Origin: a virus
Reading direction: 5' to 3' (one strand)
DNA: 64,000 nt
IMG/VR virus record: IMGVR_UViG_3300028800_000074
Span: 15,132-79,131 of that record
Position numbers and translations under genes: made by a program. Positions 1 through 64,000 of the stretch are shown piece by piece. The first letter of the stretch is position 1. Each line of letters begins with the position of its first letter. Below the pieces are notes generated by a model. It searched no databases. It saw nothing but the letters and a program-made list of their open reading frames with translations, and was not told where the DNA came from.

Positions 1-176
1 CAGTCAACGCCTATGACCGCAAGCTCAAAGACCGTCGCATGGTCACAGTGAGCGTCGACGCGGACCTGATGGGCATAGCCAAGTCGCTTGCCCACAAGGC
101 GCTCAACAACAAGAGCGGCAAGAGCAAGTACCTCGGCGGGCTCGTTGAGATCACCCTCGTCAAGGAGGCGAAGTGA
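1..176 (+). CDS. Hypothetical protein, 5'-truncated
   Basis: Open frame from base 3 (VNAYDRKLKD...KEAK*); stop overlaps GTG of next gene. Confidence 0.5.
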   Translation, partial: VNAYDRKLKDRRMVTVSVDADLMGIAKSLAHKALNNKSGKSKYLGGLVEITLVKEAK

Positions 177-358
177 GACAGAGCGTCAGCCGCCTTCGAG
201 GCGCGATCAGCCGGGCGACCGGGCGCAGCTACCGCATCGACGTCGATAAGCTCGACGAAGTGAGCGTGGCCGAGTTCGAGCGCCTGTTGCGCGATATGGA
301 ATACGACAGCATGGCGCGAGCGCGCCGTGCGCAGACAATGCCGTGGAGGAGACCGTGA
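173..358 (+). CDS. Hypothetical protein
   Basis: GTGA overlap, AAGGAGG RBS. Confidence 0.65.
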   Translation: MRQSVSRLRGAISRATGRSYRIDVDKLDEVSVAEFERLLRDMEYDSMARARRAQTMPWRRP

Positions 359-419
359 GCTGCGGCAAGTGCGACGAGCTGGTCGTCCTGCCAGCTCGCC
401 TTAACGCGAGGAGACCGCG

Positions 420-560
420 ATGACCCGGACTGGATCGATGCGCGTGACGAAGAAGACTTGGTACGCGCAGGGCGGGTTCGCCAATTCGAAGTGCTGGCGT
501 CGTCAGGGCCGAAACGGCGGATGGTGCTACTACATCGTCGTTGACCGATGGGTGGACTGA
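420..560 (+). CDS. Small hypothetical protein, 46 aa (not in ORF track)
   Basis: GAGGAG RBS; MTRTGSMRVTKKTWYAQGGFANSKCWRRQGRNGGWCYYIVVDRWVD. Confidence 0.65.
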   Translation: MTRTGSMRVTKKTWYAQGGFANSKCWRRQGRNGGWCYYIVVDRWVD

Positions 561-562
561 AG

Positions 563-757
563 ATGACCCCGTTGAGAGCTTTCAGGCTAGCGACCTTCGC
601 CATGCTCGGCCTCGCACTGGCCGCCTCCTATCGGGCCGATCAGATAGCGACTGAGCGAGGGGTCATGGACGGCTTCGTGCCCATGTTCCCATTTGCGGTC
701 GGCGCAGCGTGCGTGATCGCGCTCTTCAATCTGCTCTTCGTCTGGGGGAAAAAATGA
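563..757 (+). CDS. Small membrane protein (2 hydrophobic segments)
   Basis: Hydrophobic stretches; ATG 2 nt after upstream stop. Confidence 0.6.
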   Translation: MTPLRAFRLATFAMLGLALAASYRADQIATERGVMDGFVPMFPFAVGAACVIALFNLLFVWGKK

Positions 758-948
758 CCACCATTCGAAATGTGCCTGTCCATCGGGACGGCAAGACATA
801 TCGCGTCGCGTTCGAGACGAGGCTCTCCCCTCCAAAGCCTCTCGGAGTTTTTCTCAATAACCGTCGCGCTGGAGAGCGACCAATCAATCCAATCGGCCCA
901 ACGGGCAGGTTCGTGATTGCAGCGGCTCGCTCGGCCCTAAAGGCATGA
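754..948 (+). CDS. Hypothetical protein
   Basis: ATGA overlap with upstream gene. Confidence 0.6.
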   Translation: MTTIRNVPVHRDGKTYRVAFETRLSPPKPLGVFLNNRRAGERPINPIGPTGRFVIAAARSALKA

Positions 949-969
949 TATTGTCCACCCCGAATCATC

Positions 970-1638
970 ATGCCCGACGGATCAGCACTTGCCGCCATTC
1001 TCGCCGCCCCGCGTCAGTGGCGGCTTCTTCGCGTTGCTCCGAACTGCGAGGCCAAGGTAGCCGCCCGGTGCGAGGCGCTCGGTATCGAGGCCTTCTACCC
1101 GAAGGGCTCAAGGATGGCCTTGGGAGGCCGCAGGCTGCGCACGAACACGGTGCTCATGGTCACCCGCCCGGTGATGGCCGGATACGTCTTCGTGAGCCTC
1201 GTGAACGGCAAGGAGCATTTCTCGATCTTCCAGCCGGACCGGAACTACCGGGACAGGCCCGCGCCAATGCTCGACGTCGTCGTCGGCTCGCCGGTCTACG
1301 GGCCGCATGTCGTCAAGACGCCGCCTGTGGACGGATCGCTCGGCTTCGTGTCTGGTCCGCTGGGTCCGAAAATCGTAGACCGGATCATAGTCCTCGACCT
1401 CCAGTTGCGCGAGCAGGCCGGAGAGTTCGACGAGATCGTGCTGGCACCCGGTGGGCGCTTCTATGTGCCACGCTGGATCAAGCGCGGTGCAGTTTGCGAC
1501 GTCGTCGTGGGACCGTTCTCCGAGCAGCGATGCGAGATCAGAAAGATCAGAAACTCAAACGCCGTGGACGTCTCGATGCAGGGACGCTGGCGCGGGCGAG
1601 TGACGCTCCCCATCGACTACCTCAGGAGGATTGAATGA
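970..1638 (+). CDS. NusG/RfaH-family transcription antitermination factor
   Basis: NGN motifs WRLLRVAPNCEAKV, GIEAFYP, RPVMAGYVFV; C-terminal KOW-like KRGAVCDVVVGPFSEQRCEI. Confidence 0.85.
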   Translation: MPDGSALAAILAAPRQWRLLRVAPNCEAKVAARCEALGIEAFYPKGSRMALGGRRLRTNTVLMVTRPVMAGYVFVSLVNGKEHFSIFQPDRNYRDRPAPMLDVVVGSPVYGPHVVKTPPVDGSLGFVSGPLGPKIVDRIIVLDLQLREQAGEFDEIVLAPGGRFYVPRWIKRGAVCDVVVGPFSEQRCEIRKIRNSNAVDVSMQGRWRGRVTLPIDYLRRIE

Positions 1639-1868
1639 GGTTCTTTCTAGACAAGCCTCCAAAGCCCACGACGCCGGTCAAGCGTCCTGTGCCGGAAGAA
1701 GAAGTCCGGCATGTACGCAGGTCGCCAAAGCCACGCCCGCTTGACGGAGCGCTGAGGCGTCAGATGCTCATCGAGGTAGCGCGCGGTCCGAGAGCGAACG
1801 CCGGGGCAGGATGGAACGCATGGGCAAACCACGGGCCAGACGCATACGAGCCGCAAGAGGAAAGCTGA
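1635..1868 (+). CDS. Hypothetical protein
   Basis: ATGA overlap, AGGAGG RBS. Confidence 0.6.
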   Translation: MRFFLDKPPKPTTPVKRPVPEEEVRHVRRSPKPRPLDGALRRQMLIEVARGPRANAGAGWNAWANHGPDAYEPQEES

Positions 1869-1869
1869 G

Positions 1870-2181
1870 ATGGAGCCGACACCCCCAACGCCGGAAGAGC
1901 AGGCGCAGTTCGAGCGCTACCTGATCGCCGCGCACGCGGTCCAGAGCGGCGTCGCCGCGCTCATGAAGCTTGATCCCAAGCTGGTCGAAGAAAAGCATAT
2001 GCGGACCGGTATCGACATGCAGAAGGCAGAGATGGCTGGCTTTGCCGATCTGTTGATCAACAAGGGCGTCTTCACCCGGCTCGAATACATGACCGCCATG
2101 GCCAATGCCGCAGAAGACGAGAAGGCCCGCTACGAGGCGGCGGTCTCGGAGAAGTGGGGTAAGCCGGTGACGCTGGCATGA
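1870..2181 (+). CDS. Hypothetical protein
   Basis: GAGGA RBS, tight packing. Confidence 0.75.
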   Translation: MEPTPPTPEEQAQFERYLIAAHAVQSGVAALMKLDPKLVEEKHMRTGIDMQKAEMAGFADLLINKGVFTRLEYMTAMANAAEDEKARYEAAVSEKWGKPVTLA

Positions 2182-2378
2182 GCCTTGAGGATCAATTCGC
2201 AGCGATCCAGAAAGAGGAGGCGGAGCGCTGGGGATCGCTGGAGAACCTTCGTCTTAGAAGGTTGCTAGAAGGGGCCCTGTGCGCCTGCTGCGGCGAGCCA
2301 ATAGCTGACGCCAACGACGCCTTCGACGCTGAAGAAGGGACGGTCCATAAAGCCTGCCTCGCCAGCGATGGAGCTTGA
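2178..2378 (+). CDS. Small Zn-finger-like protein
   Basis: CxCC...HxxC motif, ATGA overlap. Confidence 0.65.
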   Translation: MSLEDQFAAIQKEEAERWGSLENLRLRRLLEGALCACCGEPIADANDAFDAEEGTVHKACLASDGA

Positions 2379-2404
2379 CGAAATCCAGAAAAACGCTCTA
2401 AGCG
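2375..2404 (+). promoter_or_regulatory. Putative late promoter (sigma70 type)
   Basis: cTTGACG at 2375-2380, A-rich spacer, cTAAGC at 2398-2403, in the long intergenic gap before terminase. Confidence 0.5.
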
Positions 2405-2491
2405 GGTAGTGCGTCACCCGAAGTGATTCGGGTCCGGGTCCGTGGCGCACGGCGGGGAGCGGCGAGCGATTACGCCCGATGCCTCTGTAAC

Positions 2492-2523
2492 AGCCTCCAC
2501 GATGTCAACGTGGGGGCTTTTGT
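2492..2523 (+). terminator. Intrinsic terminator in late leader
   Basis: Stem AGCCTCCACG/CGTGGGGGCT (G-U allowed), 7-nt loop, then TTTGT. Confidence 0.7.
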
Positions 2524-2564
2524 ATGCGCTCATGTTTGATTGCTAAAGTAGCAATGGAATAGCA

Positions 2565-2909
2565 ATGGCGGGTAAGGGTTCAGCACCCGGAGAGAGACGC
2601 GGCGGACGCCAGAAGGGCACGCCGAACCTCTCGACGCGAGAGATGAAGGCGAAGGCCCAAGGCTACGCCGAAGCGACCCTCGAAGCGCTGTTCGCAATGG
2701 TCAACAAGGTGGATGAGCCTATCCCCGGTCGGGTGATGGCGGCGCGAGAGCTTCTTGATCGAGGGTTCGGCAAAGCTGCCCAGCCTCTGAAGGTCAGCCA
2801 CGAGAGCGAGCGCTATGACTGGACGAAGATACCGATTGAGAAGGCGAGGCTAGTCGCCGACGCTCTTCGTCTCGCCCAGCGTGATGGTCTGGTGATCGAG
2901 CATGAGTAG
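2565..2909 (+). CDS. terS: Terminase small subunit
   Basis: GERRGGRQKGTPN motif, ARELLDRGFGK; directly before TerL. Confidence 0.85.
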   Translation: MAGKGSAPGERRGGRQKGTPNLSTREMKAKAQGYAEATLEALFAMVNKVDEPIPGRVMAARELLDRGFGKAAQPLKVSHESERYDWTKIPIEKARLVADALRLAQRDGLVIEHE

Positions 2910-2918
2910 CGTCAGCTA

Positions 2919-4454
2919 ATGGCCCTCGCCGCTCCGGTCATGTCTGACGAGGCGGTTTACGACCTGCTCCGCCGCCACGCCCCCGCGTCCGTGGTTGGCT
3001 ACCTAACCTCCACCGCTCGTGAGCAGGAGGAAGAGGGCAACGCAAGGCTCGCGGAACAGTTTCGTCGTCAATGTGCGACGATGATCGGTTTCACAGAGTA
3101 TCGCTATGCGCGATACGTCACAGCGCCGCATCACAAGCTCGTCTCTGAACAGCTTGAGCGCGTCGAGCGTCGAGAGATCGACCGGCTCATCATCGAGATG
3201 CCTCCCCGACATGGGAAGTCGGAGCTGGCCTCGAAGAGCTACCCGTCATGGTGCTTGGGCCGCAACCCGACGAAACAGATCATCTCCGCCTCGGCCGCGA
3301 ACGATCTGGCGCAGGACTGGGGCAAGTGGGTCCGCAACATTGTCGCCAGTGACGAGTTCAGATTGGTCTACCCCGGCGTCGAGCTTGCCGAGGACAGCCG
3401 GGCCGCAGGAAAGTGGCAGACAAAGCAGGGCGGCATCTATGTCGCCGCGTCGGTTGGCACCGCGATCTTGGGCCGTGGCGCAGACGAGTATCTAATCGAC
3501 GACGCGTTCGGGAGCATGCAGGACGCCCGCAGCGAGACGATCCGAAACTCGGTGTGGGAGTGGTACAACGGCACCGTCTACAATCGGCTCCAGCCGGGCG
3601 GAGCAATCATCATCATCGGCCACCGCATGCACGAGGACGATCTCGCCGGGCGGCTCATTGAGCGCATGAAGGCTGGAGACGGCGCGGATCAGTGGACGAT
3701 CATCCGGCTCCCCGCCGTCGCGGAAGCGCCGACGAAGGAATATCCCGAGCCCGACCCTCTGGGCCGCAAGCCCGGCGAGGCGCTCTGGCCAGCCTCCTAT
3801 CCGATCAAGGCGCTCGAACGCATCCGAGCGAACACGCAGCCGCCGCGCAACTGGTTCGCGCTCTATCAGCAGCGGCCGACGCCTGACGAGGGCGCGATGT
3901 TCATGCCGGACAAGATCACGATCCGGAAGAACTCGAACACGTCCGACGTGGTGGTCTGGGTCCGAGCGTGGGACTTGGCGGCGAGCGTGGATGGGGACTG
4001 GACGGTCGGCGTGCAGATGGGGCGCACCAGTAGCGGGAAGATCGTCATCGGGCACGTGCGACGCCTCAGGGGCCGCCCAGAGGCGGTTTCAGAGGCCATT
4101 GCAGCTCAGGCCCGGCTTGACACGATCAGGGTCAAGATTGCGCTTCCGATTGACCCCGGTCAGGCCGGGCTCGCGCAGAAGTCCGCCTTCGTCAAACTGC
4201 TCAACGGCTTCCGGGTCGACTTCAGCCCGGAGAGCGGCGACAAGGAGACGAGGGCCGAACCGTTCGCGGTGCAGGTCAACAACGATAACGTCGAGATGAT
4301 GGAAGGCGACTGGAACGCCGCCTACGTCGAAGAGCTTCGCAGCTTTCCCGACGGGAAGTACAAGGATCAGGTCGACGCATCGAGCCGGGCACACATGGTG
4401 CTCATGGCGTCGGGCATGCCGATCAGGATCAACCCGGCGCTGCTGGAGCGCTGA
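2919..4454 (+). CDS. terL: Terminase large subunit
   Basis: Walker A MPPRHGKS, YLIDD, HRMHEDDLAG, LYQQRP, nuclease WDLA...DQVDA. Confidence 0.97.
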   Translation: MALAAPVMSDEAVYDLLRRHAPASVVGYLTSTAREQEEEGNARLAEQFRRQCATMIGFTEYRYARYVTAPHHKLVSEQLERVERREIDRLIIEMPPRHGKSELASKSYPSWCLGRNPTKQIISASAANDLAQDWGKWVRNIVASDEFRLVYPGVELAEDSRAAGKWQTKQGGIYVAASVGTAILGRGADEYLIDDAFGSMQDARSETIRNSVWEWYNGTVYNRLQPGGAIIIIGHRMHEDDLAGRLIERMKAGDGADQWTIIRLPAVAEAPTKEYPEPDPLGRKPGEALWPASYPIKALERIRANTQPPRNWFALYQQRPTPDEGAMFMPDKITIRKNSNTSDVVVWVRAWDLAASVDGDWTVGVQMGRTSSGKIVIGHVRRLRGRPEAVSEAIAAQARLDTIRVKIALPIDPGQAGLAQKSAFVKLLNGFRVDFSPESGDKETRAEPFAVQVNNDNVEMMEGDWNAAYVEELRSFPDGKYKDQVDASSRAHMVLMASGMPIRINPALLER

Positions 4455-4517
4455 AACCCTCTTGCGGACCGTTTTCAGTTGTGCTTCCGATGATCGCGGA
4501 AAGGGCGAATCATCATC

Positions 4518-4655
4518 ATGCTGGAGACGTGGCAGTTTTGGGCAGCCGTGGCCGTGGTCGTCGTGATCGTCGTCTACGTCGTTGCGGCTATACGAGCCCC
4601 GGATGACCCGGACGAGCCGAACCCGCATTACGACGACGAGTGGGACCGGTCATGA
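4518..4655 (+). CDS. Small single-TM protein, 45 aa (not in ORF track)
   Basis: MLETWQFWAAVAVVVVIVVYVVAAIR plus acidic tail; stop overlaps ATG 4652. Confidence 0.65.
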   Translation: MLETWQFWAAVAVVVVIVVYVVAAIRAPDDPDEPNPHYDDEWDRS

Positions 4656-4984
4656 CCGTATATCCACTGAAGGGCCAGAAGATCGTCTGCATCGACGATG
4701 ATTGGGGCGAATTTAGCCTTCTGTACCCCGGGTGTCAGACGCCTAAGGTCGGGGACAGGTTCATCATCGAGGGTGTGACGAAGGGCATCCCGAGAAAGGC
4801 CCTCAAGAAGGTGGCCCACATCATGCTCGTCGGGGTACGCATCCCCGATTGCAAAAATCTGTGGTGGGCCAGCGACCAGTTCCGCCCTCTCGACCAGATC
4901 GACGAGTTGCAGGACCAGCTCGCGTCGATCCCGAAGACTAAGAACACCGAGAAGGCCCGCGTGCTAGAGTTCGCTCGGAGATGA
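4652..4984 (+). CDS. Hypothetical protein
   Basis: ATGA overlaps at both ends. Confidence 0.7.
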   Translation: MTVYPLKGQKIVCIDDDWGEFSLLYPGCQTPKVGDRFIIEGVTKGIPRKALKKVAHIMLVGVRIPDCKNLWWASDQFRPLDQIDELQDQLASIPKTKNTEKARVLEFARR

Positions 4985-5181
4985 CCGACTGGCGTCACCG
5001 CCTCATCATCGAGGAAAGCACGCTCAACGAACGCATCGAGGCGCTTGAGGCCTTTCGCGGGACGAACGTCTACCGCGATCTGCCGGGCACCGACCAAGAC
5101 CTGCTCACGATGCAGCTTCTGGCCATGCGCTCGTACATCTATGCGCTGCGGGCTCGCATGAAGAGGACGCCGCCGCTGTGA
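4981..5181 (+). CDS. Small helical-hairpin phage protein (crAss001_48-like)
   Basis: RLxxExxxLxERIxxLxxF...LLxxQLxAMxxY pattern. Confidence 0.65.
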   Translation: MTDWRHRLIIEESTLNERIEALEAFRGTNVYRDLPGTDQDLLTMQLLAMRSYIYALRARMKRTPPL

Positions 5182-5257
5182 AGGGCCTATGGCGAGACAA
5201 TGTTCGAAAGTGCGCCGCCCAACGTAAGCTTCCACCCGAGTTCCAGAGAGAGAGACG

Positions 5258-7399
5258 ATGAAGGCCAGTCAGCTTCTTGCCGCTGCGTCCCTCCTCCTCG
5301 CCATTGGCGCGGAGACGCCAGCCTTCTCATATCCAGCAGGCTACGGCCCTCCAGCTTTGCCGTCAGCCTCGTTGCCGATCAGGCCGGAGTGCCTTCAGCC
5401 GCCGACGAGCTTCACCAACGTCTGGCACTTCGACGCGGTGAACGGCAAGCCGCCGAACTACCTTCAGGTCGCGGGCGCTTACGGCCCGATCATCATGTCG
5501 CCGACGACTGTCCCTACCGGGCAGACCATGAAGGCCTATATCGCCACATGGAACGGCTCAGCTTGGACGCAGGTGCTGACCACGTTCACCGCTGGTCAGG
5601 TCATCCCGGTCAGCGGCAACGGCTCTCTGGCCGCGCCTTGGAACGACGTGTCGGCCGTCATGTGGGCGAGCGCGAACGCCAAGGCTGGATACAGGTGGCC
5701 GCTGCTCGCGACCGTCCCGAGCTACCAGTACGTGGTCGGCAAGGGCTATGTCTATGCCAACGGCGGCGTGAACGGCGGCGTCCAGCAGTCGGGCCCGATC
5801 CTGCCCGGGGACGAGATTTTACTCGCGACCGGGAACTATGGCGCGGTCAGCTTCAATCTTCCGACCATCGAGGTCGTCAACAGCGGCTTCGTGACGATGG
5901 CCGCCGAGCCGGGGCAATCGCCCGTGATCGCGTCGCTTGTCCTCGCCGACACCAACAAGTGGCATTTCGACGGGATCAAGTTTCAGTCGATGGCGGGCGT
6001 CCTTGCCAGCGTGAACGACGGCGGCGGCGCGGCTGACCAGTTCGGCAACCCGCTGGTCACCAGCGACATCATCTTCACTGCAACTGACTTCTCCAACGTC
6101 GACGACTTGGTCGCGAACGGGTGGACGCAGGTCCAGTGGCGCAGCGCAACGAGCGGCTTCCAGTCGCAGGGGAGCAACGACGGCGCGAATACGAGATGCG
6201 TCTCGGTCCTCGCCAGCCATGCCCACAATCTGCATGAGGGCATCACGATCAATTCGAACTACTCGGTCGCGTCCTATGACGAGATCAACCGGTTCACTGA
6301 CAACGCCCTGAGCCACGATGGCTCGTATCAGATTTTCGACGTCAACTTCACGCATGACCCGGTCGACGTTGGGCTCGCGTACCACGTTGACGGCTCGCAG
6401 CAGGAGGGCTTCGCGCTTCTCCCCGGGCAGACGTGGATCACCTACACCGACATCGAGAAGAACAACGGCCTCTTCATCGATCATTACGATCCGACGAGCC
6501 CGTTCGCCACGATCTGCATGACGGGGATGGATGACTACTCCGGCGTCGGCTACGTCATCGTCAAAAATCTGCGCATCCAAAACAATGTTCATATCTCGTG
6601 CGGGACTGGTGAACTCTACGAGCTGAACATCCAAGACTCGATCATCTCGAACAACACGGTTGTCCCAACGAACCCGGCGCAGAACCCCCTCCCGGGTATC
6701 TCGCTGACGCTGACGAACAATTCAAACAGCCGGGTTTGCAACAACATCGCGCCGAACATCGTCGTCGCCAACAATCAGCCCGGCGTCACGTTCGACAACA
6801 ACGTCGCCGTTCAGTATGCGGCCTATATCCAGAACGCCGACGGCTCATGGCCCGCGAGCGCGAGCTTCCTTCAGGCCTATGGCTGGTGGGACACGACCGG
6901 CCACTACAGCGCGACGCAGACGGCCGCCGCCAACAACCAGACGATGTCGATTGCGTCGTTCATGGCGCTCTTCAATCAGGCTCCGACCGGCGTCCCTCCG
7001 ACCTATGACGTCTCGCTCAAGCCGGGCGCAACGACCAACGGGTCGGCGAGCTGCGGTCCGCAGACGAACACGGCCGGGCAGCTTCGCGCCTACTGGGTGA
7101 ACTACACTGCGGCCGAGACGGCGGCGATGGCGCAGGACGCGATCTCGGCTGGAGACCTTACTGCGGCCAATGTGGCGACGCAGACGGCGAACGCGTCGGC
7201 CTCGACGGCGGCGACGGACGATCAGGCCACGGCTGCGGCCAAGGCGATCTCGGACGCTGCCGACGCTCAGGCGGCGACGGACGCTCAGACGGCGGCTCAG
7301 GCAGTCACCACGTCGAACGCGGCTCAGGCTCAGGCCGCCACGCTTGACAACGCGGCGGCTGCGGCCGGTGCCGCGCCTATGGCCCCCGGCGCATACTGA
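5258..7399 (+). CDS. Exported right-handed beta-helix (pectin-lyase-like) protein with Ala-rich C-terminal tail
   Basis: N-terminal signal peptide; PGDEILLATGNYG motif; Asn-ladder repeats (IQNNV, IISNNTV, VCNNI); 6 Cys. Confidence 0.75.
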   Translation: MKASQLLAAASLLLAIGAETPAFSYPAGYGPPALPSASLPIRPECLQPPTSFTNVWHFDAVNGKPPNYLQVAGAYGPIIMSPTTVPTGQTMKAYIATWNGSAWTQVLTTFTAGQVIPVSGNGSLAAPWNDVSAVMWASANAKAGYRWPLLATVPSYQYVVGKGYVYANGGVNGGVQQSGPILPGDEILLATGNYGAVSFNLPTIEVVNSGFVTMAAEPGQSPVIASLVLADTNKWHFDGIKFQSMAGVLASVNDGGGAADQFGNPLVTSDIIFTATDFSNVDDLVANGWTQVQWRSATSGFQSQGSNDGANTRCVSVLASHAHNLHEGITINSNYSVASYDEINRFTDNALSHDGSYQIFDVNFTHDPVDVGLAYHVDGSQQEGFALLPGQTWITYTDIEKNNGLFIDHYDPTSPFATICMTGMDDYSGVGYVIVKNLRIQNNVHISCGTGELYELNIQDSIISNNTVVPTNPAQNPLPGISLTLTNNSNSRVCNNIAPNIVVANNQPGVTFDNNVAVQYAAYIQNADGSWPASASFLQAYGWWDTTGHYSATQTAAANNQTMSIASFMALFNQAPTGVPPTYDVSLKPGATTNGSASCGPQTNTAGQLRAYWVNYTAAETAAMAQDAISAGDLTAANVATQTANASASTAATDDQATAAAKAISDAADAQAATDAQTAAQAVTTSNAAQAQAATLDNAAAAAGAAPMAPGAY

Positions 7400-7410
7400 C
7401 CATCTGATCG

Positions 7411-10400
7411 ATGGCAGCGCGTAAGCGGCCGACCTCATCCCCCCGGGTGAGGCCCGGCATCCATATCTCGGCGGCCCTCCAGTCCCGTATCCTGCGGGCC
7501 AAGGACGGTCCGAGCTACGACCCGTTCAAGCCCTACGTTCACGATCAGGCGCTGCACCCGCCCGGCGTAACGATGGCGATGGACGACGCCTACAACTCCT
7601 TCAGCCCGACGGCTGGGTGGTCGGTCCGCAGCCTCGGCAGCGCTATCGCCGAGGGGCAGGTCTTCCTCGGCTACCCGACCTTGGCCGCGTTGCTTCAACG
7701 CGTCGAGTACATGAACGCGGTCATGTCCTACGCCGACGACATGACGCGGAAGTGGATCGAGTTCAAGGCGAGCGCCGGGACCGACAAGCAAGAGCGCATC
7801 GACGCGATTACAGACAAGTGGGACGCGCTTCAGGTGCAGGCGCGGATGAAGGATCATATCGCGCAGGCTCTCGGCTTCGGACGGGCGCACGTCTATCTCG
7901 ACACGGGCGACACCGATAATCCGGACGAGCTGAAGAAGGACATTGGCGACGGCGCTCGGTCTGCCGCCACGGCGTTCAAACTCCCGGGCAAGAAGGTGCT
8001 CGGGCTCAGGACGATTGAGCCGGTCTGGGTCAGCCCGCACGACTACGAGACCTCGAACCCGCTCAAGCCGAACTGGTACAAGCCCAACGCTTGGCACGTC
8101 ATGGCGCGCGAGGTTCATGCGAGCCGTCTTCTGACGACCATCCCGTTCCCGGTCTCCGACTTGCTCAAGCCCGCCTACTCGTTCGGCGGCATCCCGCTCA
8201 TCCAGATGGGCAAGCCATACGTCGACAACTGGCTGAACGTCAGACAGTCGACGACCGACATCGCCGAGGCCTACTCGATCTTCGTGCTTGCGACGAAGTT
8301 GCAGGACACGATGGCTGGCGGCAACGGAGACCAAGAAGTCCTCAACCGCGTGGCGCTCTTCAATCGATACCGCTCTAACAAGGGCACGATGGTCATCGAC
8401 AAGGAGACCGAGGACTTCAAGAACATCTCGGCCAATGTGTCCGGCATCGAGGCGATCCAAGCCGCGTCGCAGGAGCATATGAGCGCCGCATGGCGCATCC
8501 CGCTGGTCAAGCTCACCGGCATCTCGCCGTCCGGGCTCAATGCATCGAGCGAGGGCGAGATCAGGGTCTATTACGACCTGATCCGGAGCATGCAGGAAGG
8601 CCTCATCCGCCCCCTGCTCCAGATCGTCCTCGACTTCACGAGCATCGAGCTGTTCGGCGACGTCGATCCGGATATCACGTTCGACTTCGTCAAGCTCTTC
8701 GAGGTCACCGAGGTTGAGGCGGCCCAGATCAGGTCGGCCGATGCGCAGACCGGCACGGCGCTCATCCAGTCCGGCGTGATCTCGACCGAGGAAGAGCGGG
8801 CCCGCGTCTCCAACGACCCGGACAGCCCGTACATCGACCTCAAGGACACGCCGATCCCAGTCATGCCGGGCCCAGCCCCGGGTGAAGAGGGCTACGTCGG
8901 CGATCCGGATAACTGGCAGACCGCCCTCGAAGGGATCAACAAGCTCGGCGGCCTCCTGCCAGCGCCGGAGCCCGAGCAGCGCGCCTCACCCGGCGCATGG
9001 GAAGGGGTGCTCAAGGGCGTTCTCGCCAACGGTGGGCTTGAGAACCCGGACAACGACGGCATCGTGGCCTCCCCCGAGGCATGGAAGGCCGTGGGGGCGG
9101 GTTTGTCCGCTTCCGGGGGTCTCAGCACCCCAGACGGCTCCGAGGCCGTCCAGCAGCCTCTTGAGCCCGCCATAAGGCAGGTGTTCGGCAAGGACGCGCT
9201 CGAAGACGAGCCGCGCAAGGGTGCCGGGCAGGCTGGCGGTGGCGAATGGACGGCTCAGAGCGGCGGCGGCGCTCAGAAGTCCGCGCCCGGGAAAAATGGC
9301 ATTATTGCCGGTAATAATCCGGCCAAGCGTCCCCACGTCGCGCACTATGATCCGAAGGCGACGCAGGTCGACGCACAGGGCGTGGTTCACACCACGTCGG
9401 TCGTCGACGCCGCCCGGGCGCTCTATGACGGCAAGAAGGTCGACCTCAATCAGCCGAGAGAGGTCGCAACACTCGTCGACCATCTGGGCCAAGTCGCGAA
9501 GCATATGATCGCGATGGGCGATGCTGCGCCGAACTTCAACCTGTGCAACGTCAGCGTCGACAACACGAACATCTTCTGTGCGGTGAGCGAGGGCATCCCT
9601 CGCATCGACATGCCGCAGCTCCCGCCGAACCTGCACCCGTTCTTGTCGTTCCTCGGCGAGAAGGGTCTCGGCTTCCAGCCCGCGATGGAAAAGGCTGGCT
9701 ACCTCAGGGCGACGCAGAACGAGCTGATCGGCGCTAAGGTCGCGGCTATCGCCAAGGCGTTGCAGAACATCGATCCGCGCAAGCTCGACCCGCTCGTGGT
9801 CAGCAAGGACAACTATATCGTCGACGGTCACCATCGCTGGTCGGCGGAAGTGGCGATCTCGGCTGAGCAAGGCAACTTCGACCGGCCGCTCGAAATCTAT
9901 CGCGTCAACAGCGACATCTTGCCGCTGCTCAAGCTCGCCAACGACTTCACGGGCGGCAAGGGACATGTCGCCGGATCGCTCAAGCCGGGCGAGGCTGCGC
10001 TGAACCTGAAGACCGAGAACCATTTCCTTGATGGGGAGACCCACGCGCACGACGGCCGCCCTTTTGGCCTTGACGAGGCTCGACCGAATCAGGCCATGGA
10101 TGACTTCAGCCCGTCAGAACCGCGCAAGGGCGTGGGACAGGCTGGTGCAGGGGAGTGGACGGCGGAGGGTGGGGCTGCGGCTCCTTTTGGCAAAGGCAAG
10201 CAATCCGAGCCTTCCGCCGCTTCTCTAAGCGACAAGATCGTCTCAACCCGGAACGTGACAGCCAAGTCCACCAAGGGCGAGGCCGAGGGCAAGTACCTCC
10301 GCATCGACACCGATGCGATGAAGGCTGACCCTGAGCTGTTCAAGCACAACGTCGGCCTCTTCAAGCGCGGCGACCTCTACCCCGGTATGAAGCCCGACGA

Positions 10401-11496
10401 ACTGAAGGGCTCCGAGCAAGAGGTCGCCAAGGCCGTCATCGAGCGCATGCGCGACAACCTCGACTTCCTCGTCGGGATGGTGCCGAAGGACAAGATCAAG
10501 GCGTGGGCGCACTGGTATGAGGGGGCGCACAAATTCGCAGAGGACTTCGGCAAGAAGTATGGCGTCGACACGGCGAGCGCGGCAGGCGTGATCGCGGCCC
10601 TCTCGCCGCAGAGGCCGTGGGACGAGAACGTCTACTTCGCGGATCGCGTGATGGACATCATGAAGAACCATCCCCACGACAAGTGGGACGACGCGATGAA
10701 GTCGACCGGCGAGAGGATTTGGACGAGCGCCAAGAACGCGCCGATCCTGAAGGCCATCGAAGGCAAGCGCCTCGACGAACTTGACGACCCAGTCGCTCAG
10801 GCGGCGTGGATCAGGACGTGGAACGAGGCGCACGAAGACCGCAAGTTCGAGATCGCGAAGCCGGACGGCACGTTCGGCGGCAAGATGAAGACGGCGGCCG
10901 GAGGCTATGACACCGCGTCATGGGGATCGCTTGCGCAGACCGTGAACGCGATCCACGCTTTCCAGAGCGGCGGCGACCCGAAGAAGCTCTCCGCAATCTT
11001 GGGTGAGAGACACAAGGTTCGCAGCTTCTACAACAACATCATCGCCCCTGATGATCCTAACGGCGACGTGACGGTCGATACGCATGCTGTTGGAGCGGCG
11101 TGGTTGCAGCCGACCTCGGGGACTTCCGCTTCGGTCTGGCACAACCTAGCTAACAATCCGGGCGCAGAGGGCAAGGACCCGTTCCGGCCGAAGAACTGGG
11201 TAGCAGCCAAGGGCTCGGCGAAGCTCGGCGTGAGAGGCACGTATCCGCTCTATGCCGACGCCTATCGAGAGGCGGCGAAGGATTTGGGGCTCAAGCCCCG
11301 CGAGGTTCAGTCGGTCGCGTGGGAGATGAAGCAGCGCCTGTTCAGCGACAAGCTGACCGGCGAGAGGGTTCAGAAGGCCGTCAACGAGGTCTGGGAAGAC
11401 TACCGTGACGGCAAGCTCTCGCTGAAGGATGCGCGAGAGAAGGTAGTCTCGGTCGCGACGGCTATGCGCCCCGACCACAAGATCGACTTCAACTGA
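7411..11496 (+). CDS. Portal protein (DUF1073 type) with two fused C-terminal cargo domains (ParB-like; HhH-glycosylase-like)
   Basis: DMTRKWI, VHASRL, RIPLVKLTGISPSGLNASSEGE...YYD portal motifs in aa 1-490; IVDGHHRW; WY...AGVIAALSPQ...KVRSFYNN...VTVDTH. Confidence 0.9.
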   Translation: MAARKRPTSSPRVRPGIHISAALQSRILRAKDGPSYDPFKPYVHDQALHPPGVTMAMDDAYNSFSPTAGWSVRSLGSAIAEGQVFLGYPTLAALLQRVEYMNAVMSYADDMTRKWIEFKASAGTDKQERIDAITDKWDALQVQARMKDHIAQALGFGRAHVYLDTGDTDNPDELKKDIGDGARSAATAFKLPGKKVLGLRTIEPVWVSPHDYETSNPLKPNWYKPNAWHVMAREVHASRLLTTIPFPVSDLLKPAYSFGGIPLIQMGKPYVDNWLNVRQSTTDIAEAYSIFVLATKLQDTMAGGNGDQEVLNRVALFNRYRSNKGTMVIDKETEDFKNISANVSGIEAIQAASQEHMSAAWRIPLVKLTGISPSGLNASSEGEIRVYYDLIRSMQEGLIRPLLQIVLDFTSIELFGDVDPDITFDFVKLFEVTEVEAAQIRSADAQTGTALIQSGVISTEEERARVSNDPDSPYIDLKDTPIPVMPGPAPGEEGYVGDPDNWQTALEGINKLGGLLPAPEPEQRASPGAWEGVLKGVLANGGLENPDNDGIVASPEAWKAVGAGLSASGGLSTPDGSEAVQQPLEPAIRQVFGKDALEDEPRKGAGQAGGGEWTAQSGGGAQKSAPGKNGIIAGNNPAKRPHVAHYDPKATQVDAQGVVHTTSVVDAARALYDGKKVDLNQPREVATLVDHLGQVAKHMIAMGDAAPNFNLCNVSVDNTNIFCAVSEGIPRIDMPQLPPNLHPFLSFLGEKGLGFQPAMEKAGYLRATQNELIGAKVAAIAKALQNIDPRKLDPLVVSKDNYIVDGHHRWSAEVAISAEQGNFDRPLEIYRVNSDILPLLKLANDFTGGKGHVAGSLKPGEAALNLKTENHFLDGETHAHDGRPFGLDEARPNQAMDDFSPSEPRKGVGQAGAGEWTAEGGAAAPFGKGKQSEPSAASLSDKIVSTRNVTAKSTKGEAEGKYLRIDTDAMKADPELFKHNVGLFKRGDLYPGMKPDELKGSEQEVAKAVIERMRDNLDFLVGMVPKDKIKAWAHWYEGAHKFAEDFGKKYGVDTASAAGVIAALSPQRPWDENVYFADRVMDIMKNHPHDKWDDAMKSTGERIWTSAKNAPILKAIEGKRLDELDDPVAQAAWIRTWNEAHEDRKFEIAKPDGTFGGKMKTAAGGYDTASWGSLAQTVNAIHAFQSGGDPKKLSAILGERHKVRSFYNNIIAPDDPNGDVTVDTHAVGAAWLQPTSGTSASVWHNLANNPGAEGKDPFRPKNWVAAKGSAKLGVRGTYPLYADAYREAAKDLGLKPREVQSVAWEMKQRLFSDKLTGERVQKAVNEVWEDYRDGKLSLKDAREKVVSVATAMRPDHKIDFN
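8902..9126 (+). repeat. Three 28-aa (84-bp period) repeats PxxWxxxxxGxxxxGGL in the portal linker
   Basis: Trp codons at 8914, 8998 and 9082, exactly 84 nt apart. Confidence 0.8.
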
Positions 11497-11518
11497 ACCT
11501 CGGGAGTTTTCGTGCGAC

Positions 11519-11965
11519 ATGACCACAGAGGATGCGAAGGCGGGTCTTAATCTGGTGATGGCCTACGCCGGTAGGTGGGCGCTGGGCGTCATTGCCTCGG
11601 CGCTTGTCTCAATAGGGCTTTACGCCGTCCACCAGAACAACGACATCACGGGCCTCCTGTCGTCGCACACGCAAAACTTCGTGAGCATGCAGCGCGAGAT
11701 CGACGAGATTAAGGGCGACATCGCCAACCACAACAAGCAGATCGACGATACGCAGAGGCAGATCAAGTCGGACCTGAGCGAGGCGCAGAAAGAGTCGCAG
11801 ACGCAACTGGAGCGTCGGCAGGACGAGATCATGAGCGCGGTGCATGACGTAACGCGCGCCGTAATCGCCGCGCACTCCGACCTGATGTCTCTTCGGGCTG
11901 GTCTTTTGAACGCGAAGCCGGGTATTGTCATCCCGTTCGAAGATTCGAGCCGGGCCGAGAAATGA
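11519..11965 (+). CDS. Membrane-anchored coiled-coil protein
   Basis: One N-terminal TM (WALGVIASALVSIGLYAV) followed by heptad-rich helix. Confidence 0.75.
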   Translation: MTTEDAKAGLNLVMAYAGRWALGVIASALVSIGLYAVHQNNDITGLLSSHTQNFVSMQREIDEIKGDIANHNKQIDDTQRQIKSDLSEAQKESQTQLERRQDEIMSAVHDVTRAVIAAHSDLMSLRAGLLNAKPGIVIPFEDSSRAEK

Positions 11966-12309
11966 GATCGCAACTGATCATCGTGTTCACGGTCGCCTCT
12001 CTGGGCCAATCGGCCTCAGCGCACGCTGGCGACTGGACCGCGCAGGTCGTCGAGCGAACGCAAGGCGGGCCAGCGGCGGTCTGTAACGGTGAGCAGAGGA
12101 TCGTCGTCACGAAGAAGCGTGACGGCACCTTCGTCATCGACGGGCCGACCTGCCTTGTTCCAAGAGCGCCTGCAAATAGCTGGGCTCCTCCGCCTCCGAG
12201 GCCGCCGAGCAAGACGGTCCCTCGAAGGGTCTACCACGAGCGCTATGAGCGGCCTCACCACAAGGGTCGCGCAGGGCTGTTCGACTTCCTGTTCGGTAAG
12301 CACCAATGA
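11962..12309 (+). CDS. Exported small protein (signal peptide, 2 Cys, Pro-rich tail)
   Basis: MRSQLIIVFTVASLGQSASAHA|G. Confidence 0.7.
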   Translation: MRSQLIIVFTVASLGQSASAHAGDWTAQVVERTQGGPAAVCNGEQRIVVTKKRDGTFVIDGPTCLVPRAPANSWAPPPPRPPSKTVPRRVYHERYERPHHKGRAGLFDFLFGKHQ

Positions 12310-13976
12310 ACACGCCCGGCTCCATCGCCGTCCTCAAGTTCATGACGGAGAACGACATCCCGCTCACCCGGGAGAACTTCGTCAACACGAACTGGGGCGG
12401 CAACCCGCCTCGCCCGTGGGACGCCGAGGCCGAAGAAGAGATACCACTGGAGCTGGCCGAGTTCGGCGAGCCGGAAGAGAACCGCGAGCTTCTGGAAGAC
12501 CGTGGCGACCTCGCTGGCGACGACTGGGCCGTGATGGCATCCGGCAAGATCGTCGAAGTCCCCGCTGGCACCAAGGCTGGCGACACAGCCCCGGACATCT
12601 GGGCCAAGGACGCCTTCGACCCGCAGGAGCCGCGCAAGGACGACGGCGAGTGGACGTCGGGAGGCGGGGGCGGCGGAGCGAAGGCTGAGAAGGAGCCGGT
12701 CGTCGACGTGCCCGCATATGAGTGGGCGAAGCGTCAGATCGACAAGCACACGAAGAACAGCAAGCTGCGCGCCAAGCAGCACGAGTGGATGGCGCGGCAC
12801 AAGCAGAACGTCGACGCCTTCTTCAAGAAGAGCGACATCAAGGTCGCGCTCGACAAGGTCGCCAAGGATGCGACATCGACCACGTCGTTCACCGTCGGCG
12901 CGGCGCTCAATAAGGGCGCGGACGTCGTCTCTGATGCGCTTCAGGACGCCTTGATCGCGGTGGCGGTCGGAGCTGGCGTCGCAGCCTTCGGCGTCGGAGG
13001 TTGGCAGGTCGCAGGATCGGCGGCGCTCGCTTACGCGGTCGAAGAGCTTGGCGACTGGCTCGGGCTCACGCCGGAGAACGCGGTCAAGCTCATCAAGGCC
13101 GGAGTGCAGGAGATCGGGAAGGCGCTGAAGAAGCGCCCCCAGAAGGACGAGAACGACGACGGGATGTTCAGCCTTCTGTCGGCTCTCCCGTGGGATCACC
13201 CGGTCGACCCGAAGACGAACCCGTTCATCGAAGGCGAAGAGTTCGTGTCTCCGAACGTCAAGACTGGTCTCGATCTTCAGGACGCGATCAAGGAGACGAC
13301 GTCGCCGCGCCACAAGACGATGATCAAGGCGGCGCGCGACATCAACAAGCTCATCGGCTTCGAGAGCGAAGAACACTCAGCGATTGGCGCTTGGCTCGAC
13401 GGCGCAGAGAACAGCGTGATGTCTGTCACGCACGGCGCGACCATGGCTCAGCTCAGGACGGCGGCGGCGATGGAGGGGGCGCTTGCAAACCAGCGCTCGG
13501 TGATGATCGTCAACGAGAACGTCGGCGGCAAGGGGCTGCTCTATCACTTCGACGTCAAGGGCGACGTTCAGTCGATCCACGACGGCTTGCTGGCGAGCGG
13601 CGTCGAGTTCCACACCATCGTTCCTTCCGCCGACGGCAAGTTCACGGTATATGTCGCCTCGGCTGATTCGTCACAACGAGAGTTCAAGGCGGTTCAGAAG
13701 GCGGCGGAGCGCTTCAATGCCAAAGTCGAGTACCACAGGGTCGACGCCGAACTCGTCGGATCGGACAAAGAAGACGGCACCGACGCCGAGCAGCGAGAAG
13801 ACGCCCAGTCCCGTTACGGATCAATCATTGAAGGCGGCGGGGTTCAAGGAGCCAAAGCCATCTGGGGCCGGGTTTATTCTCGGTACAAGGCCGCCTTCGA
13901 AGACAGAGCCGTAAAGAAGCCTCGTGAAGAGAGGCCGCCGTGGCGGACGCAACAGGCTGAGGGGGCGAGAGCGTGA
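12306..13976 (+). CDS. Putative internal head/cargo protein carrying the EPR-GEW tag
   Basis: WAKD|AFDPQEPRKDDGEWTSGGGGG at about aa 100; central hydrophobic hairpin; located between portal and MuF. Confidence 0.75.
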   Translation: MNTPGSIAVLKFMTENDIPLTRENFVNTNWGGNPPRPWDAEAEEEIPLELAEFGEPEENRELLEDRGDLAGDDWAVMASGKIVEVPAGTKAGDTAPDIWAKDAFDPQEPRKDDGEWTSGGGGGGAKAEKEPVVDVPAYEWAKRQIDKHTKNSKLRAKQHEWMARHKQNVDAFFKKSDIKVALDKVAKDATSTTSFTVGAALNKGADVVSDALQDALIAVAVGAGVAAFGVGGWQVAGSAALAYAVEELGDWLGLTPENAVKLIKAGVQEIGKALKKRPQKDENDDGMFSLLSALPWDHPVDPKTNPFIEGEEFVSPNVKTGLDLQDAIKETTSPRHKTMIKAARDINKLIGFESEEHSAIGAWLDGAENSVMSVTHGATMAQLRTAAAMEGALANQRSVMIVNENVGGKGLLYHFDVKGDVQSIHDGLLASGVEFHTIVPSADGKFTVYVASADSSQREFKAVQKAAERFNAKVEYHRVDAELVGSDKEDGTDAEQREDAQSRYGSIIEGGGVQGAKAIWGRVYSRYKAAFEDRAVKKPREERPPWRTQQAEGARA

Positions 13977-14182
13977 CGCTCGAAGAAGAGCTTTTCAAAA
14001 GAGCGCAGCTTGAGGCTGAGGCGGATCGCATCCTCAGCATCGGCATCGCGCATAATCGAAAGGTGCAGCGAAACGCCAAGCGCCTTAAGCACTGGACTGG
14101 GGGCCGCCTCACCACGGCCGAGATCAATCAGATGACGGCTGAGATGAGGGCGAGGGCTGGTGACGGCAAGGTTCTCGGGTAA
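13973..14182 (+). CDS. Hypothetical protein
   Basis: GTGA overlap. Confidence 0.55.
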   Translation: MTLEEELFKRAQLEAEADRILSIGIAHNRKVQRNAKRLKHWTGGRLTTAEINQMTAEMRARAGDGKVLG

Positions 14183-15083
14183 GTGGTGCGGGCAGCCTTA
14201 CGGCAAGCCCAGCGTGCTGCTCACCCTTCCAAACCTCATGGGTCTCGACGCCAAGGCGTCAGGGAAGCCCGCTGGCGGCCGTCGGCCGTCCGTCGCGGTA
14301 GGCAGGCCCCTGCATCCGAACCTCGGTCTGGCGGCCTCCTATGGGGCGCGGCTGACCTCTCTGATCGACGAGATGCACCGGAGCGTTATCTATTGGCTCA
14401 AGGCCGAGTATCGAGCTAACCCACCAGCGACCATGGCGTTCGACGATCTCGCATCGAAGACACTGGCCGAGACGATGAAGGGTTTGGCGAAGCGGTGGCT
14501 AGGACGCTTCGATGAAATGGCGGAGAGGCTGGCCCGTTATTTCGCCCAGTCCGTATCCAAGCGGACCGACGACGCGCTCAGGAAGATTTTGAGCGACGGC
14601 GGCATGGCGCTCAGGGACTGGAAGACGACCGCCGCCCAGAAGGATGCGCTCGCGGCCATCGTCCACGAGAACGTGTCGCTGATCAAATCGATCCCGCGCG
14701 AGTATCTCGGCAAGGTCGAGCGCGACGTGATGCGGTCGGTCGCGGCCGGTCGAGACCTGAAGCAGCTCGAAGACGATCTTCAGGCACACTTCGGGGTGAC
14801 CCGAGACAGGGCTAGGCTGATCGCGGTCGACCAGAACAACAAGGCGACGGCGATGCTGCGCCGCGTCCGCGCCGTCGAGGCGGGCACGTTCACATGGGAG
14901 TGGATGCACTCCAGCGCAGGCAAGACGCCGCGCCCGACGCATCTCGCGGCCGGACGTCGTGGCCAGCGGTTCGACATCCGAGAGGGATGGTTCGATCCGC
15001 ATGAGGGCCGCAAGGTTCAGCCGGGCGAATTGATCCGGTGCCGATGTACTTGCCGACCGGTTTTCCCCGGCCTACCGTCCTGA
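14160..15083 (+). CDS. Head morphogenesis protein (MuF / SPP1 gp7 family)
   Basis: ENVSLIKSI, RARLIAVDQNNKA, PRPTH, PGELIRCRC. Confidence 0.92.
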   Translation: MTARFSGKWCGQPYGKPSVLLTLPNLMGLDAKASGKPAGGRRPSVAVGRPLHPNLGLAASYGARLTSLIDEMHRSVIYWLKAEYRANPPATMAFDDLASKTLAETMKGLAKRWLGRFDEMAERLARYFAQSVSKRTDDALRKILSDGGMALRDWKTTAAQKDALAAIVHENVSLIKSIPREYLGKVERDVMRSVAAGRDLKQLEDDLQAHFGVTRDRARLIAVDQNNKATAMLRRVRAVEAGTFTWEWMHSSAGKTPRPTHLAAGRRGQRFDIREGWFDPHEGRKVQPGELIRCRCTCRPVFPGLPS

Positions 15084-15128
15084 AAGGTGATTCGGCGTTG
15101 CCGACACCACGTTGGAAGGAGAGAGCCA

Positions 15129-15515
15129 ATGCCGCGTGGAAAAGCGAAGATGCCGATGAGGCTGAGACATCCGCCGACCCAGAACTATCACCGGGATGAG
15201 CCAGCGCCGCCGACGCACCGGCCTCCACCCAGCGCCGGGGCCGAAGGCAAGAGCACTGGACTTCACTCGGTCCAGTACGACTTCGATATTCGCGTAAGCG
15301 AACTGGTTCGCTTCAACGAGCGTCTTGAGCGCCTTCGCAACGAGTTGCTGGGGGTGGCGGACATGAGCGGCGAAGGACAGGAGCAGAAGCCCGAGCCGAT
15401 GGGCATCCTCCCAAGGTCGCAAGCGTCGTGTGCTGCAATCGGGGGTCAGATCGTTCACGCGAACGACGTCCTTGATGACATTATGACCGCGTGCGGCGTC
15501 GTGGAGAATTATTGA
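15129..15515 (+). CDS. Hypothetical protein
   Basis: GGAAGGAGAGAG RBS before ATG 15129. Confidence 0.65.
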   Translation: MPRGKAKMPMRLRHPPTQNYHRDEPAPPTHRPPPSAGAEGKSTGLHSVQYDFDIRVSELVRFNERLERLRNELLGVADMSGEGQEQKPEPMGILPRSQASCAAIGGQIVHANDVLDDIMTACGVVENY

Positions 15516-15526
15516 AGGGTTTCGAC

Positions 15527-15643
15527 ATGAAACTGGCGCTCGCGGTCTTCTTCATCTTCACGCTCGCAGGCTGCGCGGCCGGTCCGGGCTCGACGCAGAA
15601 CTGCTTTCTGTCTCCGGGGCAGCAGGGCTGCTTCACGCCGTGA
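15527..15643 (+). CDS. Small lipoprotein, 38 aa (not in ORF track)
   Basis: MKLALAVFFIFTLAG|CAAGPGSTQNCFLSPGQQGCFTP; canonical lipobox LAGC; stop overlaps GTG 15640. Confidence 0.75.
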   Translation: MKLALAVFFIFTLAGCAAGPGSTQNCFLSPGQQGCFTP

Positions 15644-15843
15644 CGACGCCAGACTTCGATGAGCGCCAGTTCCTGCTCAACATCTACTCCGGGCCGCGCG
15701 TCAGTCTGGAGTGGGTCAATGACTTCGAGTCGGCGCGGGCCCGCGCCGACGCTCTTCTTCGTGCTGGCGGGGTTGATCGCGTTGTCGTTCATGGGCCGGA
15801 CGTCGCTGGCCCGTTCGAGGCCCGGACCCCCTACCATGGCTGA
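15640..15843 (+). CDS. Hypothetical protein
   Basis: Overlap-coupled ORF. Confidence 0.55.
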   Translation: MTTPDFDERQFLLNIYSGPRVSLEWVNDFESARARADALLRAGGVDRVVVHGPDVAGPFEARTPYHG

Positions 15844-16105
15844 GACTGAGCAGCCGCTGATCGGCACCTTCTGCGAGACGTACAGGATCAAGAACGCGAC
15901 GAGCGAGATCGGCGGCTTCTGGCGTATCGGCATGTTCTTCTGCGATGCGCAGGACGCCGCGACGGCCGAGAAGGTGGCGAAGTACAAGGCGATGCAGAAG
16001 CACGGCCTCATGCCCTATTTTCTGTCGACGGCGAGGGTGATCCCGTTCGGGTTGCCTGACCCCGGCCAAGCGCTGCGCAAGAAGGTCGAGAAGAAAACCA
16101 AATGA
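15836..16105 (+). CDS. Hypothetical protein
   Basis: Probable start MAETEQP; overlap-coupled. Confidence 0.6.
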   Translation: MAETEQPLIGTFCETYRIKNATSEIGGFWRIGMFFCDAQDAATAEKVAKYKAMQKHGLMPYFLSTARVIPFGLPDPGQALRKKVEKKTK

Positions 16106-16299
16106 GCCGGAAGCTGGCGGTCCTGTTCGACCTCTTGGAAACCGTGGTCATCGACAAACAGGTTGAGGCGAAGATCGTCGAGATCACGGCCCTCCCAGCT
16201 CAGAACGGTGAGGTCCGCATCCTCTACCACGTCGAATGGTTCAACAACGGCGCGCTCCTTTCAGCGAACATCGACGAGGACAGGCTGACCGCGAAATGA
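16102..16299 (+). CDS. Hypothetical protein (small SH3-like)
   Basis: ATGA overlaps; YxVxW motif. Confidence 0.65.
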   Translation: MSRKLAVLFDLLETVVIDKQVEAKIVEITALPAQNGEVRILYHVEWFNNGALLSANIDEDRLTAK

Positions 16300-16565
16300 G
16301 CTTCGGCTGGCGCAAGGCTTTACGCGAAATGTTCGGTCTCAAGTCGCCGGATGATGCCCGGTCCGAGCAGTCCCAGCCGAAGCTCTTCGCCGATGGGACA
16401 TGGGCTCCAAGGGTCTTCACGAGGGTGTGGAGGTCGTCGAACGGGAACACGACGCTTATTCTCAACTTCGACGAAGACCCGAACCGAGATGGGTGGAACT
16501 GGGGCCGACCGTGGACGAGGCTGACCGAGATCGCGCCCGGCATGTTTCGAGGCGATGATCGATGA
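16296..16565 (+). CDS. Hypothetical protein
   Basis: ATGA overlap. Confidence 0.6.
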   Translation: MSFGWRKALREMFGLKSPDDARSEQSQPKLFADGTWAPRVFTRVWRSSNGNTTLILNFDEDPNRDGWNWGRPWTRLTEIAPGMFRGDDR

Positions 16566-16807
16566 TTCGTCCTGCCTGCTACATCTGCCTGCAAGAGCTT
16601 CCAGAGAGCTTCACCTTCACGAAGGGCGAGCCGCCGCCGCGTGACGCTTGGTACTGGACGAACGTAACGCCAGACGCCTCACCGCCTCCGTTTGGTAGTG
16701 GGCCCGTGATGCGACCGGTGCATGACCGGTGCAAGCCGCTGCCTACGCTAGTCGCCAGTGCGAGAACGGTGGCGGGGGATCGCGGGGCTCAGGGGCTGGC
16801 GGAGTAG
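16562..16807 (+). CDS. Zn-finger-like hypothetical protein
   Basis: CYIC...HDRC. Confidence 0.6.
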   Translation: MIRPACYICLQELPESFTFTKGEPPPRDAWYWTNVTPDASPPPFGSGPVMRPVHDRCKPLPTLVASARTVAGDRGAQGLAE

Positions 16808-16940
16808 CACCAATGGCCTTGCGCGCGATTGCCGTGATTTCCATGATCGCCGCTATGTCCGCCTGAACCAAGCGCGGACTGAGAAGGAGTTGCAATTCGA
16901 TTGATGCGATGCGCTGCTCTACCGCTTGGTTGTTTGTCAT
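16743..16940 (-). CDS. Small antisense-strand hypothetical protein
   Basis: GAAAGAGAGAGcccgATG start; fills a gap in the + strand gene chain. Confidence 0.45.
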   Translation of the reverse strand: MTNNQAVEQRIASIELQLLLSPRLVQADIAAIMEITAIARKAIGATPPAPEPRDPPPPFSHWRLA

Positions 16941-17043
16941 CGGGCTCTCTCTTTCGCTCAATGGCCAAAGATAATCGGACTACGTCCGAGCCGGATAGTT
17001 GTCACCCCTCGGAAACTACTCAAACGTCGCCACGGAGCTTGTG

Positions 17044-17394
17044 ATGTCTCTCAGCCCGCTCGTCGCGCTCTTGGTGTTGCTGGCCGCGTCTTCAGCTCAC
17101 GCCGAGAGCTACTGCGGGAAGCCTGAGAACGATGCGGTTCTCAAGCTCATCCCAGACGCCAAGATCGAGACGCTCACGAAGAGCCAGTTCTACTACGCGC
17201 TCGGCATCTGGAACGGACAACCTCCGATTGGGCGTGGACCGGACGACGTGGACGGCGCTGAGATCGTGACAAGCCCGGACGGCAAGAGAGCAGCGGTCTT
17301 GTTCACGCTGGGGCCGCTGTTGTGTGGAGGGATTGCTCCGGCTCCGCCTCAGGTCATCGAGATGATCCGAAAGATTGATGGAGGGGAGCTGTGA
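17044..17394 (+). CDS. Exported small protein (signal peptide, 2 Cys)
   Basis: MSLSPLVALLVLLAASSAHA|ESYC. Confidence 0.75.
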   Translation: MSLSPLVALLVLLAASSAHAESYCGKPENDAVLKLIPDAKIETLTKSQFYYALGIWNGQPPIGRGPDDVDGAEIVTSPDGKRAAVLFTLGPLLCGGIAPAPPQVIEMIRKIDGGEL

Positions 17395-17768
17395 TCCGCT
17401 GGGCCGTCGCGTTCTTGCTTCTTGCGTCGCCTGCCGTTGCGCATACGAACTGCGACGGGTCGAGCGCGAGCAAGGTCCAAGGGTGCTGCGGTCCGGAAGA
17501 CTCGCTCCATGTGAGTCCCGGCGACGTGAGCCGCGACGGCGACGTCTGGTACGTCAAGATCGATGGCGCGATGCACGCGCTGATCAACGGAGCTGGCAAC
17601 CCCATCCAGCTCATGCCGCAGGACGATCAGGGCCACGGCTCCTGCTACACGGTCTGGTACCGGCGCGAGGTCACGAAGGGCAGCAGCTCTTTCGATCCCA
17701 ACAATACGCACGGCGGAAGCGGTGATGTGTACCACTTCTACTGCTTCCAAGGACCATACACCTTTTAA
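17391..17768 (+). CDS. Exported Cys-rich small protein
   Basis: MIRWAVAFLLLASPAVA|H; GCCG...CY...YCF. Confidence 0.75.
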   Translation: MIRWAVAFLLLASPAVAHTNCDGSSASKVQGCCGPEDSLHVSPGDVSRDGDVWYVKIDGAMHALINGAGNPIQLMPQDDQGHGSCYTVWYRREVTKGSSSFDPNNTHGGSGDVYHFYCFQGPYTF

Positions 17769-17806
17769 GACCTTCTGAAGGAGAGAGCAGAAGTGGACAC
17801 ACGACA

Positions 17807-18271
17807 GTGAAGAACGACGAAGAATGGGTTTCGCTGAACCCGCCTAGGGGTGGACGAGCTCCGTCCCTGCCTCCTGACTGGATCAGGGTGTCGATGAACA
17901 TCGCTGATGCAGGGAACGAGGCCTTCATCCGCTTCGGTGGAAGGTGGGCCGCGTGGGCGCTCAAGGCGAAGAGCATCGCCGTCATGCTCGGCGGCACGAA
18001 GCTCAACAAGCTCAAGCTCACGCCAGATGAGAACGGTTTCCGCGTAAGCAAGGGCAACCCGAAGAGCGTCACGGCGGTTGTCCGGCTACGCCACGTAGGC
18101 CAGTGGCCACGCGAAGAGCGTCCGCTCACCTTCGCCGAGGTCAAGGTGCTCGACGACGGTTCGCTCATCATCTTCCTCCCCGAGACGTTCGGGCAGAAGA
18201 AGATCGTCGCCGCGATGGCGGGTCGCCCGGCAATCCCGGCCGGAGCCATGGGCGGTGGAAACAGGCGGTGA
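17807..18271 (+). CDS. Hypothetical protein
   Basis: Phage-like codon use; upstream purine-rich RBS. Confidence 0.65.
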   Translation: MKNDEEWVSLNPPRGGRAPSLPPDWIRVSMNIADAGNEAFIRFGGRWAAWALKAKSIAVMLGGTKLNKLKLTPDENGFRVSKGNPKSVTAVVRLRHVGQWPREERPLTFAEVKVLDDGSLIIFLPETFGQKKIVAAMAGRPAIPAGAMGGGNRR

Positions 18272-18474
18272 GCCTAGCTGACCGCTATATCGGCGAGGAC
18301 GGAGGTCCGCCTACCGGCAAGCCGAAGAAGCGGTTGCCGAAGTCCGATATTGACAACCTGATCAACAAGGTCTTTCGAGGCTTCAACATCGGGGCGTCCA
18401 TCTCGGATCGATTCGAGGCGCACGACGCGATGGCGAAGCTAGCCAAGGTCTTGAGAAACGAACATGTCGCCTGA
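18268..18474 (+). CDS. Hypothetical protein
   Basis: GTGA overlap start. Confidence 0.6.
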   Translation: MSLADRYIGEDGGPPTGKPKKRLPKSDIDNLINKVFRGFNIGASISDRFEAHDAMAKLAKVLRNEHVA

Positions 18475-18751
18475 GCACACACCGGCTCGACCCTCGAAGT
18501 GCTGCCCCGCTCTATCCCGTCGCCTCATGGGCGCGGTCGGGTTTCATGCCTACCCCATGATGAACGCCTACGCCGGATGGTTCGAGCCGATCTCTGGGCG
18601 GATCAACGTCGAGTGGCTCTCGCCGGAAGAGGTTAAGGTCCGGCACGATAAGCTCGTAGCAGAGGGTCAGAAGCGGACCTTCCAGATGGTCAACGGCATC
18701 GTCGTGGAGGCCAACGTCGACGATCTCAATGCAATCTCGGAGCGCGTGTGA
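18464..18751 (+). CDS. Hypothetical protein
   Basis: Overlap-coupled. Confidence 0.55.
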   Translation: MSPEHTPARPSKCCPALSRRLMGAVGFHAYPMMNAYAGWFEPISGRINVEWLSPEEVKVRHDKLVAEGQKRTFQMVNGIVVEANVDDLNAISERV

Positions 18752-18969
18752 TGGCTGACCCCGTGGTGACCCTCGTGCAGGGCGACAAGGTCTCCGACAA
18801 AGAGCGCGCCGAGTGGCACAAGCAGAACATCGCCAAGGCGGCAGAGACGCTCTTCGCCGCCATGGACCTCGCGGTCAGCGAGGACTTCGTCATCAACTTC
18901 CAGCCCACCATAAACATAGCGATCAAAAAGCACATGATCGCGGTGCTGGGCGTCGGGAGGATGTGGTGA
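18748..18969 (+). CDS. Hypothetical protein
   Basis: Overlap-coupled. Confidence 0.6.
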   Translation: MMADPVVTLVQGDKVSDKERAEWHKQNIAKAAETLFAAMDLAVSEDFVINFQPTINIAIKKHMIAVLGVGRMW

Positions 18970-19265
18970 CGGCGATTGGCGGATGGGACATCGTCCACGA
19001 GTGCGATGACGGCTATCACGTCGTCTGGCTCCTGAGCAACGACAAGGGCGAAGAGCTGGCGCACGCCGAGGGCTTCCGGCGCGGGGAGAACGGCGGGTAC
19101 GTCTGGTACCCCTACGCGATGGACCCGAGCGACCCCGAGCATCTGATCCGTCTCGGTCCGTCGGCGCACAGCGACATCGAACTCGTGAAGAAACAGTGCG
19201 AGGCAGTCATCGAGGGGTCCAAGAGCCCTTACGCGGACAGCGTCGCCTACGTGATCGGAGGTTGA
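18966..19265 (+). CDS. Hypothetical protein
   Basis: GTGA overlap, GGGAGG RBS. Confidence 0.6.
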   Translation: MTAIGGWDIVHECDDGYHVVWLLSNDKGEELAHAEGFRRGENGGYVWYPYAMDPSDPEHLIRLGPSAHSDIELVKKQCEAVIEGSKSPYADSVAYVIGG

Positions 19266-19268
19266 GGC

Positions 19269-19976
19269 GTGGGCAGCAACGGCAAACTCGGCATGGACGC
19301 TTGGAAGAAGGCGTTCGCGAAGGACTGCTGGATGAAGGGCGCGAAGGACGACAACGAGTCCATGGCGGCCGAGCAGGACGACAGCGGCGGCATGACCGGC
19401 GACGTCCCCGGCTTCGAGACCTCGCATGTGCCAACCTTCAGCCCCGAGGACTTCGAGCGCTTGGGCGCACGGAAGGCCAAGGGCAACGACGACGCCTATC
19501 GCGGATGGACGCCCGGTGGCGGTGCGCCACAGCCGATCACGACCAGATCAACTCCGGCAGCGCCTAAGCGCCCGGAGTACCGTGGGTGGACCCCGGGTGG
19601 TGGCGCACCGATGTCGAAGGACGGCATCGTGAGCGGCATCAAGAGCGCGGCGAAGTCGGCGTTCGCGGCAGCGAGGAAGCCTTACCCGTCGTCAACTCCG
19701 GGCGACCCGTTTCACCTTCCGAGCGCGACGCCGAAGAACGGCTTCTCGATGCGGAACGGTCGCGGCGCTCATGACTCGCCGACCGACAAGACGCCCGATC
19801 AACCGTCCGGCTTCGACAAGGGCGGCATGGTGCGCGGCATGGATTACCTGAAGAAGGGCCAGAGGCGTCTCGGCAAGGCTGGCGCGATGGACGTCATCCT
19901 GAAGACGAAGCGCCCCAGTAGTGGCGTCAGCACTTCGCTCCGGCACGAAGTAGAGGACTTGCAGGACTCGGTGTGA
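19269..19976 (+). CDS. Low-complexity protein with many [AGS]-x-D sites (putative internal head peptide precursor)
   Basis: GMD, AKD, AKD, GND, SKD, AHD, GFD, GMD, AMD; duplicated YRGWTPGGGAP; GGAGG RBS. Confidence 0.7.
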   Translation: MGSNGKLGMDAWKKAFAKDCWMKGAKDDNESMAAEQDDSGGMTGDVPGFETSHVPTFSPEDFERLGARKAKGNDDAYRGWTPGGGAPQPITTRSTPAAPKRPEYRGWTPGGGAPMSKDGIVSGIKSAAKSAFAAARKPYPSSTPGDPFHLPSATPKNGFSMRNGRGAHDSPTDKTPDQPSGFDKGGMVRGMDYLKKGQRRLGKAGAMDVILKTKRPSSGVSTSLRHEVEDLQDSV

Positions 19977-19998
19977 GTCCTGAAGCGAGGAGAGAGAG

Positions 19999-20238
19999 AT
20001 GCTGAATCACATCGAAGTCAACGACCGCCTTACCCGCCTTGAGCGCTTCGTCGCCGAGATCGGCTCGCACATCTCGTCGGACAGTATTTCGCCAGAGCTG
20101 GAGCAGTTCGTCGCGGCCGATCAGGCGAGGATCGACAAGGAGCGTGAAGAGCAGTCGGCGAATGAGCCCGGCGAGGCCCACGACGGCGGCCCGATGCCGC
20201 CCGAGGGCGACGGCACCGACCCTGACGCGCCTCGTTGA
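19999..20238 (+). CDS. Acidic small protein with SSD/AAD/AHD sites
   Basis: GAGGAGAGAGAG RBS. Confidence 0.7.
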   Translation: MLNHIEVNDRLTRLERFVAEIGSHISSDSISPELEQFVAADQARIDKEREEQSANEPGEAHDGGPMPPEGDGTDPDAPR

Positions 20239-20390
20239 CGATCAGGCACGTCTGCGCCTTCTGTTCGACGAATAACGCGATGCAGATGGGCTCGACCGCG
20301 ACCAAGAACGGGCGGACCGGCGTCGTGAAGTGGTGGAACTTGCTCCACTGCATCAAGTGCCGCCGCTCGTATCGGATCGGTCGAACATGA
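20235..20390 (+). CDS. Small Zn-ribbon protein, 51 aa (not in ORF track)
   Basis: TTG start overlapping upstream stop; CAFC...CIKC; ATGA overlap downstream. Confidence 0.65.
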   Translation: MTIRHVCAFCSTNNAMQMGSTATKNGRTGVVKWWNLLHCIKCRRSYRIGRT

Positions 20391-20551
20391 ACTGGGCGCT
20401 CGCTCACTTGCGCCATAAGATGCGCGTCAAGGGCTATGGCCTCGTTCGAGACCGGCGCAGATGGCGGAACGAGCGCAATCACTGGCGCGTGCGGCGACAG
20501 ATGATGTCGCTCTTCGAGGCGGCGGGATTTTTCGAGGCCGAGAGCCAATGA
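20387..20551 (+). CDS. Small Arg-rich protein
   Basis: ATGA overlaps at both ends. Confidence 0.55.
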   Translation: MNWALAHLRHKMRVKGYGLVRDRRRWRNERNHWRVRRQMMSLFEAAGFFEAESQ

Positions 20552-20790
20552 GCTTCAATGTTCAAGGATGGTCGAAGTGCTTCTCGCATGATTGCTGGAA
20601 GCCGAAGACTGCCGCGAAGGACGATTGGGGCGACTATCATCGGGTCGGTGGGATGAACTTCCCGACCGCGAAGACGGCCGAGCGCATCGATCACGCTGGT
20701 CTCAATAAGGAGACGCGCACTCCCGGGAACATGCGCGAAGACGAAGGTCTCGGCCAGTCCATCAGGGACGACCGGGACATGAGCTGGTAA
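20548..20790 (+). CDS. Small protein sharing the N-terminal motif of the 19269 gene
   Basis: WSKCFSHDCWKPKTAAKDD versus WKKAFAKDCWMKGAKDD. Confidence 0.65.
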   Translation: MSFNVQGWSKCFSHDCWKPKTAAKDDWGDYHRVGGMNFPTAKTAERIDHAGLNKETRTPGNMREDEGLGQSIRDDRDMSW

Positions 20791-20809
20791 CCGCAGCTCT
20801 CCCTTTCAG

Positions 20810-23266
20810 ATGCGTCGACCTGTCGGGTTCGCCCGAGCGCTTGCGCTCGACGACTTCAATGCGGCTGAGCCTCGCGCCAACAATGGCCAGTGGGCAGCGG
20901 CTCCGGGCGGGGGCTTCACGCTCAGGCCAGACGCGGCCAGTGCCGCTACCCGTTACAGAAGGGCAACGGAGCGAGCGCAGTCTGCTCTGCCTGACGACGA
21001 CGAATATCAGCGTCTTCTGGAGCAGGGGCGGAAGCTCGAAGGCCTGAAGGCCGCCGTCCGCGATCCCCTGACCGGGAAGATCATGACCGGGCGTGATCAC
21101 AACGCGGCGTTCTACTCGCACGATAAGGATGCGCAGGCGCGCATCAAGGCGACACTGACGCCCGGACGAGACCCGGTGACGAACGTCGCGACCAATAGGT
21201 GGAACTACGAAGGGCCAAACGTCGGCTTTACTCGTGGTGGATCATTTTTCTCGCGTCAGCAGGTCGAGGACATGCTTAAGGCGCGCGATGATCAGGATTT
21301 ATCCGAAGCGCTTCACGGTGCCTCCTACGAGGATGTGCGCTCGAAGCGCAGTTCAATCGCCAGCACCATCGCCCGCTTCCATAATCGTGAGGGCGGAGAA
21401 CCCATGTTCGGTGGAGATCGAAGGAAAGTGTTCGCGCACGACGCAATCGATGCAGAGATGGCGTTCGATGAAGCCCAGACCACGCGATCTTATGATCCGT
21501 TCGGTCGGCTCAACCTCGACCTGACGCCGATCTCGAAGGCGACCGTCAATCCATATCAGGGGAAGGAAATCCCCGACTGGCAGAAGCTCAAGCTTGACCC
21601 CGAAAAGGTCTACATGCTGCTTCGCCATCCCGACGAACTGAAGCGCGCAGCCGCGAGCTTCAACAATGTGCCGCTGCTCTATCGTCACAAGCCGACGAGC
21701 GCCGAGAACCATCCACGCGATCTCGTTGTGGGGACGACCGGCGAGCGCGCAGTTTATCAGCACCCCTACCTCTACAACTCGATGTCCGTCTGGGACGACA
21801 ACGACGGCATCGAGGGCATCGAGAACAACAAGGCTCGCGCTCTCTCGTGTGGCTACGCCTATGACCCGGACATGAGGCCGGGCGTCTACGAGGGGCAGCG
21901 TTACGACGGCGTGATGCGCAACATCAGGGGCAATCACGTCATCCTCACAAAGGAAGGCCGCGCCGGGCCGGACATCATCGTTGGCGACTCAATGGAGAAC
22001 CTCAACATGGCAACTGCACCGAAGCTTTCTCCGGTGGCATTGGTCGCTCGAAGGGCGGTCAGGCAGCACCTTACGCCGCTCATGGCGGCCGACGCGGCGA
22101 TTGACATCACGCCCGCCTTCGTCGGCCTCAAGCAGCTCGACGAGCGATCCCAGCAGATCGTTCACGCGCGGGTCGGCCAGCTCGTGCGCGGCAAGCTCAA
22201 CGCGGCGCTGGCGATGGACGATGTGAGCGCCGGGCTCCGTGCGCTGCTCGAAGCGCTTGGCGGAGGCGGCGAGCCCGACATGGGCGGCGGCGTCGACGAC
22301 GTCTCCCCTCCCGGGACCGAGGCCGAGGGCATGCCCGAGACCGACCTCGCGACCGGCGCAGAGCCGGACACGATGCAGCTCGAAACCGACGCCGCTCCCC
22401 CGGAGGATACCTCTGGCGGCAACGACCCGCCTCCGATGCAGGGCGCTGGCGGCGATCCGGCTGCGATGGAGCAGGCGGGTCCGGCACCGCAGGGCGGCGA
22501 AGGCGCGGCAGGACCGATTGAGAAGGTCCGCAGCTACCTCATGACCGTCCTGAACCCCGCCGAGATGCAGCATCTCGAACTCCTCATCTCCGAAGTCGAC
22601 AGCGGCGACGGAGGGGAGCCGGACCCGACCATGCAGGCGGGAGGCTCAGAGAAGCCCGGTGGCGGCCATCCGCCGATGGCCGGTGCTGGTGGACCTCCCG
22701 GCCCCGACAAGGGCGCTGGCGGGCCTCCTATGGCCGCTGGCGGCCCTCCCAAGCCTCCCGGCGCTGGCGGACCTCCGCCGAAGCCCGGCGCGGGTGGGCC
22801 TCCCGATCCCAAGAAGCAAACCGGGGATAACCCCCCTCGAACCGCAGGAACGCCGCAGGTCGGCGGAAAGGACAGAAACATGGCAGGTGATCAGGCCTTC
22901 GTCAGCCGGGCCGACCTTCAGGCTGCGCTCGCGGCGAACGACAAGCTCCATCGTGAGCGTGCGGAAGCCCGGGCTTTCATCCGACCGTTTGTCGGGGAAC
23001 TCACCGGGCTCGCGATGGACGCGGCTCCGAACGACGTCATCAAGGCCGCGCTCAAGATCAAGGGCATGTCCGACGCCGACCTGAAGCCAATTCAGGACAC
23101 GGCCGCGCTCAAGCTCCTGCTCGGCGCTCAGTCGAAGGCCGAAGCGTCGCGTGAGAGAGCGCCCCGCATGGCGCTCGATTCGAAGGCGACGTCGAAGGAC
23201 GAGCCCTTCAGCATCGAGGCCGTCACCGGTCTCAAGAACTTCGGAAGGATCGGACGCGCGGCCTAA
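20810..23266 (+). CDS. Prohead protease (DUF2213 type)/scaffold with N-terminal tagged cargo domain
   Basis: TPISKATVNPYxGxEIP, LSCGYxY, YDGVMRNIRGNHV, GRAG; Gly/Pro-rich scaffold; N-terminal LALD|DFNAAEPRANNGQW. Confidence 0.88.
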   Translation: MRRPVGFARALALDDFNAAEPRANNGQWAAAPGGGFTLRPDAASAATRYRRATERAQSALPDDDEYQRLLEQGRKLEGLKAAVRDPLTGKIMTGRDHNAAFYSHDKDAQARIKATLTPGRDPVTNVATNRWNYEGPNVGFTRGGSFFSRQQVEDMLKARDDQDLSEALHGASYEDVRSKRSSIASTIARFHNREGGEPMFGGDRRKVFAHDAIDAEMAFDEAQTTRSYDPFGRLNLDLTPISKATVNPYQGKEIPDWQKLKLDPEKVYMLLRHPDELKRAAASFNNVPLLYRHKPTSAENHPRDLVVGTTGERAVYQHPYLYNSMSVWDDNDGIEGIENNKARALSCGYAYDPDMRPGVYEGQRYDGVMRNIRGNHVILTKEGRAGPDIIVGDSMENLNMATAPKLSPVALVARRAVRQHLTPLMAADAAIDITPAFVGLKQLDERSQQIVHARVGQLVRGKLNAALAMDDVSAGLRALLEALGGGGEPDMGGGVDDVSPPGTEAEGMPETDLATGAEPDTMQLETDAAPPEDTSGGNDPPPMQGAGGDPAAMEQAGPAPQGGEGAAGPIEKVRSYLMTVLNPAEMQHLELLISEVDSGDGGEPDPTMQAGGSEKPGGGHPPMAGAGGPPGPDKGAGGPPMAAGGPPKPPGAGGPPPKPGAGGPPDPKKQTGDNPPRTAGTPQVGGKDRNMAGDQAFVSRADLQAALAANDKLHRERAEARAFIRPFVGELTGLAMDAAPNDVIKAALKIKGMSDADLKPIQDTAALKLLLGAQSKAEASRERAPRMALDSKATSKDEPFSIEAVTGLKNFGRIGRAA

Positions 23267-23315
23267 GCGCGTCCATTTCGTCCGCCCCTCAAACTCAGCA
23301 TAGAGGAGAGACCCG

Positions 23316-24284
23316 ATGTCGGGCTTCCAGACCCAAGTCAATATCCAGCCCGCACTGGGTGTCGCGGGCGACTTTTGCAGCGCCAACACCCACAACACCT
23401 TCCAGTCCGGCGCAGGCGGCCTCGTCGCGGGCCCGGCTGGCGTGACCGTCGCCGCGTTCGCGTGGGTGACCTATCAGACGACGGATGACGCCTACGCTCC
23501 GGGCACGGTCAACAGCTTCGGCTTTGGACCACCGAGCGGCTTCATCCATCGCGAGATGCAGTCGCTGAACACCGTCTATCCGCCTTACGTCACCCCGGCT
23601 GGCGACAACACGATCCCGTCTGGCTTCCAGATCGGCTCGCTGTTCCGCTCCGGCGACTTCTTCATGACGAACAACGGGACCACGCAGGCGCAGCCGGGCC
23701 AGACGGCCTATGCGTTCCTCGCGACCGGCCTCGTCCGCTTCGGCTCGGCGAACACCACGACGTCGTCGACGACCTCGACCGTCTCGGCGCAGACCTTCAG
23801 CGTCACCGCGACGCTGAACAACAACATCATGACCGTCTCGAACGTCAGCTCGGGCTCGATCTACGCGGGCGCGACCATCTCGGGTTCGGGCGTGATCGGG
23901 TGCCAGATCGTCGGTCAGGTGACCCCGCTACTCGCGGGCGAGACCCTCGCTGGCGTCGGCCGCTACTACGTCAGCGCGGCCGAGCAGAACGTCGCCGTCG
24001 GCGTCACCGTCTCGGGCACCTACGGGTTGCTCACGCTCGGCGGCGCTCCAGCCACGCCGATCCCGATTGGCGCGTTCGTGAGCGGCGGCACCGTCGGCAA
24101 CCCCTGCTATGTCCGGCAGCTCATCTCGGGCACGGGCGGCGCGGGCTCGACCTACTCGGTCGACAACAACACCGTCTCTTCGTCGGCCACGCTCACCTTC
24201 ACGCTCGACGTGGCGACGAGCTGGGTTGCGGACTCGGCGGGAGCGCCCGGCGAAGTCGTCAAGACCCGCTGCCTGATCCCGTAA
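23316..24284 (+). CDS. Head decoration/cement protein with inserted beta modules
   Basis: MSGFQTQVNIQPALGVAGDF, GFIHRE, GDFF; directly before the capsid gene. Confidence 0.85.
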   Translation: MSGFQTQVNIQPALGVAGDFCSANTHNTFQSGAGGLVAGPAGVTVAAFAWVTYQTTDDAYAPGTVNSFGFGPPSGFIHREMQSLNTVYPPYVTPAGDNTIPSGFQIGSLFRSGDFFMTNNGTTQAQPGQTAYAFLATGLVRFGSANTTTSSTTSTVSAQTFSVTATLNNNIMTVSNVSSGSIYAGATISGSGVIGCQIVGQVTPLLAGETLAGVGRYYVSAAEQNVAVGVTVSGTYGLLTLGGAPATPIPIGAFVSGGTVGNPCYVRQLISGTGGAGSTYSVDNNTVSSSATLTFTLDVATSWVADSAGAPGEVVKTRCLIP

Positions 24285-24340
24285 GGCGGCTGACACAACC
24301 ATAAAGCCCAAGCGGCTAACCTCTGTAGGAGAACCCTCAC

Positions 24341-25444
24341 ATGACCGTTCACATGAACCCGCAAGAGGCACGCGCCGCTTGGGCTCTGCATGCGCCCGAG
24401 TTCGCTCGCCTCGGTTTTATCGCGCCGGAAATCCAGTCCTACTACCCCTCTGGGATGAAGGAAGACTGGACGCTGGCGTTCGACGCGCAGCCTTCGCTCC
24501 AGTCCGACCCGAACTCGGCGCTGCCGGTGATGCTCACGACGATGATCGACCCAGAAGTCGTTCGCTTCGTCTTCGCGCCGACCGAGTTCGCCGACATCTG
24601 CGGCGAAGTCCGGAAGGGTACGTGGCTCGACGAGACGATCCTCTTCCCGGTCGTTGAACACACCGGCGAGGTCGCGCCCTACGGCGACGACTTCAACAGC
24701 GGCGCGTCCGGGGTCAACATGAACTGGCCCCCGAGGCAGAGCTACCTGTTCCAGATCATCAAGCAGTACGGACAGCGTGCGCTTGAGCGGGCGGGGCTCG
24801 GCAAGATCGACTACGTGAGCGAGATCGACAAGGCTGCGGCCGACGTCGTGAACCGCTTCCACAACCTCGCCTACGCGTTCGGCATCCTAGGCCTCATCAA
24901 CTACGGCATGTTGAACGACCCGGCGCTCCCGGCGTCGCTCACCCCGGGCGTCAAGGCGAACGGAAACGGCAACGTCTGGATTTTCAACAATCTGCCGAAC
25001 GCCAGCGCCAACGAGGTCTACAACGACATCCTCGCCCTCTACCAGTCGCTCATCTCGCGCACCTACGGCCTCGTCAACAAGAAGTCGAAGCTGACGCTCG
25101 TGATGTCGCCGGGTTCCGAGATGGCGATGGACTTCGCCAACGGCTTCAACGTCCACACGAGCGACATCCTCGCGAAGGCGTTCCCGAACCTCACGATCAA
25201 GACCGCGCCGCAGTACGGCGTGCTCTCTGCGGCCAACCCGCAGGGGATCACCGGGGGCAACTTCGTGCAGCTCTTCGCCGAGGAGTTCGAGGGGACCAAG
25301 ACCGTGATGGCCGCCTTCAACGAGAAGCAGCGCGCCTTCCCCATCATCAAGGAGATGTCGTCCTTCAAGCAGAAGGTCGCCTCCGGCGTGTGGGGCACCG
25401 TGATCCGACGGCCGCTCGCCGTCGCATCCATGATCGGGGTGTAA
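24341..25444 (+). CDS. Major capsid protein (DUF2184 type)
   Basis: LAFD|AQP, KGTW, VEHTGEVAPYGD, RQSYLFQ, YGMLNDP, GVWGTVIRRP. Confidence 0.93.
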   Translation: MTVHMNPQEARAAWALHAPEFARLGFIAPEIQSYYPSGMKEDWTLAFDAQPSLQSDPNSALPVMLTTMIDPEVVRFVFAPTEFADICGEVRKGTWLDETILFPVVEHTGEVAPYGDDFNSGASGVNMNWPPRQSYLFQIIKQYGQRALERAGLGKIDYVSEIDKAAADVVNRFHNLAYAFGILGLINYGMLNDPALPASLTPGVKANGNGNVWIFNNLPNASANEVYNDILALYQSLISRTYGLVNKKSKLTLVMSPGSEMAMDFANGFNVHTSDILAKAFPNLTIKTAPQYGVLSAANPQGITGGNFVQLFAEEFEGTKTVMAAFNEKQRAFPIIKEMSSFKQKVASGVWGTVIRRPLAVASMIGV

Positions 25445-25513
25445 CCCCGGCCATATCGCACCGGGTCGGCGAGAGAGAGCGACCCAAACTTCCAAAACTG
25501 AAAGCAGGACATC

Positions 25514-26083
25514 ATGCCTCAAGCCGCAAGGCGGGAGCAGTCGATTGCGCACGCAGGCGCGACCGGCACCGCCACCGTAACCGTCGCCTCGAAGCACCCG
25601 CAAGACATCGAGCTGCGGGTGATGGAGAAGTACACGCAGCGCGTCACCTATCAGTCGATGACTGTCGACGAAGAGCACTGGCGCTCGAAGGGCCGACACT
25701 ACGTCGTCAAGGGCAACTCGAAGCCGACGAACGGCAACTATCGAGCCCCGATTGCAGGCGGCTACGCGCTTACTCGCGGCATCCCGGCCGAGTTCTGGGA
25801 TGAGTGGTGCAAGCAGAACGAGGGCAGTCCGCTGCTCAAGCCGGACGGCTTCGACGGCCAGCCTATCCTCCACGCTCTTGAGCGACCGCGCGAGGTCGCC
25901 GCATGGGCCAAGGATCACGCGTTCGTCCGCTCGAACATGGAGCCTATGTCGCCGGAGGACGATCCGCGCAACCCGAAGAACCCCTACGGCATCAAGGTCA
26001 AGCCGGACGAAGACGGCGGCAACGAGTTCTTCTTCGACGAAGAAGGCGAAGAAATCGCCGACAAGGCCGCGCGTCAGGCCTGA
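25514..26083 (+). CDS. Conserved protein downstream of capsid
   Basis: VTVAxKxP...GGYALT..IPAEFW..W pattern; position. Confidence 0.75.
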   Translation: MPQAARREQSIAHAGATGTATVTVASKHPQDIELRVMEKYTQRVTYQSMTVDEEHWRSKGRHYVVKGNSKPTNGNYRAPIAGGYALTRGIPAEFWDEWCKQNEGSPLLKPDGFDGQPILHALERPREVAAWAKDHAFVRSNMEPMSPEDDPRNPKNPYGIKVKPDEDGGNEFFFDEEGEEIADKAARQA

Positions 26084-26565
26084 TGGGCGTCGTCGTCCCG
26101 TCGTTCGACTATGCGGGGTGGGCTCTGGCCTACCCCGAACTCGCGCGTGCCGACGGCGTCTACCCAGACGGCACGCCGTGGTCGATGAGCGACACTGTCG
26201 CGACCATGCTGTGGAAGGACGCCGGTCTGCCGGGCGGTTACTTCCGAAACGACGGCGGCGGCCGATGCAACGACGTCGCCACGGCGGCGTCGATCCTCTT
26301 CAAGGTCACGGCGCATCTCGCGGCTCTGTGGATCAGACGGCAGCGAGACGTCGAGACCGGCTTCGTGGTCGGCAGGATCGCCTCAGGAGGCCAAGGAGGC
26401 GTGTCCGGCTCGATCCAGAACGATTATCCGCCCGGGACGCCGCAGTGGTGGCAGCAGACCTCCTACGGCTCTGACGCGTGGTCGCAGATGGCTCCATTCC
26501 GGGGCTTCGCCTACGTGCCCGGCCACAGTCGAAATATGAACCCTTGGTGGCCTTGGGCCTACTGA
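26083..26565 (+). CDS. Head-tail connector (DUF4054 type)
   Basis: FDY..W...YPE, TAHLA, VGRIAS, WWQQTSYG. Confidence 0.88.
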   Translation: MGVVVPSFDYAGWALAYPELARADGVYPDGTPWSMSDTVATMLWKDAGLPGGYFRNDGGGRCNDVATAASILFKVTAHLAALWIRRQRDVETGFVVGRIASGGQGGVSGSIQNDYPPGTPQWWQQTSYGSDAWSQMAPFRGFAYVPGHSRNMNPWWPWAY

Positions 26566-26583
26566 CCGAAAGGAACATCGATC

Positions 26584-27216
26584 ATGAGCGGCGGACAATT
26601 CCCTTTCATCCCGACCATCCTCACGTCCATGGGCGACATGCCCCTCAACTTCCAGCCGTCGTTCAGTGCGACGCAGGTCGGCTCGGCCGCGCAGGGAGCT
26701 GCGAACTCGTCCGTGCGCGAGAGCGGCAACATGTATATCTACTCCGGCCCGACGATCTCGCCGACCGGCACTGGCGGTGCCAAGGTCGTGGCCTTCTTCG
26801 CCATCCCGGCGAACGCCTTCGACATCGCAGGGCGCACGCTCACGCTTATGGCGAGCGGCGGCTTCGCGGTGAACGCGAACACGAAGGCCATCACCCTCGT
26901 CGTCACCGCGACGTTGCCGGTTCTCAATTCGAACGCTCCCTCCGGCACGACCATCGCCTCGACCGGCGCGGTGACGACGAGCGGCGCGGGATGGGCAATC
27001 GGCGCTCAGATCACGAAGTACGGCAACCCGGGCTCGAACACGCAGACCGCCGTCCACAATGCGGCGCAGTGCGGCGCGGCCGTCGAGGCGCTGACGCTTC
27101 CGTCGGCGCTGACCTTGAACGAGAGCGTGGTCAACTATGTCGCGGTCTGTCTCAACAACACGACCACGAACACCGACTCGACCCTCGCCCTCTTCGAGGC
27201 GACGTGGAACAACTAA
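26584..27216 (+). CDS. Putative virion structural beta-sandwich protein
   Basis: Thr/Ala/Gly-rich beta pattern within neck genes; AAGGA RBS. Confidence 0.7.
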   Translation: MSGGQFPFIPTILTSMGDMPLNFQPSFSATQVGSAAQGAANSSVRESGNMYIYSGPTISPTGTGGAKVVAFFAIPANAFDIAGRTLTLMASGGFAVNANTKAITLVVTATLPVLNSNAPSGTTIASTGAVTTSGAGWAIGAQITKYGNPGSNTQTAVHNAAQCGAAVEALTLPSALTLNESVVNYVAVCLNNTTTNTDSTLALFEATWNN

Positions 27217-27287
27217 GGGACGTCGCGGGCTGGGTCTTCTTCGCCTTCATCGTCATCGGCCTCGCCCTTATGTGGGTCCATGGTTAA
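27204..27287 (+). CDS. 27-aa single-TM micropeptide
   Basis: GAGG...GTG; MEQLRDVAGWVFFAFIVIGLALMWVHG; overlaps both neighbours. Confidence 0.45.
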   Translation: MEQLRDVAGWVFFAFIVIGLALMWVHG

Positions 27288-27726
27288 GGCGTCCGGTGGT
27301 GACCGTTGGCGTCACCGCATGGACGCCGTCAGGACCGCGCTAGAAGAGGCGAAGGCGGTCGACGTCGGCTTCATGCCCGGCGCGAAGTATCCAGACGGAA
27401 CCCCGGTCGCGCTCGTCGCGGCGGTGCAGAACTTCGGCGCTCCGTCGCGTGGCATCCCTCCACGTCCCTTCTTCACCGAGATGATCCGAGAGCGCAGCGG
27501 CGAGTGGCCGCAGGCGATCAAGGAGTTCCTGAAGGTCGGCGACTTCAACACGAAGGACGCGCTGGAGCACATGGGCGAGTTGATCAAGGGCGAGCTGCAA
27601 CAGAAGATCAACACCTTCCAAGGCGTCCCGCTCGCGGCGGCGACGATCAAGAAGAAGGGCTTCGACAAGCAGCTCGTCGACACGTCGCACATGATCAACA
27701 GCGTCGACTATCAGGTGGTAAAATGA
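27280..27726 (+). CDS. Neck/tail completion protein
   Basis: VGF..GAKYPDGTPVA.VA..QNFG...IPPRPF; KGFDKQLVDT. Confidence 0.88.
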   Translation: MVKASGGDRWRHRMDAVRTALEEAKAVDVGFMPGAKYPDGTPVALVAAVQNFGAPSRGIPPRPFFTEMIRERSGEWPQAIKEFLKVGDFNTKDALEHMGELIKGELQQKINTFQGVPLAAATIKKKGFDKQLVDTSHMINSVDYQVVK

Positions 27727-28055
27727 ACGGTCGCATGCTCACTGACGGCTCACCGGTCCCAGAGGACGGATCGCATATCGAGCTGAAGCCCAATGGCCAG
27801 CAGAAGGACTACATCGTCCTAACGCCGGAAGAGCGAGCGAAGGGGTTCGTTCGCCCTGTCCGCAGGAAGTACATCCACCTGAAGTGCGGCAGCGTGACGT
27901 CCATGGGGCCGTCCATCGCCGAGACCTATGCGCGTGATCCGCACTTCTACAGCGGAACCTTCTGCGTCGCGTGCGGCAAGCACTTCCCGGTCGGCCCTCT
28001 CGATATGGGCGGTGAGTTCGTCTGGGACGGCACCGAAGAGGCGGTCGGAACTTAA
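27723..28055 (+). CDS. Zn-binding hypothetical protein
   Basis: HLKCG...FCVAC; GFVRPVR, AETYARDP. Confidence 0.75.
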   Translation: MNGRMLTDGSPVPEDGSHIELKPNGQQKDYIVLTPEERAKGFVRPVRRKYIHLKCGSVTSMGPSIAETYARDPHFYSGTFCVACGKHFPVGPLDMGGEFVWDGTEEAVGT

Positions 28056-28484
28056 GTGGTCGACTTCGCCCTCGTAACCGCAGGCGTCGCCAGCGCCATC
28101 AATCCGCGCGAGACGGTGATGATCACGCCGTCGACCGGGCCGAGCGCGCCGAACACGGCAGCTCAGCGCACGCCGACGTTCGGCACCCCGCGCAATGCTC
28201 AGGCTCAGTTTCAGCGCCTGTCGTACAACGATCTCCAGCAGATCGAGTCGTCCGGCATCAACATTCAAGGCGCTCGATTCAAGATCATCGTCCACGGGCC
28301 CATCGACGGCATCAACCGTTCGACCGGTCAGGGCGGCGATCTCGTCACGCGCATCCGCGTCGACCAGACCGTGTGGAAGTGCGTGCTCGTCCTTGATCGC
28401 TTCTACGGCACGCATGGCGAGGTTCGCTGGACCTCGGCCGTGGTGACGCAGCAAGACGCCGCACCGGTCTTCCAGAACAACTGA
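28056..28484 (+). CDS. Head closure/neck protein
   Basis: AINP, AQFQ.LS..DL, GGDL, W..AVV pattern; position. Confidence 0.8.
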   Translation: MVDFALVTAGVASAINPRETVMITPSTGPSAPNTAAQRTPTFGTPRNAQAQFQRLSYNDLQQIESSGINIQGARFKIIVHGPIDGINRSTGQGGDLVTRIRVDQTVWKCVLVLDRFYGTHGEVRWTSAVVTQQDAAPVFQNN

Positions 28485-29221
28485 TGCTCCTTCCGTCGCC
28501 AAATCAGGTCACGGCGCAATCGGACATGGTCTCGTTTCTCGGGACGATGTTCTCGGGCGTCGAAGTGATCGAAGGCCTCGACAATCGAGTGCCGGAGCCC
28601 GCTGGGTCAGACTTCATCGTCGTGACCCCGACCACGCGTCAGGCGCTCGGCTCGAACCTCGAAGTCTGGTCGGACGTCGTCTTCACCGCGACGATCTCCG
28701 GCAACACGCTCACCGTTTCGGCGGTCTCGTTCGGGACTATCGATCTCTCGAACAGCAATCAGCCTTCACTGTGGGGCGTTGGGGTCGCCGATGCAACGCC
28801 GATCCTTTCACAGGTCAGCGGAACGCCGGGCGGCGTTGGCGTCTACACGCTCGGAGGATCGGCGCAGACGGTCTCGACGCCGACCACCATGGCGGCCGGA
28901 GAGATCATTGTGATGCGCCCGATGGCGATCACGATGCAGCTCGACTTCCATACCGCCAACGTGACCGACGCCGCCGATATGTCGGCCGCCTTCTCGGTCC
29001 TGTTCGGCACGCTGCAATCGACCGACGCTTTCAGAGGCTACGGCCACGGCGTCGGACCTCTCTACGCCGACGACCCTCATCTCGCTCCGTTCGTCAACGC
29101 CGAACAGGAGTGGGAGCAACGATGGGTCGTCAACGCGACCGTTCAGGCCTTCCAGCAGGTCGAGTGGCCGCAACAGTTCATGTCTCAAGTTCAGGTGACG
29201 TTCGTCCGTGCGGGCGTCTGA
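28484..29221 (+). CDS. Tail terminator/neck protein with inserted beta module
   Basis: GLDNRVPEP, PLYADDP, EQEWEQRW; directly before sheath. Confidence 0.8.
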   Translation: MLLPSPNQVTAQSDMVSFLGTMFSGVEVIEGLDNRVPEPAGSDFIVVTPTTRQALGSNLEVWSDVVFTATISGNTLTVSAVSFGTIDLSNSNQPSLWGVGVADATPILSQVSGTPGGVGVYTLGGSAQTVSTPTTMAAGEIIVMRPMAITMQLDFHTANVTDAADMSAAFSVLFGTLQSTDAFRGYGHGVGPLYADDPHLAPFVNAEQEWEQRWVVNATVQAFQQVEWPQQFMSQVQVTFVRAGV

Positions 29222-29240
29222 GCGATAGGAGAGCCGAAAA

Positions 29241-31217
29241 GTGACCACGATCCCGGTTTCGTTTATCGCCAACGTCATCCCCTCCGTCATTCAAGCGGGC
29301 GGAGCGGCGTTGGTTCTCAACGGCCTGATGCTGACGACCTCTCAGCGTCTTCCGACTGGCACCGTGCAGGGCTACGGCTCGGCGGCCAACGTCGGCACCT
29401 ATTTCGGGCTCAGCTCGAACGAGTATTTGAAGGCGCAGCAATACTTCAACTCGTACCTGCTCGCATCGCAGTACCCGGGGCAGATTCTCGTCGCGCAGTT
29501 CACGCCGACCGACGTCCCCGGATGGGTGCGAGGCGGATCGATTGCCGGTTTGACGGTGCCTCAGGTCGCGGCGCTCACCGGCAACATCTCCATCGCCATC
29601 GGCGGCGGCACCTACACGGCGACCGGCTTGTCGCTGTCGAGCGCGACCTCCTACAGCGCGGCGGCGACGCTGATCCAGACCGCGCTCAACACGACCTTGC
29701 CCACCGGCTTCACGAGCACCGCCACGTCGGGCTCAATCGTCGCGGTGTCGTCGACCTTCCAAGGTTCGATTGCAGGCAACGTGCTCACCGTCACCAGCGC
29801 GCCGTCGAACCTGCTTGTTCGAGGCGCGATCATCACGGTCGGCGCGTCGGTCGGCACGCAGATCACGGAGCAGCTCACTTCGACCGGCGCGGCGAACGGC
29901 GGCGTCGGCACCTACGCGGTCTCGATCTATCAGTCGGTCCCGCTGGGCACGAACTTCACCGCGACCTACGGCACGCTCACCCTGTCGGCCCCTCCGGCGT
30001 CGGGCACGGCGTCGATTGGGATGCAGATTTCCGGCACGGGCGTGACGGCCGGGACGCAGCTCATGCAGGCGGGGCCGGGAACGGCCGGACAATCGTTCTA
30101 CGTCTCGCCGTCGCAGACCGTGACCAATCAGACGATCACGGGCGTGTGGCCGCCTCTCACGGTGACCTACGACTCGATCTCTGGCGGCATCCTGATCACG
30201 GCGGGCAATGTTGGAGCGATCTCGACCGCCGCAGCGGCGACCGGCTCGCTTGCGACGTCTCTCAACCTCACGACCGCGACCGGCGCAACCGTCAGTCAGG
30301 GCGCAGCCGGTGTGACGCCGGGCGCGTTCATGCCGAACATCGTCTCGGCGACCCAGAACTGGGCGAGCTTCTTCACGCTCTACGATCCGGACGACGCTGG
30401 CGCTAACACCGGACAGTGGGCCTCGAAGGTCGCATTTTCTTCGTGGGCGACGGCGCAGAACAACCGGTACCTCTACCTCGGGTGGGATACCGACATTCAG
30501 CCGACGCTCCAGTTTAGCTGCACCACGTCGTTCGCTTACGCGGTCGGTCCGAACGGGACGAACTCTTCGGGCACGATGCCGATCTACGATCCCAACAATA
30601 CGGGCAAGGCGGCGTTCGTCGCGGGCTGCATCGCGAGCATCAACTTCGGCGCGCTCAACGGCCGAACCACGATGGCGTTCAGGCAGCAGAGTGGTCAGGT
30701 CGCCGACGTCACGACCGGCACCGCCTACACGAACCTGCTCAACAACGGCTACAACTTCTACGGCGCTTATTCGACCGCCAATCAGGGGTACACGTTCCTC
30801 TACAACGGGTCGGTCACCGGGCCGTATCTGTGGGCTGATTCCTATGTGAACCAGATCTACATGAACGCGGCATTTCAGGTCGACATGATCAGCCTCATGA
30901 CGACCGTTCCGTCGATCCCGTACAACACCACGGGTGCGACGATGGTCGAGACCTCGCTGCTCCCGACCATCAATCAGATGGTCAACTTCGGAGCCGTCGT
31001 TCCCGGCATTTCGCTGAGCGGCAACGAGATCGCGGCGGTCAACGCCATCGCGGGCTTCGACGTCTCCGGCATCCTCTTCAACGCCGGATGGTACTTCCAG
31101 ATGCAGCCCGCGATCCCGTCGACGAGACGCGCTCGCACGACGCCGCCGATCTACTTCTTTTATTGCGATGGCGGTTCCATTCAGCAGATGACGCTTAACA
31201 GCGTCGAGCTTCAGTAA
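29241..31217 (+). CDS. Tail sheath protein (DUF3383 type)
   Basis: IP...IANVIPSV, YFG.SS.EY, TQNWASF, NGYNFYG, IPYN..G, YCDGGSIQ. Confidence 0.92.
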   Translation: MTTIPVSFIANVIPSVIQAGGAALVLNGLMLTTSQRLPTGTVQGYGSAANVGTYFGLSSNEYLKAQQYFNSYLLASQYPGQILVAQFTPTDVPGWVRGGSIAGLTVPQVAALTGNISIAIGGGTYTATGLSLSSATSYSAAATLIQTALNTTLPTGFTSTATSGSIVAVSSTFQGSIAGNVLTVTSAPSNLLVRGAIITVGASVGTQITEQLTSTGAANGGVGTYAVSIYQSVPLGTNFTATYGTLTLSAPPASGTASIGMQISGTGVTAGTQLMQAGPGTAGQSFYVSPSQTVTNQTITGVWPPLTVTYDSISGGILITAGNVGAISTAAAATGSLATSLNLTTATGATVSQGAAGVTPGAFMPNIVSATQNWASFFTLYDPDDAGANTGQWASKVAFSSWATAQNNRYLYLGWDTDIQPTLQFSCTTSFAYAVGPNGTNSSGTMPIYDPNNTGKAAFVAGCIASINFGALNGRTTMAFRQQSGQVADVTTGTAYTNLLNNGYNFYGAYSTANQGYTFLYNGSVTGPYLWADSYVNQIYMNAAFQVDMISLMTTVPSIPYNTTGATMVETSLLPTINQMVNFGAVVPGISLSGNEIAAVNAIAGFDVSGILFNAGWYFQMQPAIPSTRRARTTPPIYFFYCDGGSIQQMTLNSVELQ

Positions 31218-31255
31218 CCTAGCGCCAATCGAGCCCCGTTAAGGAGAACTGTCTC

Positions 31256-31726
31256 ATGGCAACGCAGATCACGTCGCTCGATTGCATCTTCATGCTCGGG
31301 GTGACGAACGTCTACAACAACCCCATCAAGCTCTCGAACTTCTCGGCCGACGACATCTTCACCACCGAGAACTTGGCGGTCGGCGAGTTCGTGATGGGCA
31401 TCGACGGCTTCCTGACGGGCGGCGCGCTCAACGTGCCGACCCCGATGACGATCTCGCTGCAAGCCGACTCGCCGTCCATCGTCCTCTTCGACGACTGGTA
31501 CCTCTACATGAAGCAGAACGACACGCTGGCGTGGGCGTTCGGAACCGTGGCCTTCCCGTCGCTCGGTAAGAAGTTCACGCTCGATAGGGGCGGCCTTCGA
31601 AACTACAAGATGATCGCCGACGCACGGAAGACGCTCCAGCCGGTGCAGTACACCATCATCTGGCAGAACCCGCTTCCAGCGCCGTCGGCGCAGGCGACGC
31701 TCGCCGTCCCGCCTGCCGGGCACTAA
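31256..31726 (+). CDS. Tail tube protein (DUF3277 type)
   Basis: ITS, FSADD, MGIDG.L.GG, LQADSPS..FD.W. Confidence 0.88.
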   Translation: MATQITSLDCIFMLGVTNVYNNPIKLSNFSADDIFTTENLAVGEFVMGIDGFLTGGALNVPTPMTISLQADSPSIVLFDDWYLYMKQNDTLAWAFGTVAFPSLGKKFTLDRGGLRNYKMIADARKTLQPVQYTIIWQNPLPAPSAQATLAVPPAGH

Positions 31727-31731
31727 GCCGT

Positions 31732-32979
31732 ATGATCAGGCGTATTGTCGCGGCGCTCGTCGCCGCATCCCTCGCGGTCGCCTGCGCCACCGCGAGGTCG
31801 TCGTCTCCTTCCGTCGGAAAGGGATACCAGCGGGTCACTCAGGATTGGACCGGCTCGTCGACATCCGGCCACTTCGTCGACCCGAGCCTGTCGTCGCAGT
31901 CTGCGAACCTGTGGAACCACTATCAGGGCATCGCGGTCCTCTACGCCGAGTGGAAGACGAATCAGCCTCAGGCGAGCGATGCGCTGAGCCGCATCAAGGC
32001 GGAGGCCGCGTGGGTCAAAGCTACGTGGCCAAACGCCTCGACGTGGTCAAGTTGCGGCACCGGGGCAATGCTCCCGGCCCTCGACGACGTCGCATGGACC
32101 GCGCATGCCTTCCTCGTCTTCAACGAGGTCACTGGCGACAAGTTCTGGCTCACGGCGGCGAAGAACGCCATCGATTGCTCGGGCAACCGCTGGTACGACC
32201 CGAACTGGGGCGGCCTCTGGTACAACGACGCCAAGGTCTCGAAGCGCAGCTACACAGCCGAACTCGTCTTCGACATGCTGCGCTACGACGAGCTGGCGCA
32301 CGTCAGCGACTATCTCGGCGACGCCCAGTACACCTATCAGTGGGCGACCACGAACGTCGCCCCTTGCGGCTCGGGCGTCATCGCCGGGGTCAGCTCGAAC
32401 TGCCTCTACCGCAGCGATGGAGGCTTCTGGGACGGCGTCGGCGCGAACGGCAATGCGGTCTTGCCAACGACGCAGACTTCGCCCACGCCTCCACCCGCCG
32501 ACGCGACGGGGACGCCCTACCAGATTCAGCTAGCGGCGACGCTTCCCTCGTGGGGCTGGAGCGTCACCTTCCTCGAAGGCAACATGATGTGGAGCGTCGT
32601 CGCGGCGAAGCTCAACGCCATCTCGCCGAACCCTGCCTTCGCCGCACAGATCAACGCCACGGCCGCGTTCATGGCGGCGCATGAGAGCTATCAGGGCGGC
32701 TTCCTCGATGATCAGGACGCCAACACCGACGCCGCAGCGGCCTACTTCTACCGGACGTTCGCCGAGCCGCTCCTGACCAGCGCCAACAAGACGAAGATCG
32801 ACGCGATGTACGCGGCGACCGCAAGCGGCGTCGTGGCAGGGAACTGGAGCTGGGATTGGCAGCTTCCCGCGTCGTGCGGCGTCTGGTGCAATCAGGGGTT
32901 CGGTTCATCGGCCGACCCGAAGGCTCCGCTCGCGCCAATCGCGAACTCGACCATGTGGGCCGTGATGGGAGGCCTCTGA
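31732..32979 (+). CDS. Exported glycoside hydrolase, GH76-like (alpha/alpha)6
   Basis: Signal peptide; LDDVAW double-Asp motif; TGD..WL..A; WGGLWY; SK.SYT; YL..A...YQW; GGFWDG. Confidence 0.8.
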   Translation: MIRRIVAALVAASLAVACATARSSSPSVGKGYQRVTQDWTGSSTSGHFVDPSLSSQSANLWNHYQGIAVLYAEWKTNQPQASDALSRIKAEAAWVKATWPNASTWSSCGTGAMLPALDDVAWTAHAFLVFNEVTGDKFWLTAAKNAIDCSGNRWYDPNWGGLWYNDAKVSKRSYTAELVFDMLRYDELAHVSDYLGDAQYTYQWATTNVAPCGSGVIAGVSSNCLYRSDGGFWDGVGANGNAVLPTTQTSPTPPPADATGTPYQIQLAATLPSWGWSVTFLEGNMMWSVVAAKLNAISPNPAFAAQINATAAFMAAHESYQGGFLDDQDANTDAAAAYFYRTFAEPLLTSANKTKIDAMYAATASGVVAGNWSWDWQLPASCGVWCNQGFGSSADPKAPLAPIANSTMWAVMGGL

Positions 32980-33016
32980 CCTTTCCCCTCAAACAAGCCA
33001 ACGGAAGGAGAGAGCC

Positions 33017-33547
33017 GTGGCGCTTCAAGAAGTACGTGTCATAGTCCCCAAGCTCGGGGGCAAGAACCGCGACGAAGGCAAGGCGTTCCTCTTGAAGGAG
33101 ATGACCGCCTACGATGCCGAATACTGGGGCGGCGAGATCGGCGATCTCTTCATCCAGTACGGGCTCGCCGAAGTGGTCGAGTCCGGCATGGCCGGTGTCG
33201 CGCAGAACATCGGCAAGGTGTTCAACAGCGGCGGGCGCATCCCGTTCGCCGAGGCTCACCGCAAGACCGAGCGCCTGATGCAGTGCGTCTACGTGATCCC
33301 AGACAAGTCGAAGCCGGACTTCGTGCGTCAGCTCCACGAGACCGACATCGAAGACCCGGACACGCGCATCTGGCTCAAGCGGCAGGTTCTCGAACTGCAC
33401 GTAAATTTTTCGACGCTCTTGAGCCGATTGGTCGCGGCTTTAGGGCTTTCTTCGACGACCTTGGCGTCGAGCCTGTCGGATACCCAAACGTCCCCGACAC
33501 CATCGCCGCCTGCCTATCGGCCAGCACGTCACCAGCCGAGACGTTGA
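33017..33547 (+). CDS. Tail assembly chaperone (G-like)
   Basis: RDxGKxFxxxEM, DIE...T...L...VLELHVNF; between tube and tape measure. Confidence 0.85.
   Translation: MALQEVRVIVPKLGGKNRDEGKAFLLKEMTAYDAEYWGGEIGDLFIQYGLAEVVESGMAGVAQNIGKVFNSGGRIPFAEAHRKTERLMQCVYVIPDKSKPDFVRQLHETDIEDPDTRIWLKRQVLELHVNFSTLLSRLVAALGLSSTTLASSLSDTQTSPTPSPPAYRPARHQPRR
33403..33409 (+). other. -1 ribosomal frameshift slippery site A AAT TTT
   Basis: In-frame X XXY YYZ heptamer at GTA AAT TTT; -1 frame stays open to 33684. Confidence 0.8.
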
Positions 33548-33684
33548 TCGCTCTCCAGACGGTCCTCAGCGTCAAGGACTTATATGTCCTGCTCGAAGTC
33601 ATGACCGTCGACACCTACAACAAGCGCCAGTACCAAGAGGCTTGGAAGGCAAAGTTAGAGCGCGAACGTGCCAACGGTTCTTGA
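33403..33684 (+). CDS. Frameshift extension (T-like part) of tail assembly chaperone
   Basis: YPNVP..I...L...LQTV.S..DLY.LLEV..VD.YN; no start of its own. Confidence 0.8.
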   Translation, partial: KFFDALEPIGRGFRAFFDDLGVEPVGYPNVPDTIAACLSASTSPAETLIALQTVLSVKDLYVLLEVMTVDTYNKRQYQEAWKAKLERERANGS

Positions 33685-35689
33685 TCAGCTTTCATTCGAG
33701 CTAGGCCTCGACCCCTCTCAGTTTGAAGAGGGATTGAAGAAGGCTGTCCAAGCCTCGCTGAAGCTGCACGACGAGACGATCAAACACTCGAAGGAAATCC
33801 AGCACGAGGTCGGCGAGAACCTGACCGAGGCTTTCCGCAAGGCGCGTGATCACATCATCGAGTTCACCGCCGCGTTGCTCGGCGCTCGAACCGTGGTCGA
33901 CTTCACGGCCGACACCGTCTCGGCCGGGTCGGCGATGTCCACGCTCTCGACGCAGCTCGGGATGGCTCCCGAGAAGATCAGCGCCTTCCAGATGGCGATG
34001 GAGCGCGTCACCGGTTCGACGCAGGGCGCTACCGCCGCGCTGGTCGCGGTCAACGGCGCGGTCGAGCGCAGCAAGGTGTTCGGCGAAACGCCGGGCCCGT
34101 ACCTCGTCTTCGACAAGGATGCGGACGCGCTCGAAAACATCCTGAAGACCGTCGAGAACCTCAACCATGGGACCGGCGAGGGGACTGGCGACATCCAAGA
34201 CCGCGTCGCCAAGCTTCAATCGGTCGTTCAGGACGCAGGCGTCGCGACGCAACTGATCACCCTCGGCGCAGCTCGCGTCCGCGAGATGATGAAGGACGCG
34301 GGGCCGAACGTCTGGACCCAGAAGCAGGTCGACGACGCGAACAAGCTCCTCGATAGCTGGGTGCAGCTCAAGGGCGCAGCGACCAGCTTTGCCCGCTCAA
34401 TCCTTGGAGACGTCGAGCCCGCGCTCAGCGCGCTCCTACTCGATCTCAAGAGCCTCTTCGACGCAAACCGGGAGGGGATCAAGGACTGGGTCGGCGACAA
34501 GATCAAAGCCATCGACGAGTGGATCAAGACGCCGGGCTGGCAAAAGGTCGCCGACGACTTCGAAGAGCACCTTCGGCAGATCAACGCCATCGTGAAGGCC
34601 ATAGGAGGCTGGCAGACAGCCATTGAGGCTCTGGCCGCCCTCTTCATCGCCGACAAGATCGCCAACGTCGTGCTGGGCCTCATCGCCATTGCCCGGGCGC
34701 TCGCCTTGATCTCCGGCGTCAGCGCACTATCTGCGGTCTTTGGAGGAGGGGTCGCCGCAACCGCAGCCAAGGGCGCAGGCGGCGCAGGATTGATGTCGAT
34801 GATCTGGCAGGGAATCAAGAACGGCTCAATCGCTGTTGGCGGCCTCGCGGCTCTGGCGGCTGGCTCGTTGGTCTACGGCGACATCAGCGGGCAGCAGGGC
34901 TTCATGAAGAAGTTCTACGCCAACGAGCCTATGACGCCAAAGGAGGAGGCCGACCTCCACACGTGGATCGACGCTCAGATCGGCGCTAAGATCGGCGGCA
35001 ACTCTGGCCCTCACCCGCGCAACGCTGAAGTCGCAATCACCGCCGACGGTCGCCCAGTGACGACGTCGAGCCCGCTCCCCGTCATCTCCGTCAGCCCGAC
35101 CGACTCGCTCGGGATCATCCCGTTCCAGTCGGGAAGCTCATCGAGCGGCTCCGACTCATCGTCAGACTCTTCGCCGATCACCGTCGTCAAAGACGCGGCC
35201 CACTCGGTCGTCAACGCGGCGAAGAACTTCGGCAATTGGCTGATCGGCGGCGACAAGGCCAAGGCCTCGACGGGCCCGGCGTCATCAAGACCGGCGTTCC
35301 CCGTTTCACCGTCAGGGCCGCACCCGAGAAATCAACCGGCTTCAACAACCGGTGCTGGCTTCACCTATGAGACGCGTCCCGAGGCGACGCCTCTTCCGCC
35401 CGGGGCCGCGCCGAGGTCCGACAGCAACACCGTCGAGTATCACGGCAAGCACTATCATCAGAACGCCGACGGCACGCTCGGCGCGGAAGTCCATGCTTGG
35501 ATGCAGAGCAGCACCCGCTACGCGAGCGAGATGCATGCCCACGCCGGAGACCGTTCGAAGAGCGTCTCGATTGCGGCGCTGCATATCCACGGCTCGTCGA
35601 ACAGCGAAAAGACGTCAGATCGAGACGTGGTGCTTCGAGCGATCAAGCGCGACCTCCTGACGCTCAACATGGACGTCGGTCTTGCCTAA
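33668..35689 (+). CDS. Tape measure protein paralogue 1 (no lysozyme domain)
   Basis: MPTVLDQLSFELGLD start; helical; TM segments; C-terminal I..LHI. Confidence 0.85.
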   Translation: MPTVLDQLSFELGLDPSQFEEGLKKAVQASLKLHDETIKHSKEIQHEVGENLTEAFRKARDHIIEFTAALLGARTVVDFTADTVSAGSAMSTLSTQLGMAPEKISAFQMAMERVTGSTQGATAALVAVNGAVERSKVFGETPGPYLVFDKDADALENILKTVENLNHGTGEGTGDIQDRVAKLQSVVQDAGVATQLITLGAARVREMMKDAGPNVWTQKQVDDANKLLDSWVQLKGAATSFARSILGDVEPALSALLLDLKSLFDANREGIKDWVGDKIKAIDEWIKTPGWQKVADDFEEHLRQINAIVKAIGGWQTAIEALAALFIADKIANVVLGLIAIARALALISGVSALSAVFGGGVAATAAKGAGGAGLMSMIWQGIKNGSIAVGGLAALAAGSLVYGDISGQQGFMKKFYANEPMTPKEEADLHTWIDAQIGAKIGGNSGPHPRNAEVAITADGRPVTTSSPLPVISVSPTDSLGIIPFQSGSSSSGSDSSSDSSPITVVKDAAHSVVNAAKNFGNWLIGGDKAKASTGPASSRPAFPVSPSGPHPRNQPASTTGAGFTYETRPEATPLPPGAAPRSDSNTVEYHGKHYHQNADGTLGAEVHAWMQSSTRYASEMHAHAGDRSKSVSIAALHIHGSSNSEKTSDRDVVLRAIKRDLLTLNMDVGLA

Positions 35690-37949
35690 CGGCATGATCG
35701 AAGCTCTCTACCTTGAGCTTCGGATCGACGACAGCAAGTTCAAGGACGACGAGGATAAGCACGACGCGAAGCTGAAGGCGACGCGCCAGCGCATCGTCCG
35801 CGAAGCCGAGATTGTCGAGGCCGAGATCGCCGCCCGGTTCGCCGAGACTTTCAAAAAGCTCCGAGACGAAGTGCTCGGGGTGTTCGGCATCCTGATCGGC
35901 GCGACGACGATCACGGGGTTTCTCACGTCGACGACCGGGCTTGCGACGTCGCTCGATTTGATCTCGAAGGCGACCGGGGAGTCAGTCCATTCCCTTCACG
36001 CCTTCGATCTTGCCGTGCAGGCTGCGGGCGGCGCTCCCGGCGAGGCGGCCGACTTCATGGCCCGGCTCTCGACCGAGCTGGCAAACCAGCGCGTCCTCAA
36101 TACGCCGATGGCGGACTGGTGGTACAAGTTCGGTCTCGGAGCCGAGCAGGCCAAGAACCCGATTGAGGCCTATCTCAAGCTCGTCGAGAAGGTCGAGCAG
36201 GCGAACCTTTCGCGTCCTGAGAAGTCGGCGGCGCTCCAGTCCCTCGGCATGAGCCCGGCGCTCATTCAGGAAACCCTGAAGGGCTCCGAGCAGGTCAAGG
36301 CCGACATCGCCAAGTTCGGACCCTACGCGCTGACGGACAGAGACGCCGAAGTCGTCGTCAAGATGCGCGAGTCATGGGGCGAGCTTCGGGCCTCCGTCGA
36401 GGGCTTCGCCCGGGCGGTGCTCGGCCTCACCAACGACGACATCGTCGGCATCCTCGACAAGCTGAAGACGTGGGTCGACGAACTGCGCCAGACCGCCCTC
36501 CCATGGCTCCATGAGCGAGCCAAGGAGCTGCGGGACATCATCGACCATATCGACTGGGGGTCGCTGAAGGACGGGATCAGGACCGCAACCCAGAGCATCC
36601 GGAACGTCATCGACGCGCTCGGAGGGTGGAAGTTCGCCACCGAGGTCATCATCGGGCTGCTCGTGGCCAATTCGTTCGCCCCCATCCTTCGGGGCATGCT
36701 GTCCTTGACCGGCGCGCTCGGGATTGGCGGGCCTCTTCTGGCGGCGGCGCTCGCCCTCGGGGCGGCGTTCGAGCTGTATCAGCACCTGAAGGGTGAACAG
36801 ACCCAGCCGAAGCACCCGGCGTCCGGTGTTGGCGCGGGTGACATCCCAAGTCGAGCCGCAGCGCCGGAAGAAGCCACTACGGCGGTCAAGGGCGGCGGTT
36901 TTGCCATCCCCGGGTCCAATGACACGTCCGGAAGCCAAAAGCCGCCAGCGGCCTCCTATGGGGCTCCTGAGGCCTATGGGTCAAAAGGCGTCGAGATGGA
37001 GGTCGGCGGCTCCCCGATCTCGGCCGGGCACCCGATGCCGGTCTACGTGGTCAATCAGGTGACTGCCGAAGACGACGACGCGTGGTCACTCCTGACGAAG
37101 TTCTTCGGCAAGGCCTACGGCGGGGTGACCAATTGGTGGCACGGCGGCAGCAGGTCGAGCGTCGGCGGCGGAGGCGGGGCTGGCCCACGCGACTTCTCCG
37201 GCTACGCAGGGGCTGGCACGGCCGGGTCTGGCCACGGTTTCAATTACGAGGGCGGCCGGAAGCTCTTCGGCATGTTCAAGCTCCTTGGCATGAGCGACGA
37301 GGCGGCGGCCGGGGCGGTCGGCGGCGTCATGGGGGAGTCCTTCACGTCGCTCGACCCGAACGCCTTCCACGCCAACGACGTTCGCCCGGGCATCGGCTCC
37401 GGTGGTCTGGCGCAGTGGAACCGGGAGCGTATCCAAGGCCTCTGGCGCTTCGCCAACGAGGCCGACCCCAGCTTGGGGCTCGATACGAGCGTGATCGACA
37501 ACGATGGCATCCGACGCCAGCTCATGCGCGTGAACGCGGACGTCCAGATGCGCTACATCGTCTGGGAGCTTCAGAATACGGCCGCAGGGCGTAGCACCTT
37601 GGCGAGGCTGCGCTCGACGAAGAGCGTCGGCGAGGCAGCGGCGATCTGGGCGCAGATTTACGAGGGCGCGGTCGGCGGGTCCGAGGGAAGGCGGGCCGAC
37701 TACGGGGCGACCTTTCTCAAGCACATGAACGATTCAATCCGAGCGCCATCGGTGTTCCCGCCCCCGGATGCGTCAAAGACGAAGTCTCTATCCGGCGCGA
37801 TGTCGGCGCTCAGCTACCACCGCTTCGCCGCCGCGCAGGCGATCCATCATCACACCGAGATCGCAAACGTGAGCGTCCACACTCAGGCGACGACGCCGGA
37901 AGCCATCGCGCAGGACATCAGGGTCGCGGTCGAGCGCGAGGTCGCCTGA
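35682..37949 (+). CDS. Tape measure protein paralogue 2 with phage tail lysozyme domain
   Basis: MIEALYLELRID start; GMSDEAAAGAVGGVMGES...LDPNA...GLAQWN..R...Q..YIVWEL. Confidence 0.88.
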   Translation: MPNGMIEALYLELRIDDSKFKDDEDKHDAKLKATRQRIVREAEIVEAEIAARFAETFKKLRDEVLGVFGILIGATTITGFLTSTTGLATSLDLISKATGESVHSLHAFDLAVQAAGGAPGEAADFMARLSTELANQRVLNTPMADWWYKFGLGAEQAKNPIEAYLKLVEKVEQANLSRPEKSAALQSLGMSPALIQETLKGSEQVKADIAKFGPYALTDRDAEVVVKMRESWGELRASVEGFARAVLGLTNDDIVGILDKLKTWVDELRQTALPWLHERAKELRDIIDHIDWGSLKDGIRTATQSIRNVIDALGGWKFATEVIIGLLVANSFAPILRGMLSLTGALGIGGPLLAAALALGAAFELYQHLKGEQTQPKHPASGVGAGDIPSRAAAPEEATTAVKGGGFAIPGSNDTSGSQKPPAASYGAPEAYGSKGVEMEVGGSPISAGHPMPVYVVNQVTAEDDDAWSLLTKFFGKAYGGVTNWWHGGSRSSVGGGGGAGPRDFSGYAGAGTAGSGHGFNYEGGRKLFGMFKLLGMSDEAAAGAVGGVMGESFTSLDPNAFHANDVRPGIGSGGLAQWNRERIQGLWRFANEADPSLGLDTSVIDNDGIRRQLMRVNADVQMRYIVWELQNTAAGRSTLARLRSTKSVGEAAAIWAQIYEGAVGGSEGRRADYGATFLKHMNDSIRAPSVFPPPDASKTKSLSGAMSALSYHRFAAAQAIHHHTEIANVSVHTQATTPEAIAQDIRVAVEREVA

Positions 37950-38063
37950 TCACTTCAGGTGGCTCGCGAGGTAGAGCACGCCTATGAGGACGCCGAGCAT
38001 GAACGGCCCGCGCCCCATGAGCATGATCAGGATGATGACGACGAGCAGGAAGGCGATGATCAT
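37950..38063 (-). CDS. 37-aa hydrophobic membrane protein, antisense within tail operon (not in ORF track)
   Basis: MIIAFLLVVIILIMLMGRGPFMLGVLIGVLYLASHLK; stop abuts the TMP2 stop. Confidence 0.65.
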   Translation of the reverse strand: MIIAFLLVVIILIMLMGRGPFMLGVLIGVLYLASHLK

Positions 38064-38105
38064 GGGCGAAAGGCGTTCACGATGTTAAACACGGGTGTTA
38101 CATAG

Positions 38106-38861
38106 GTGGCCTATGTCGTTCCGCAAGTCCCCGGCGTCCCGCCTCTGACGGGAGGCTTCGCATCGGTCGCGAGCTTCGGCTTCCCGGCCGTGTCGGGCGC
38201 AATCGTGGACATCTCGAACTCGCTGCCGGGGTCGCTCGGGCCGCAGTGGGGCATCTTCCTCAACGGCGCGCCAGTGGTCACCGCCGACGTGGTCGTGGCG
38301 CAGGACTTCCGTGAAGAGTGGGTCATCGCCGACTATCCGATTGAGAACGGCGGCTTCGAGAGCTACGACAAGGTCTGGCGTCCGTTCGACGTCCGGATGA
38401 CGTTCGTCTCCGGCGAGAGCGTGCAGAACCGGGCCGCGCTGATCGACTCGATTGCCGCCATCGCTGGCGACATGAACCTCTATGACTTCGTCACGCCGGA
38501 GGTCATCTATCAGTCGGTCTCCATCGCCCACGACGACTATCACCGCGAGACGACGAGAGGCGCTGGCGCGCTCCCGGTCTCGGTCTGGGGATGGCAGATC
38601 AGCATCAACACGACGAGCGGGCTCACGAACGCCGCGAACTCAGCGCCGGGCGGCAACGACCCGAGCTTCGTCGGCCCGACGCAGGCGACCGATCTCGGCG
38701 CTCCAGCCTATGGCGTATCGCCGACGAACGCGACGAGCGGGTCTCAGGTCGGGACGAGCCTCGGCATCCCCCAGATCGCCGGACCGGCCAGCTACCCGGC
38801 GACCACCAATGGCGTGACGAACGCCCCCTACAATTCAGTCAGCGGGGCGTACAGCCCTTAA
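38106..38861 (+). CDS. Baseplate/tube initiator protein
   Basis: VPQVPGVPPL, QWGIF, IADYPIENGGFESYDKV..P. Confidence 0.82.
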   Translation: MAYVVPQVPGVPPLTGGFASVASFGFPAVSGAIVDISNSLPGSLGPQWGIFLNGAPVVTADVVVAQDFREEWVIADYPIENGGFESYDKVWRPFDVRMTFVSGESVQNRAALIDSIAAIAGDMNLYDFVTPEVIYQSVSIAHDDYHRETTRGAGALPVSVWGWQISINTTSGLTNAANSAPGGNDPSFVGPTQATDLGAPAYGVSPTNATSGSQVGTSLGIPQIAGPASYPATTNGVTNAPYNSVSGAYSP

Positions 38862-38864
38862 GCA

Positions 38865-39233
38865 ATGCTGCTCATCCCCCTCGCCACAGTCCCGAACCAA
38901 ATCCGGACGGTCGTCCTCAACAACCAGCAATGCTCGTTGTCGGTCTATCAGAAGTCGACCGGCATGTTCATGGACATCGTCTCGAACAATAAGATCATCC
39001 TGAGCGGCGTGCTTTGCCGCAACCAGTGCTACCTCGTGATGAACTCCTACTTGGGCTTCATCGGCGACTTCATGTGGGTCGACACGCTCGGCGGCAACGC
39101 CGACCCGGTCTACACCGGCATTGGCGGCCCGACGGCGCGCTTCCAGCTCGTCTACCTCTTCCCGGCCGACATCCCGCCGAACGCCCTCTTCGCTGGCCCT
39201 CAGTCGGCCGAGCTTAATCCGCCTCCGGCCTGA
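38865..39233 (+). CDS. Baseplate plug protein
   Basis: IPL..VPNQ, YLGFIGDF...DT.G..DP.Y.G.G. Confidence 0.82.
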   Translation: MLLIPLATVPNQIRTVVLNNQQCSLSVYQKSTGMFMDIVSNNKIILSGVLCRNQCYLVMNSYLGFIGDFMWVDTLGGNADPVYTGIGGPTARFQLVYLFPADIPPNALFAGPQSAELNPPPA

Positions 39234-39236
39234 TCC

Positions 39237-40157
39237 ATGGCGTGGACGCAGAAGATCATCGTCGCCACCATCGGGTCGGTGACGCTTCAGGGCTTGCGCA
39301 TGTCGGTCGAGATCGATCAGGCGGGCGCGGTCGACGCTGGAGCCACGCTCAACGCGCTCATCATCTACGGCATGACGAAGTCGCAGATGAACCAGCTCTC
39401 GAACGTCGGCAACAAGTGGAACACCTATTCTCAGTTGAACGACAGCCAGAAGCCGACCGTCACCATTCAGGCGGGAGATAAGAACGGCCTTTCCACGATC
39501 TACAGCGGGATCGTCAGCCACGCGATGATCGACGCGATGTCGGAGCCGCAGGTCCGGTTCATCGTCGCAGGCAACGCTCAGGCTGCCGCCGCAAGGAAAG
39601 CGACGAACGTCATCTCTCAGCCGGGCGCGGTGCAGTCTCAGACGCTCTTCCAGCAGATCGCCCAGTCGATGGGCTTTCAACTCGAAAACAATGGCGTGAA
39701 CGCGGTCATCCGCAACCCGTACCTCTGGGGAACGGACATCACGAAGATGCGTCACCTCGCGGAAGCCGCGAAGGCGCAGTGGTGCATCGACACGACGAAG
39801 GGTGTTGTCGCGGTCTGGCCATCGGGAGGCGGAAGGCAAAGTCAGACGCCAACGATCTCGAAGAAGACCGGCATGGTGACGTCGCCGAGCGTGCAGACGA
39901 ACACGATCATCGTGAAGACGCTCTTCAACCCGAGCATCGTGTTCGGCGCTTTTATCAACGTGCAGAGCGACGTCGTCGAGGCGGCGAACGGTCAGTGGAA
40001 CGTCAACGGCATCCACACCGAACTGGATTGCATGGTCCCTCGCGGCCGATGGTTTCAAACCATCAGGGGCGTTAACCCGTCACCAAGCGGAGGGTCGACG
40101 GCGTCGAGCGGGACGGCGTCGGCGGGTAACGCAGCGCCAAGCGGAGCGAACCCGTGA
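39237..40157 (+). CDS. Baseplate hub protein
   Basis: IYGM....MNQL, I.AGD, ENNGV, ISKKTGM..SP, LFNPSI.FG. Confidence 0.85.
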   Translation: MAWTQKIIVATIGSVTLQGLRMSVEIDQAGAVDAGATLNALIIYGMTKSQMNQLSNVGNKWNTYSQLNDSQKPTVTIQAGDKNGLSTIYSGIVSHAMIDAMSEPQVRFIVAGNAQAAAARKATNVISQPGAVQSQTLFQQIAQSMGFQLENNGVNAVIRNPYLWGTDITKMRHLAEAAKAQWCIDTTKGVVAVWPSGGGRQSQTPTISKKTGMVTSPSVQTNTIIVKTLFNPSIVFGAFINVQSDVVEAANGQWNVNGIHTELDCMVPRGRWFQTIRGVNPSPSGGSTASSGTASAGNAAPSGANP

Positions 40158-41371
40158 CGGACGCTGTCGGCTTTGCTGGCCTACCGGAGCTTGGCGGCAC
40201 CGAGCTTTCGGACGCCGTCTTCATCGCCAAGCAGATCATCATGCACGTCAGGACGCTGACGCATGTGAAGGTCACCGCCGTCTACCCCGGCAACTATAAC
40301 CCTACGCCGACCTTCGTCGATGTGACGCCGGTCATCGATCAGGTCAACAGCGAAGGCACGCGGCAGCAGCACGGCACGATCTACCGCATCGCCGTTCCTC
40401 GTATCCACAATGGGTCGAGCGCGATCCTGATGGACCCGGTCGTCGGCGACGTTGGTCCGATGTGGGTCAGCGACCGCGACCACTCTCAAATGATTGCCAA
40501 CAATGGCGGCAGATCAGCGCCGGGCTCTGGCCGGATCATGAGCTTGGCGGACGGCCTCTTCATGGGGAGCCTGTTCGCTCAGAACCCGACAAACTACACT
40601 GACCTTCGGAACGGCAACCACAATTCAACGTCGACGAAGGTCGTCTCGCACAACGTCAGCGGGCCGGACGCCAAGATCGCAGACACGGCGACGAGCGGCT
40701 CGACGACGAACACGAGAACTAACGATCCGAACGCCAAGTCAATCGTCGACCAGTCTTCGACCGGATCAAACGACGCCACGCACACCGTCGACTCGACGAC
40801 GCCAAAGGTTCAGTCGATGGCGACCGACGGTGTCCACACCAGCTCGATTGACGTGACGCCAACGGCCGTAAGCATCGGTGGAGCGCTGGCGACGGCGGCG
40901 GGTGGGATCGGCTCATCGTCGGGCGGCGGAGGGACCGCCAATCTCGCGCCCTCCGACGGCACGACAACGCCGACAGCAGCGCAAATCGGCGGTCGGGTGT
41001 CGTCAGGCCTCCAGACGGTCACGGCAACAGGGGCGTGGCAGACTGTCGCGTCGATCCCGCTCACGGCTGGCTATTGGCTGATCTTCGCGAACATCAGCGT
41101 CTTTGCTGGCGGCGGCGGCGCGACCATGATCGAATTTGACGCCGTCATATCGACGACGTCGGGGAGCCCGTTGTCGATCTCAGGCGAAGTCGGCATCGCC
41201 TTTCAGGACATCAGCATCGTTATGGCCGCTGGCGACGGCTGGCAAAGCCCGCTCGGCGTCACGACGCTCACAATCGCGACGTCGGAAACGCTCTACCTCA
41301 ACGTCTTTGCCGGGGCGAGCGCCGGGACGCTGTCGGCCGAAGGCATCATCACCGCGATCAGGATGGGATAG
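40154..41371 (+). CDS. Baseplate central spike (Gp138-like N-terminus) with extra C-terminal domain
   Basis: VDV.P...Q, DPVVGD.G...SDRD.S, PGS.R. Confidence 0.85.
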   Translation: MTDAVGFAGLPELGGTELSDAVFIAKQIIMHVRTLTHVKVTAVYPGNYNPTPTFVDVTPVIDQVNSEGTRQQHGTIYRIAVPRIHNGSSAILMDPVVGDVGPMWVSDRDHSQMIANNGGRSAPGSGRIMSLADGLFMGSLFAQNPTNYTDLRNGNHNSTSTKVVSHNVSGPDAKIADTATSGSTTNTRTNDPNAKSIVDQSSTGSNDATHTVDSTTPKVQSMATDGVHTSSIDVTPTAVSIGGALATAAGGIGSSSGGGGTANLAPSDGTTTPTAAQIGGRVSSGLQTVTATGAWQTVASIPLTAGYWLIFANISVFAGGGGATMIEFDAVISTTSGSPLSISGEVGIAFQDISIVMAAGDGWQSPLGVTTLTIATSETLYLNVFAGASAGTLSAEGIITAIRMG

Positions 41372-41375
41372 TCGC

Positions 41376-41780
41376 ATGACCGCTTACGCCTCCCTCCTAC
41401 TCGATCTCGTCAACTGGGACTTGTGCGTCGATGCATCGGGGAACATCGCCACCTGCCAAGAGCCCTATCGCCTTGCGCAGGACGCGGCGTGCCAGACCCG
41501 TCTTTGGTCTGGAGAGCTTCGCTACGACACGACGCAGGGTGTGAACTATTCCGGCCTGATCCTCGGCCACTGGTCACCGCCAGCGTTGATCAAGGCGAAC
41601 ATCGCGTTCGAGGCCATGCGCGCGACCGGAGTGGGTAACGCTCAGGTCTACTTCACGGGGTGGAGCAACGCGACGCGTAAACTGACAGGAGTGATCACGG
41701 TCGTCCCCGAGGAGACGACGCCCACGGGCGTGATCCCTCCAATCCCATTCTCCGTGTCGCCTGCGGTGCAGGCTTACTAA
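41376..41780 (+). CDS. Baseplate wedge protein (gp25/W-like)
   Basis: SLLLD..WDL..DASGNIA, AQD.A...RL..GEL.YDTT.GV.Y. Confidence 0.85.
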   Translation: MTAYASLLLDLVNWDLCVDASGNIATCQEPYRLAQDAACQTRLWSGELRYDTTQGVNYSGLILGHWSPPALIKANIAFEAMRATGVGNAQVYFTGWSNATRKLTGVITVVPEETTPTGVIPPIPFSVSPAVQAY

Positions 41781-41801
41781 CCGCCCTCTCGCGCGGGGAA
41801 G

Positions 41802-41841
41802 TGTCGGCGGGTCCGTCGCGAGACTCTCTCTCCCGCCGACA
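41802..41841. other. Intergenic inverted repeat (10-bp perfect stem)
   Basis: TGTCGGCGGG ... CCCGCCGACA. Confidence 0.6.
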
Positions 41842-41871
41842 GCCCTTTCCGAAAAAAATCAGGAGACGATT

Positions 41872-42405
41872 ATGGCTGGACCTACTCTGGTGACGAACCG
41901 CTCTGCCCCGCTTCTGGCTTCAGTCAGGCCGCTCGTTGCGTGGCCTGATCCGAAGGCGATGCCGCAGTTCTACGACGTCGCCGACGAGATCGCGATGGCG
42001 TTCAAGTCCTACGGCGTGACCAAGAACTTCATGCTCGGCGGCCTCGCTCGCGCAGAGCTGGAGTCTTCGCTGAGGCTCGTCGTCGTTGGCGACAAGGACG
42101 CGGCGCAGGGCCCGGCGCACGGCCTCTGGCAGTGGGACTTGGCTCGCTGTGCCGAGATTCACCAGCATCTCGACATCGACATCATCAACGGTGCCTCGGT
42201 CGAGGATCAGGTCAAGTCGGTCATGTGGGAGCTGGAGACGTTCCCCTACTACGGGCTGAAGCAGATTCAGGCCGCGCCGGACCCCAACACGAGCGGCATG
42301 ATGTGGTGCGAGTTCTACGACCGACCCGAGCGGGCGGACGAGCCGACCCGCACCGGCATGGCGGCAGTCAGATGGGCCACGCAGTGGACGTTCCCCGGCT
42401 GGTGA
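41872..42405 (+). CDS. Stand-alone phage tail lysozyme-like protein
   Basis: G.LA.A..ESSL, AHGLWQW...R, ASVEDQV....WEL; same fold signature as the TMP2 domain. Confidence 0.75.
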   Translation: MAGPTLVTNRSAPLLASVRPLVAWPDPKAMPQFYDVADEIAMAFKSYGVTKNFMLGGLARAELESSLRLVVVGDKDAAQGPAHGLWQWDLARCAEIHQHLDIDIINGASVEDQVKSVMWELETFPYYGLKQIQAAPDPNTSGMMWCEFYDRPERADEPTRTGMAAVRWATQWTFPGW

Positions 42406-42458
42406 GCCGGGTCTCAAAATCTACTCAATAATCACTCAGATTTGAGGATTGGCGCTTT

Positions 42459-44000
42459 ATGGCGACCAACGTCCCGCCGCTTGTCTTCACGCCGACCGGT
42501 ATCATCGCGCCGCTTGAGAGCGCGATTGAAGCTGGAGTGCAGGCCGACTTCCAAGCGGCCTTCACCGTCCTCGGCGGTCCTCCGCTCAACTTCACCACGA
42601 ACACGGGCGCGAACACCAACGCGACACCGCAGTCGATGCTTGCCGACGCCGAGACGGCGATCATCGGACAGACCAACGACCTCTTCCTGCTCTACGCCAA
42701 CCTGTTCGACCCGGCGCTTTCGTTCGGCAGGTTTCATGACGCCTTGGCGCGCATCTATTACATCACGAGGTTCTCCGGCACGCCGACGCTCGTGCTGGTG
42801 CAGTGCATCGGCGCGATCAACACCCAGATTCCTCTCGGCGCGCTGATTCAGGACATCAACGGATTTCAGTACGTCGCAACTCAGGCTGCGACGATCCCGT
42901 ACTCCGGGTCGGTGATCATCCCGTTCGCATGCACGACGGTCGGTCCGATCCCATGCGCCGCCAATGCCCTATCGAGCGCAGATGGCGCAGAGATCGTGCA
43001 GACGATCTCCGGGTGGGACGCGATCTCGAACTCGGCGGCCGGGATCACGGGTCTCAATGCGGAGAGCGATCAAGCCCTCGAAGTCAGGCGGTACAATTCG
43101 ACCGCGATCAACGCCCACGGGACCGAGCCTTCGCTGCGCTCGAACCTTCTCGCCGTCCCGGGTGTCATCGACGCCTATGTCGTTTCGAACAGGACGTCAG
43201 GCGTGACGACGTTCATGGGCGTCACCCTCGGGCCCTATTCGATCTGGATTTCGGTCGAAGGCGGAAGCGCTGCGGCAATCGCCGCCGCGATCCTCGCGCA
43301 AGCCCCGCCGTGCCCGATGAACGGGAACACGAGCTACACCATTCAGGACACGCAGCAGGGCCAGCAGGCTCCGTATCCATCCTACGTCATGACGTGGGAG
43401 ACGCCGACGCCGCTGCCGATCATCGTCGCCGTGACGATTGCAAACCTCCCGAACATTCCAAGCAATGCGCAGTCGCTGATCTCGGCGGCCATCGTCGCCG
43501 CGTGGTCAGGCCTCGATCTTCAGGGCTACAATTCCGTCAGCCAGCCGGTCTACGGGCCGAGGGTGTCATGGCCAGCGATCTTCGCTCAACGACTTGCGAA
43601 CGCGATCAACGCGTACACGTGCTGGGTCGGCATCCAAGTCGTCGCCGTTCAGCTCGGCTCCCCGAACGACGCCAACACCGTGACGCTCCAAGGCACGGTC
43701 GCGACCAGCGGTGGGAACACGACGCTGACCGTGACCTCGGTCTCGTCGGCCGGCATCGCTCCGGGCCAGTGGCTCGCGGATACGCTCGGAAATGTTCCGG
43801 GCGGAGTGCAGATTCTGAGTCAGCTCAGCGGCGTGGCGGGAGGTACCGGAACCTACGCGCTCACTGGAGCTGGCAAAATCTTCTCCATCGGCGTCAGCCA
43901 GACGATCTACTCGATCACGCCTCTCTCTGACGAAGAGTCGATCAACCTCAACCAGTTTCCGACGATCAACGCCGCCAACGTCGGTCTCGCCACGCAATGA
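42459..44000 (+). CDS. Baseplate J-like wedge protein
   Basis: TPQ..LA, FDP....GR..DALARIY...R, GPI.C.A..L, GWD, G...ES...E.RR, V.GV.DAYV. Confidence 0.9.
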   Translation: MATNVPPLVFTPTGIIAPLESAIEAGVQADFQAAFTVLGGPPLNFTTNTGANTNATPQSMLADAETAIIGQTNDLFLLYANLFDPALSFGRFHDALARIYYITRFSGTPTLVLVQCIGAINTQIPLGALIQDINGFQYVATQAATIPYSGSVIIPFACTTVGPIPCAANALSSADGAEIVQTISGWDAISNSAAGITGLNAESDQALEVRRYNSTAINAHGTEPSLRSNLLAVPGVIDAYVVSNRTSGVTTFMGVTLGPYSIWISVEGGSAAAIAAAILAQAPPCPMNGNTSYTIQDTQQGQQAPYPSYVMTWETPTPLPIIVAVTIANLPNIPSNAQSLISAAIVAAWSGLDLQGYNSVSQPVYGPRVSWPAIFAQRLANAINAYTCWVGIQVVAVQLGSPNDANTVTLQGTVATSGGNTTLTVTSVSSAGIAPGQWLADTLGNVPGGVQILSQLSGVAGGTGTYALTGAGKIFSIGVSQTIYSITPLSDEESINLNQFPTINAANVGLATQ

Positions 44001-44776
44001 CCGACCCTTCAGGGCCGCAATATCCCAAGCCTCCGGGCCCGGGCTCAAATGCGCTTGGAACGTGGAACGTCGGCGTCAGTCAGATTGGGGACATCAAGCT
44101 CCTTCGAGCCTTTGATGTCATCACGTCGCAGTTTGGCAACTCGCCGATCATGGACAAGCTCATGGTCTCGACCAACGAGGCCATCGACCAGACGCTCAAC
44201 TTCGACGCCTTCTTCGACGCCGTGGTCAACGTCGACACCGCATCCGGCTGGGGCCTCGACATCTGGGGACGCATTGTCGGCATCCAAAGGACCGTAAGCG
44301 TCCCCTCAGTCGCTCCGCCGACGCCATACTTCGGATGGACGCAGGCGAAGCAGCCGGGATGGAGCCAAGGCGCTCCTTGGTACTCAGGAGAGGGCGCTGC
44401 GGCTCCGATCATCAACAGCTACGTGCTGAGCGACTCACAGTTCCGAAGGCTGATCTACGCCAAGGCGCTCGCCAACATCAGCAACGGTTCGATCCAGTCG
44501 ATCAACAAGTGCCTGTTCACGCTCTTCCAAGGGCGAGGCCGGTGCTGGGTGTCGCTGCTTGCAAGCACGCAGACCTACTTCGGGTGGACGCAGGCGCAAG
44601 CCCCCGGCTTCAATCAGGGGTCGCCGTTTTATTCAGGGGCGCTCCCGGCGACGACCTTGGGCCTCCAGTTCAACTTCACCTTCCCGCTCACGGCGACTGA
44701 CTACGGGATGATGCTCTCCGGCGTCATGCCCGTTCCTCCGCACATCCCCACCGCAATCGTCTTCGTTTCCGCATAA
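43997..44776 (+). CDS. Baseplate wedge protein (DUF2612 type)
   Basis: SQF.NSP, NVDTA.GWGLDIWGRIVG, LSD..FR.LI..KA..NI. Confidence 0.9.
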   Translation: MTDPSGPQYPKPPGPGSNALGTWNVGVSQIGDIKLLRAFDVITSQFGNSPIMDKLMVSTNEAIDQTLNFDAFFDAVVNVDTASGWGLDIWGRIVGIQRTVSVPSVAPPTPYFGWTQAKQPGWSQGAPWYSGEGAAAPIINSYVLSDSQFRRLIYAKALANISNGSIQSINKCLFTLFQGRGRCWVSLLASTQTYFGWTQAQAPGFNQGSPFYSGALPATTLGLQFNFTFPLTATDYGMMLSGVMPVPPHIPTAIVFVSA

Positions 44777-44791
44777 GAGGGACCACCCAAA

Positions 44792-45952
44792 ATGCTGGCC
44801 TCAGGCATCCCGACAAAGTTTCCTCTCTATTGGGCGCAGAACGCCTCGTCGAGCTACGTGAGGCAAGTCCCGTCTCCATCGCAGACCGGCGTCAACGTCC
44901 TCAACGCAAGCTTCAACGACGGCTTCCCTCCGGCCACGTTTCAGATTGGTGGAGCACCCGACGGCCGAGATGCGAACGGCGTCCTCCAGCAGCTCTCTCA
45001 GTGGGCTCAGTGGGATCAGGCGAAGGGCCCGGTCTATTGGGACTCGGCCTTCGCGACCGCAATCGGAGGATACCCGCACGGGGCGTTCTTGAACGCGGTC
45101 GGCATCGACGCGGGATACTGGTTCTGCACGGTCGACAACAATCTCACGAACCCTGACGCGAGCGGAGCCGGGTGGACGTTCTGCCAGTTCGGGGCGCAGT
45201 CCGGCAGGCTCCTGAAGACGACCGTCTACGCCATCGTCGGCGGTGTTCAGCAAGTCAGCGTCAACGGCGGCGCGTTCACGACGTCCGGCGCGACGGTGTT
45301 CACGAGCGGAGGCGGAACGAACGCTATCCGAGCGAGGGTCCAAGGCGGCGGCGGCGCAGGCGGCAGCGTGCCAGCCGGGTCCAGCTCTGGACCCACCGGC
45401 TACGCCAGCGGCGGCGGCGCTGGAGGTAATTACGGAGAGTCTTGGTTCACGACCGGCTTCACTGGCGGCATCGCGACCACCGTGGGGACTGGGGGGTCGC
45501 CGGGGGCAGCCGGTAACAATGCTGGCGGCAACGGAAATACCAGCAGCCTCGGCGCGCTCATGTCGATGGGCGGCGGGACAGGCGGCGGAAGCGGCGGAGC
45601 CTTCCAGAGCAACGACTGGACGACGTCAGGATCGGTAGGAACGCCAAGCGCCACCGCGAGTGGCGCGAACATCATGTCCGTTGTCGGGCAAGGCGGCTTC
45701 TTCGGTATGTTCGCCAGCTCGTCGGGGTGCACTCAGGGTGCAGCCATGAGCGGCGCGGGCGGGGACTCGTTCCTCGGGAGGGGTGGTTACAGCTTGGCGA
45801 GCCAGATTGGCCCAGTCGCCAGCCAGACGGGCGTTGCGGGAACGGGATACGGAGCGGGGGGCGGCGGCTGCTACGCCATCGGCGGAGGCAGCTCAGCTCG
45901 CCAAGGCGGAGCCGGGGCGGCCGGAATCATCATCATCGAGGAGTGGGCCTAA
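44792..45952 (+). CDS. Tail fibre protein with glycine-rich domain
   Basis: AS..DGFPP.T, P.G.D.NG.L, AIGGYP.GA, DNN.TNP; GGGG.GG repeats; G..GIIIIEE. Confidence 0.88.
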   Translation: MLASGIPTKFPLYWAQNASSSYVRQVPSPSQTGVNVLNASFNDGFPPATFQIGGAPDGRDANGVLQQLSQWAQWDQAKGPVYWDSAFATAIGGYPHGAFLNAVGIDAGYWFCTVDNNLTNPDASGAGWTFCQFGAQSGRLLKTTVYAIVGGVQQVSVNGGAFTTSGATVFTSGGGTNAIRARVQGGGGAGGSVPAGSSSGPTGYASGGGAGGNYGESWFTTGFTGGIATTVGTGGSPGAAGNNAGGNGNTSSLGALMSMGGGTGGGSGGAFQSNDWTTSGSVGTPSATASGANIMSVVGQGGFFGMFASSSGCTQGAAMSGAGGDSFLGRGGYSLASQIGPVASQTGVAGTGYGAGGGGCYAIGGGSSARQGGAGAAGIIIIEEWA

Positions 45953-45953
45953 G

Positions 45954-46502
45954 ATGCTCTGGCATATTGATCCAAACGGCGTCGTGGACGAGGCGGTTTC
46001 GTCCACGCATGACGAGAACGGCAAGCCGAGGTTCCACAAGGACTTCATCGAGAGGGTCGTAAACGACGGAGGGGCCGCTGGCGTCTCCATCGGATGGGTG
46101 TGGAAGAACGGGTCGTTCTCTCCCCCAGCGGCTCGCCAGTACACGCCAACACAGCTTCTCGACTACGGCTCCGACAAGGTCTCGTTGCTTCACGCCACGG
46201 CTCGACCATACGCGGTCTCTGGATTGAAGGAGCCGATCTTCGACGACATCGCCAATTCGACGCACGACGGCCTCAACAAGATTTACGCCGCACGGGACGT
46301 CATCGAGTGGCCCTTGTCCTACACGGACGAAAACTACGCTCGCCTTTCCCTGACCGAAGACCAGTTCACCGATTTTTACAAGCAGGCGGTCGCCTACTGG
46401 CAGAAGGTCTGGGGCTTCTACAACGACACCGTCGTCGACGCGGTCAAAGCGGGGAAGGTGAAGTCGCCCGAGGACATCGACGCGCTGGGGTGGCCGAAAT
46501 GA
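45954..46502 (+). CDS. Tail fibre assembly/accessory protein
   Basis: IGWVW.NG.FSPP; C-terminal IDALGWP; follows the fibre gene. Confidence 0.75.
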   Translation: MLWHIDPNGVVDEAVSSTHDENGKPRFHKDFIERVVNDGGAAGVSIGWVWKNGSFSPPAARQYTPTQLLDYGSDKVSLLHATARPYAVSGLKEPIFDDIANSTHDGLNKIYAARDVIEWPLSYTDENYARLSLTEDQFTDFYKQAVAYWQKVWGFYNDTVVDAVKAGKVKSPEDIDALGWPK

Positions 46503-47641
46503 TCAAGCGCCGCACCGCGTCATTTCTTGCCGCCGCTGCGATAGCGCTTTCGCCGTTCTCGGCGGAAGCGAAGCGGGAGACGAAACCGCACATCGGTTTC
46601 CATCTCCCTCCGATGCACTCGCTGATCGTTCAGTCTGCGCCGATCTATCCATACTCGGCGCAGACTGTATGGACGCCCCTCCAGTGGGCGGCGATCTTCG
46701 CTGCGAAGCAGGACTGGCTCGGAGCGAACCCGTGCATCATCACCGGTTGCCAGATGCAGGGGAAGATTTACCTCAACCCCTCGACCAACGTCTTCGGAGC
46801 GAGCATCAACTTCTGGGGCGGACCTAGCGGAGGGACGCCGGGGGTCGCTCCTGCAAACCCTCAGCCGGGAGATATGTGGCTGACGACGGTCGGCCTCTAC
46901 TACTACAACGGCTCAAGCATCATTGGCCCGCTCACGTCGCAGCCGACGCTGACATTCCCCGGAACGGTCGCGACCGGCGCGACAAGCGGCGGCGTCCTAT
47001 GCGCAACGAGCACGACCGCCATCGCGATGAGCGGGCTTCTTCCGCTCAATGCGCTACTCGTTGGCGGCGGTGCCGGAGCCTGCCCAGCGAGCATCACCAC
47101 GCCAGCAAGCGTCCTCGCCGCGCTTCAGCTCGTCACCAATTCCAATCCCGGTGGCATCCTCACATACGGGTCAGCTCCGGTCGCTGGACTTACCGGCATT
47201 AACGCGACCGTCCAGACCGACGTCGCGAACACGCCGAACACCGCGACCGGTCTCGTCGCCTACAATGGGGCGGCTGCGGGCAATCCTCCGGTCACCGTCA
47301 ACTGCACCATCCCCGATGTCGCCGCAGCGTCGACGAACTGGTGTACATGGAAGTTCGCGAACACCGGCCTCGTTCAGCCGTTCTTCGACACGTTGATGGT
47401 GCAGACGCAGGCGACCTGCTCGACCACCTTCCCCGTTTATGAGGTCTTCGACGTAACGACCTCGACGGTGATCGGGTCGACCCTGACCGCCGTCAACGGC
47501 CTCGCCACGCTCTCGATAAACGCCGCCGCTGGGTCCGCCACTGACACCTTTGCGATCCGCGTCACGGTTCTCGGTAGCGGCTGCGGCGCGACCATCGCGA
47601 ACGAGTTCAACACCATTTCTCTAACCCTCAGGGGAGGCTGA
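46499..47641 (+). CDS. Fibre-like structural protein with N-terminal signal peptide
   Basis: MIKRRTASFLAAAAIALSPFSAEA|K; APANPQPGDMW motif; 8 Cys. Confidence 0.75.
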   Translation: MIKRRTASFLAAAAIALSPFSAEAKRETKPHIGFHLPPMHSLIVQSAPIYPYSAQTVWTPLQWAAIFAAKQDWLGANPCIITGCQMQGKIYLNPSTNVFGASINFWGGPSGGTPGVAPANPQPGDMWLTTVGLYYYNGSSIIGPLTSQPTLTFPGTVATGATSGGVLCATSTTAIAMSGLLPLNALLVGGGAGACPASITTPASVLAALQLVTNSNPGGILTYGSAPVAGLTGINATVQTDVANTPNTATGLVAYNGAAAGNPPVTVNCTIPDVAAASTNWCTWKFANTGLVQPFFDTLMVQTQATCSTTFPVYEVFDVTTSTVIGSTLTAVNGLATLSINAAAGSATDTFAIRVTVLGSGCGATIANEFNTISLTLRGG

Positions 47642-47645
47642 TCCA

Positions 47646-48560
47646 ATGGCCGGTCTTGCCGACTTCGCCGCTATGCGGCAACTGAATGACGCGCTCGGCG
47701 TCATCCCGCTCAACGTCGCGAGCGCGAGCCGCTTCGCCGCCCTCTTCGTCACGATGCCTGCCGACACGGGCGCTGGCGGAACGGAGGTCAGCGGCGGGTC
47801 ATATGCTCGCGTCCAATTCGCAGGCACGATCACGGTCAACGGCTCGACAACGACCGCGAGCCCGACGCTGCATGTCGCCTCCGTCCCGGCGTGGCTTGCG
47901 GCCCTCGGGTCGGCGGCCAACGGCGCAGGCGTCAACGTCTATGACACGACCACCGGGCAGCAGATCGGCACCATCTCGACCTGCACGAGCGGCGGCACCA
48001 CGATCACGCTGACCGCGAACGCGGCAAACGCCGTCGGCGCAACCGACGTACTCGCGTTCTCGGCCTTCTCTCCTGCGGTGGCGTCTTCCGGAGCCGAGCC
48101 TGCCACGACGCCTTGCTCCGCGACGCTCAACTCGCAGATCAACTACGCAGTGTCGAGCGGGTCGTGGGGCACGATCCCCGGCTTGGGCGTCTACGATGCG
48201 CTGACGAGCGGCAACCTCTATGCGTTCGACTACCTCAACCTGACCGGCGCTGGGAAGTATTCCCCCTGCTCGATCACGTCGGCTTCTCCCGGCGTCGTCA
48301 CCTGCACCGACCAGACCTTCACCAACGGAAACTCGGTCGTCTTCTCGAACAAGATCGGCGGTTCTCTGCCGACGCTGTCGAGCGGTTCGTGGTCTGGACT
48401 GCAAACGGTCGCTGGCGTCTCTGGGAACACCTTCAACGTCGGCCTCAATACGACGTCCATCGGCGACGGTTTGGTGCGCCCCGTGACCCCGCTGACGGTC
48501 GGAGCCAGTCCGACCAACGTGTTCTTTCCCTCGTCGTCAATCGTCATGGCAGCAGCGTAA
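47646..48560 (+). CDS. Fibre/filament subunit-like virion protein with inserted beta domains
   Basis: ALF.T.P.D.G.GGTEVSGGSYAR, WGTI....YDA.TSGNL; SITSASPGVVT insert. Confidence 0.75.
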   Translation: MAGLADFAAMRQLNDALGVIPLNVASASRFAALFVTMPADTGAGGTEVSGGSYARVQFAGTITVNGSTTTASPTLHVASVPAWLAALGSAANGAGVNVYDTTTGQQIGTISTCTSGGTTITLTANAANAVGATDVLAFSAFSPAVASSGAEPATTPCSATLNSQINYAVSSGSWGTIPGLGVYDALTSGNLYAFDYLNLTGAGKYSPCSITSASPGVVTCTDQTFTNGNSVVFSNKIGGSLPTLSSGSWSGLQTVAGVSGNTFNVGLNTTSIGDGLVRPVTPLTVGASPTNVFFPSSSIVMAAA

Positions 48561-48571
48561 GAGAGAGACCG

Positions 48572-48808
48572 ATGGTTTCAAGACTTCTAACCACCGTTCC
48601 CGACGTCCCCGACGTCCCCATCGAGATGGTGGCTTTCGACGTCGGCACGGCCGCGTGGCAGATGTATCTCGCCAAGGCCAGACGCGACAAAGGCATGATC
48701 TCGGACAAGGAGATGGCCGTCGTCGAGCGCGTCGCCGGGCCGCTCGCGAAGCGATCCTATTCAATGTTCAATCCCTTTACCGGCGAGCGCAAGCGGGTGA
48801 CCGTGTGA
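48572..48808 (+). CDS. Hypothetical protein
   Basis: GAGAGAGA RBS; overlap with next gene. Confidence 0.6.
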   Translation: MVSRLLTTVPDVPDVPIEMVAFDVGTAAWQMYLAKARRDKGMISDKEMAVVERVAGPLAKRSYSMFNPFTGERKRVTV

Positions 48809-49203
48809 CCTACACGTTGATCCACAACTCCGACAATTCAATCGACACCGGCTCTGTCATCCTCGATGCCGACGGGTCGACGATCCTCAACTGGCAACCG
48901 GAGTGGCAGACCTACCGCGCATGGCTCGCGGACGGGAACACGCCGACGACTCCGCCGCCGATCCCGCAGCCCATGCCCGTGGACTTTCTTCAGTTCATGT
49001 CGCTCCTGACCGAGCAGGAGCAGGCGGCGCTGATCTCATCCAACGACATCCAGACGAAGCTCTTCGTTGCCGAGGCGGAGGGAGCCGGAACAATTGATCT
49101 GGCTGACCCTCTCGTCGTTCAGGCGGTCGAGTACGTCGCATCGCTCGGGCTGATCTCGCCAAGCCGCGTGTCGGCAATCCTCAACAATCAGCCGCCATCG
49201 TAA
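48805..49203 (+). CDS. Tail fibre assembly-like protein
   Basis: WQ.Y..WLA.GNTP; IDL.DP; GLI...R...IL. Confidence 0.7.
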   Translation: MTYTLIHNSDNSIDTGSVILDADGSTILNWQPEWQTYRAWLADGNTPTTPPPIPQPMPVDFLQFMSLLTEQEQAALISSNDIQTKLFVAEAEGAGTIDLADPLVVQAVEYVASLGLISPSRVSAILNNQPPS

Positions 49204-49215
49204 AGGAGAGCGCCT

Positions 49216-49662
49216 ATGGCCCTTTATAGCGTAGCAAACAGGACGACCTCCGGGACCACCGCCACCGCAGCGGAGGAGGTCATCGCCGGTTCAACCGTCG
49301 AGCATAAGATTTTCGAGCTTGGCCTATCGCTAGTTGCCGCGACGGCGAGCACTTACGGATTCGGACGCCCCGGAGCGACCGGGGTCACCCCTACCTCTCC
49401 CATCAACCTCCTCGCTGAGGATGGAGGCAACACGTCGGGTTCGACGGCGGGGACGAGCCAAGCCGAAACCGCAATCGCATGGGGCACTGGGCCAACTGTT
49501 CCCGCAAACTTCGCGAGGCGCGCCAGCTTGCCTGCGACGGTTGGCGCTGGCCTCATCTGGACCTTCCCGCGCGGCTTTATCACGCTCAAGACTCTCTCGA
49601 CGGTTCTCTGGAATCTGGCGACCAATTCGGTCGCGGACTGCTGGGTCGTCGTCGACGAGTGA
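49216..49662 (+). CDS. Virion beta-protein, paralogue A
   Basis: GFGRP..G.TP; EDGGNTS; AW...PT.P..F; WTFP; VVDE. Confidence 0.75.
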   Translation: MALYSVANRTTSGTTATAAEEVIAGSTVEHKIFELGLSLVAATASTYGFGRPGATGVTPTSPINLLAEDGGNTSGSTAGTSQAETAIAWGTGPTVPANFARRASLPATVGAGLIWTFPRGFITLKTLSTVLWNLATNSVADCWVVVDE

Positions 49663-49668
49663 CATGCA

Positions 49669-50088
49669 GTGGCGATCTATAGCCTCGCCTTGCGGCAGAC
49701 CTCGGGGTCCTTGGCGTCAGTCGGCGAGCTGACGGCCGGCGCGAGCGTTCAGCATGGCGTCCTTGAGGTCGGGATCAGCCAAGTATCGAACGGCTTCGGC
49801 ATCATCGGACTCGGCCGCCCTAATACGCAGGGCGTGAGCGTCACGGGAACGGCGCTTTTGCCAGAGGACGGGGGGAACACGTCAACCTGTCAGGCGAAGG
49901 CCGCGATCACTTGGACGACAGCGCCGACTCGACCGGCTGGGTTTATGAAGAAAGCAGCCCCAGCTTTCGTTGGCGGTTATGTGTGGGCGTTCCCGCAGCC
50001 AATCATCTCCCAGCCCGGCGCGTCGGTCGTTCTATGGTCATTCGAAATTCTGGCGAACGTCGATTTCTGGTTCGTGATCGACGAGTGA
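49669..50088 (+). CDS. Virion beta-protein, paralogue B
   Basis: GLGRP; EDGGNTS; TW...PT.P..F; WAFP; VIDE. Confidence 0.75.
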   Translation: MAIYSLALRQTSGSLASVGELTAGASVQHGVLEVGISQVSNGFGIIGLGRPNTQGVSVTGTALLPEDGGNTSTCQAKAAITWTTAPTRPAGFMKKAAPAFVGGYVWAFPQPIISQPGASVVLWSFEILANVDFWFVIDE

Positions 50089-50094
50089 GGGGCC

Positions 50095-50562
50095 ATGTCG
50101 CTGTTTTTTGCCAATGCGATCAGCCTCGGGGGCGAGGCGTTAATCTCGGGCGCGTTGCTGCCCTATTGTTTTTTGGAAATTGTCGCGCCGCCGACAGGGC
50201 GGGTGCTGCTCAAGAAGATTTCCTTCAACAGTGCTGGCGCGGCGGCGCGGTCTTACACCTACGGGCTCGGCAACCCCGCAGCGGCCGGGATTTCTCCGAG
50301 CATGACGTGGCCTCTTGTCGCGGCTGATCCGTCTACGCCTGTCCCATCTCTCACCATCGCAACCGCATGGGCGGTCGAGCCGACACAGCCAACAAAATTC
50401 TTCCGCCGACTCACCGACCTTGCGTCGCAACCTGATCCGGGGTGGAATTTCCCGCAGGGCCTTGGCATCTACAATGGCGAGAGTCTGGCGGTGTGGGTGA
50501 CTGGCATCAGTGGGTCTTCCAATCGCGTCAACGTTGGCTTTTCGCTGGAGATCGACGCATGA
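50095..50562 (+). CDS. Virion beta-protein, paralogue C
   Basis: TYGLGNP..GISP; AW...PT.P..FFRR; WNFP; LEID. Confidence 0.75.
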   Translation: MSLFFANAISLGGEALISGALLPYCFLEIVAPPTGRVLLKKISFNSAGAAARSYTYGLGNPAAAGISPSMTWPLVAADPSTPVPSLTIATAWAVEPTQPTKFFRRLTDLASQPDPGWNFPQGLGIYNGESLAVWVTGISGSSNRVNVGFSLEIDA

Positions 50563-51041
50563 GCGCTTTCATCCTGCAGTCCCTCGGTGGGCTCCTTGGA
50601 AGGGATTTCGGCTTCAACGACGATTCGTTGCAGCCTGCCGACTACAAGCTCACGCCGACCGTCCCTGACGCATCGATCCCCGACGAGGTCGACTATCTCT
50701 GGCCTAGGTCTTCGTTCGGCATGATGAACTCGGCGACCGCCGCCGCCCCTCTCAACAACGCCGCGCCTCAGTATTGGGAGTGGGGGTATTGGCCTGCCGG
50801 GTGCAGCCGCCGCGTCGTCATCACCGGCATTGTGCAGACGTCGGGCGGCTCCCCGGTCTCAGGCGCTACGGTCGTCCTCTTCAACACGGCGACAAACCTG
50901 CCTCTCGACAGCTTTGTTTCACGGTCGGACGGCTCCTATGTCCTCACCGACCCGTATGCAGCTCCCTGCTACGCTGTCGCCTATCATCCCGGCTCCCCGG
51001 ACACGGCGGGCACGACCGTCGACACCCTGACCGGGTCGTAA
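50559..51041 (+). CDS. Protein with C-terminal prealbumin/carboxypeptidase-regulatory-like fold
   Basis: ITGIV...G.PV.GATV.L.....SDGSY. Confidence 0.7.
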   Translation: MSAFILQSLGGLLGRDFGFNDDSLQPADYKLTPTVPDASIPDEVDYLWPRSSFGMMNSATAAAPLNNAAPQYWEWGYWPAGCSRRVVITGIVQTSGGSPVSGATVVLFNTATNLPLDSFVSRSDGSYVLTDPYAAPCYAVAYHPGSPDTAGTTVDTLTGS

Positions 51042-51044
51042 GCA

Positions 51045-51932
51045 ATGTCGACGCCGATCTACCTCGGGACGGGGGCGTCGCCGTCGACGACGATTGTCCT
51101 CACCGACCCGACGAACCCCGGCTCCTCTTCCTCGGGGGCGTCGGCGGTGTTGGCGGCGACCTCTCTTCGGGCTGCCCCATCGGTCAAAATCGCCATGGCG
51201 TCCATGATCACGGCGGCGTCGAGATCGGCGACGGCTCCATCGCTCCGGACGTCGGCGGCTTCGAGGCTTCTCGCCGCAACTGGCGGCAGGTTCGCCAACA
51301 GTCTGAAGATCGGGTCGGCGTCTCGTGTTCTGAGCGCGGCAAGGGTCGCCAGCGCCGTCGGCGGCTCGGCGGCTATCGGGGCCTACTCCCGGCTTACCAC
51401 TTCCACTCGCCTCGGTGCAGCGCCGTCGGCCCTATCCGCCATAGCGGCTCGAATTGGCGCGGCCTCGGTTGACACGGCCGCCCCCAAGATTGCGACGTCC
51501 GTGGCTGTGAGGATCGCCGCCAGCTCGATGTCGAAGGCGGGGGCCACGGTCGGGGCCTCGGCCGCCGCGAGGATCGCCTCCGCCTATAAGGGCACCCTTG
51601 CAGTGGCCTCCAGAGCCTCTGTGGCGGCCTTCTTCGAAACCGGGGCTGGGACACGGGCCGGACCCTCCGTGCGCTCTCAGGGGGCTTCTAGGCTCACCAC
51701 AGCGGCATCCGGACGCTTCTCCCCCGGTGGACTGATCACGTCGGTAGCCGCCTATGCGCGGCTCACCCTCTCCGGCTCCATCCGGGCGGTCGTCGGAATC
51801 TTCGTCCAGCCGCCGAAGTTTGACGCGGCCTTCGCCCTGAACGGGCCGCCCAACGTCGCGAGCCTGAACGCCCCGGTCGCATCGGTGGCGCTGTCCTCCC
51901 CTCCGTCAGTCACCAGCCTTGGGGCACCATGA
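51045..51932 (+). CDS. Ala/Ser/Arg-rich protein with ~20-aa tandem repeats
   Basis: About 9 units anchored on xxASR(L/V)/xxARI. Confidence 0.7.
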   Translation: MSTPIYLGTGASPSTTIVLTDPTNPGSSSSGASAVLAATSLRAAPSVKIAMASMITAASRSATAPSLRTSAASRLLAATGGRFANSLKIGSASRVLSAARVASAVGGSAAIGAYSRLTTSTRLGAAPSALSAIAARIGAASVDTAAPKIATSVAVRIAASSMSKAGATVGASAAARIASAYKGTLAVASRASVAAFFETGAGTRAGPSVRSQGASRLTTAASGRFSPGGLITSVAAYARLTLSGSIRAVVGIFVQPPKFDAAFALNGPPNVASLNAPVASVALSSPPSVTSLGAP

Positions 51933-52273
51933 TGGCCTTCTGCGGCAAATTCACTCCCGTCGTGAACGGGGAGACCAAGAACTTCTCCCTCAACTTCGCG
52001 AACGACCTTGCGGCTCAAGGCCCTATCCCGGCCGACACAATCGCCTCGATCACGTCGGTGACCCTCATGGACCCGAGCGGAACGGACACGAACCCGGCCG
52101 CCCTCTTGATAGGTTCGGCCGGGATAAACCTGACGACGTGGGTCACACAGAAGATCGGCGGCTCCAGCCCCGGCTTCAACCCGGCGACGCCGTTCTACGT
52201 CTTGACCATGACCGTGCTCACGACCGGAGGCCAGACGCTGATCCTATCCGCCAACATCCCGGTCGCGACGTAG
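51929..52273 (+). CDS. Fibre-attachment adaptor-like protein
   Basis: E...F...F..L...DTI.S...V...IGG..G...Y....V.T..GQT pattern. Confidence 0.7.
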   Translation: MMAFCGKFTPVVNGETKNFSLNFANDLAAQGPIPADTIASITSVTLMDPSGTDTNPAALLIGSAGINLTTWVTQKIGGSSPGFNPATPFYVLTMTVLTTGGQTLILSANIPVAT

Positions 52274-52294
52274 CGACAATCTGAGGAATCTGAC

Positions 52295-52696
52295 ATGATC
52301 TCCAAGCGAATCACTTCCATGACAGCACGTTCAAAAACCATGAGAGCCATCGTCCTTGTCGGGGCGGTGGCTTTTCCGTTCTCGGCCTTCGCCGCCGATT
52401 GCTCCGGAACGATTGCGACCGGTGGAACGTCGCAGGCGCTCAATCTCCCGGCGACGCTGCGCGTCGTCAACGGGCTCCGCGTCTGCAACCTCGATACGAC
52501 CGAGCCTCTTTGGCTCAACATCAACGGCACCGCCGTGGCTGCGACGCAGGGCAGCGTTCCCCTTCAGGCTGCGGCGGCCTCGTACACGGCGGCCGGAGGG
52601 TGCTTCGACCTTCCGACGGGCTGGACGCTGCTCCCCGGCGCGGCAAGCGTCGTCGCTGCGACGCTGGGCCACAAGTACACTTGCTGGTGGAGGTAA
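52295..52696 (+). CDS. Exported small beta-protein (signal peptide, 4 Cys)
   Basis: RAIVLVGAVAFPFSAFA|ADCSGTIATGGTSQ. Confidence 0.7.
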   Translation: MISKRITSMTARSKTMRAIVLVGAVAFPFSAFAADCSGTIATGGTSQALNLPATLRVVNGLRVCNLDTTEPLWLNINGTAVAATQGSVPLQAAAASYTAAGGCFDLPTGWTLLPGAASVVAATLGHKYTCWWR

Positions 52697-52701
52697 GTCC
52701 C

Positions 52702-53478
52702 TTGACGACCTACCCGATGCTCACGGCTCCGTGGCTTCCTCTTCTGGGATGGAAGCCGAGTCCGAACTTCAGCGCCCGCATCGGCAGCGTGATCGACATG
52801 ATCGTGCTGCACGACATGGAGGGCTATCAGAAGCCGAGCGAAGAGCTGTTCGAAGAGACCTCGTCGCATGTCTCGGCGCACTTCACCATCTCGTCCGATG
52901 GATCGACCATCGACCAGATGGTGGCGATCAAGAACAAGGCTTGGCATGCCTGCGACTACAACTCTCGCTCCGTCGGCATCGAGATGGAGGGGTTCTCCAA
53001 GAACAACTTCCCGAGCGTCGAACTCGTCACCGCCGCCCGCCTTGTCGCCCACCTATGCAAGAAGCTCAACATCCCAATCAAGTATTCGAAGGGCGGCGTC
53101 GGTCCCGGCATCGCGTCGCACTGGACGCTTGGCGCGGCTGGGGGCGGTCATAGCGACCCCGAGCCCAACGACGCCTTCATGATCGCGTTCGTCGCGCTCG
53201 TGCAGACAGAGTCTGACGCTGGGCGCTTCCCGATTCAGTACGACCCGGACACCGGCCTCGTCTCAAACCCCGACGCGCACGACCTGACAAAGACGCTCGG
53301 CGTTCAGGAGGCTCTCGCGTCGCTCGGCTTCAACATTCAGGCCGACGGTCAGATCGGGCCTGAGACCGAACGCGTCATTGGCAACTTCCAGATCATCGCC
53401 GGACTGCCCACGCGTCCTCGCGGACTGATCGACGATGCAACCCGCGCCGCAATCCAGAAGGCGCTCACCGGAGGTTAA
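52702..53478 (+). CDS. Endolysin: N-acetylmuramoyl-L-alanine amidase (Amidase_2) plus peptidoglycan-binding domain
   Basis: GGAGGT RBS with TTG 52702; SPNF, IVLH, VSAHF, AWHA, N..SVGIE, H.DP; VQ.AL..LG...DG.IGP.T...FQ. Confidence 0.92.
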   Translation: MTTYPMLTAPWLPLLGWKPSPNFSARIGSVIDMIVLHDMEGYQKPSEELFEETSSHVSAHFTISSDGSTIDQMVAIKNKAWHACDYNSRSVGIEMEGFSKNNFPSVELVTAARLVAHLCKKLNIPIKYSKGGVGPGIASHWTLGAAGGGHSDPEPNDAFMIAFVALVQTESDAGRFPIQYDPDTGLVSNPDAHDLTKTLGVQEALASLGFNIQADGQIGPETERVIGNFQIIAGLPTRPRGLIDDATRAAIQKALTGG

Positions 53479-53484
53479 GCAATT

Positions 53485-53757
53485 ATGTCTTGGCGTATTA
53501 ATGTCGACCCGAAGGTCGCCGGGGCAATCGGCCTTATCATCACGATCATGACGGTCGTCACTCAGGTGCCGTTCCCGCCCGAAGTGCCATCCTACATCTC
53601 GACGTGGATCAGCGACTGGGACACTTGGTTCCTTAAGATTTGGACGCCGGTCGCTGCCTACCTCGCGCTGTCCAGCTCGACCTCGCCCGGCCCGCTCTCC
53701 GCCGACCGGCTGGCTGAGTCCAACGGTCAAGTCCCTCCCTCACAGGTGAAGTCATGA
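53485..53757 (+). CDS. Putative holin
   Basis: Two hydrophobic segments, directly after the endolysin. Confidence 0.6.
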   Translation: MSWRINVDPKVAGAIGLIITIMTVVTQVPFPPEVPSYISTWISDWDTWFLKIWTPVAAYLALSSSTSPGPLSADRLAESNGQVPPSQVKS

Positions 53758-54107
53758 TTGAACCTCTCAACATCGACGCCCAAGACGCTCAGGGGCGCAA
53801 GGCTTCGATCACGATCTCGATGCTGTCCAACGACAGCGTCGAGCTGAGCGTAACCGACGCCGGGTCGGACAACCTCTACACCCTTACCGGCGTAACCTCG
53901 GACGGACCCGGCGTTGCGCATGGGACCACGAGCGTCTGGGGGCAGCACCCAGCGATCCATCTGGCGATCATGCCGGACGCCTTCCACATTTCTGTCGACC
54001 ACATGTGGTTCGCGCCCTCCCCAATGGTGTTCAAGTCCGACGCAGCTACGCTCGCCAAGGCCAAGGCGTGGCTGACCGCCGCCGCCTTCCCCTACGCATC
54101 GGCTTAA
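53754..54107 (+). CDS. Hypothetical protein
   Basis: ATGA overlap. Confidence 0.65.
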   Translation: MIEPLNIDAQDAQGRKASITISMLSNDSVELSVTDAGSDNLYTLTGVTSDGPGVAHGTTSVWGQHPAIHLAIMPDAFHISVDHMWFAPSPMVFKSDAATLAKAKAWLTAAAFPYASA

Positions 54108-54111
54108 GGCG

Positions 54112-54216
54112 GTGATCAGGCTCATCCTCCTATCCGCTGCGCTCACCCTTTCGGGGTGCGCCTCGAATAACATCGCCGCCGATATCGCGGCGTGCGTCAT
54201 CAACGTCTGCAACTGA
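54112..54216 (+). CDS. Small lipoprotein, 34 aa (not in ORF track)
   Basis: MIRLILLSAALTLSG|CASNNIAADIAACVINVCN; lipobox LSGC. Confidence 0.7.
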   Translation: MIRLILLSAALTLSGCASNNIAADIAACVINVCN

Positions 54217-54227
54217 GAGAGGCGTCC

Positions 54228-54668
54228 ATGGTCAACAAGTCAATTGCGCGCCGCTGTATGCTCGTCGCCAGCGGCCTCGTACTTACGTTCATCCTGTGCG
54301 GTCAGTCGGCCCCATCGGGCTGCTCTGATCAGCAGCAGGCGGTCGTGGCAGACGTCGCCGCCGTGGCGAGCATCATCTGTGCAGGGATCGCTACCGAGCA
54401 GTCGTCCGGCCTCACGCTCAACTCCACCGCGAAGGCCGCCATCAGCTCGGCCTCGGCCGCATGCAACGCGACGGCGCAGGGCACGAACCTGACGACCGCA
54501 TCGACCACGGCCGCGATCTTCTCGGCCGCTGTCGTGCTTCAGCAATCCGGCGTGCTCAAGAACATCAAGTTCAAGGCCGAGAGCTACGACGTGAAGCTCG
54601 CGATGACGCGGATCGGCATGTCGAAGAGCGACATCAGCTACATCATGGCGCACAACATCGCCCGGTAA
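54228..54668 (+). CDS. Exported/membrane helical protein in lysis region (spanin-like candidate)
   Basis: N-terminal hydrophobic segment, Ala-rich helices, paired Cys. Confidence 0.65.
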   Translation: MVNKSIARRCMLVASGLVLTFILCGQSAPSGCSDQQQAVVADVAAVASIICAGIATEQSSGLTLNSTAKAAISSASAACNATAQGTNLTTASTTAAIFSAAVVLQQSGVLKNIKFKAESYDVKLAMTRIGMSKSDISYIMAHNIAR

Positions 54669-54671
54669 GGG

Positions 54672-54995
54672 ACGACGCCGATCCTTCCAGCTCTAGCCGC
54701 AATCCCCGCCGCCCTCGCGCTCGCAAAGCTCGTGGGCGGCGGGGCCGTTTTTGGGCTCATGCGTGACGTCTTCACCGCCGCGCATGACCCGCGCAACCTC
54801 GGCAAGGACGCGGTCGTGATCCAAGACGTGATCTCGATTGCGGTCCCGGCTCCCTACAGCGGGCTCATCAACACCGGCATCTCCGCCTACGTCGTCTGGG
54901 TCAAGCTCTCCGGTGGCGGCACGATCTCAATCGAGTATTATCCAATTCGAAACGGCCAGACCTCGCCGACGCATCATCGCGGCCGGGTCGGCTAA
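54672..54995 (+). CDS. Hypothetical membrane-associated protein (start uncertain)
   Basis: Frame open from 54669; first canonical start is GTG 54732. Confidence 0.45.
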   Translation, partial: TTPILPALAAIPAALALAKLVGGGAVFGLMRDVFTAAHDPRNLGKDAVVIQDVISIAVPAPYSGLINTGISAYVVWVKLSGGGTISIEYYPIRNGQTSPTHHRGRVG

Positions 54996-55010
54996 CCTCA
55001 GGAGGCGCGC

Positions 55011-55493
55011 ATGTGCGACTACTCACTCGAACACCTGACAACGATCAAGGCTGAGCCGGGCATGGAGATTGCGCTCCACAAGTTCGTGACGGGATCAACA
55101 GGCTTCGTCAGGCATGCCGACTTGGTCGCGTATCGAGGGTCGATCCACCACGCGAAGAGCGAAGGCGGATTCCGCGTCGACCAAGGCCTCTGCCCGGTTT
55201 GCGTGAAGCCGGGAACGAAACTCACCCTCGGTCGCCCATGCCGTCCAGTCGAAACGGTCACGTTCGAGACCGACATGTCGACTCCGGCATACGTTACCCA
55301 CATTCACCGCGACGGCGTCAGGTTCGCCGACGGGAGCTTCCGGCTGCTCGGAGAGCTTCCGGAGAAGACGTGGGCCGTAGTGGTCGACGTCGCGGTCGAG
55401 GCGCTCGCCGAGCTAGCGCGGAAGCCGGAGAGCTTTCCTGACGATGGCGTCGAGGTCGGGGGCTTGCACGAAGTTGCGAGTGAACCCGTATAG
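55011..55493 (+). CDS. Hypothetical protein
   Basis: AGGAGG RBS; MCDYSL...GF...CVKPG..L...HRDG..F. Confidence 0.75.
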   Translation: MCDYSLEHLTTIKAEPGMEIALHKFVTGSTGFVRHADLVAYRGSIHHAKSEGGFRVDQGLCPVCVKPGTKLTLGRPCRPVETVTFETDMSTPAYVTHIHRDGVRFADGSFRLLGELPEKTWAVVVDVAVEALAELARKPESFPDDGVEVGGLHEVASEPV

Positions 55494-55766
55494 CTCGCTG
55501 AGCGCTACCTCCAGCTCGGTGATCCGCGCGTAGACACCGTCGTTGTACGCGTCGAGGCCACGCTGAGCCTCGTGCGCGATGCCGTTCCACTTGTCCACCT
55601 GAACCTCACGCGGCTTCGATGCGACCATGGCGAGTATCTCGCCCCGCATCGACTGCGTGAGCGCATAGAAGCGGCCGAGCTGGTCTTCGAGCACGAGCAC
55701 GCGCTTCGCCATCGCGGCGTGGTCAATCTTCATCAGGTCGGCAAGACGCTGAGCTTCGTCGGTCAT
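55413..55766 (-). CDS. Hypothetical coiled-coil protein
   Basis: Last gene of - strand chain; AAGGAG RBS. Confidence 0.7.
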   Translation of the reverse strand: MTDEAQRLADLMKIDHAAMAKRVLVLEDQLGRFYALTQSMRGEILAMVASKPREVQVDKWNGIAHEAQRGLDAYNDGVYARITELEVALSELYGFTRNFVQAPDLDAIVRKALRLPR

Positions 55767-56092
55767 TGCTTCTCCTTCACGAGCGCCAGCCGACGCTCAA
55801 TCGACGTAGCAGGATCGCCCATCGGTAGGCCGCGTTTGCGAAGAGCGTCCATGCAAGCAAGTTGCTTCAGGGTGACCTCGACCGCTCCGGCCTCGATAGC
55901 TTTCAACCGCAGCGTCATCGACACGTCGTAGTGGTCGCCCTGATACCATCGGCGCGAGAGCCTTATGGTGTCGGCCATCGCATGCAGCTCGGCCTCGGTG
56001 TCGGCGATCATATGTGACATCTTGTACATGCGACCACCGCGCTTGAACTCGCCCACCGGATACTTGAACATGTCGTCCACGTAGACGGTCAT
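55763..56092 (-). CDS. DUF4031 family protein
   Basis: MTVYVD, MSHMIADT..ELH.MA..I...RRWYQ.DHYD....R..A...GA. Confidence 0.88.
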   Translation of the reverse strand: MTVYVDDMFKYPVGEFKRGGRMYKMSHMIADTEAELHAMADTIRLSRRWYQGDHYDVSMTLRLKAIEAGAVEVTLKQLACMDALRKRGLPMGDPATSIERRLALVKEKQ

Positions 56093-56505
56093 GCTCCAGC
56101 CTCTCCAGCGGATTTAAGCAGGGCGTCGATGCGTTCCAGTTTTTTGGCAACGAAAGGATTGCGGCTTGCCGGGAAGCCGTCAATGACAGCCTTGGCCACA
56201 AAATGTCGCGCCTCTTTCAACGCCGCCACAAGCTCGGCATTTCGCGTCTTGGCGTCGTTCCAAAGGCGGAGCGTGTCGGCGTGAGCGGCTTCCTCGTCCT
56301 CAAGAGTCGCGACTGCGGCATCGCGTTCCGCCACAAGCTCGGCATAGCGGGCCGCTTGGAGGGCCTTCGTGGCTCGGTAGCAGCACAGATCGCGCCAATC
56401 GTCATCCGCCCGCTCCCACGAGTAAGTATGGCGAGCTTCTTTTTCGACCTCACCGATAGCGCGGCCCACACGCTCCACGATGGTGGTGCTCAGTTCATCG
56501 GTCAT
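56089..56505 (-). CDS. Hypothetical protein
   Basis: IVERVGRAI...A..AL; internal 18-bp direct repeat at 56223 and 56328. Confidence 0.7.
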   Translation of the reverse strand: MTDELSTTIVERVGRAIGEVEKEARHTYSWERADDDWRDLCCYRATKALQAARYAELVAERDAAVATLEDEEAAHADTLRLWNDAKTRNAELVAALKEARHFVAKAVIDGFPASRNPFVAKKLERIDALLKSAGEAGA

Positions 56506-56680
56506 GGGAGGGGGCTTTCGGTTGGGCTAAAGACCGGGTGATTTCGGCCCACTCCTCGGCCAATTCCGCGAATTGGCCGACTCCGAACCAGCACAAGATT
56601 TGGTGGAACGGCTTTCGCCGATCTTCGTGGCGAACTGCCCAGCAGCGACCATTTGATTTTCTCAGGATGTGCGGCTTCAT
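56495..56680 (-). CDS. Hypothetical protein
   Basis: Strong GGAGGAAAGGAG RBS. Confidence 0.6.
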   Translation of the reverse strand: MKPHILRKSNGRCWAVRHEDRRKPFHQILCWFGVGQFAELAEEWAEITRSLAQPKAPSHDR

Positions 56681-56782
56681 CTCCTTTCCTCCTTCATGCG
56701 AGCGCTCATAGTCGAAACCCGGCATTGTAAAGGAACATCGCTAGGCACAAGACTAGCATGGCTGCGATTGTCAATTTGTTCA

Positions 56783-57730
56783 TTACTCTTCGCCCTTCAT
56801 GCGAGCGCGGATGGCGGTGGCGGCTCGTCGGAGCGTGTCCGCGTCCCAGCGATGTTGGCTGATTTCGTCTTTAACATTGAAATCTTTATAGTCTCGCTCC
56901 ATCTGCGATGCAGATTCCTCGTGCTTGTCTGCCTCTCTATTAAGCGTCTTCGCCGCCTCCTCCATTCCCTCGGCGCGAGCTTGGCGAAGGGCATTATTGT
57001 GCGCTTTAACAATGGCGATTGCGTTGCGATCATCAATCGCAAATGAGATTGCAGCGGGGCCATTGGGGTTATCGTGCCAAGGGTGGTCATTGCTTGGACT
57101 CGGTGGGCGATCAATGATGAACAGCGCATCGTTCATCGAGCCGATATGCCACTCCCGCGCCCGTTCCTCGTCGCCCTGCGTTGGTGGGGGAGGGGAGGCG
57201 CGGTCAACAGCCGCCAGATAGGCGCACCCAGCGTGCGCGCCAGTTGAGTCAACAGGGCCGCAATAGCCGCATTTGTTGCACGCTCCCTGCGTTGGCGGGG
57301 GAGGGGCGCGACGACATGCTTGCGGCCCTTGTGCGCTGTAGCAATCGCATTCAGGATGACGGCAGGGCGTCGGTCGGCCTTCCTGCGTCTGCTCGGCAGC
57401 CGCGCACATTTCGTAGCGCGCCTCCCCGCTGGTGGGTTCTGCGGGGTCAGTCCAGCCGGGGCGCTCTAGCGGCGCAAACGGATTTGTCGGATCGCGCTCC
57501 GCCTCCCCGCTGGCGGGTTTTGCGATGGCGGCGCGGACGGTTGCTCCGCCCCGCTTAGCGAAAGTTCCAAAATGAAAGGACGCATTGTTCAAGACGGTTT
57601 TCGCGTGCGGGTCGTTCATACGCGCCGCCTCGTCGCGTAGCCAAGAGACAACTAGCTTGATCCCGTTTCGTCTACCGTCTTGCCACTCACGAGAATGACC
57701 CCGGCCTCGCTCTTCCTCAGTTCTTGTCAT
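56783..57730 (-). CDS. Mosaic hypothetical protein with repeated linkers
   Basis: P[AT]SGEA x2, PPPPTQG x2, small Cys clusters. Confidence 0.65.
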   Translation of the reverse strand: MTRTEEERGRGHSREWQDGRRNGIKLVVSWLRDEAARMNDPHAKTVLNNASFHFGTFAKRGGATVRAAIAKPASGEAERDPTNPFAPLERPGWTDPAEPTSGEARYEMCAAAEQTQEGRPTPCRHPECDCYSAQGPQACRRAPPPPTQGACNKCGYCGPVDSTGAHAGCAYLAAVDRASPPPPTQGDEERAREWHIGSMNDALFIIDRPPSPSNDHPWHDNPNGPAAISFAIDDRNAIAIVKAHNNALRQARAEGMEEAAKTLNREADKHEESASQMERDYKDFNVKDEISQHRWDADTLRRAATAIRARMKGEE

Positions 57731-57731
57731 G

Positions 57732-58247
57732 TTAGGCTCCGGTGGTCGCTACGCTAGTCACGGCTCGATCTGAAGTAGCGTGTGCCGACTTCTCAGCCTC
57801 GATTGCCGACATATCCGGCTCCCCGCGCTGCGTGAACGCCGGGTGGAGCGCTGGAGCCTGACCGGTCGCCATGGCGTCGTCGACTGCGAGCAGGGTGTAG
57901 AGCCTGCTCATGTCGTCTGGGCTTGGGAAGTTCCTCCCAGCTTCCTGCATGGTCATGATCCAAGCTGAGGCGACCCGCGCATGGCGGATGTTTCGCCAAG
58001 CCACCGGGTCCAGCGGACGAACCCCGGTTGCCGATTCGATTGCATCCCTTACCTCGGCCAAATAGGCCTCCTTTGATTTCTTGTTGGCGGCGTCCGTCGG
58101 CGACGGCCCGTAGGCGTCTTCCAGCGGCGACGGCTCGACATCGACGCGCTTGAACGCCTCGCGCAGTCGATCAGCCGCTGGCGTAGAGCGCCCCTGCTGG
58201 AGCGCGGCGACGTCATCGACAGTGGGACGCTTAGTGATCAGTGGCAT
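57732..58247 (-). CDS. Hypothetical protein
   Basis: AAGGAG RBS. Confidence 0.6.
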   Translation of the reverse strand: MPLITKRPTVDDVAALQQGRSTPAADRLREAFKRVDVEPSPLEDAYGPSPTDAANKKSKEAYLAEVRDAIESATGVRPLDPVAWRNIRHARVASAWIMTMQEAGRNFPSPDDMSRLYTLLAVDDAMATGQAPALHPAFTQRGEPDMSAIEAEKSAHATSDRAVTSVATTGA

Positions 58248-58434
58248 CTTTGATCTCCTTCCAAATTGAGAACCCGGTTTTGTTGCGCCTGACGAAATAG
58301 AACTGACCTCCCTTGAGGCGGACGCCCATGTCCTTCTGGTCTGGGTTCTTGGCGCACTGATCCTGCATCGAGCGAACGACCCTCTCGACGTCGGCGAGGT
58401 CGCTAGGGCTGTCGATATGAGAAATGATCCTCAC
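58231..58434 (-). CDS. Hypothetical protein
   Basis: GTGA overlap. Confidence 0.6.
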   Translation of the reverse strand: MRIISHIDSPSDLADVERVVRSMQDQCAKNPDQKDMGVRLKGGQFYFVRRNKTGFSIWKEIKDATDH

Positions 58435-58871
58435 TTGATCCCGTACCTCCGAGCGATCTCCGACACGCCGCTGGCGACAGGACGCGGCGGAGGCTTCTCC
58501 TCCCTTGGCCTCTGCGCGATCTTCTTCTTCGGCTCGTCTTCAGCGCCGATATGCTTCGCCCGGGCGCGGGTCGCCTTTGCGCCCTCGCTGTTCTCCTTCG
58601 CCGTCTTCGCGACGTGCGCGTCGCTCTCCTGAAGAGCTGGCGCGAGATTGCGCTCGCGGTTCTCTCCACCGTCGGCGAGGCGCTTGACGTGATCGCACTG
58701 CCACTTGTCCTTCACGCCGATCTTGCGACCGGTGATGTGGCAGACGCCCTTGAACCGGTCGAACACCCTGACGCGCACAGCCTGAGGCGGGCGCGAGTCC
58801 GGCGTCTTCCCGATCCACTCCTTGACCTTTCGACCGCCGTAGGGCGAGTCGATCATCGGCGGCTTCTTCAT
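58431..58871 (-). CDS. HNH endonuclease-like protein
   Basis: R.RVF.RF.G.C...G.....W..DH...LA.GG.....NL......H..KT. Confidence 0.85.
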   Translation of the reverse strand: MKKPPMIDSPYGGRKVKEWIGKTPDSRPPQAVRVRVFDRFKGVCHITGRKIGVKDKWQCDHVKRLADGGENRERNLAPALQESDAHVAKTAKENSEGAKATRARAKHIGAEDEPKKKIAQRPREEKPPPRPVASGVSEIARRYGIK

Positions 58872-59215
58872 GACTGAATGACCACCGGACTGACGCTCCA
58901 CGAGCCGCTCACGCCGCTCCGCGCGCGATCAAACGCGGCGCTCGACGATGCAAATAGCTCCGGCGCTTTCCCGAAGACCGTGAGCATGTAGACGATCTTC
59001 GGAGATGGGTCGGGAGCCGCCGCGCCCGACCATCCTGACCGCCCTTTCTCACTACCGCCACCGCCTCCGGAGCTAACGCTCGGATAACGACCTTCGATGT
59101 TCAGATGCGTCACGTCTCCCCTGATCGTCAAATGGGTCACGTTCCCGTTGATCTTCAGGTGGACGACGTTGCGGTCTATGGTCGTGCTTGTGACAGTGTC
59201 GCTGTTCAGATTCAT
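58868..59215 (-). CDS. Hypothetical protein with 9-aa repeats
   Basis: NVVHLKING/NVTHLTIRG/DVTHLNIEG. Confidence 0.65.
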   Translation of the reverse strand: MNLNSDTVTSTTIDRNVVHLKINGNVTHLTIRGDVTHLNIEGRYPSVSSGGGGGSEKGRSGWSGAAAPDPSPKIVYMLTVFGKAPELFASSSAAFDRARSGVSGSWSVSPVVIQS

Positions 59216-59646
59216 TCCTTCCTCCTTCGATAGAACCTGCCATCGGGCTTGATGATCAGGTCGCCGTTCGCCTTGGCTTCGAGCAACCTGTCAACCTTGG
59301 CTCGGGCTGCATCCATAACCTCGTCGGTCATAGTCTTGGCCAGCATGGACGTCACCGAGAGAAGGATACCGACATCCGCGACCTCGCCAACGATCTCTTC
59401 GTGCGATGCAATGCGCTTTTCGTCGTATGTGCGCGACAAGTCCTTCACCTGCTCGTTCTTGAGGGATTCGCCCACAGAGATGTTGACATCCTCAGCGGAC
59501 GCCCCGCATGCCATCGCAAGCTCGACCGCTTCTTCCATAAGGCGAAGCGCAAGCGCTCGCGGAGCTGGCGTGTGCGGAGGTTCATAGATCGACAATACCC
59601 GGCTGGCTTCATCGAACGGGGTTGTCTGTCTTGAGGTATTGTTCAT
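59212..59646 (-). CDS. MazG-like NTP pyrophosphohydrolase
   Basis: RLMEEAVEL and EIVGEVADV (EExxE...ExxD). Confidence 0.75.
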   Translation of the reverse strand: MNNTSRQTTPFDEASRVLSIYEPPHTPAPRALALRLMEEAVELAMACGASAEDVNISVGESLKNEQVKDLSRTYDEKRIASHEEIVGEVADVGILLSVTSMLAKTMTDEVMDAARAKVDRLLEAKANGDLIIKPDGRFYRRRKE

Positions 59647-60008
59647 GGCGTCACCCTTTCGGAGCAGGTCTTCCTTTGTTCGAGCGCCATCCTGAGCCAC
59701 GCTAGGTCCATCCAAAGGCGCTCCGCCACGGCGGTGAAATTTCGTCCCGTCACCATCCGTTCGATTTCTTCGGTCTTTTGACGCAAACTGTCGTACAGAG
59801 CCGCCTGCTCTCGCTGCTCTCGCTCCTGCTCTCGCTCCTTACGCACTGCCCCTGTCACCCGATAGACCTTGCTGAGCTTAAGGTTGAACTTCGCGGAAAG
59901 CTCCTTGCCGGTGCCCCCGAACTCCTTGAAGTGGGCTCGCAGTTGTTGCGCCCTATCGTTCTCCGCCGCCCAGTCCCGTCTCTCCTGCTCAGTAAACCAG
60001 TAGGTCAC
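59643..60008 (-). CDS. Hypothetical protein with HTH-like segment
   Basis: TGKELSAKFNLKLSKVYRV. Confidence 0.6.
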   Translation of the reverse strand: MTYWFTEQERRDWAAENDRAQQLRAHFKEFGGTGKELSAKFNLKLSKVYRVTGAVRKEREQEREQREQAALYDSLRQKTEEIERMVTGRNFTAVAERLWMDLAWLRMALEQRKTCSERVTP

Positions 60009-61060
60009 GGCGTCACCTTGTGTCCCGTTCTCCCAAGCAGCCCGGCGTCGAGCGATCCGCGCAAGTGTGGGTGCCACCAGTAGACGCCGCTCGACCTCAC
60101 CTTGAAGTGTCCGCGCACGATGTGCCGCCTAATGTCGGCGTGCTCAGCTCTTCCGTCGGCCAAGGCCCGCTCGGCCGCCTGACTGACCTTGATCCGGACC
60201 TCGCTGTAATCGACAAGCGGTAGGTCGCCTCTCTTCATGCGAGCCCGGTTGAGCTTCTCGGGGGCCTTGACCTCTACGGTCTCAGCTCCGTTCTTCGCGT
60301 TCATCAAAATGAGGGAGCCGAGAACGATACCCATCTCGCTCTCGACGTCGGCCCGAAGAGACTCAGCCTGACCTGACGTCTTGACGCTATCAACAATCGA
60401 GGCTTCCACAAGATCGTTTATGAGAGCCTCGTCGACCACGTCGCCGTGGATCATGGTCCTGAGGTCGTCCATGGCTTTGTTGTCTTCTTCGCTGACATCG
60501 GGGTTATAGCCGTTGCCGCGCATAAGAATCGGGAAGCCTGTCTTCGGCCGTCGCCCTGCAACGGTGTCGACGCACGCTCTTGTCACCGATATGCCGAGAT
60601 GCGAAGCGTCCTGTAGACGACGCGGAATCTTGGAGATCATGTCTTCGCCGGTCTCATCGATCACCATCCTGCGATGCTGCGTCGGATTGAACTTCCAAGC
60701 CGTCATCACGGTGTAGGCCGAGCAATCGTCCTCGGTCGCCTCGATCAACATTCCGACGCTATCGGTCGCGATCTGGCCGGGTTTGACTTCACCGCCGTAG
60801 CGTCCATCCCTCTCGAACCAGCACGCCCCGAACGGCGGCCGAGCAAACGACAGCGCCGAGACAAGCGACGACGGCTTCGAACGCATCACCGAGACGCAGG
60901 TCTCCGCCACGTCGTTCGTGATGAAGAACTTCTGCGCGGACTTGATCCTCTTCGCCATCTCGACGATGTGCGACATGCCTCCGTTCTTCCCTTCCACCTT
61001 GAGCTGAGCGGCGGCCGAGATGAACGCGTCGGCGAGCGTGGCGCGGACGGGCTGGGTCAT
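60005..61060 (-). CDS. Conserved phage hypothetical protein
   Basis: RPPF...WFE; KLNRAR.KRG..PL; RRHIVRGHFK...WW.PH.RG. Confidence 0.8.
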   Translation of the reverse strand: MTQPVRATLADAFISAAAQLKVEGKNGGMSHIVEMAKRIKSAQKFFITNDVAETCVSVMRSKPSSLVSALSFARPPFGACWFERDGRYGGEVKPGQIATDSVGMLIEATEDDCSAYTVMTAWKFNPTQHRRMVIDETGEDMISKIPRRLQDASHLGISVTRACVDTVAGRRPKTGFPILMRGNGYNPDVSEEDNKAMDDLRTMIHGDVVDEALINDLVEASIVDSVKTSGQAESLRADVESEMGIVLGSLILMNAKNGAETVEVKAPEKLNRARMKRGDLPLVDYSEVRIKVSQAAERALADGRAEHADIRRHIVRGHFKVRSSGVYWWHPHLRGSLDAGLLGRTGHKVTP

Positions 61061-61338
61061 GACGCCCTGTAGATGCGTAGGCGGTGGTCGAGAGGGCAGC
61101 GCCAGTATCCTCCGCCGCCCTGCCTCCAAGCTGGCTCTCTGCATATCGGACACGGTCGGCGCTCAGCCGCGCGCTCTTGTTCGAGGCTGAGCTTGAGCTG
61201 CATCCTGAGATTGAAGCGGCCTCTCTTCTTGGCCCACGTCGCCGAGTCCCTCCAACAGCCTGAGCAGTAGAGGGACGCTCCGCCGCAGGGGTGAGACGAG
61301 CGCTCGGCCGGATCGCCGCATGAGAGGCACGGCGTCAT
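61057..61338 (-). CDS. Zn-finger hypothetical protein
   Basis: CLSC, CSGC, CPIC, C..H. Confidence 0.6.
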   Translation of the reverse strand: MTPCLSCGDPAERSSHPCGGASLYCSGCWRDSATWAKKRGRFNLRMQLKLSLEQERAAERRPCPICREPAWRQGGGGYWRCPLDHRLRIYRAS

Positions 61339-62519
61339 CGGTCCTTGATCGCCTCCGCCTGCCGCTCGCGCCAGCCGTTGGCGTATTCGTCGCGGAGCCA
61401 CTGCTGGTCAGGACCGGGGTAGAGCTTCGAGCCGTGGTTGACCGGAAGGTTGTTGAAGTAGCCGCGTCGACCCTGTTTCCTAGCCTCCGTCGCCAGAGCC
61501 ACCTTGTCGGACGGGTCGACCGCCCCTCCAATGGGCTCAGGAGCCTGCTGGCTGGATTCGGCCGTTTCTGGGGCTGAGGTAGCGGCCGGGTCGCTGGAGG
61601 CCTCTGGCTGGCCTTCCTTGGCCTTCTTCTTGCCCTTGCGAGTAGCGGGCGCGTCAGGTTGTGCGGCAGACGCGCCCGCCTCAGCCGGGCCTGCGGGGGT
61701 TGCCGACCCGGCCGGACTGATACCGTCGATAGTAGCAAGGGTTTCCTCGGCGTTGAACCCGGCGCGCTTGAGGGCTTCCGGCTTGAGCCGGGAGGATAGG
61801 CCGTCCGACGCCTCCTGCGCGAGCGCGGCAGACTCATATCGGTCGGTCCGGGTCCAGCCATGCTCCTCCATCTCGTCGGCCGAGTAGACGCCCATGAGAA
61901 CGTCGGGGAAATAGATGCGGGCGAAGTCTCGGCTCGTGTCGTAAAACAACTGGACGTCGGGCTTCGTGACCCAGAGGGGCGAGCCCTTGACCTTCACCGT
62001 CTCGCTGCCGTCATTGCCGACGACGATGCTGATCCGGAGAGCCTTCTTGCGTTCGCCAAGCGTCGGGCTACGGTGGGAGACGACGCGCCCCGGCGATCCG
62101 TCCCGGTTCCTGATCTGGCCGCTCACGATGCAGACGCGGCTGTCGCCCTCGCCCTCGTACTCGACGAGAAGGCGATCCATCAGCGGGGCTCGCGACTCGA
62201 TGATCGCGTGGACGAGCTGGCTCATTGCCGCGATCTGGACTTCTTTGCCGTCGCTGCTCGTCACGGCGTAGAGCTGACGCGCGACTTGGAACGGCGACAT
62301 GCGCCACTCCTTCGCCATCACGAAGACGGCGAGGCAAGCGCCCGGCTGCTCGCGCATGAACGGGGCGATCATCGGACCGGCGCGAGACATGACCTTGGCG
62401 ACCTCGATGGCCTCGGTCCAGTTCGCGTCGCCGATGCCTCCGCTCTTGTCGCTAATCGTGACGCCGCTGGCGTCGTGCTTCGGCGGGAGCAGCTCTGTGC
62501 CGGTCGTCTGGTCGGTCAT
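61335..62519 (-). CDS. RecT-like single-strand annealing protein
   Basis: P..CLA....A..W.M.P..VA; SPLW...P..QL.Y...R.FAR.YFPDV.MGVY..DE; follows RecE-like gene. Confidence 0.8.
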   Translation of the reverse strand: MTDQTTGTELLPPKHDASGVTISDKSGGIGDANWTEAIEVAKVMSRAGPMIAPFMREQPGACLAVFVMAKEWRMSPFQVARQLYAVTSSDGKEVQIAAMSQLVHAIIESRAPLMDRLLVEYEGEGDSRVCIVSGQIRNRDGSPGRVVSHRSPTLGERKKALRISIVVGNDGSETVKVKGSPLWVTKPDVQLFYDTSRDFARIYFPDVLMGVYSADEMEEHGWTRTDRYESAALAQEASDGLSSRLKPEALKRAGFNAEETLATIDGISPAGSATPAGPAEAGASAAQPDAPATRKGKKKAKEGQPEASSDPAATSAPETAESSQQAPEPIGGAVDPSDKVALATEARKQGRRGYFNNLPVNHGSKLYPGPDQQWLRDEYANGWRERQAEAIKDR

Positions 62520-62530
62520 TTTCCCTTCCC

Positions 62531-62866
62531 TCACACTTCAACGGCCGATGAGATCGGAGCACGGGGCCGGTGCGCTACCCCGAGCCTCAGCAATCGCTTA
62601 TCATCCATGACCCTGCCTGTCGGAGGCTTGGTCCTGTCTCGCTTTTCAGACCTCAACCTGTTGGCGATCAGCGACGCGGTAGGCTTCCTGCCTCTGTCAG
62701 CGACCTGCGCTGCGGCGGCCTTGTAGTCGACGGGGCCCGTCAGAGGCGCTACGGCTTTGACGACTGGCGCTACAGAAACGTCGACCCTGCACCCGCACGA
62801 TCCCCAGCCTACTGCGTTGCACTTTACGCACCTGAGTTGCAGGGAAATTGATGTCGCCATGTTCAC
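62531..62866 (-). CDS. Hypothetical protein
   Basis: CxxC...CxC; overlap-coupled. Confidence 0.55.
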   Translation of the reverse strand: MNMATSISLQLRCVKCNAVGWGSCGCRVDVSVAPVVKAVAPLTGPVDYKAAAAQVADRGRKPTASLIANRLRSEKRDRTKPPTGRVMDDKRLLRLGVAHRPRAPISSAVEV

Positions 62867-63801
62867 GTCAATAGCCTTTCTTCGATCTCTCGAACTCGGT
62901 CGCTGATCCTCAGCGTGCGCTCGGCGCTCTGCACTCCGCCCGGTCCGGGCCAGACGCCAGTGTTGAACGCCTTGACGAACCTATGCATGGCAACCTCGTT
63001 GAGTCGACGGCCTCGTTCGAGATCGTCGTCGTGCAGCCGGTAGAGGAACGGGCAGAACGGCCGGTCGCTCTCGATGAAGTAGAGGCTGAAGCTCGCCATG
63101 CGCTGACCGGTGATCGCGCGAAAGCCTTCCCCGACCATGGCTCCTTGTTGGTGGTAGCGGTACTCGGACACGGTGCGCTGGACGTCGAGCGCCGCGACCG
63201 ATGTTGTGGTCTTCAGGTCGACGACATCGGCGCTGTCGGTCGGGATTACGTCTGGGCGTGCGAGGCACCAGACGCCGGTCGCCTTGTCCTGCCACGCCAG
63301 CGTCAGTTCGATGACGCCGTTGAGCGCCCCGGCCTGAACCAGAGGTTGCTTCGCAAGCGACATCGCCATGCCGCGAACGCGCGCCATGCCGTCGCTCGTC
63401 AGGATGGTGAGGCCGCGATAGTGCTGGTCCTCGATCCATTTCTGGCACGAGTGCTTGTTGCCGTTCCACGGACCCATGGTGCCCTTGGCGTCGGGCCAGA
63501 CGTCGCCATCATGGCGCACCACGTACTCGCTGCTGAAGAGCGGCTCGCGCAAGAGAATGTGATGCGTAGCGCGGCCGAGGATCAGTGACTCGGTCTCCTT
63601 CTGGGCGTCCGGATCGTGCTTCGGGTTGAGCGGCCACTGATCCCAGAAGTGCGCCTCGCTCTTCGCGAGGATCGTGCGCAGCCCGCTCGAAGACACGGAC
63701 GGGCCGACGCATAGGTTTCCTGAGTGGTAGTCCTTGAGCGGAACGCCGGAGTAGAACCCCGGCTTCGAAATCTTCTTGCCGTCCCACTGGATGATGTTCA
63801 T
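62863..63801 (-). CDS. Exonuclease VIII/RecE-like PD-(D/E)xK nuclease (DUF3799)
   Basis: YH....SSSGL, LGRA.H..LL, C.ARPD, VDLKTT, Y.YH.Q.A. Confidence 0.88.
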   Translation of the reverse strand: MNIIQWDGKKISKPGFYSGVPLKDYHSGNLCVGPSVSSSGLRTILAKSEAHFWDQWPLNPKHDPDAQKETESLILGRATHHILLREPLFSSEYVVRHDGDVWPDAKGTMGPWNGNKHSCQKWIEDQHYRGLTILTSDGMARVRGMAMSLAKQPLVQAGALNGVIELTLAWQDKATGVWCLARPDVIPTDSADVVDLKTTTSVAALDVQRTVSEYRYHQQGAMVGEGFRAITGQRMASFSLYFIESDRPFCPFLYRLHDDDLERGRRLNEVAMHRFVKAFNTGVWPGPGGVQSAERTLRISDRVREIEERLLT

Positions 63802-63995
63802 TTCTTCGGCGGCTTCTTCAGGTTCGCTTCGCCAACCTCGCGGCCGACACCTAACGCGAGGATGAGCGGCCAGAACATCAGGAGGGAAACATAAACAAAG
63901 GCCTTTGCCGCCATACTGAACGATGACATCTTATGGTACTCGTGTATCACCCCGCAGAGGAAAACCCCCGCGAGGAAATAGAGCCCAATCGCCAA
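63798..63995 (-). CDS. Small membrane protein
   Basis: Two hydrophobic segments; overlap with the nuclease start. Confidence 0.55.
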   Translation of the reverse strand: MAIGLYFLAGVFLCGVIHEYHKMSSFSMAAKAFVYVSLLMFWPLILALGVGREVGEANLKKPPKK

Positions 63996-64000
63996 CTCAA

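Follow-up and report, generated by a model that had tools for sequence, protein, structure and literature searches.

In the head operon of an uncultured phage, a reading frame of 235 codons (referred to here as ORF A) lies upstream of the gene for a head-maturation protease. A preliminary description, made from the sequence, took its product for a prohormone-like precursor that the prohead protease would cut after Asp into a set of small internal peptides, to be used for DNA condensation or as injected inhibitors. The locus raises the question of what ORF A encodes: whether it is a gene at all, whether its product would enter the head and be processed there, and what kind of product the processing would leave.

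The window, that is, the whole stretch of 64,000 nucleotides that was analysed, comprises bases 15132-79131 of a 79,131-bp IMG/VR virus record that is estimated to be 91% complete. Its source is an uncultured phage of about 79 kb, known from metagenomes only and probably infecting Alphaproteobacteria, and its prophage relatives were found mostly in Bosea, Xanthobacter, Methylobacterium, Methylorubrum, Bradyrhizobium and Rhodospirillaceae. Words sampled from the window were present in 12 rhizosphere DNA runs, at least a quarter of the words in 10 of the 12; no RNA run was listed as carrying them. Contigs from four rhizosphere runs were near-identical to the window, with a single low-depth difference at position 19669, which would result in A134E in ORF A, and they held no population variation usable for ORF A. 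The closest relatives of the capsid protein share 83% and 79% identity with it, and the sole match in a metagenome scan was a 1.9-kb contig of 92% identity that ends short of the island of small ORFs in which ORF A is found. The features of the head module are collected in Table 1. The gene order portal-MuF-protease-decoration-capsid is kept in 80 related viral contigs, in which the gap between the MuF and protease genes ranges from about 40 bp to 6.4 kb. The protease-scaffold protein, for which the PDB match was the scaffolding protein gp24 of phage Pa193, is presumed to be the enzyme that processes the head proteins.

Table 1 Features of the head module and of ORF A (positions in the window; an arrow marks the bond at a known or candidate cleavage site, here and in the text)
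Feature	Position	Strand	Evidence or context
Large terminase	2919-4454		Head module
Portal, 1361 aa, with ~880 extra C-terminal residues	7411-11496		Head module
Orphan protein, 556 aa	12306-13976		Head module
MuF-like head-morphogenesis protein	14160-15083		Head module
Island of ~14 small orphan ORFs, 5.7 kb	15.1-20.8 kb		MuF-to-protease interval
Shine-Dalgarno-like GGAGG, 6 nt 5' of the ORF A GTG start	19258..19262	+	Read directly
ORF A, 235 aa, GTG start, mostly disordered, rich in Gly/Ala/Ser/Lys/Pro/Asp	19269..19976	+	GC3 0.84; family and homologue searches; AlphaFold
N-terminal leader of ORF A, residues 1-27, W-K-x-F-x-x-D-C-W...A-K-D↓D, candidate Asp sites GMD10/AKD19/AKD27	19269..19349	+	Match with ORF B
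YRGWTPGGGAP, copy 1	19497..19529	+	Same peptide as copy 2
YRGWTPGGGAP, copy 2	19578..19610	+	Same peptide as copy 1
Predicted helix, residues 117-133 (GIVSGIKSAAKSAF...), net basic	19617..19667	+	Low-confidence AlphaFold; charge profile
C-terminal cluster of candidate Asp sites GFD183, GMD192, AMD208	19809..19892	+	[AG][FMKL]D matches
[AGS]-x-D tripeptides of ORF A: GMD8-10, AKD17-19, AKD25-27, GND72-74, SKD116-118, AHD167-169, GFD181-183, GMD190-192, AMD206-208			
ORF B, 80-aa orphan, first 26 residues the same leader ending in AKD↓D	20548..20790	+	GC3 0.76
Head-maturation protease-scaffold, 818 aa, DUF2213 at residues 226-394	20810..23266	+	Pfam E=4.7e-42; PHROG 'head maturation protease' E=1.8e-95
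XM1-gp53-like decoration protein	23316-24284		Head module
Major capsid protein, mature N-arm opening at the conserved LAFD48↓A49	24341..25444	+	PHROG 'major head protein'

ORF A is a genuine gene of the length and position given in the preliminary description. The GC contents of its three codon positions (0.59, 0.55 and 0.84, in a genome of 63% GC) follow the pattern of the real genes of this genome, unlike those of shadow frames. The GGAGG in front of its start overlaps the end of the upstream ORF, the pattern expected for translational coupling, and the gene belongs to a run of co-oriented, tightly spaced ORFs inside the head operon. Promoter- and terminator-like signals around it were counted at the level of shuffled sequence. 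The earlier remark that the protein contains no globular domain holds as far as it is testable: there were no matches in Pfam, PHROG or NCBIfam, the single-sequence AlphaFold model had a mean pLDDT of 51.8 with short helices only, and a fold search with this low-confidence model returned nothing at E<=0.001. Homologues with conserved sites and shuffled peptides, which had been proposed as a check, were sought, and no homologue of ORF A was found at all. A word-indexed search of 5.8 billion proteins and exhaustive phmmer against 1.84 billion representatives each gave ORF A as the sole match; tblastn on phage records returned no homologue, and neither did tblastn with ORF A and the other island ORFs on about 105 related loci (80 viral, 26 from metagenomes or genomes). 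The best score in the ESM Atlas was 0.77, under the threshold for a lead.

A match to part of ORF A is present within the same island, in ORF B, whose residues 3-26 correspond to residues 7-28 of ORF A (W-[KS]-K-x-F-x-x-D-C-W ... A-K-D-D; BLASTP E=2e-4); the two proteins are otherwise unrelated, and both genes sit shortly upstream of the protease gene. When the N-terminal 35-residue segments of 86 proteins were compared in all pairs, ORF A and ORF B gave the top score of 56, the next-best pair scored 40, and none of 150 shuffles reached 56 (the maximum averaged 39.3 +/- 3.6). AlphaFold places a helix, with low confidence, at residues 7-20 of the ORF A leader. The leader was absent from the rest of the genome and from 105 related loci, no ORF pairs sharing a leader were found in the islands of relatives, and a homologue search left ORF B an orphan likewise. 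A likeness between GMDAWKK of the leader and GMDYLKK in the C-terminal part of ORF A was not significant (p=0.45).

The leader ends at a candidate Asp site, of a kind known or predicted in the head maturation of phages with the same family of protease. The mature capsid protein of phage TLS has the N-terminus ASDMGIW by Edman sequencing (PMC11447400); in the TLS capsid sequence this is preceded by ...GAKND, and the TLS gp33 and PB1 gp22 proteases are both DUF2213 proteins. An Asp at P1 is shown for TLS alone and is plausible for the family. The Pa193 models begin at residue 66 of the capsid protein and at residue 94 of the portal, the first 93 residues of which were unseen by LC-MS (PMC11456595); PB1 has Asp sites in the capsid protein (SAMD64↓S), the portal (VAMD76↓S) and the scaffold (RAMD↓S). 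The Pa193/PB1 capsid and portal models thus open a little after AMD. The exact positions of cutting in Pa193 and E217 we infer from the points where the models start. In the phage studied here, 22 relatives keep both D48 and A49 of the capsid site LAFD48↓A49 without exception, the E217 capsid chain in the PDB begins at the residue aligned with A49, and the portal sequence MAMD58↓DAY resembles VAMD↓SAY of the PB1 portal. Both leaders end in AKD↓D, a tripeptide enriched in head genes.

This enrichment was assessed by counting. The motif [AG][FMKL]D occurs 31 times in the head module of this genome against 13.2 expected, and 22 times against 26.8 in the other proteins. AKD was counted 8 times in head genes (2.4 expected) and once elsewhere (3.6 expected), and AMD 7 times in head genes (1.1 expected) and once elsewhere (2.4 expected). 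In the 80 relatives, where the counts take in homologous positions and the events are therefore not independent, the motif was found 384 times in the protease-scaffold proteins (129 expected) and 98 times in the capsid proteins (44 expected), as against 214 times in tail and other downstream genes (224 expected) and twice in the externally added decoration protein (12 expected); the relatives' island ORFs, as a class, were not enriched (22 against 21). Individual tripeptides in the relatives' scaffolds were enriched 10.9-fold (AMD), 7.3-fold (AQD), 4.3-fold (AFD), 2.8-fold (AHD) and 2.5-fold (AKD). The counts in this genome, those in the relatives and the sites in TLS, Pa193 and PB1 are three lines of evidence, separate from ORF A, that small-x-Asp marks the proteins inside the head in this phage group. 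In the literature on DUF2213, DUF2184, polyvalent proteins and MuF toxins, we found no paper stating a cleavage rule for DUF2213 proteases.

Three motif sets, each defined without ORF A, were then applied to this protein. The [AG][FMKL]D set, which derives from other proteins (the capsid site and four junction sites), occurs six times in ORF A against 0.91 expected (p=1.75e-4), which ranks it first of 85 genes. The A/G-first tripeptides that are enriched in the relatives' scaffolds occur four times against 0.57 (p=0.002, rank 1), and a leave-one-out x-x-D set from the genome's other head genes occurs five times against 0.95 (p=0.002; 42 times in non-head proteins, where 33 are expected), both p values of 0.002 being borderline once corrected for 85 genes. 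With the top 20 tripeptides of the relatives, p was 0.019. A position-independent weight matrix from the relatives' scaffolds showed no enrichment in ORF A, and log-odds matrices around Asp, some confounded by the composition of the scaffolds and the others too weak, gave non-significant results for it; the enrichment consequently hinges on how the motif is defined. It is real for tripeptides taken jointly, and definition-dependent. The six [AG][FMKL]D sites lie at the two ends of ORF A, at D10, D19 and D27 (residues 8-27) and at D183, D192 and D208 (residues 181-208), so that terminal trimming with one piece of about 156 residues is predicted and not a string of small peptides. The proposal that the prohead protease cuts ORF A into internal peptides can accordingly be kept in outline, given the position in the head operon, the enriched Asp tripeptides and the anchor provided by TLS; its detail gives way to trimming of the termini.

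The centre of ORF A carries a second conserved element. The two copies of YRGWTPGGGAP are 100% identical as protein and 73% identical as DNA, where 9 of 33 bases differ. All nine differences are at third codon positions, and nine of the ten degenerate positions are changed; random placement would put all nine at third positions with P=2.6e-7, so selection on the peptide is very likely, and the pattern shows it to be purifying. The earlier reading of the duplication as synonymously recoded under selection for the peptide is borne out. The flanks of the copies differ: copy 1 is preceded by GND-DA and copy 2 by KRPE, and neither is followed directly by an Asp site. Since the copies lack matching flanking sites, the picture of a prohormone, in which repeated peptides lie between processing sites, fails. 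The core of the motif recurs in other head proteins: W-[TA]-x(1-3)-GGG is found five times in the proteome against 0.1 expected, in each case in a head-module protein (the portal, the 556-aa protein, the N-terminus of the protease, and ORF A twice). In the portal, the 556-aa protein and the protease it forms the end of a junction tag, x-D↓[AD]-[FL]-x3-E-P-R-...-G-x-W-[TA]-...-GGG, that precedes cargo modules. The portals and island proteins of relatives contain a tag of the form x-D↓..[FW].E..HPRD..G[KR]F...GGG (10 clear cases against 1 in a reversed-sequence control). HMMs of the tags, built from the four of this genome or from the relatives' ten, did not detect the copies in ORF A, which limits the likeness to the W-T-x-GGG core. 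No description of the junction tag was found in the same literature on DUF2213, DUF2184, polyvalent proteins and MuF toxins.

The reading that we favour, tentatively, is that ORF A, presumably a gene of the late operon, encodes a disordered internal protein that would be loaded into the procapsid and there lose its ends to the DUF2213 protease, with a leader that is common to ORF B. The amphipathic, aromatic leader (residues ~7-27) would take both proteins into the prohead during assembly. Cutting after Asp in small-x-Asp contexts, the protease would remove the leader, most likely at AKD27↓D28, the site conserved in ORF B, and would also trim the C-terminus of ORF A at one or more of D183, D192 and D208. 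The resulting piece of about 156 residues, with an acidic stretch, the two YRGWTPGGGAP copies and the basic helix, would stay in the head and may exit with the DNA at infection. The central piece 28-183 (156 residues) has a net charge of -1, with an acidic part that ends near residue 62 and a basic part over residues ~63-140. Its dipolar charge and the conserved twin motif suggest that the mature piece would bind a partner rather than condense DNA in bulk; a role in DNA condensation, as first proposed, is weakened by a main predicted product that is not basic. Packaging, cleavage, the sites used and the role of the mature piece are what we infer here, and the evidence for ORF A is sequence statistics from one genome.

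It is possible, if somewhat unlikely, that ORF A is instead a cytoplasmic accessory protein that is not packaged (a moron, a host-takeover or an anti-defence protein) and that, being disordered, acts through short linear motifs, namely its aromatic leader and the two copies of YRGWTPGGGAP; on this view the Asp tripeptides are a by-product of composition or of a common origin with the neighbouring genes. ORF A does lie in a 5.7-kb island of about 14 orphan ORFs that have no homologues in about 105 related loci, and two ORFs of this island look secreted, which is typical of accessory cargo. The absence of motif enrichment from the relatives' island ORFs as a class and the negative weight-matrix test agree with such a protein, and strong purifying selection on an 11-residue peptide fits a partner-binding motif. 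However, by three independent motif definitions ORF A is first or nearly first in the genome in head-type Asp tripeptides, its sites are gathered towards the two termini, beside a leader that ends in AKD↓D as in a second protein, and the gene is inside the head operon, with promoter- and terminator-like signals at chance.

What is known of such islands bears on the capsid-loaded reading of ORF A as well. The relatives' island ORFs encode NUDIX, ADP-ribosyltransferase, GNAT, methyltransferase, ParA-like and DUF6527 proteins, a set that overlaps with the domains for which packaging and injection have been proposed (Iyer et al. 2017, PMC5512222). Some of these ORFs begin with an Asp site followed by the tag x-D↓...HPRD..GKF..GGG, or with a leader followed by AKD↓AEPR. 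In Pa193, gp20 and gp21, the products of the two genes after that of the portal gp19, are present in virions by LC-MS (PMC11456595); going by gene order, they would correspond to the MuF protein and the product of the first small ORF.

A less probable alternative is that ORF A is an auxiliary scaffold or core component. It would enter the prohead, aid in assembly and then be broken down at its Asp sites and driven out before the DNA is packaged, with little or nothing left in the virion. Core proteins of T4 are degraded to internal peptides. The motif and context evidence holds for such a component as it does for a capsid-loaded protein, ORF A is disordered with short helices like many scaffolding proteins, and the protease-scaffold proteins of relatives are the richest in the motif. 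Against this, a scaffold domain is already provided by the protease fusion of this phage, ORF A is kept in no relative, although assembly factors are usually conserved, and its 156-residue centre has few sites that fit the motif, so that complete degradation is not predicted.

Still less probable is the original proposal in its full form, in which all nine [AGS]-x-D sites would be cut to give about ten small peptides, DNA-condensing or injected as inhibitors. ORF A does contain 20 Asp and the nine named tripeptides, a P1 Asp is plausible for DUF2213 proteases, and AHD and AKD are among the tripeptides enriched in the relatives' scaffolds. The number of sites, which had been regarded as noteworthy, is nevertheless at the level of chance (9 against 6.5 +/- 2.0 in composition-preserving shuffles, p=0.15), GND, SKD and GFD are missing from the tripeptides enriched in the head proteins of this phage and of its relatives, and the duplicated YRGWTPGGGAP is not bracketed by equivalent sites. 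The pieces between the sites, of 8 to 51 residues, were described as including several basic ones, which is right for 193-208 (net charge +4) and wrong for the large piece 28-183; the net charges are mostly near zero. Finally, that ORF A is a non-coding frame opened by chance is hardly credible, for even with no homologue anywhere searched, and with long spurious ORFs common at 63% GC, a high GC3 with GC1 above GC2 in this frame only, a good ribosome-binding site, nine of nine repeat-copy differences synonymous in this frame and a leader common with ORF B at the protein level all speak against it.

The capsid-loaded reading of ORF A has a precedent in T4, where the internal proteins IPI, IPII, IPIII and Alt carry a capsid-targeting sequence that is removed by the prohead protease gp21. 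As in that system, otherwise unrelated proteins (ORF A and ORF B) have a short N-terminal leader that ends at a head-type site, and the fate proposed for ORF A is loading into the prohead, trimming and retention with the DNA; the T4 internal proteins are non-essential, fast-evolving and lineage-specific, in which ORF A is likened to them. Unlike in T4, the protease is of the DUF2213 and not of the gp21 type, the cut would follow Asp and not Glu, the leader is longer (~27 residues) and has two known carriers only, and ORF A would be trimmed at the C-terminus too. There is also no sequence similarity: neither the T4 internal proteins nor their targeting sequence showed homology to ORF A in phage records, PHROGs, Pfam and 1.8 billion representatives. 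ORF A may, with due caution, be regarded as a T4-like targeted internal protein in a different protease family.

The phages nearest to this one in their maturation are TLS (T1-like; gp33, capsid gp36) and the Pbunaviruses PB1, E217 and Pa193. They share with it the DUF2213 protease family, the gene order of portal, MuF, small ORFs, protease-scaffold, decoration and capsid, and a mature capsid N-terminus that follows, or is predicted to follow, Asp, and the virions of Pa193 contain the proteins encoded by the two genes next to that of the portal. They differ in having no homologue of ORF A, of the leader or of the twin motif, and their small ORFs are unrelated. A further parallel is offered by packaged effectors that are portal-fused, MuF-fused or polyvalent (PMC5512222): the portal of this phage carries ~880 extra cargo residues, the islands of relatives encode NUDIX, ADP-ribosyltransferase and GNAT domains, and the cargo modules are joined by x-D↓...[HE]PR...G-x-[FW]-[TA]..GGG tags, the W-T-x-GGG core of which is present in ORF A. 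Unlike these effectors, ORF A stands alone, contains no enzymatic or recognisable domain and is missed by the tag HMMs.

A bolder reading, which we consider rather speculative, would join these elements. The aromatic helix W-K-x-F-x-x-D-C-W with AKD↓D would be a capsid address tag of this lineage's own, clipped off after use; read by the Asp-specific DUF2213 protease-scaffold, it would load orphan proteins into the head. The twin YRGWTPGGGAP would be a pared-down form of a clade-wide docking element, G-x-[FW]-T-x-GGG, that joins cargo to portals and proteases. If true, such an address tag would amount to a compact, transferable system of cargo loading in a phage, and its site would yield a cleavage rule, open to direct testing, for a protease family that is very large and uncharacterised. 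Hundreds of cultured phages encode fusions of DUF2213 protease and scaffold, and 543 phage records came from the capsid search by itself. These records include therapeutic Pseudomonas and Acinetobacter phages.

Should ORF A not be packaged, it would be one more orphan accessory gene of little wider interest. If it is packaged, it would strengthen the view of the interval between the MuF and protease genes as a fast-changing locus for proteins that are delivered with the DNA. The chief value of ORF A and ORF B is as candidate substrates: both are small and simple and have a leader in common, so that the DUF2213 cleavage rule may be measured on them and the loading of a foreign protein by a short tag may be tested.

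Beyond its portal domain, the portal protein carries two extra modules, each headed by the junction tag x-D/..EPRK..GEWTA..GG (the slash marks a candidate cut after Asp by the DUF2213 head-maturation protease). The first opens at FGKD595/A and the second, which is the one matched by DUF7178, at QAMD897/D. In the 556-aa orphan protein the same kind of stretch, WAKD102/AFDPQEPRK..GEWTSGGGGGG, is placed behind a small N-terminal domain, and the head-type motif [AG][FMKL]D occurs five times against 1.7 expected; its single relative, in L061, matches the C-terminal part only.

Features of the window and of related loci (L numbers, contigs of relatives)
Feature	Location	Remarks
Portal protein	7411-11496	1361 aa; portal domain ends at ~residue 447-480
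Orphan protein	12306-13976	556 aa
Two adjoining small orphan island proteins	16999-17394; 17391-17768	
ORF upstream of ORF A	18963-19268	~100 aa; GTG start at 18963 probable
Protease N-terminal extension	20810-21470	218 residues
Repeated ~60-aa module	23316-24284 (decoration protein) and tail genes; L012, L019, L025, L052, L069, L079, L081	
Second leader kind	L005/L006 ~7370-7590; L007 5356-5985; L048 ~6311-7040; L052	
Protease-scaffold, L049	6497-8965	one relative
Capsid protein, L049	10004-11098	same relative

Another kind of leader is repeated among relatives, S-E-x-Q-x-x-A-M-x-A-A-x-x-G-x-S-T-x-G-I-P-K-x-V-G-x-E-F, which may resemble DUF3008. Three proteins start with it: a protease, a NUDIX-like island protein, in which AKD/AEPR comes next, and another tagged protein.

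ORF A, the 235-aa orphan of the variable island, shares one reading frame with the ORF upstream of it, from which it is split by a single TGA (...VIGG*GVGSNG...). Readthrough of this stop would join the two products, although the case is weak, as frame sharing is expected by chance one time in three. Contigs from four runs are identical across 18.9-20.9 kb apart from position 19669, where C>A in one rhizosphere run would change Ala134 to Glu within the predicted basic helix of ORF A; this may be an error, being seen in one contig only at a depth of ~5. In Pbunavirus PB1, the small ORF gp20 (4277-4483 of L082) lies in the gap between the MuF and protease genes and has GKD/P and KKAKD/C, the latter reminiscent of AFAKD/C of ORF A, a match too short for homology to be called.

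The two adjoining island proteins have hydrophobic, signal-peptide-like N-termini, which is unusual for a head operon. In this phage group a ~60-aa module (..G.V.TV.AV.SG....G..L.G.GV..GT.I..Q.SGT.GG.GTY.VS..Q.V.S) is found repeatedly, in the decoration protein and several downstream virion proteins.

The protease-scaffold of L049 holds a copy of the cleavage region of the capsid protein (FAMD/NQPQLSATSPNGGIPAM vs MALD/AQPGLSATDPNSAIPAM, E=2e-4) and, judging from this match, is a mimic of the capsid N-arm. In the window, the N-terminal extension of the protease, for which no counterpart was found in any relative, opens with LALD14/DF..EPR..GQW..GGG and closes at MAFD220/E, directly ahead of the DUF2213 domain. 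The start of this domain reads hydrophobic-A-[FLM]-D-[RKE]-x-[ST]-V-R in nearly all of 68 relatives, whose own extensions range from ~10 to 787 residues, and such variation in length suggests that cargo is fused to the protease.
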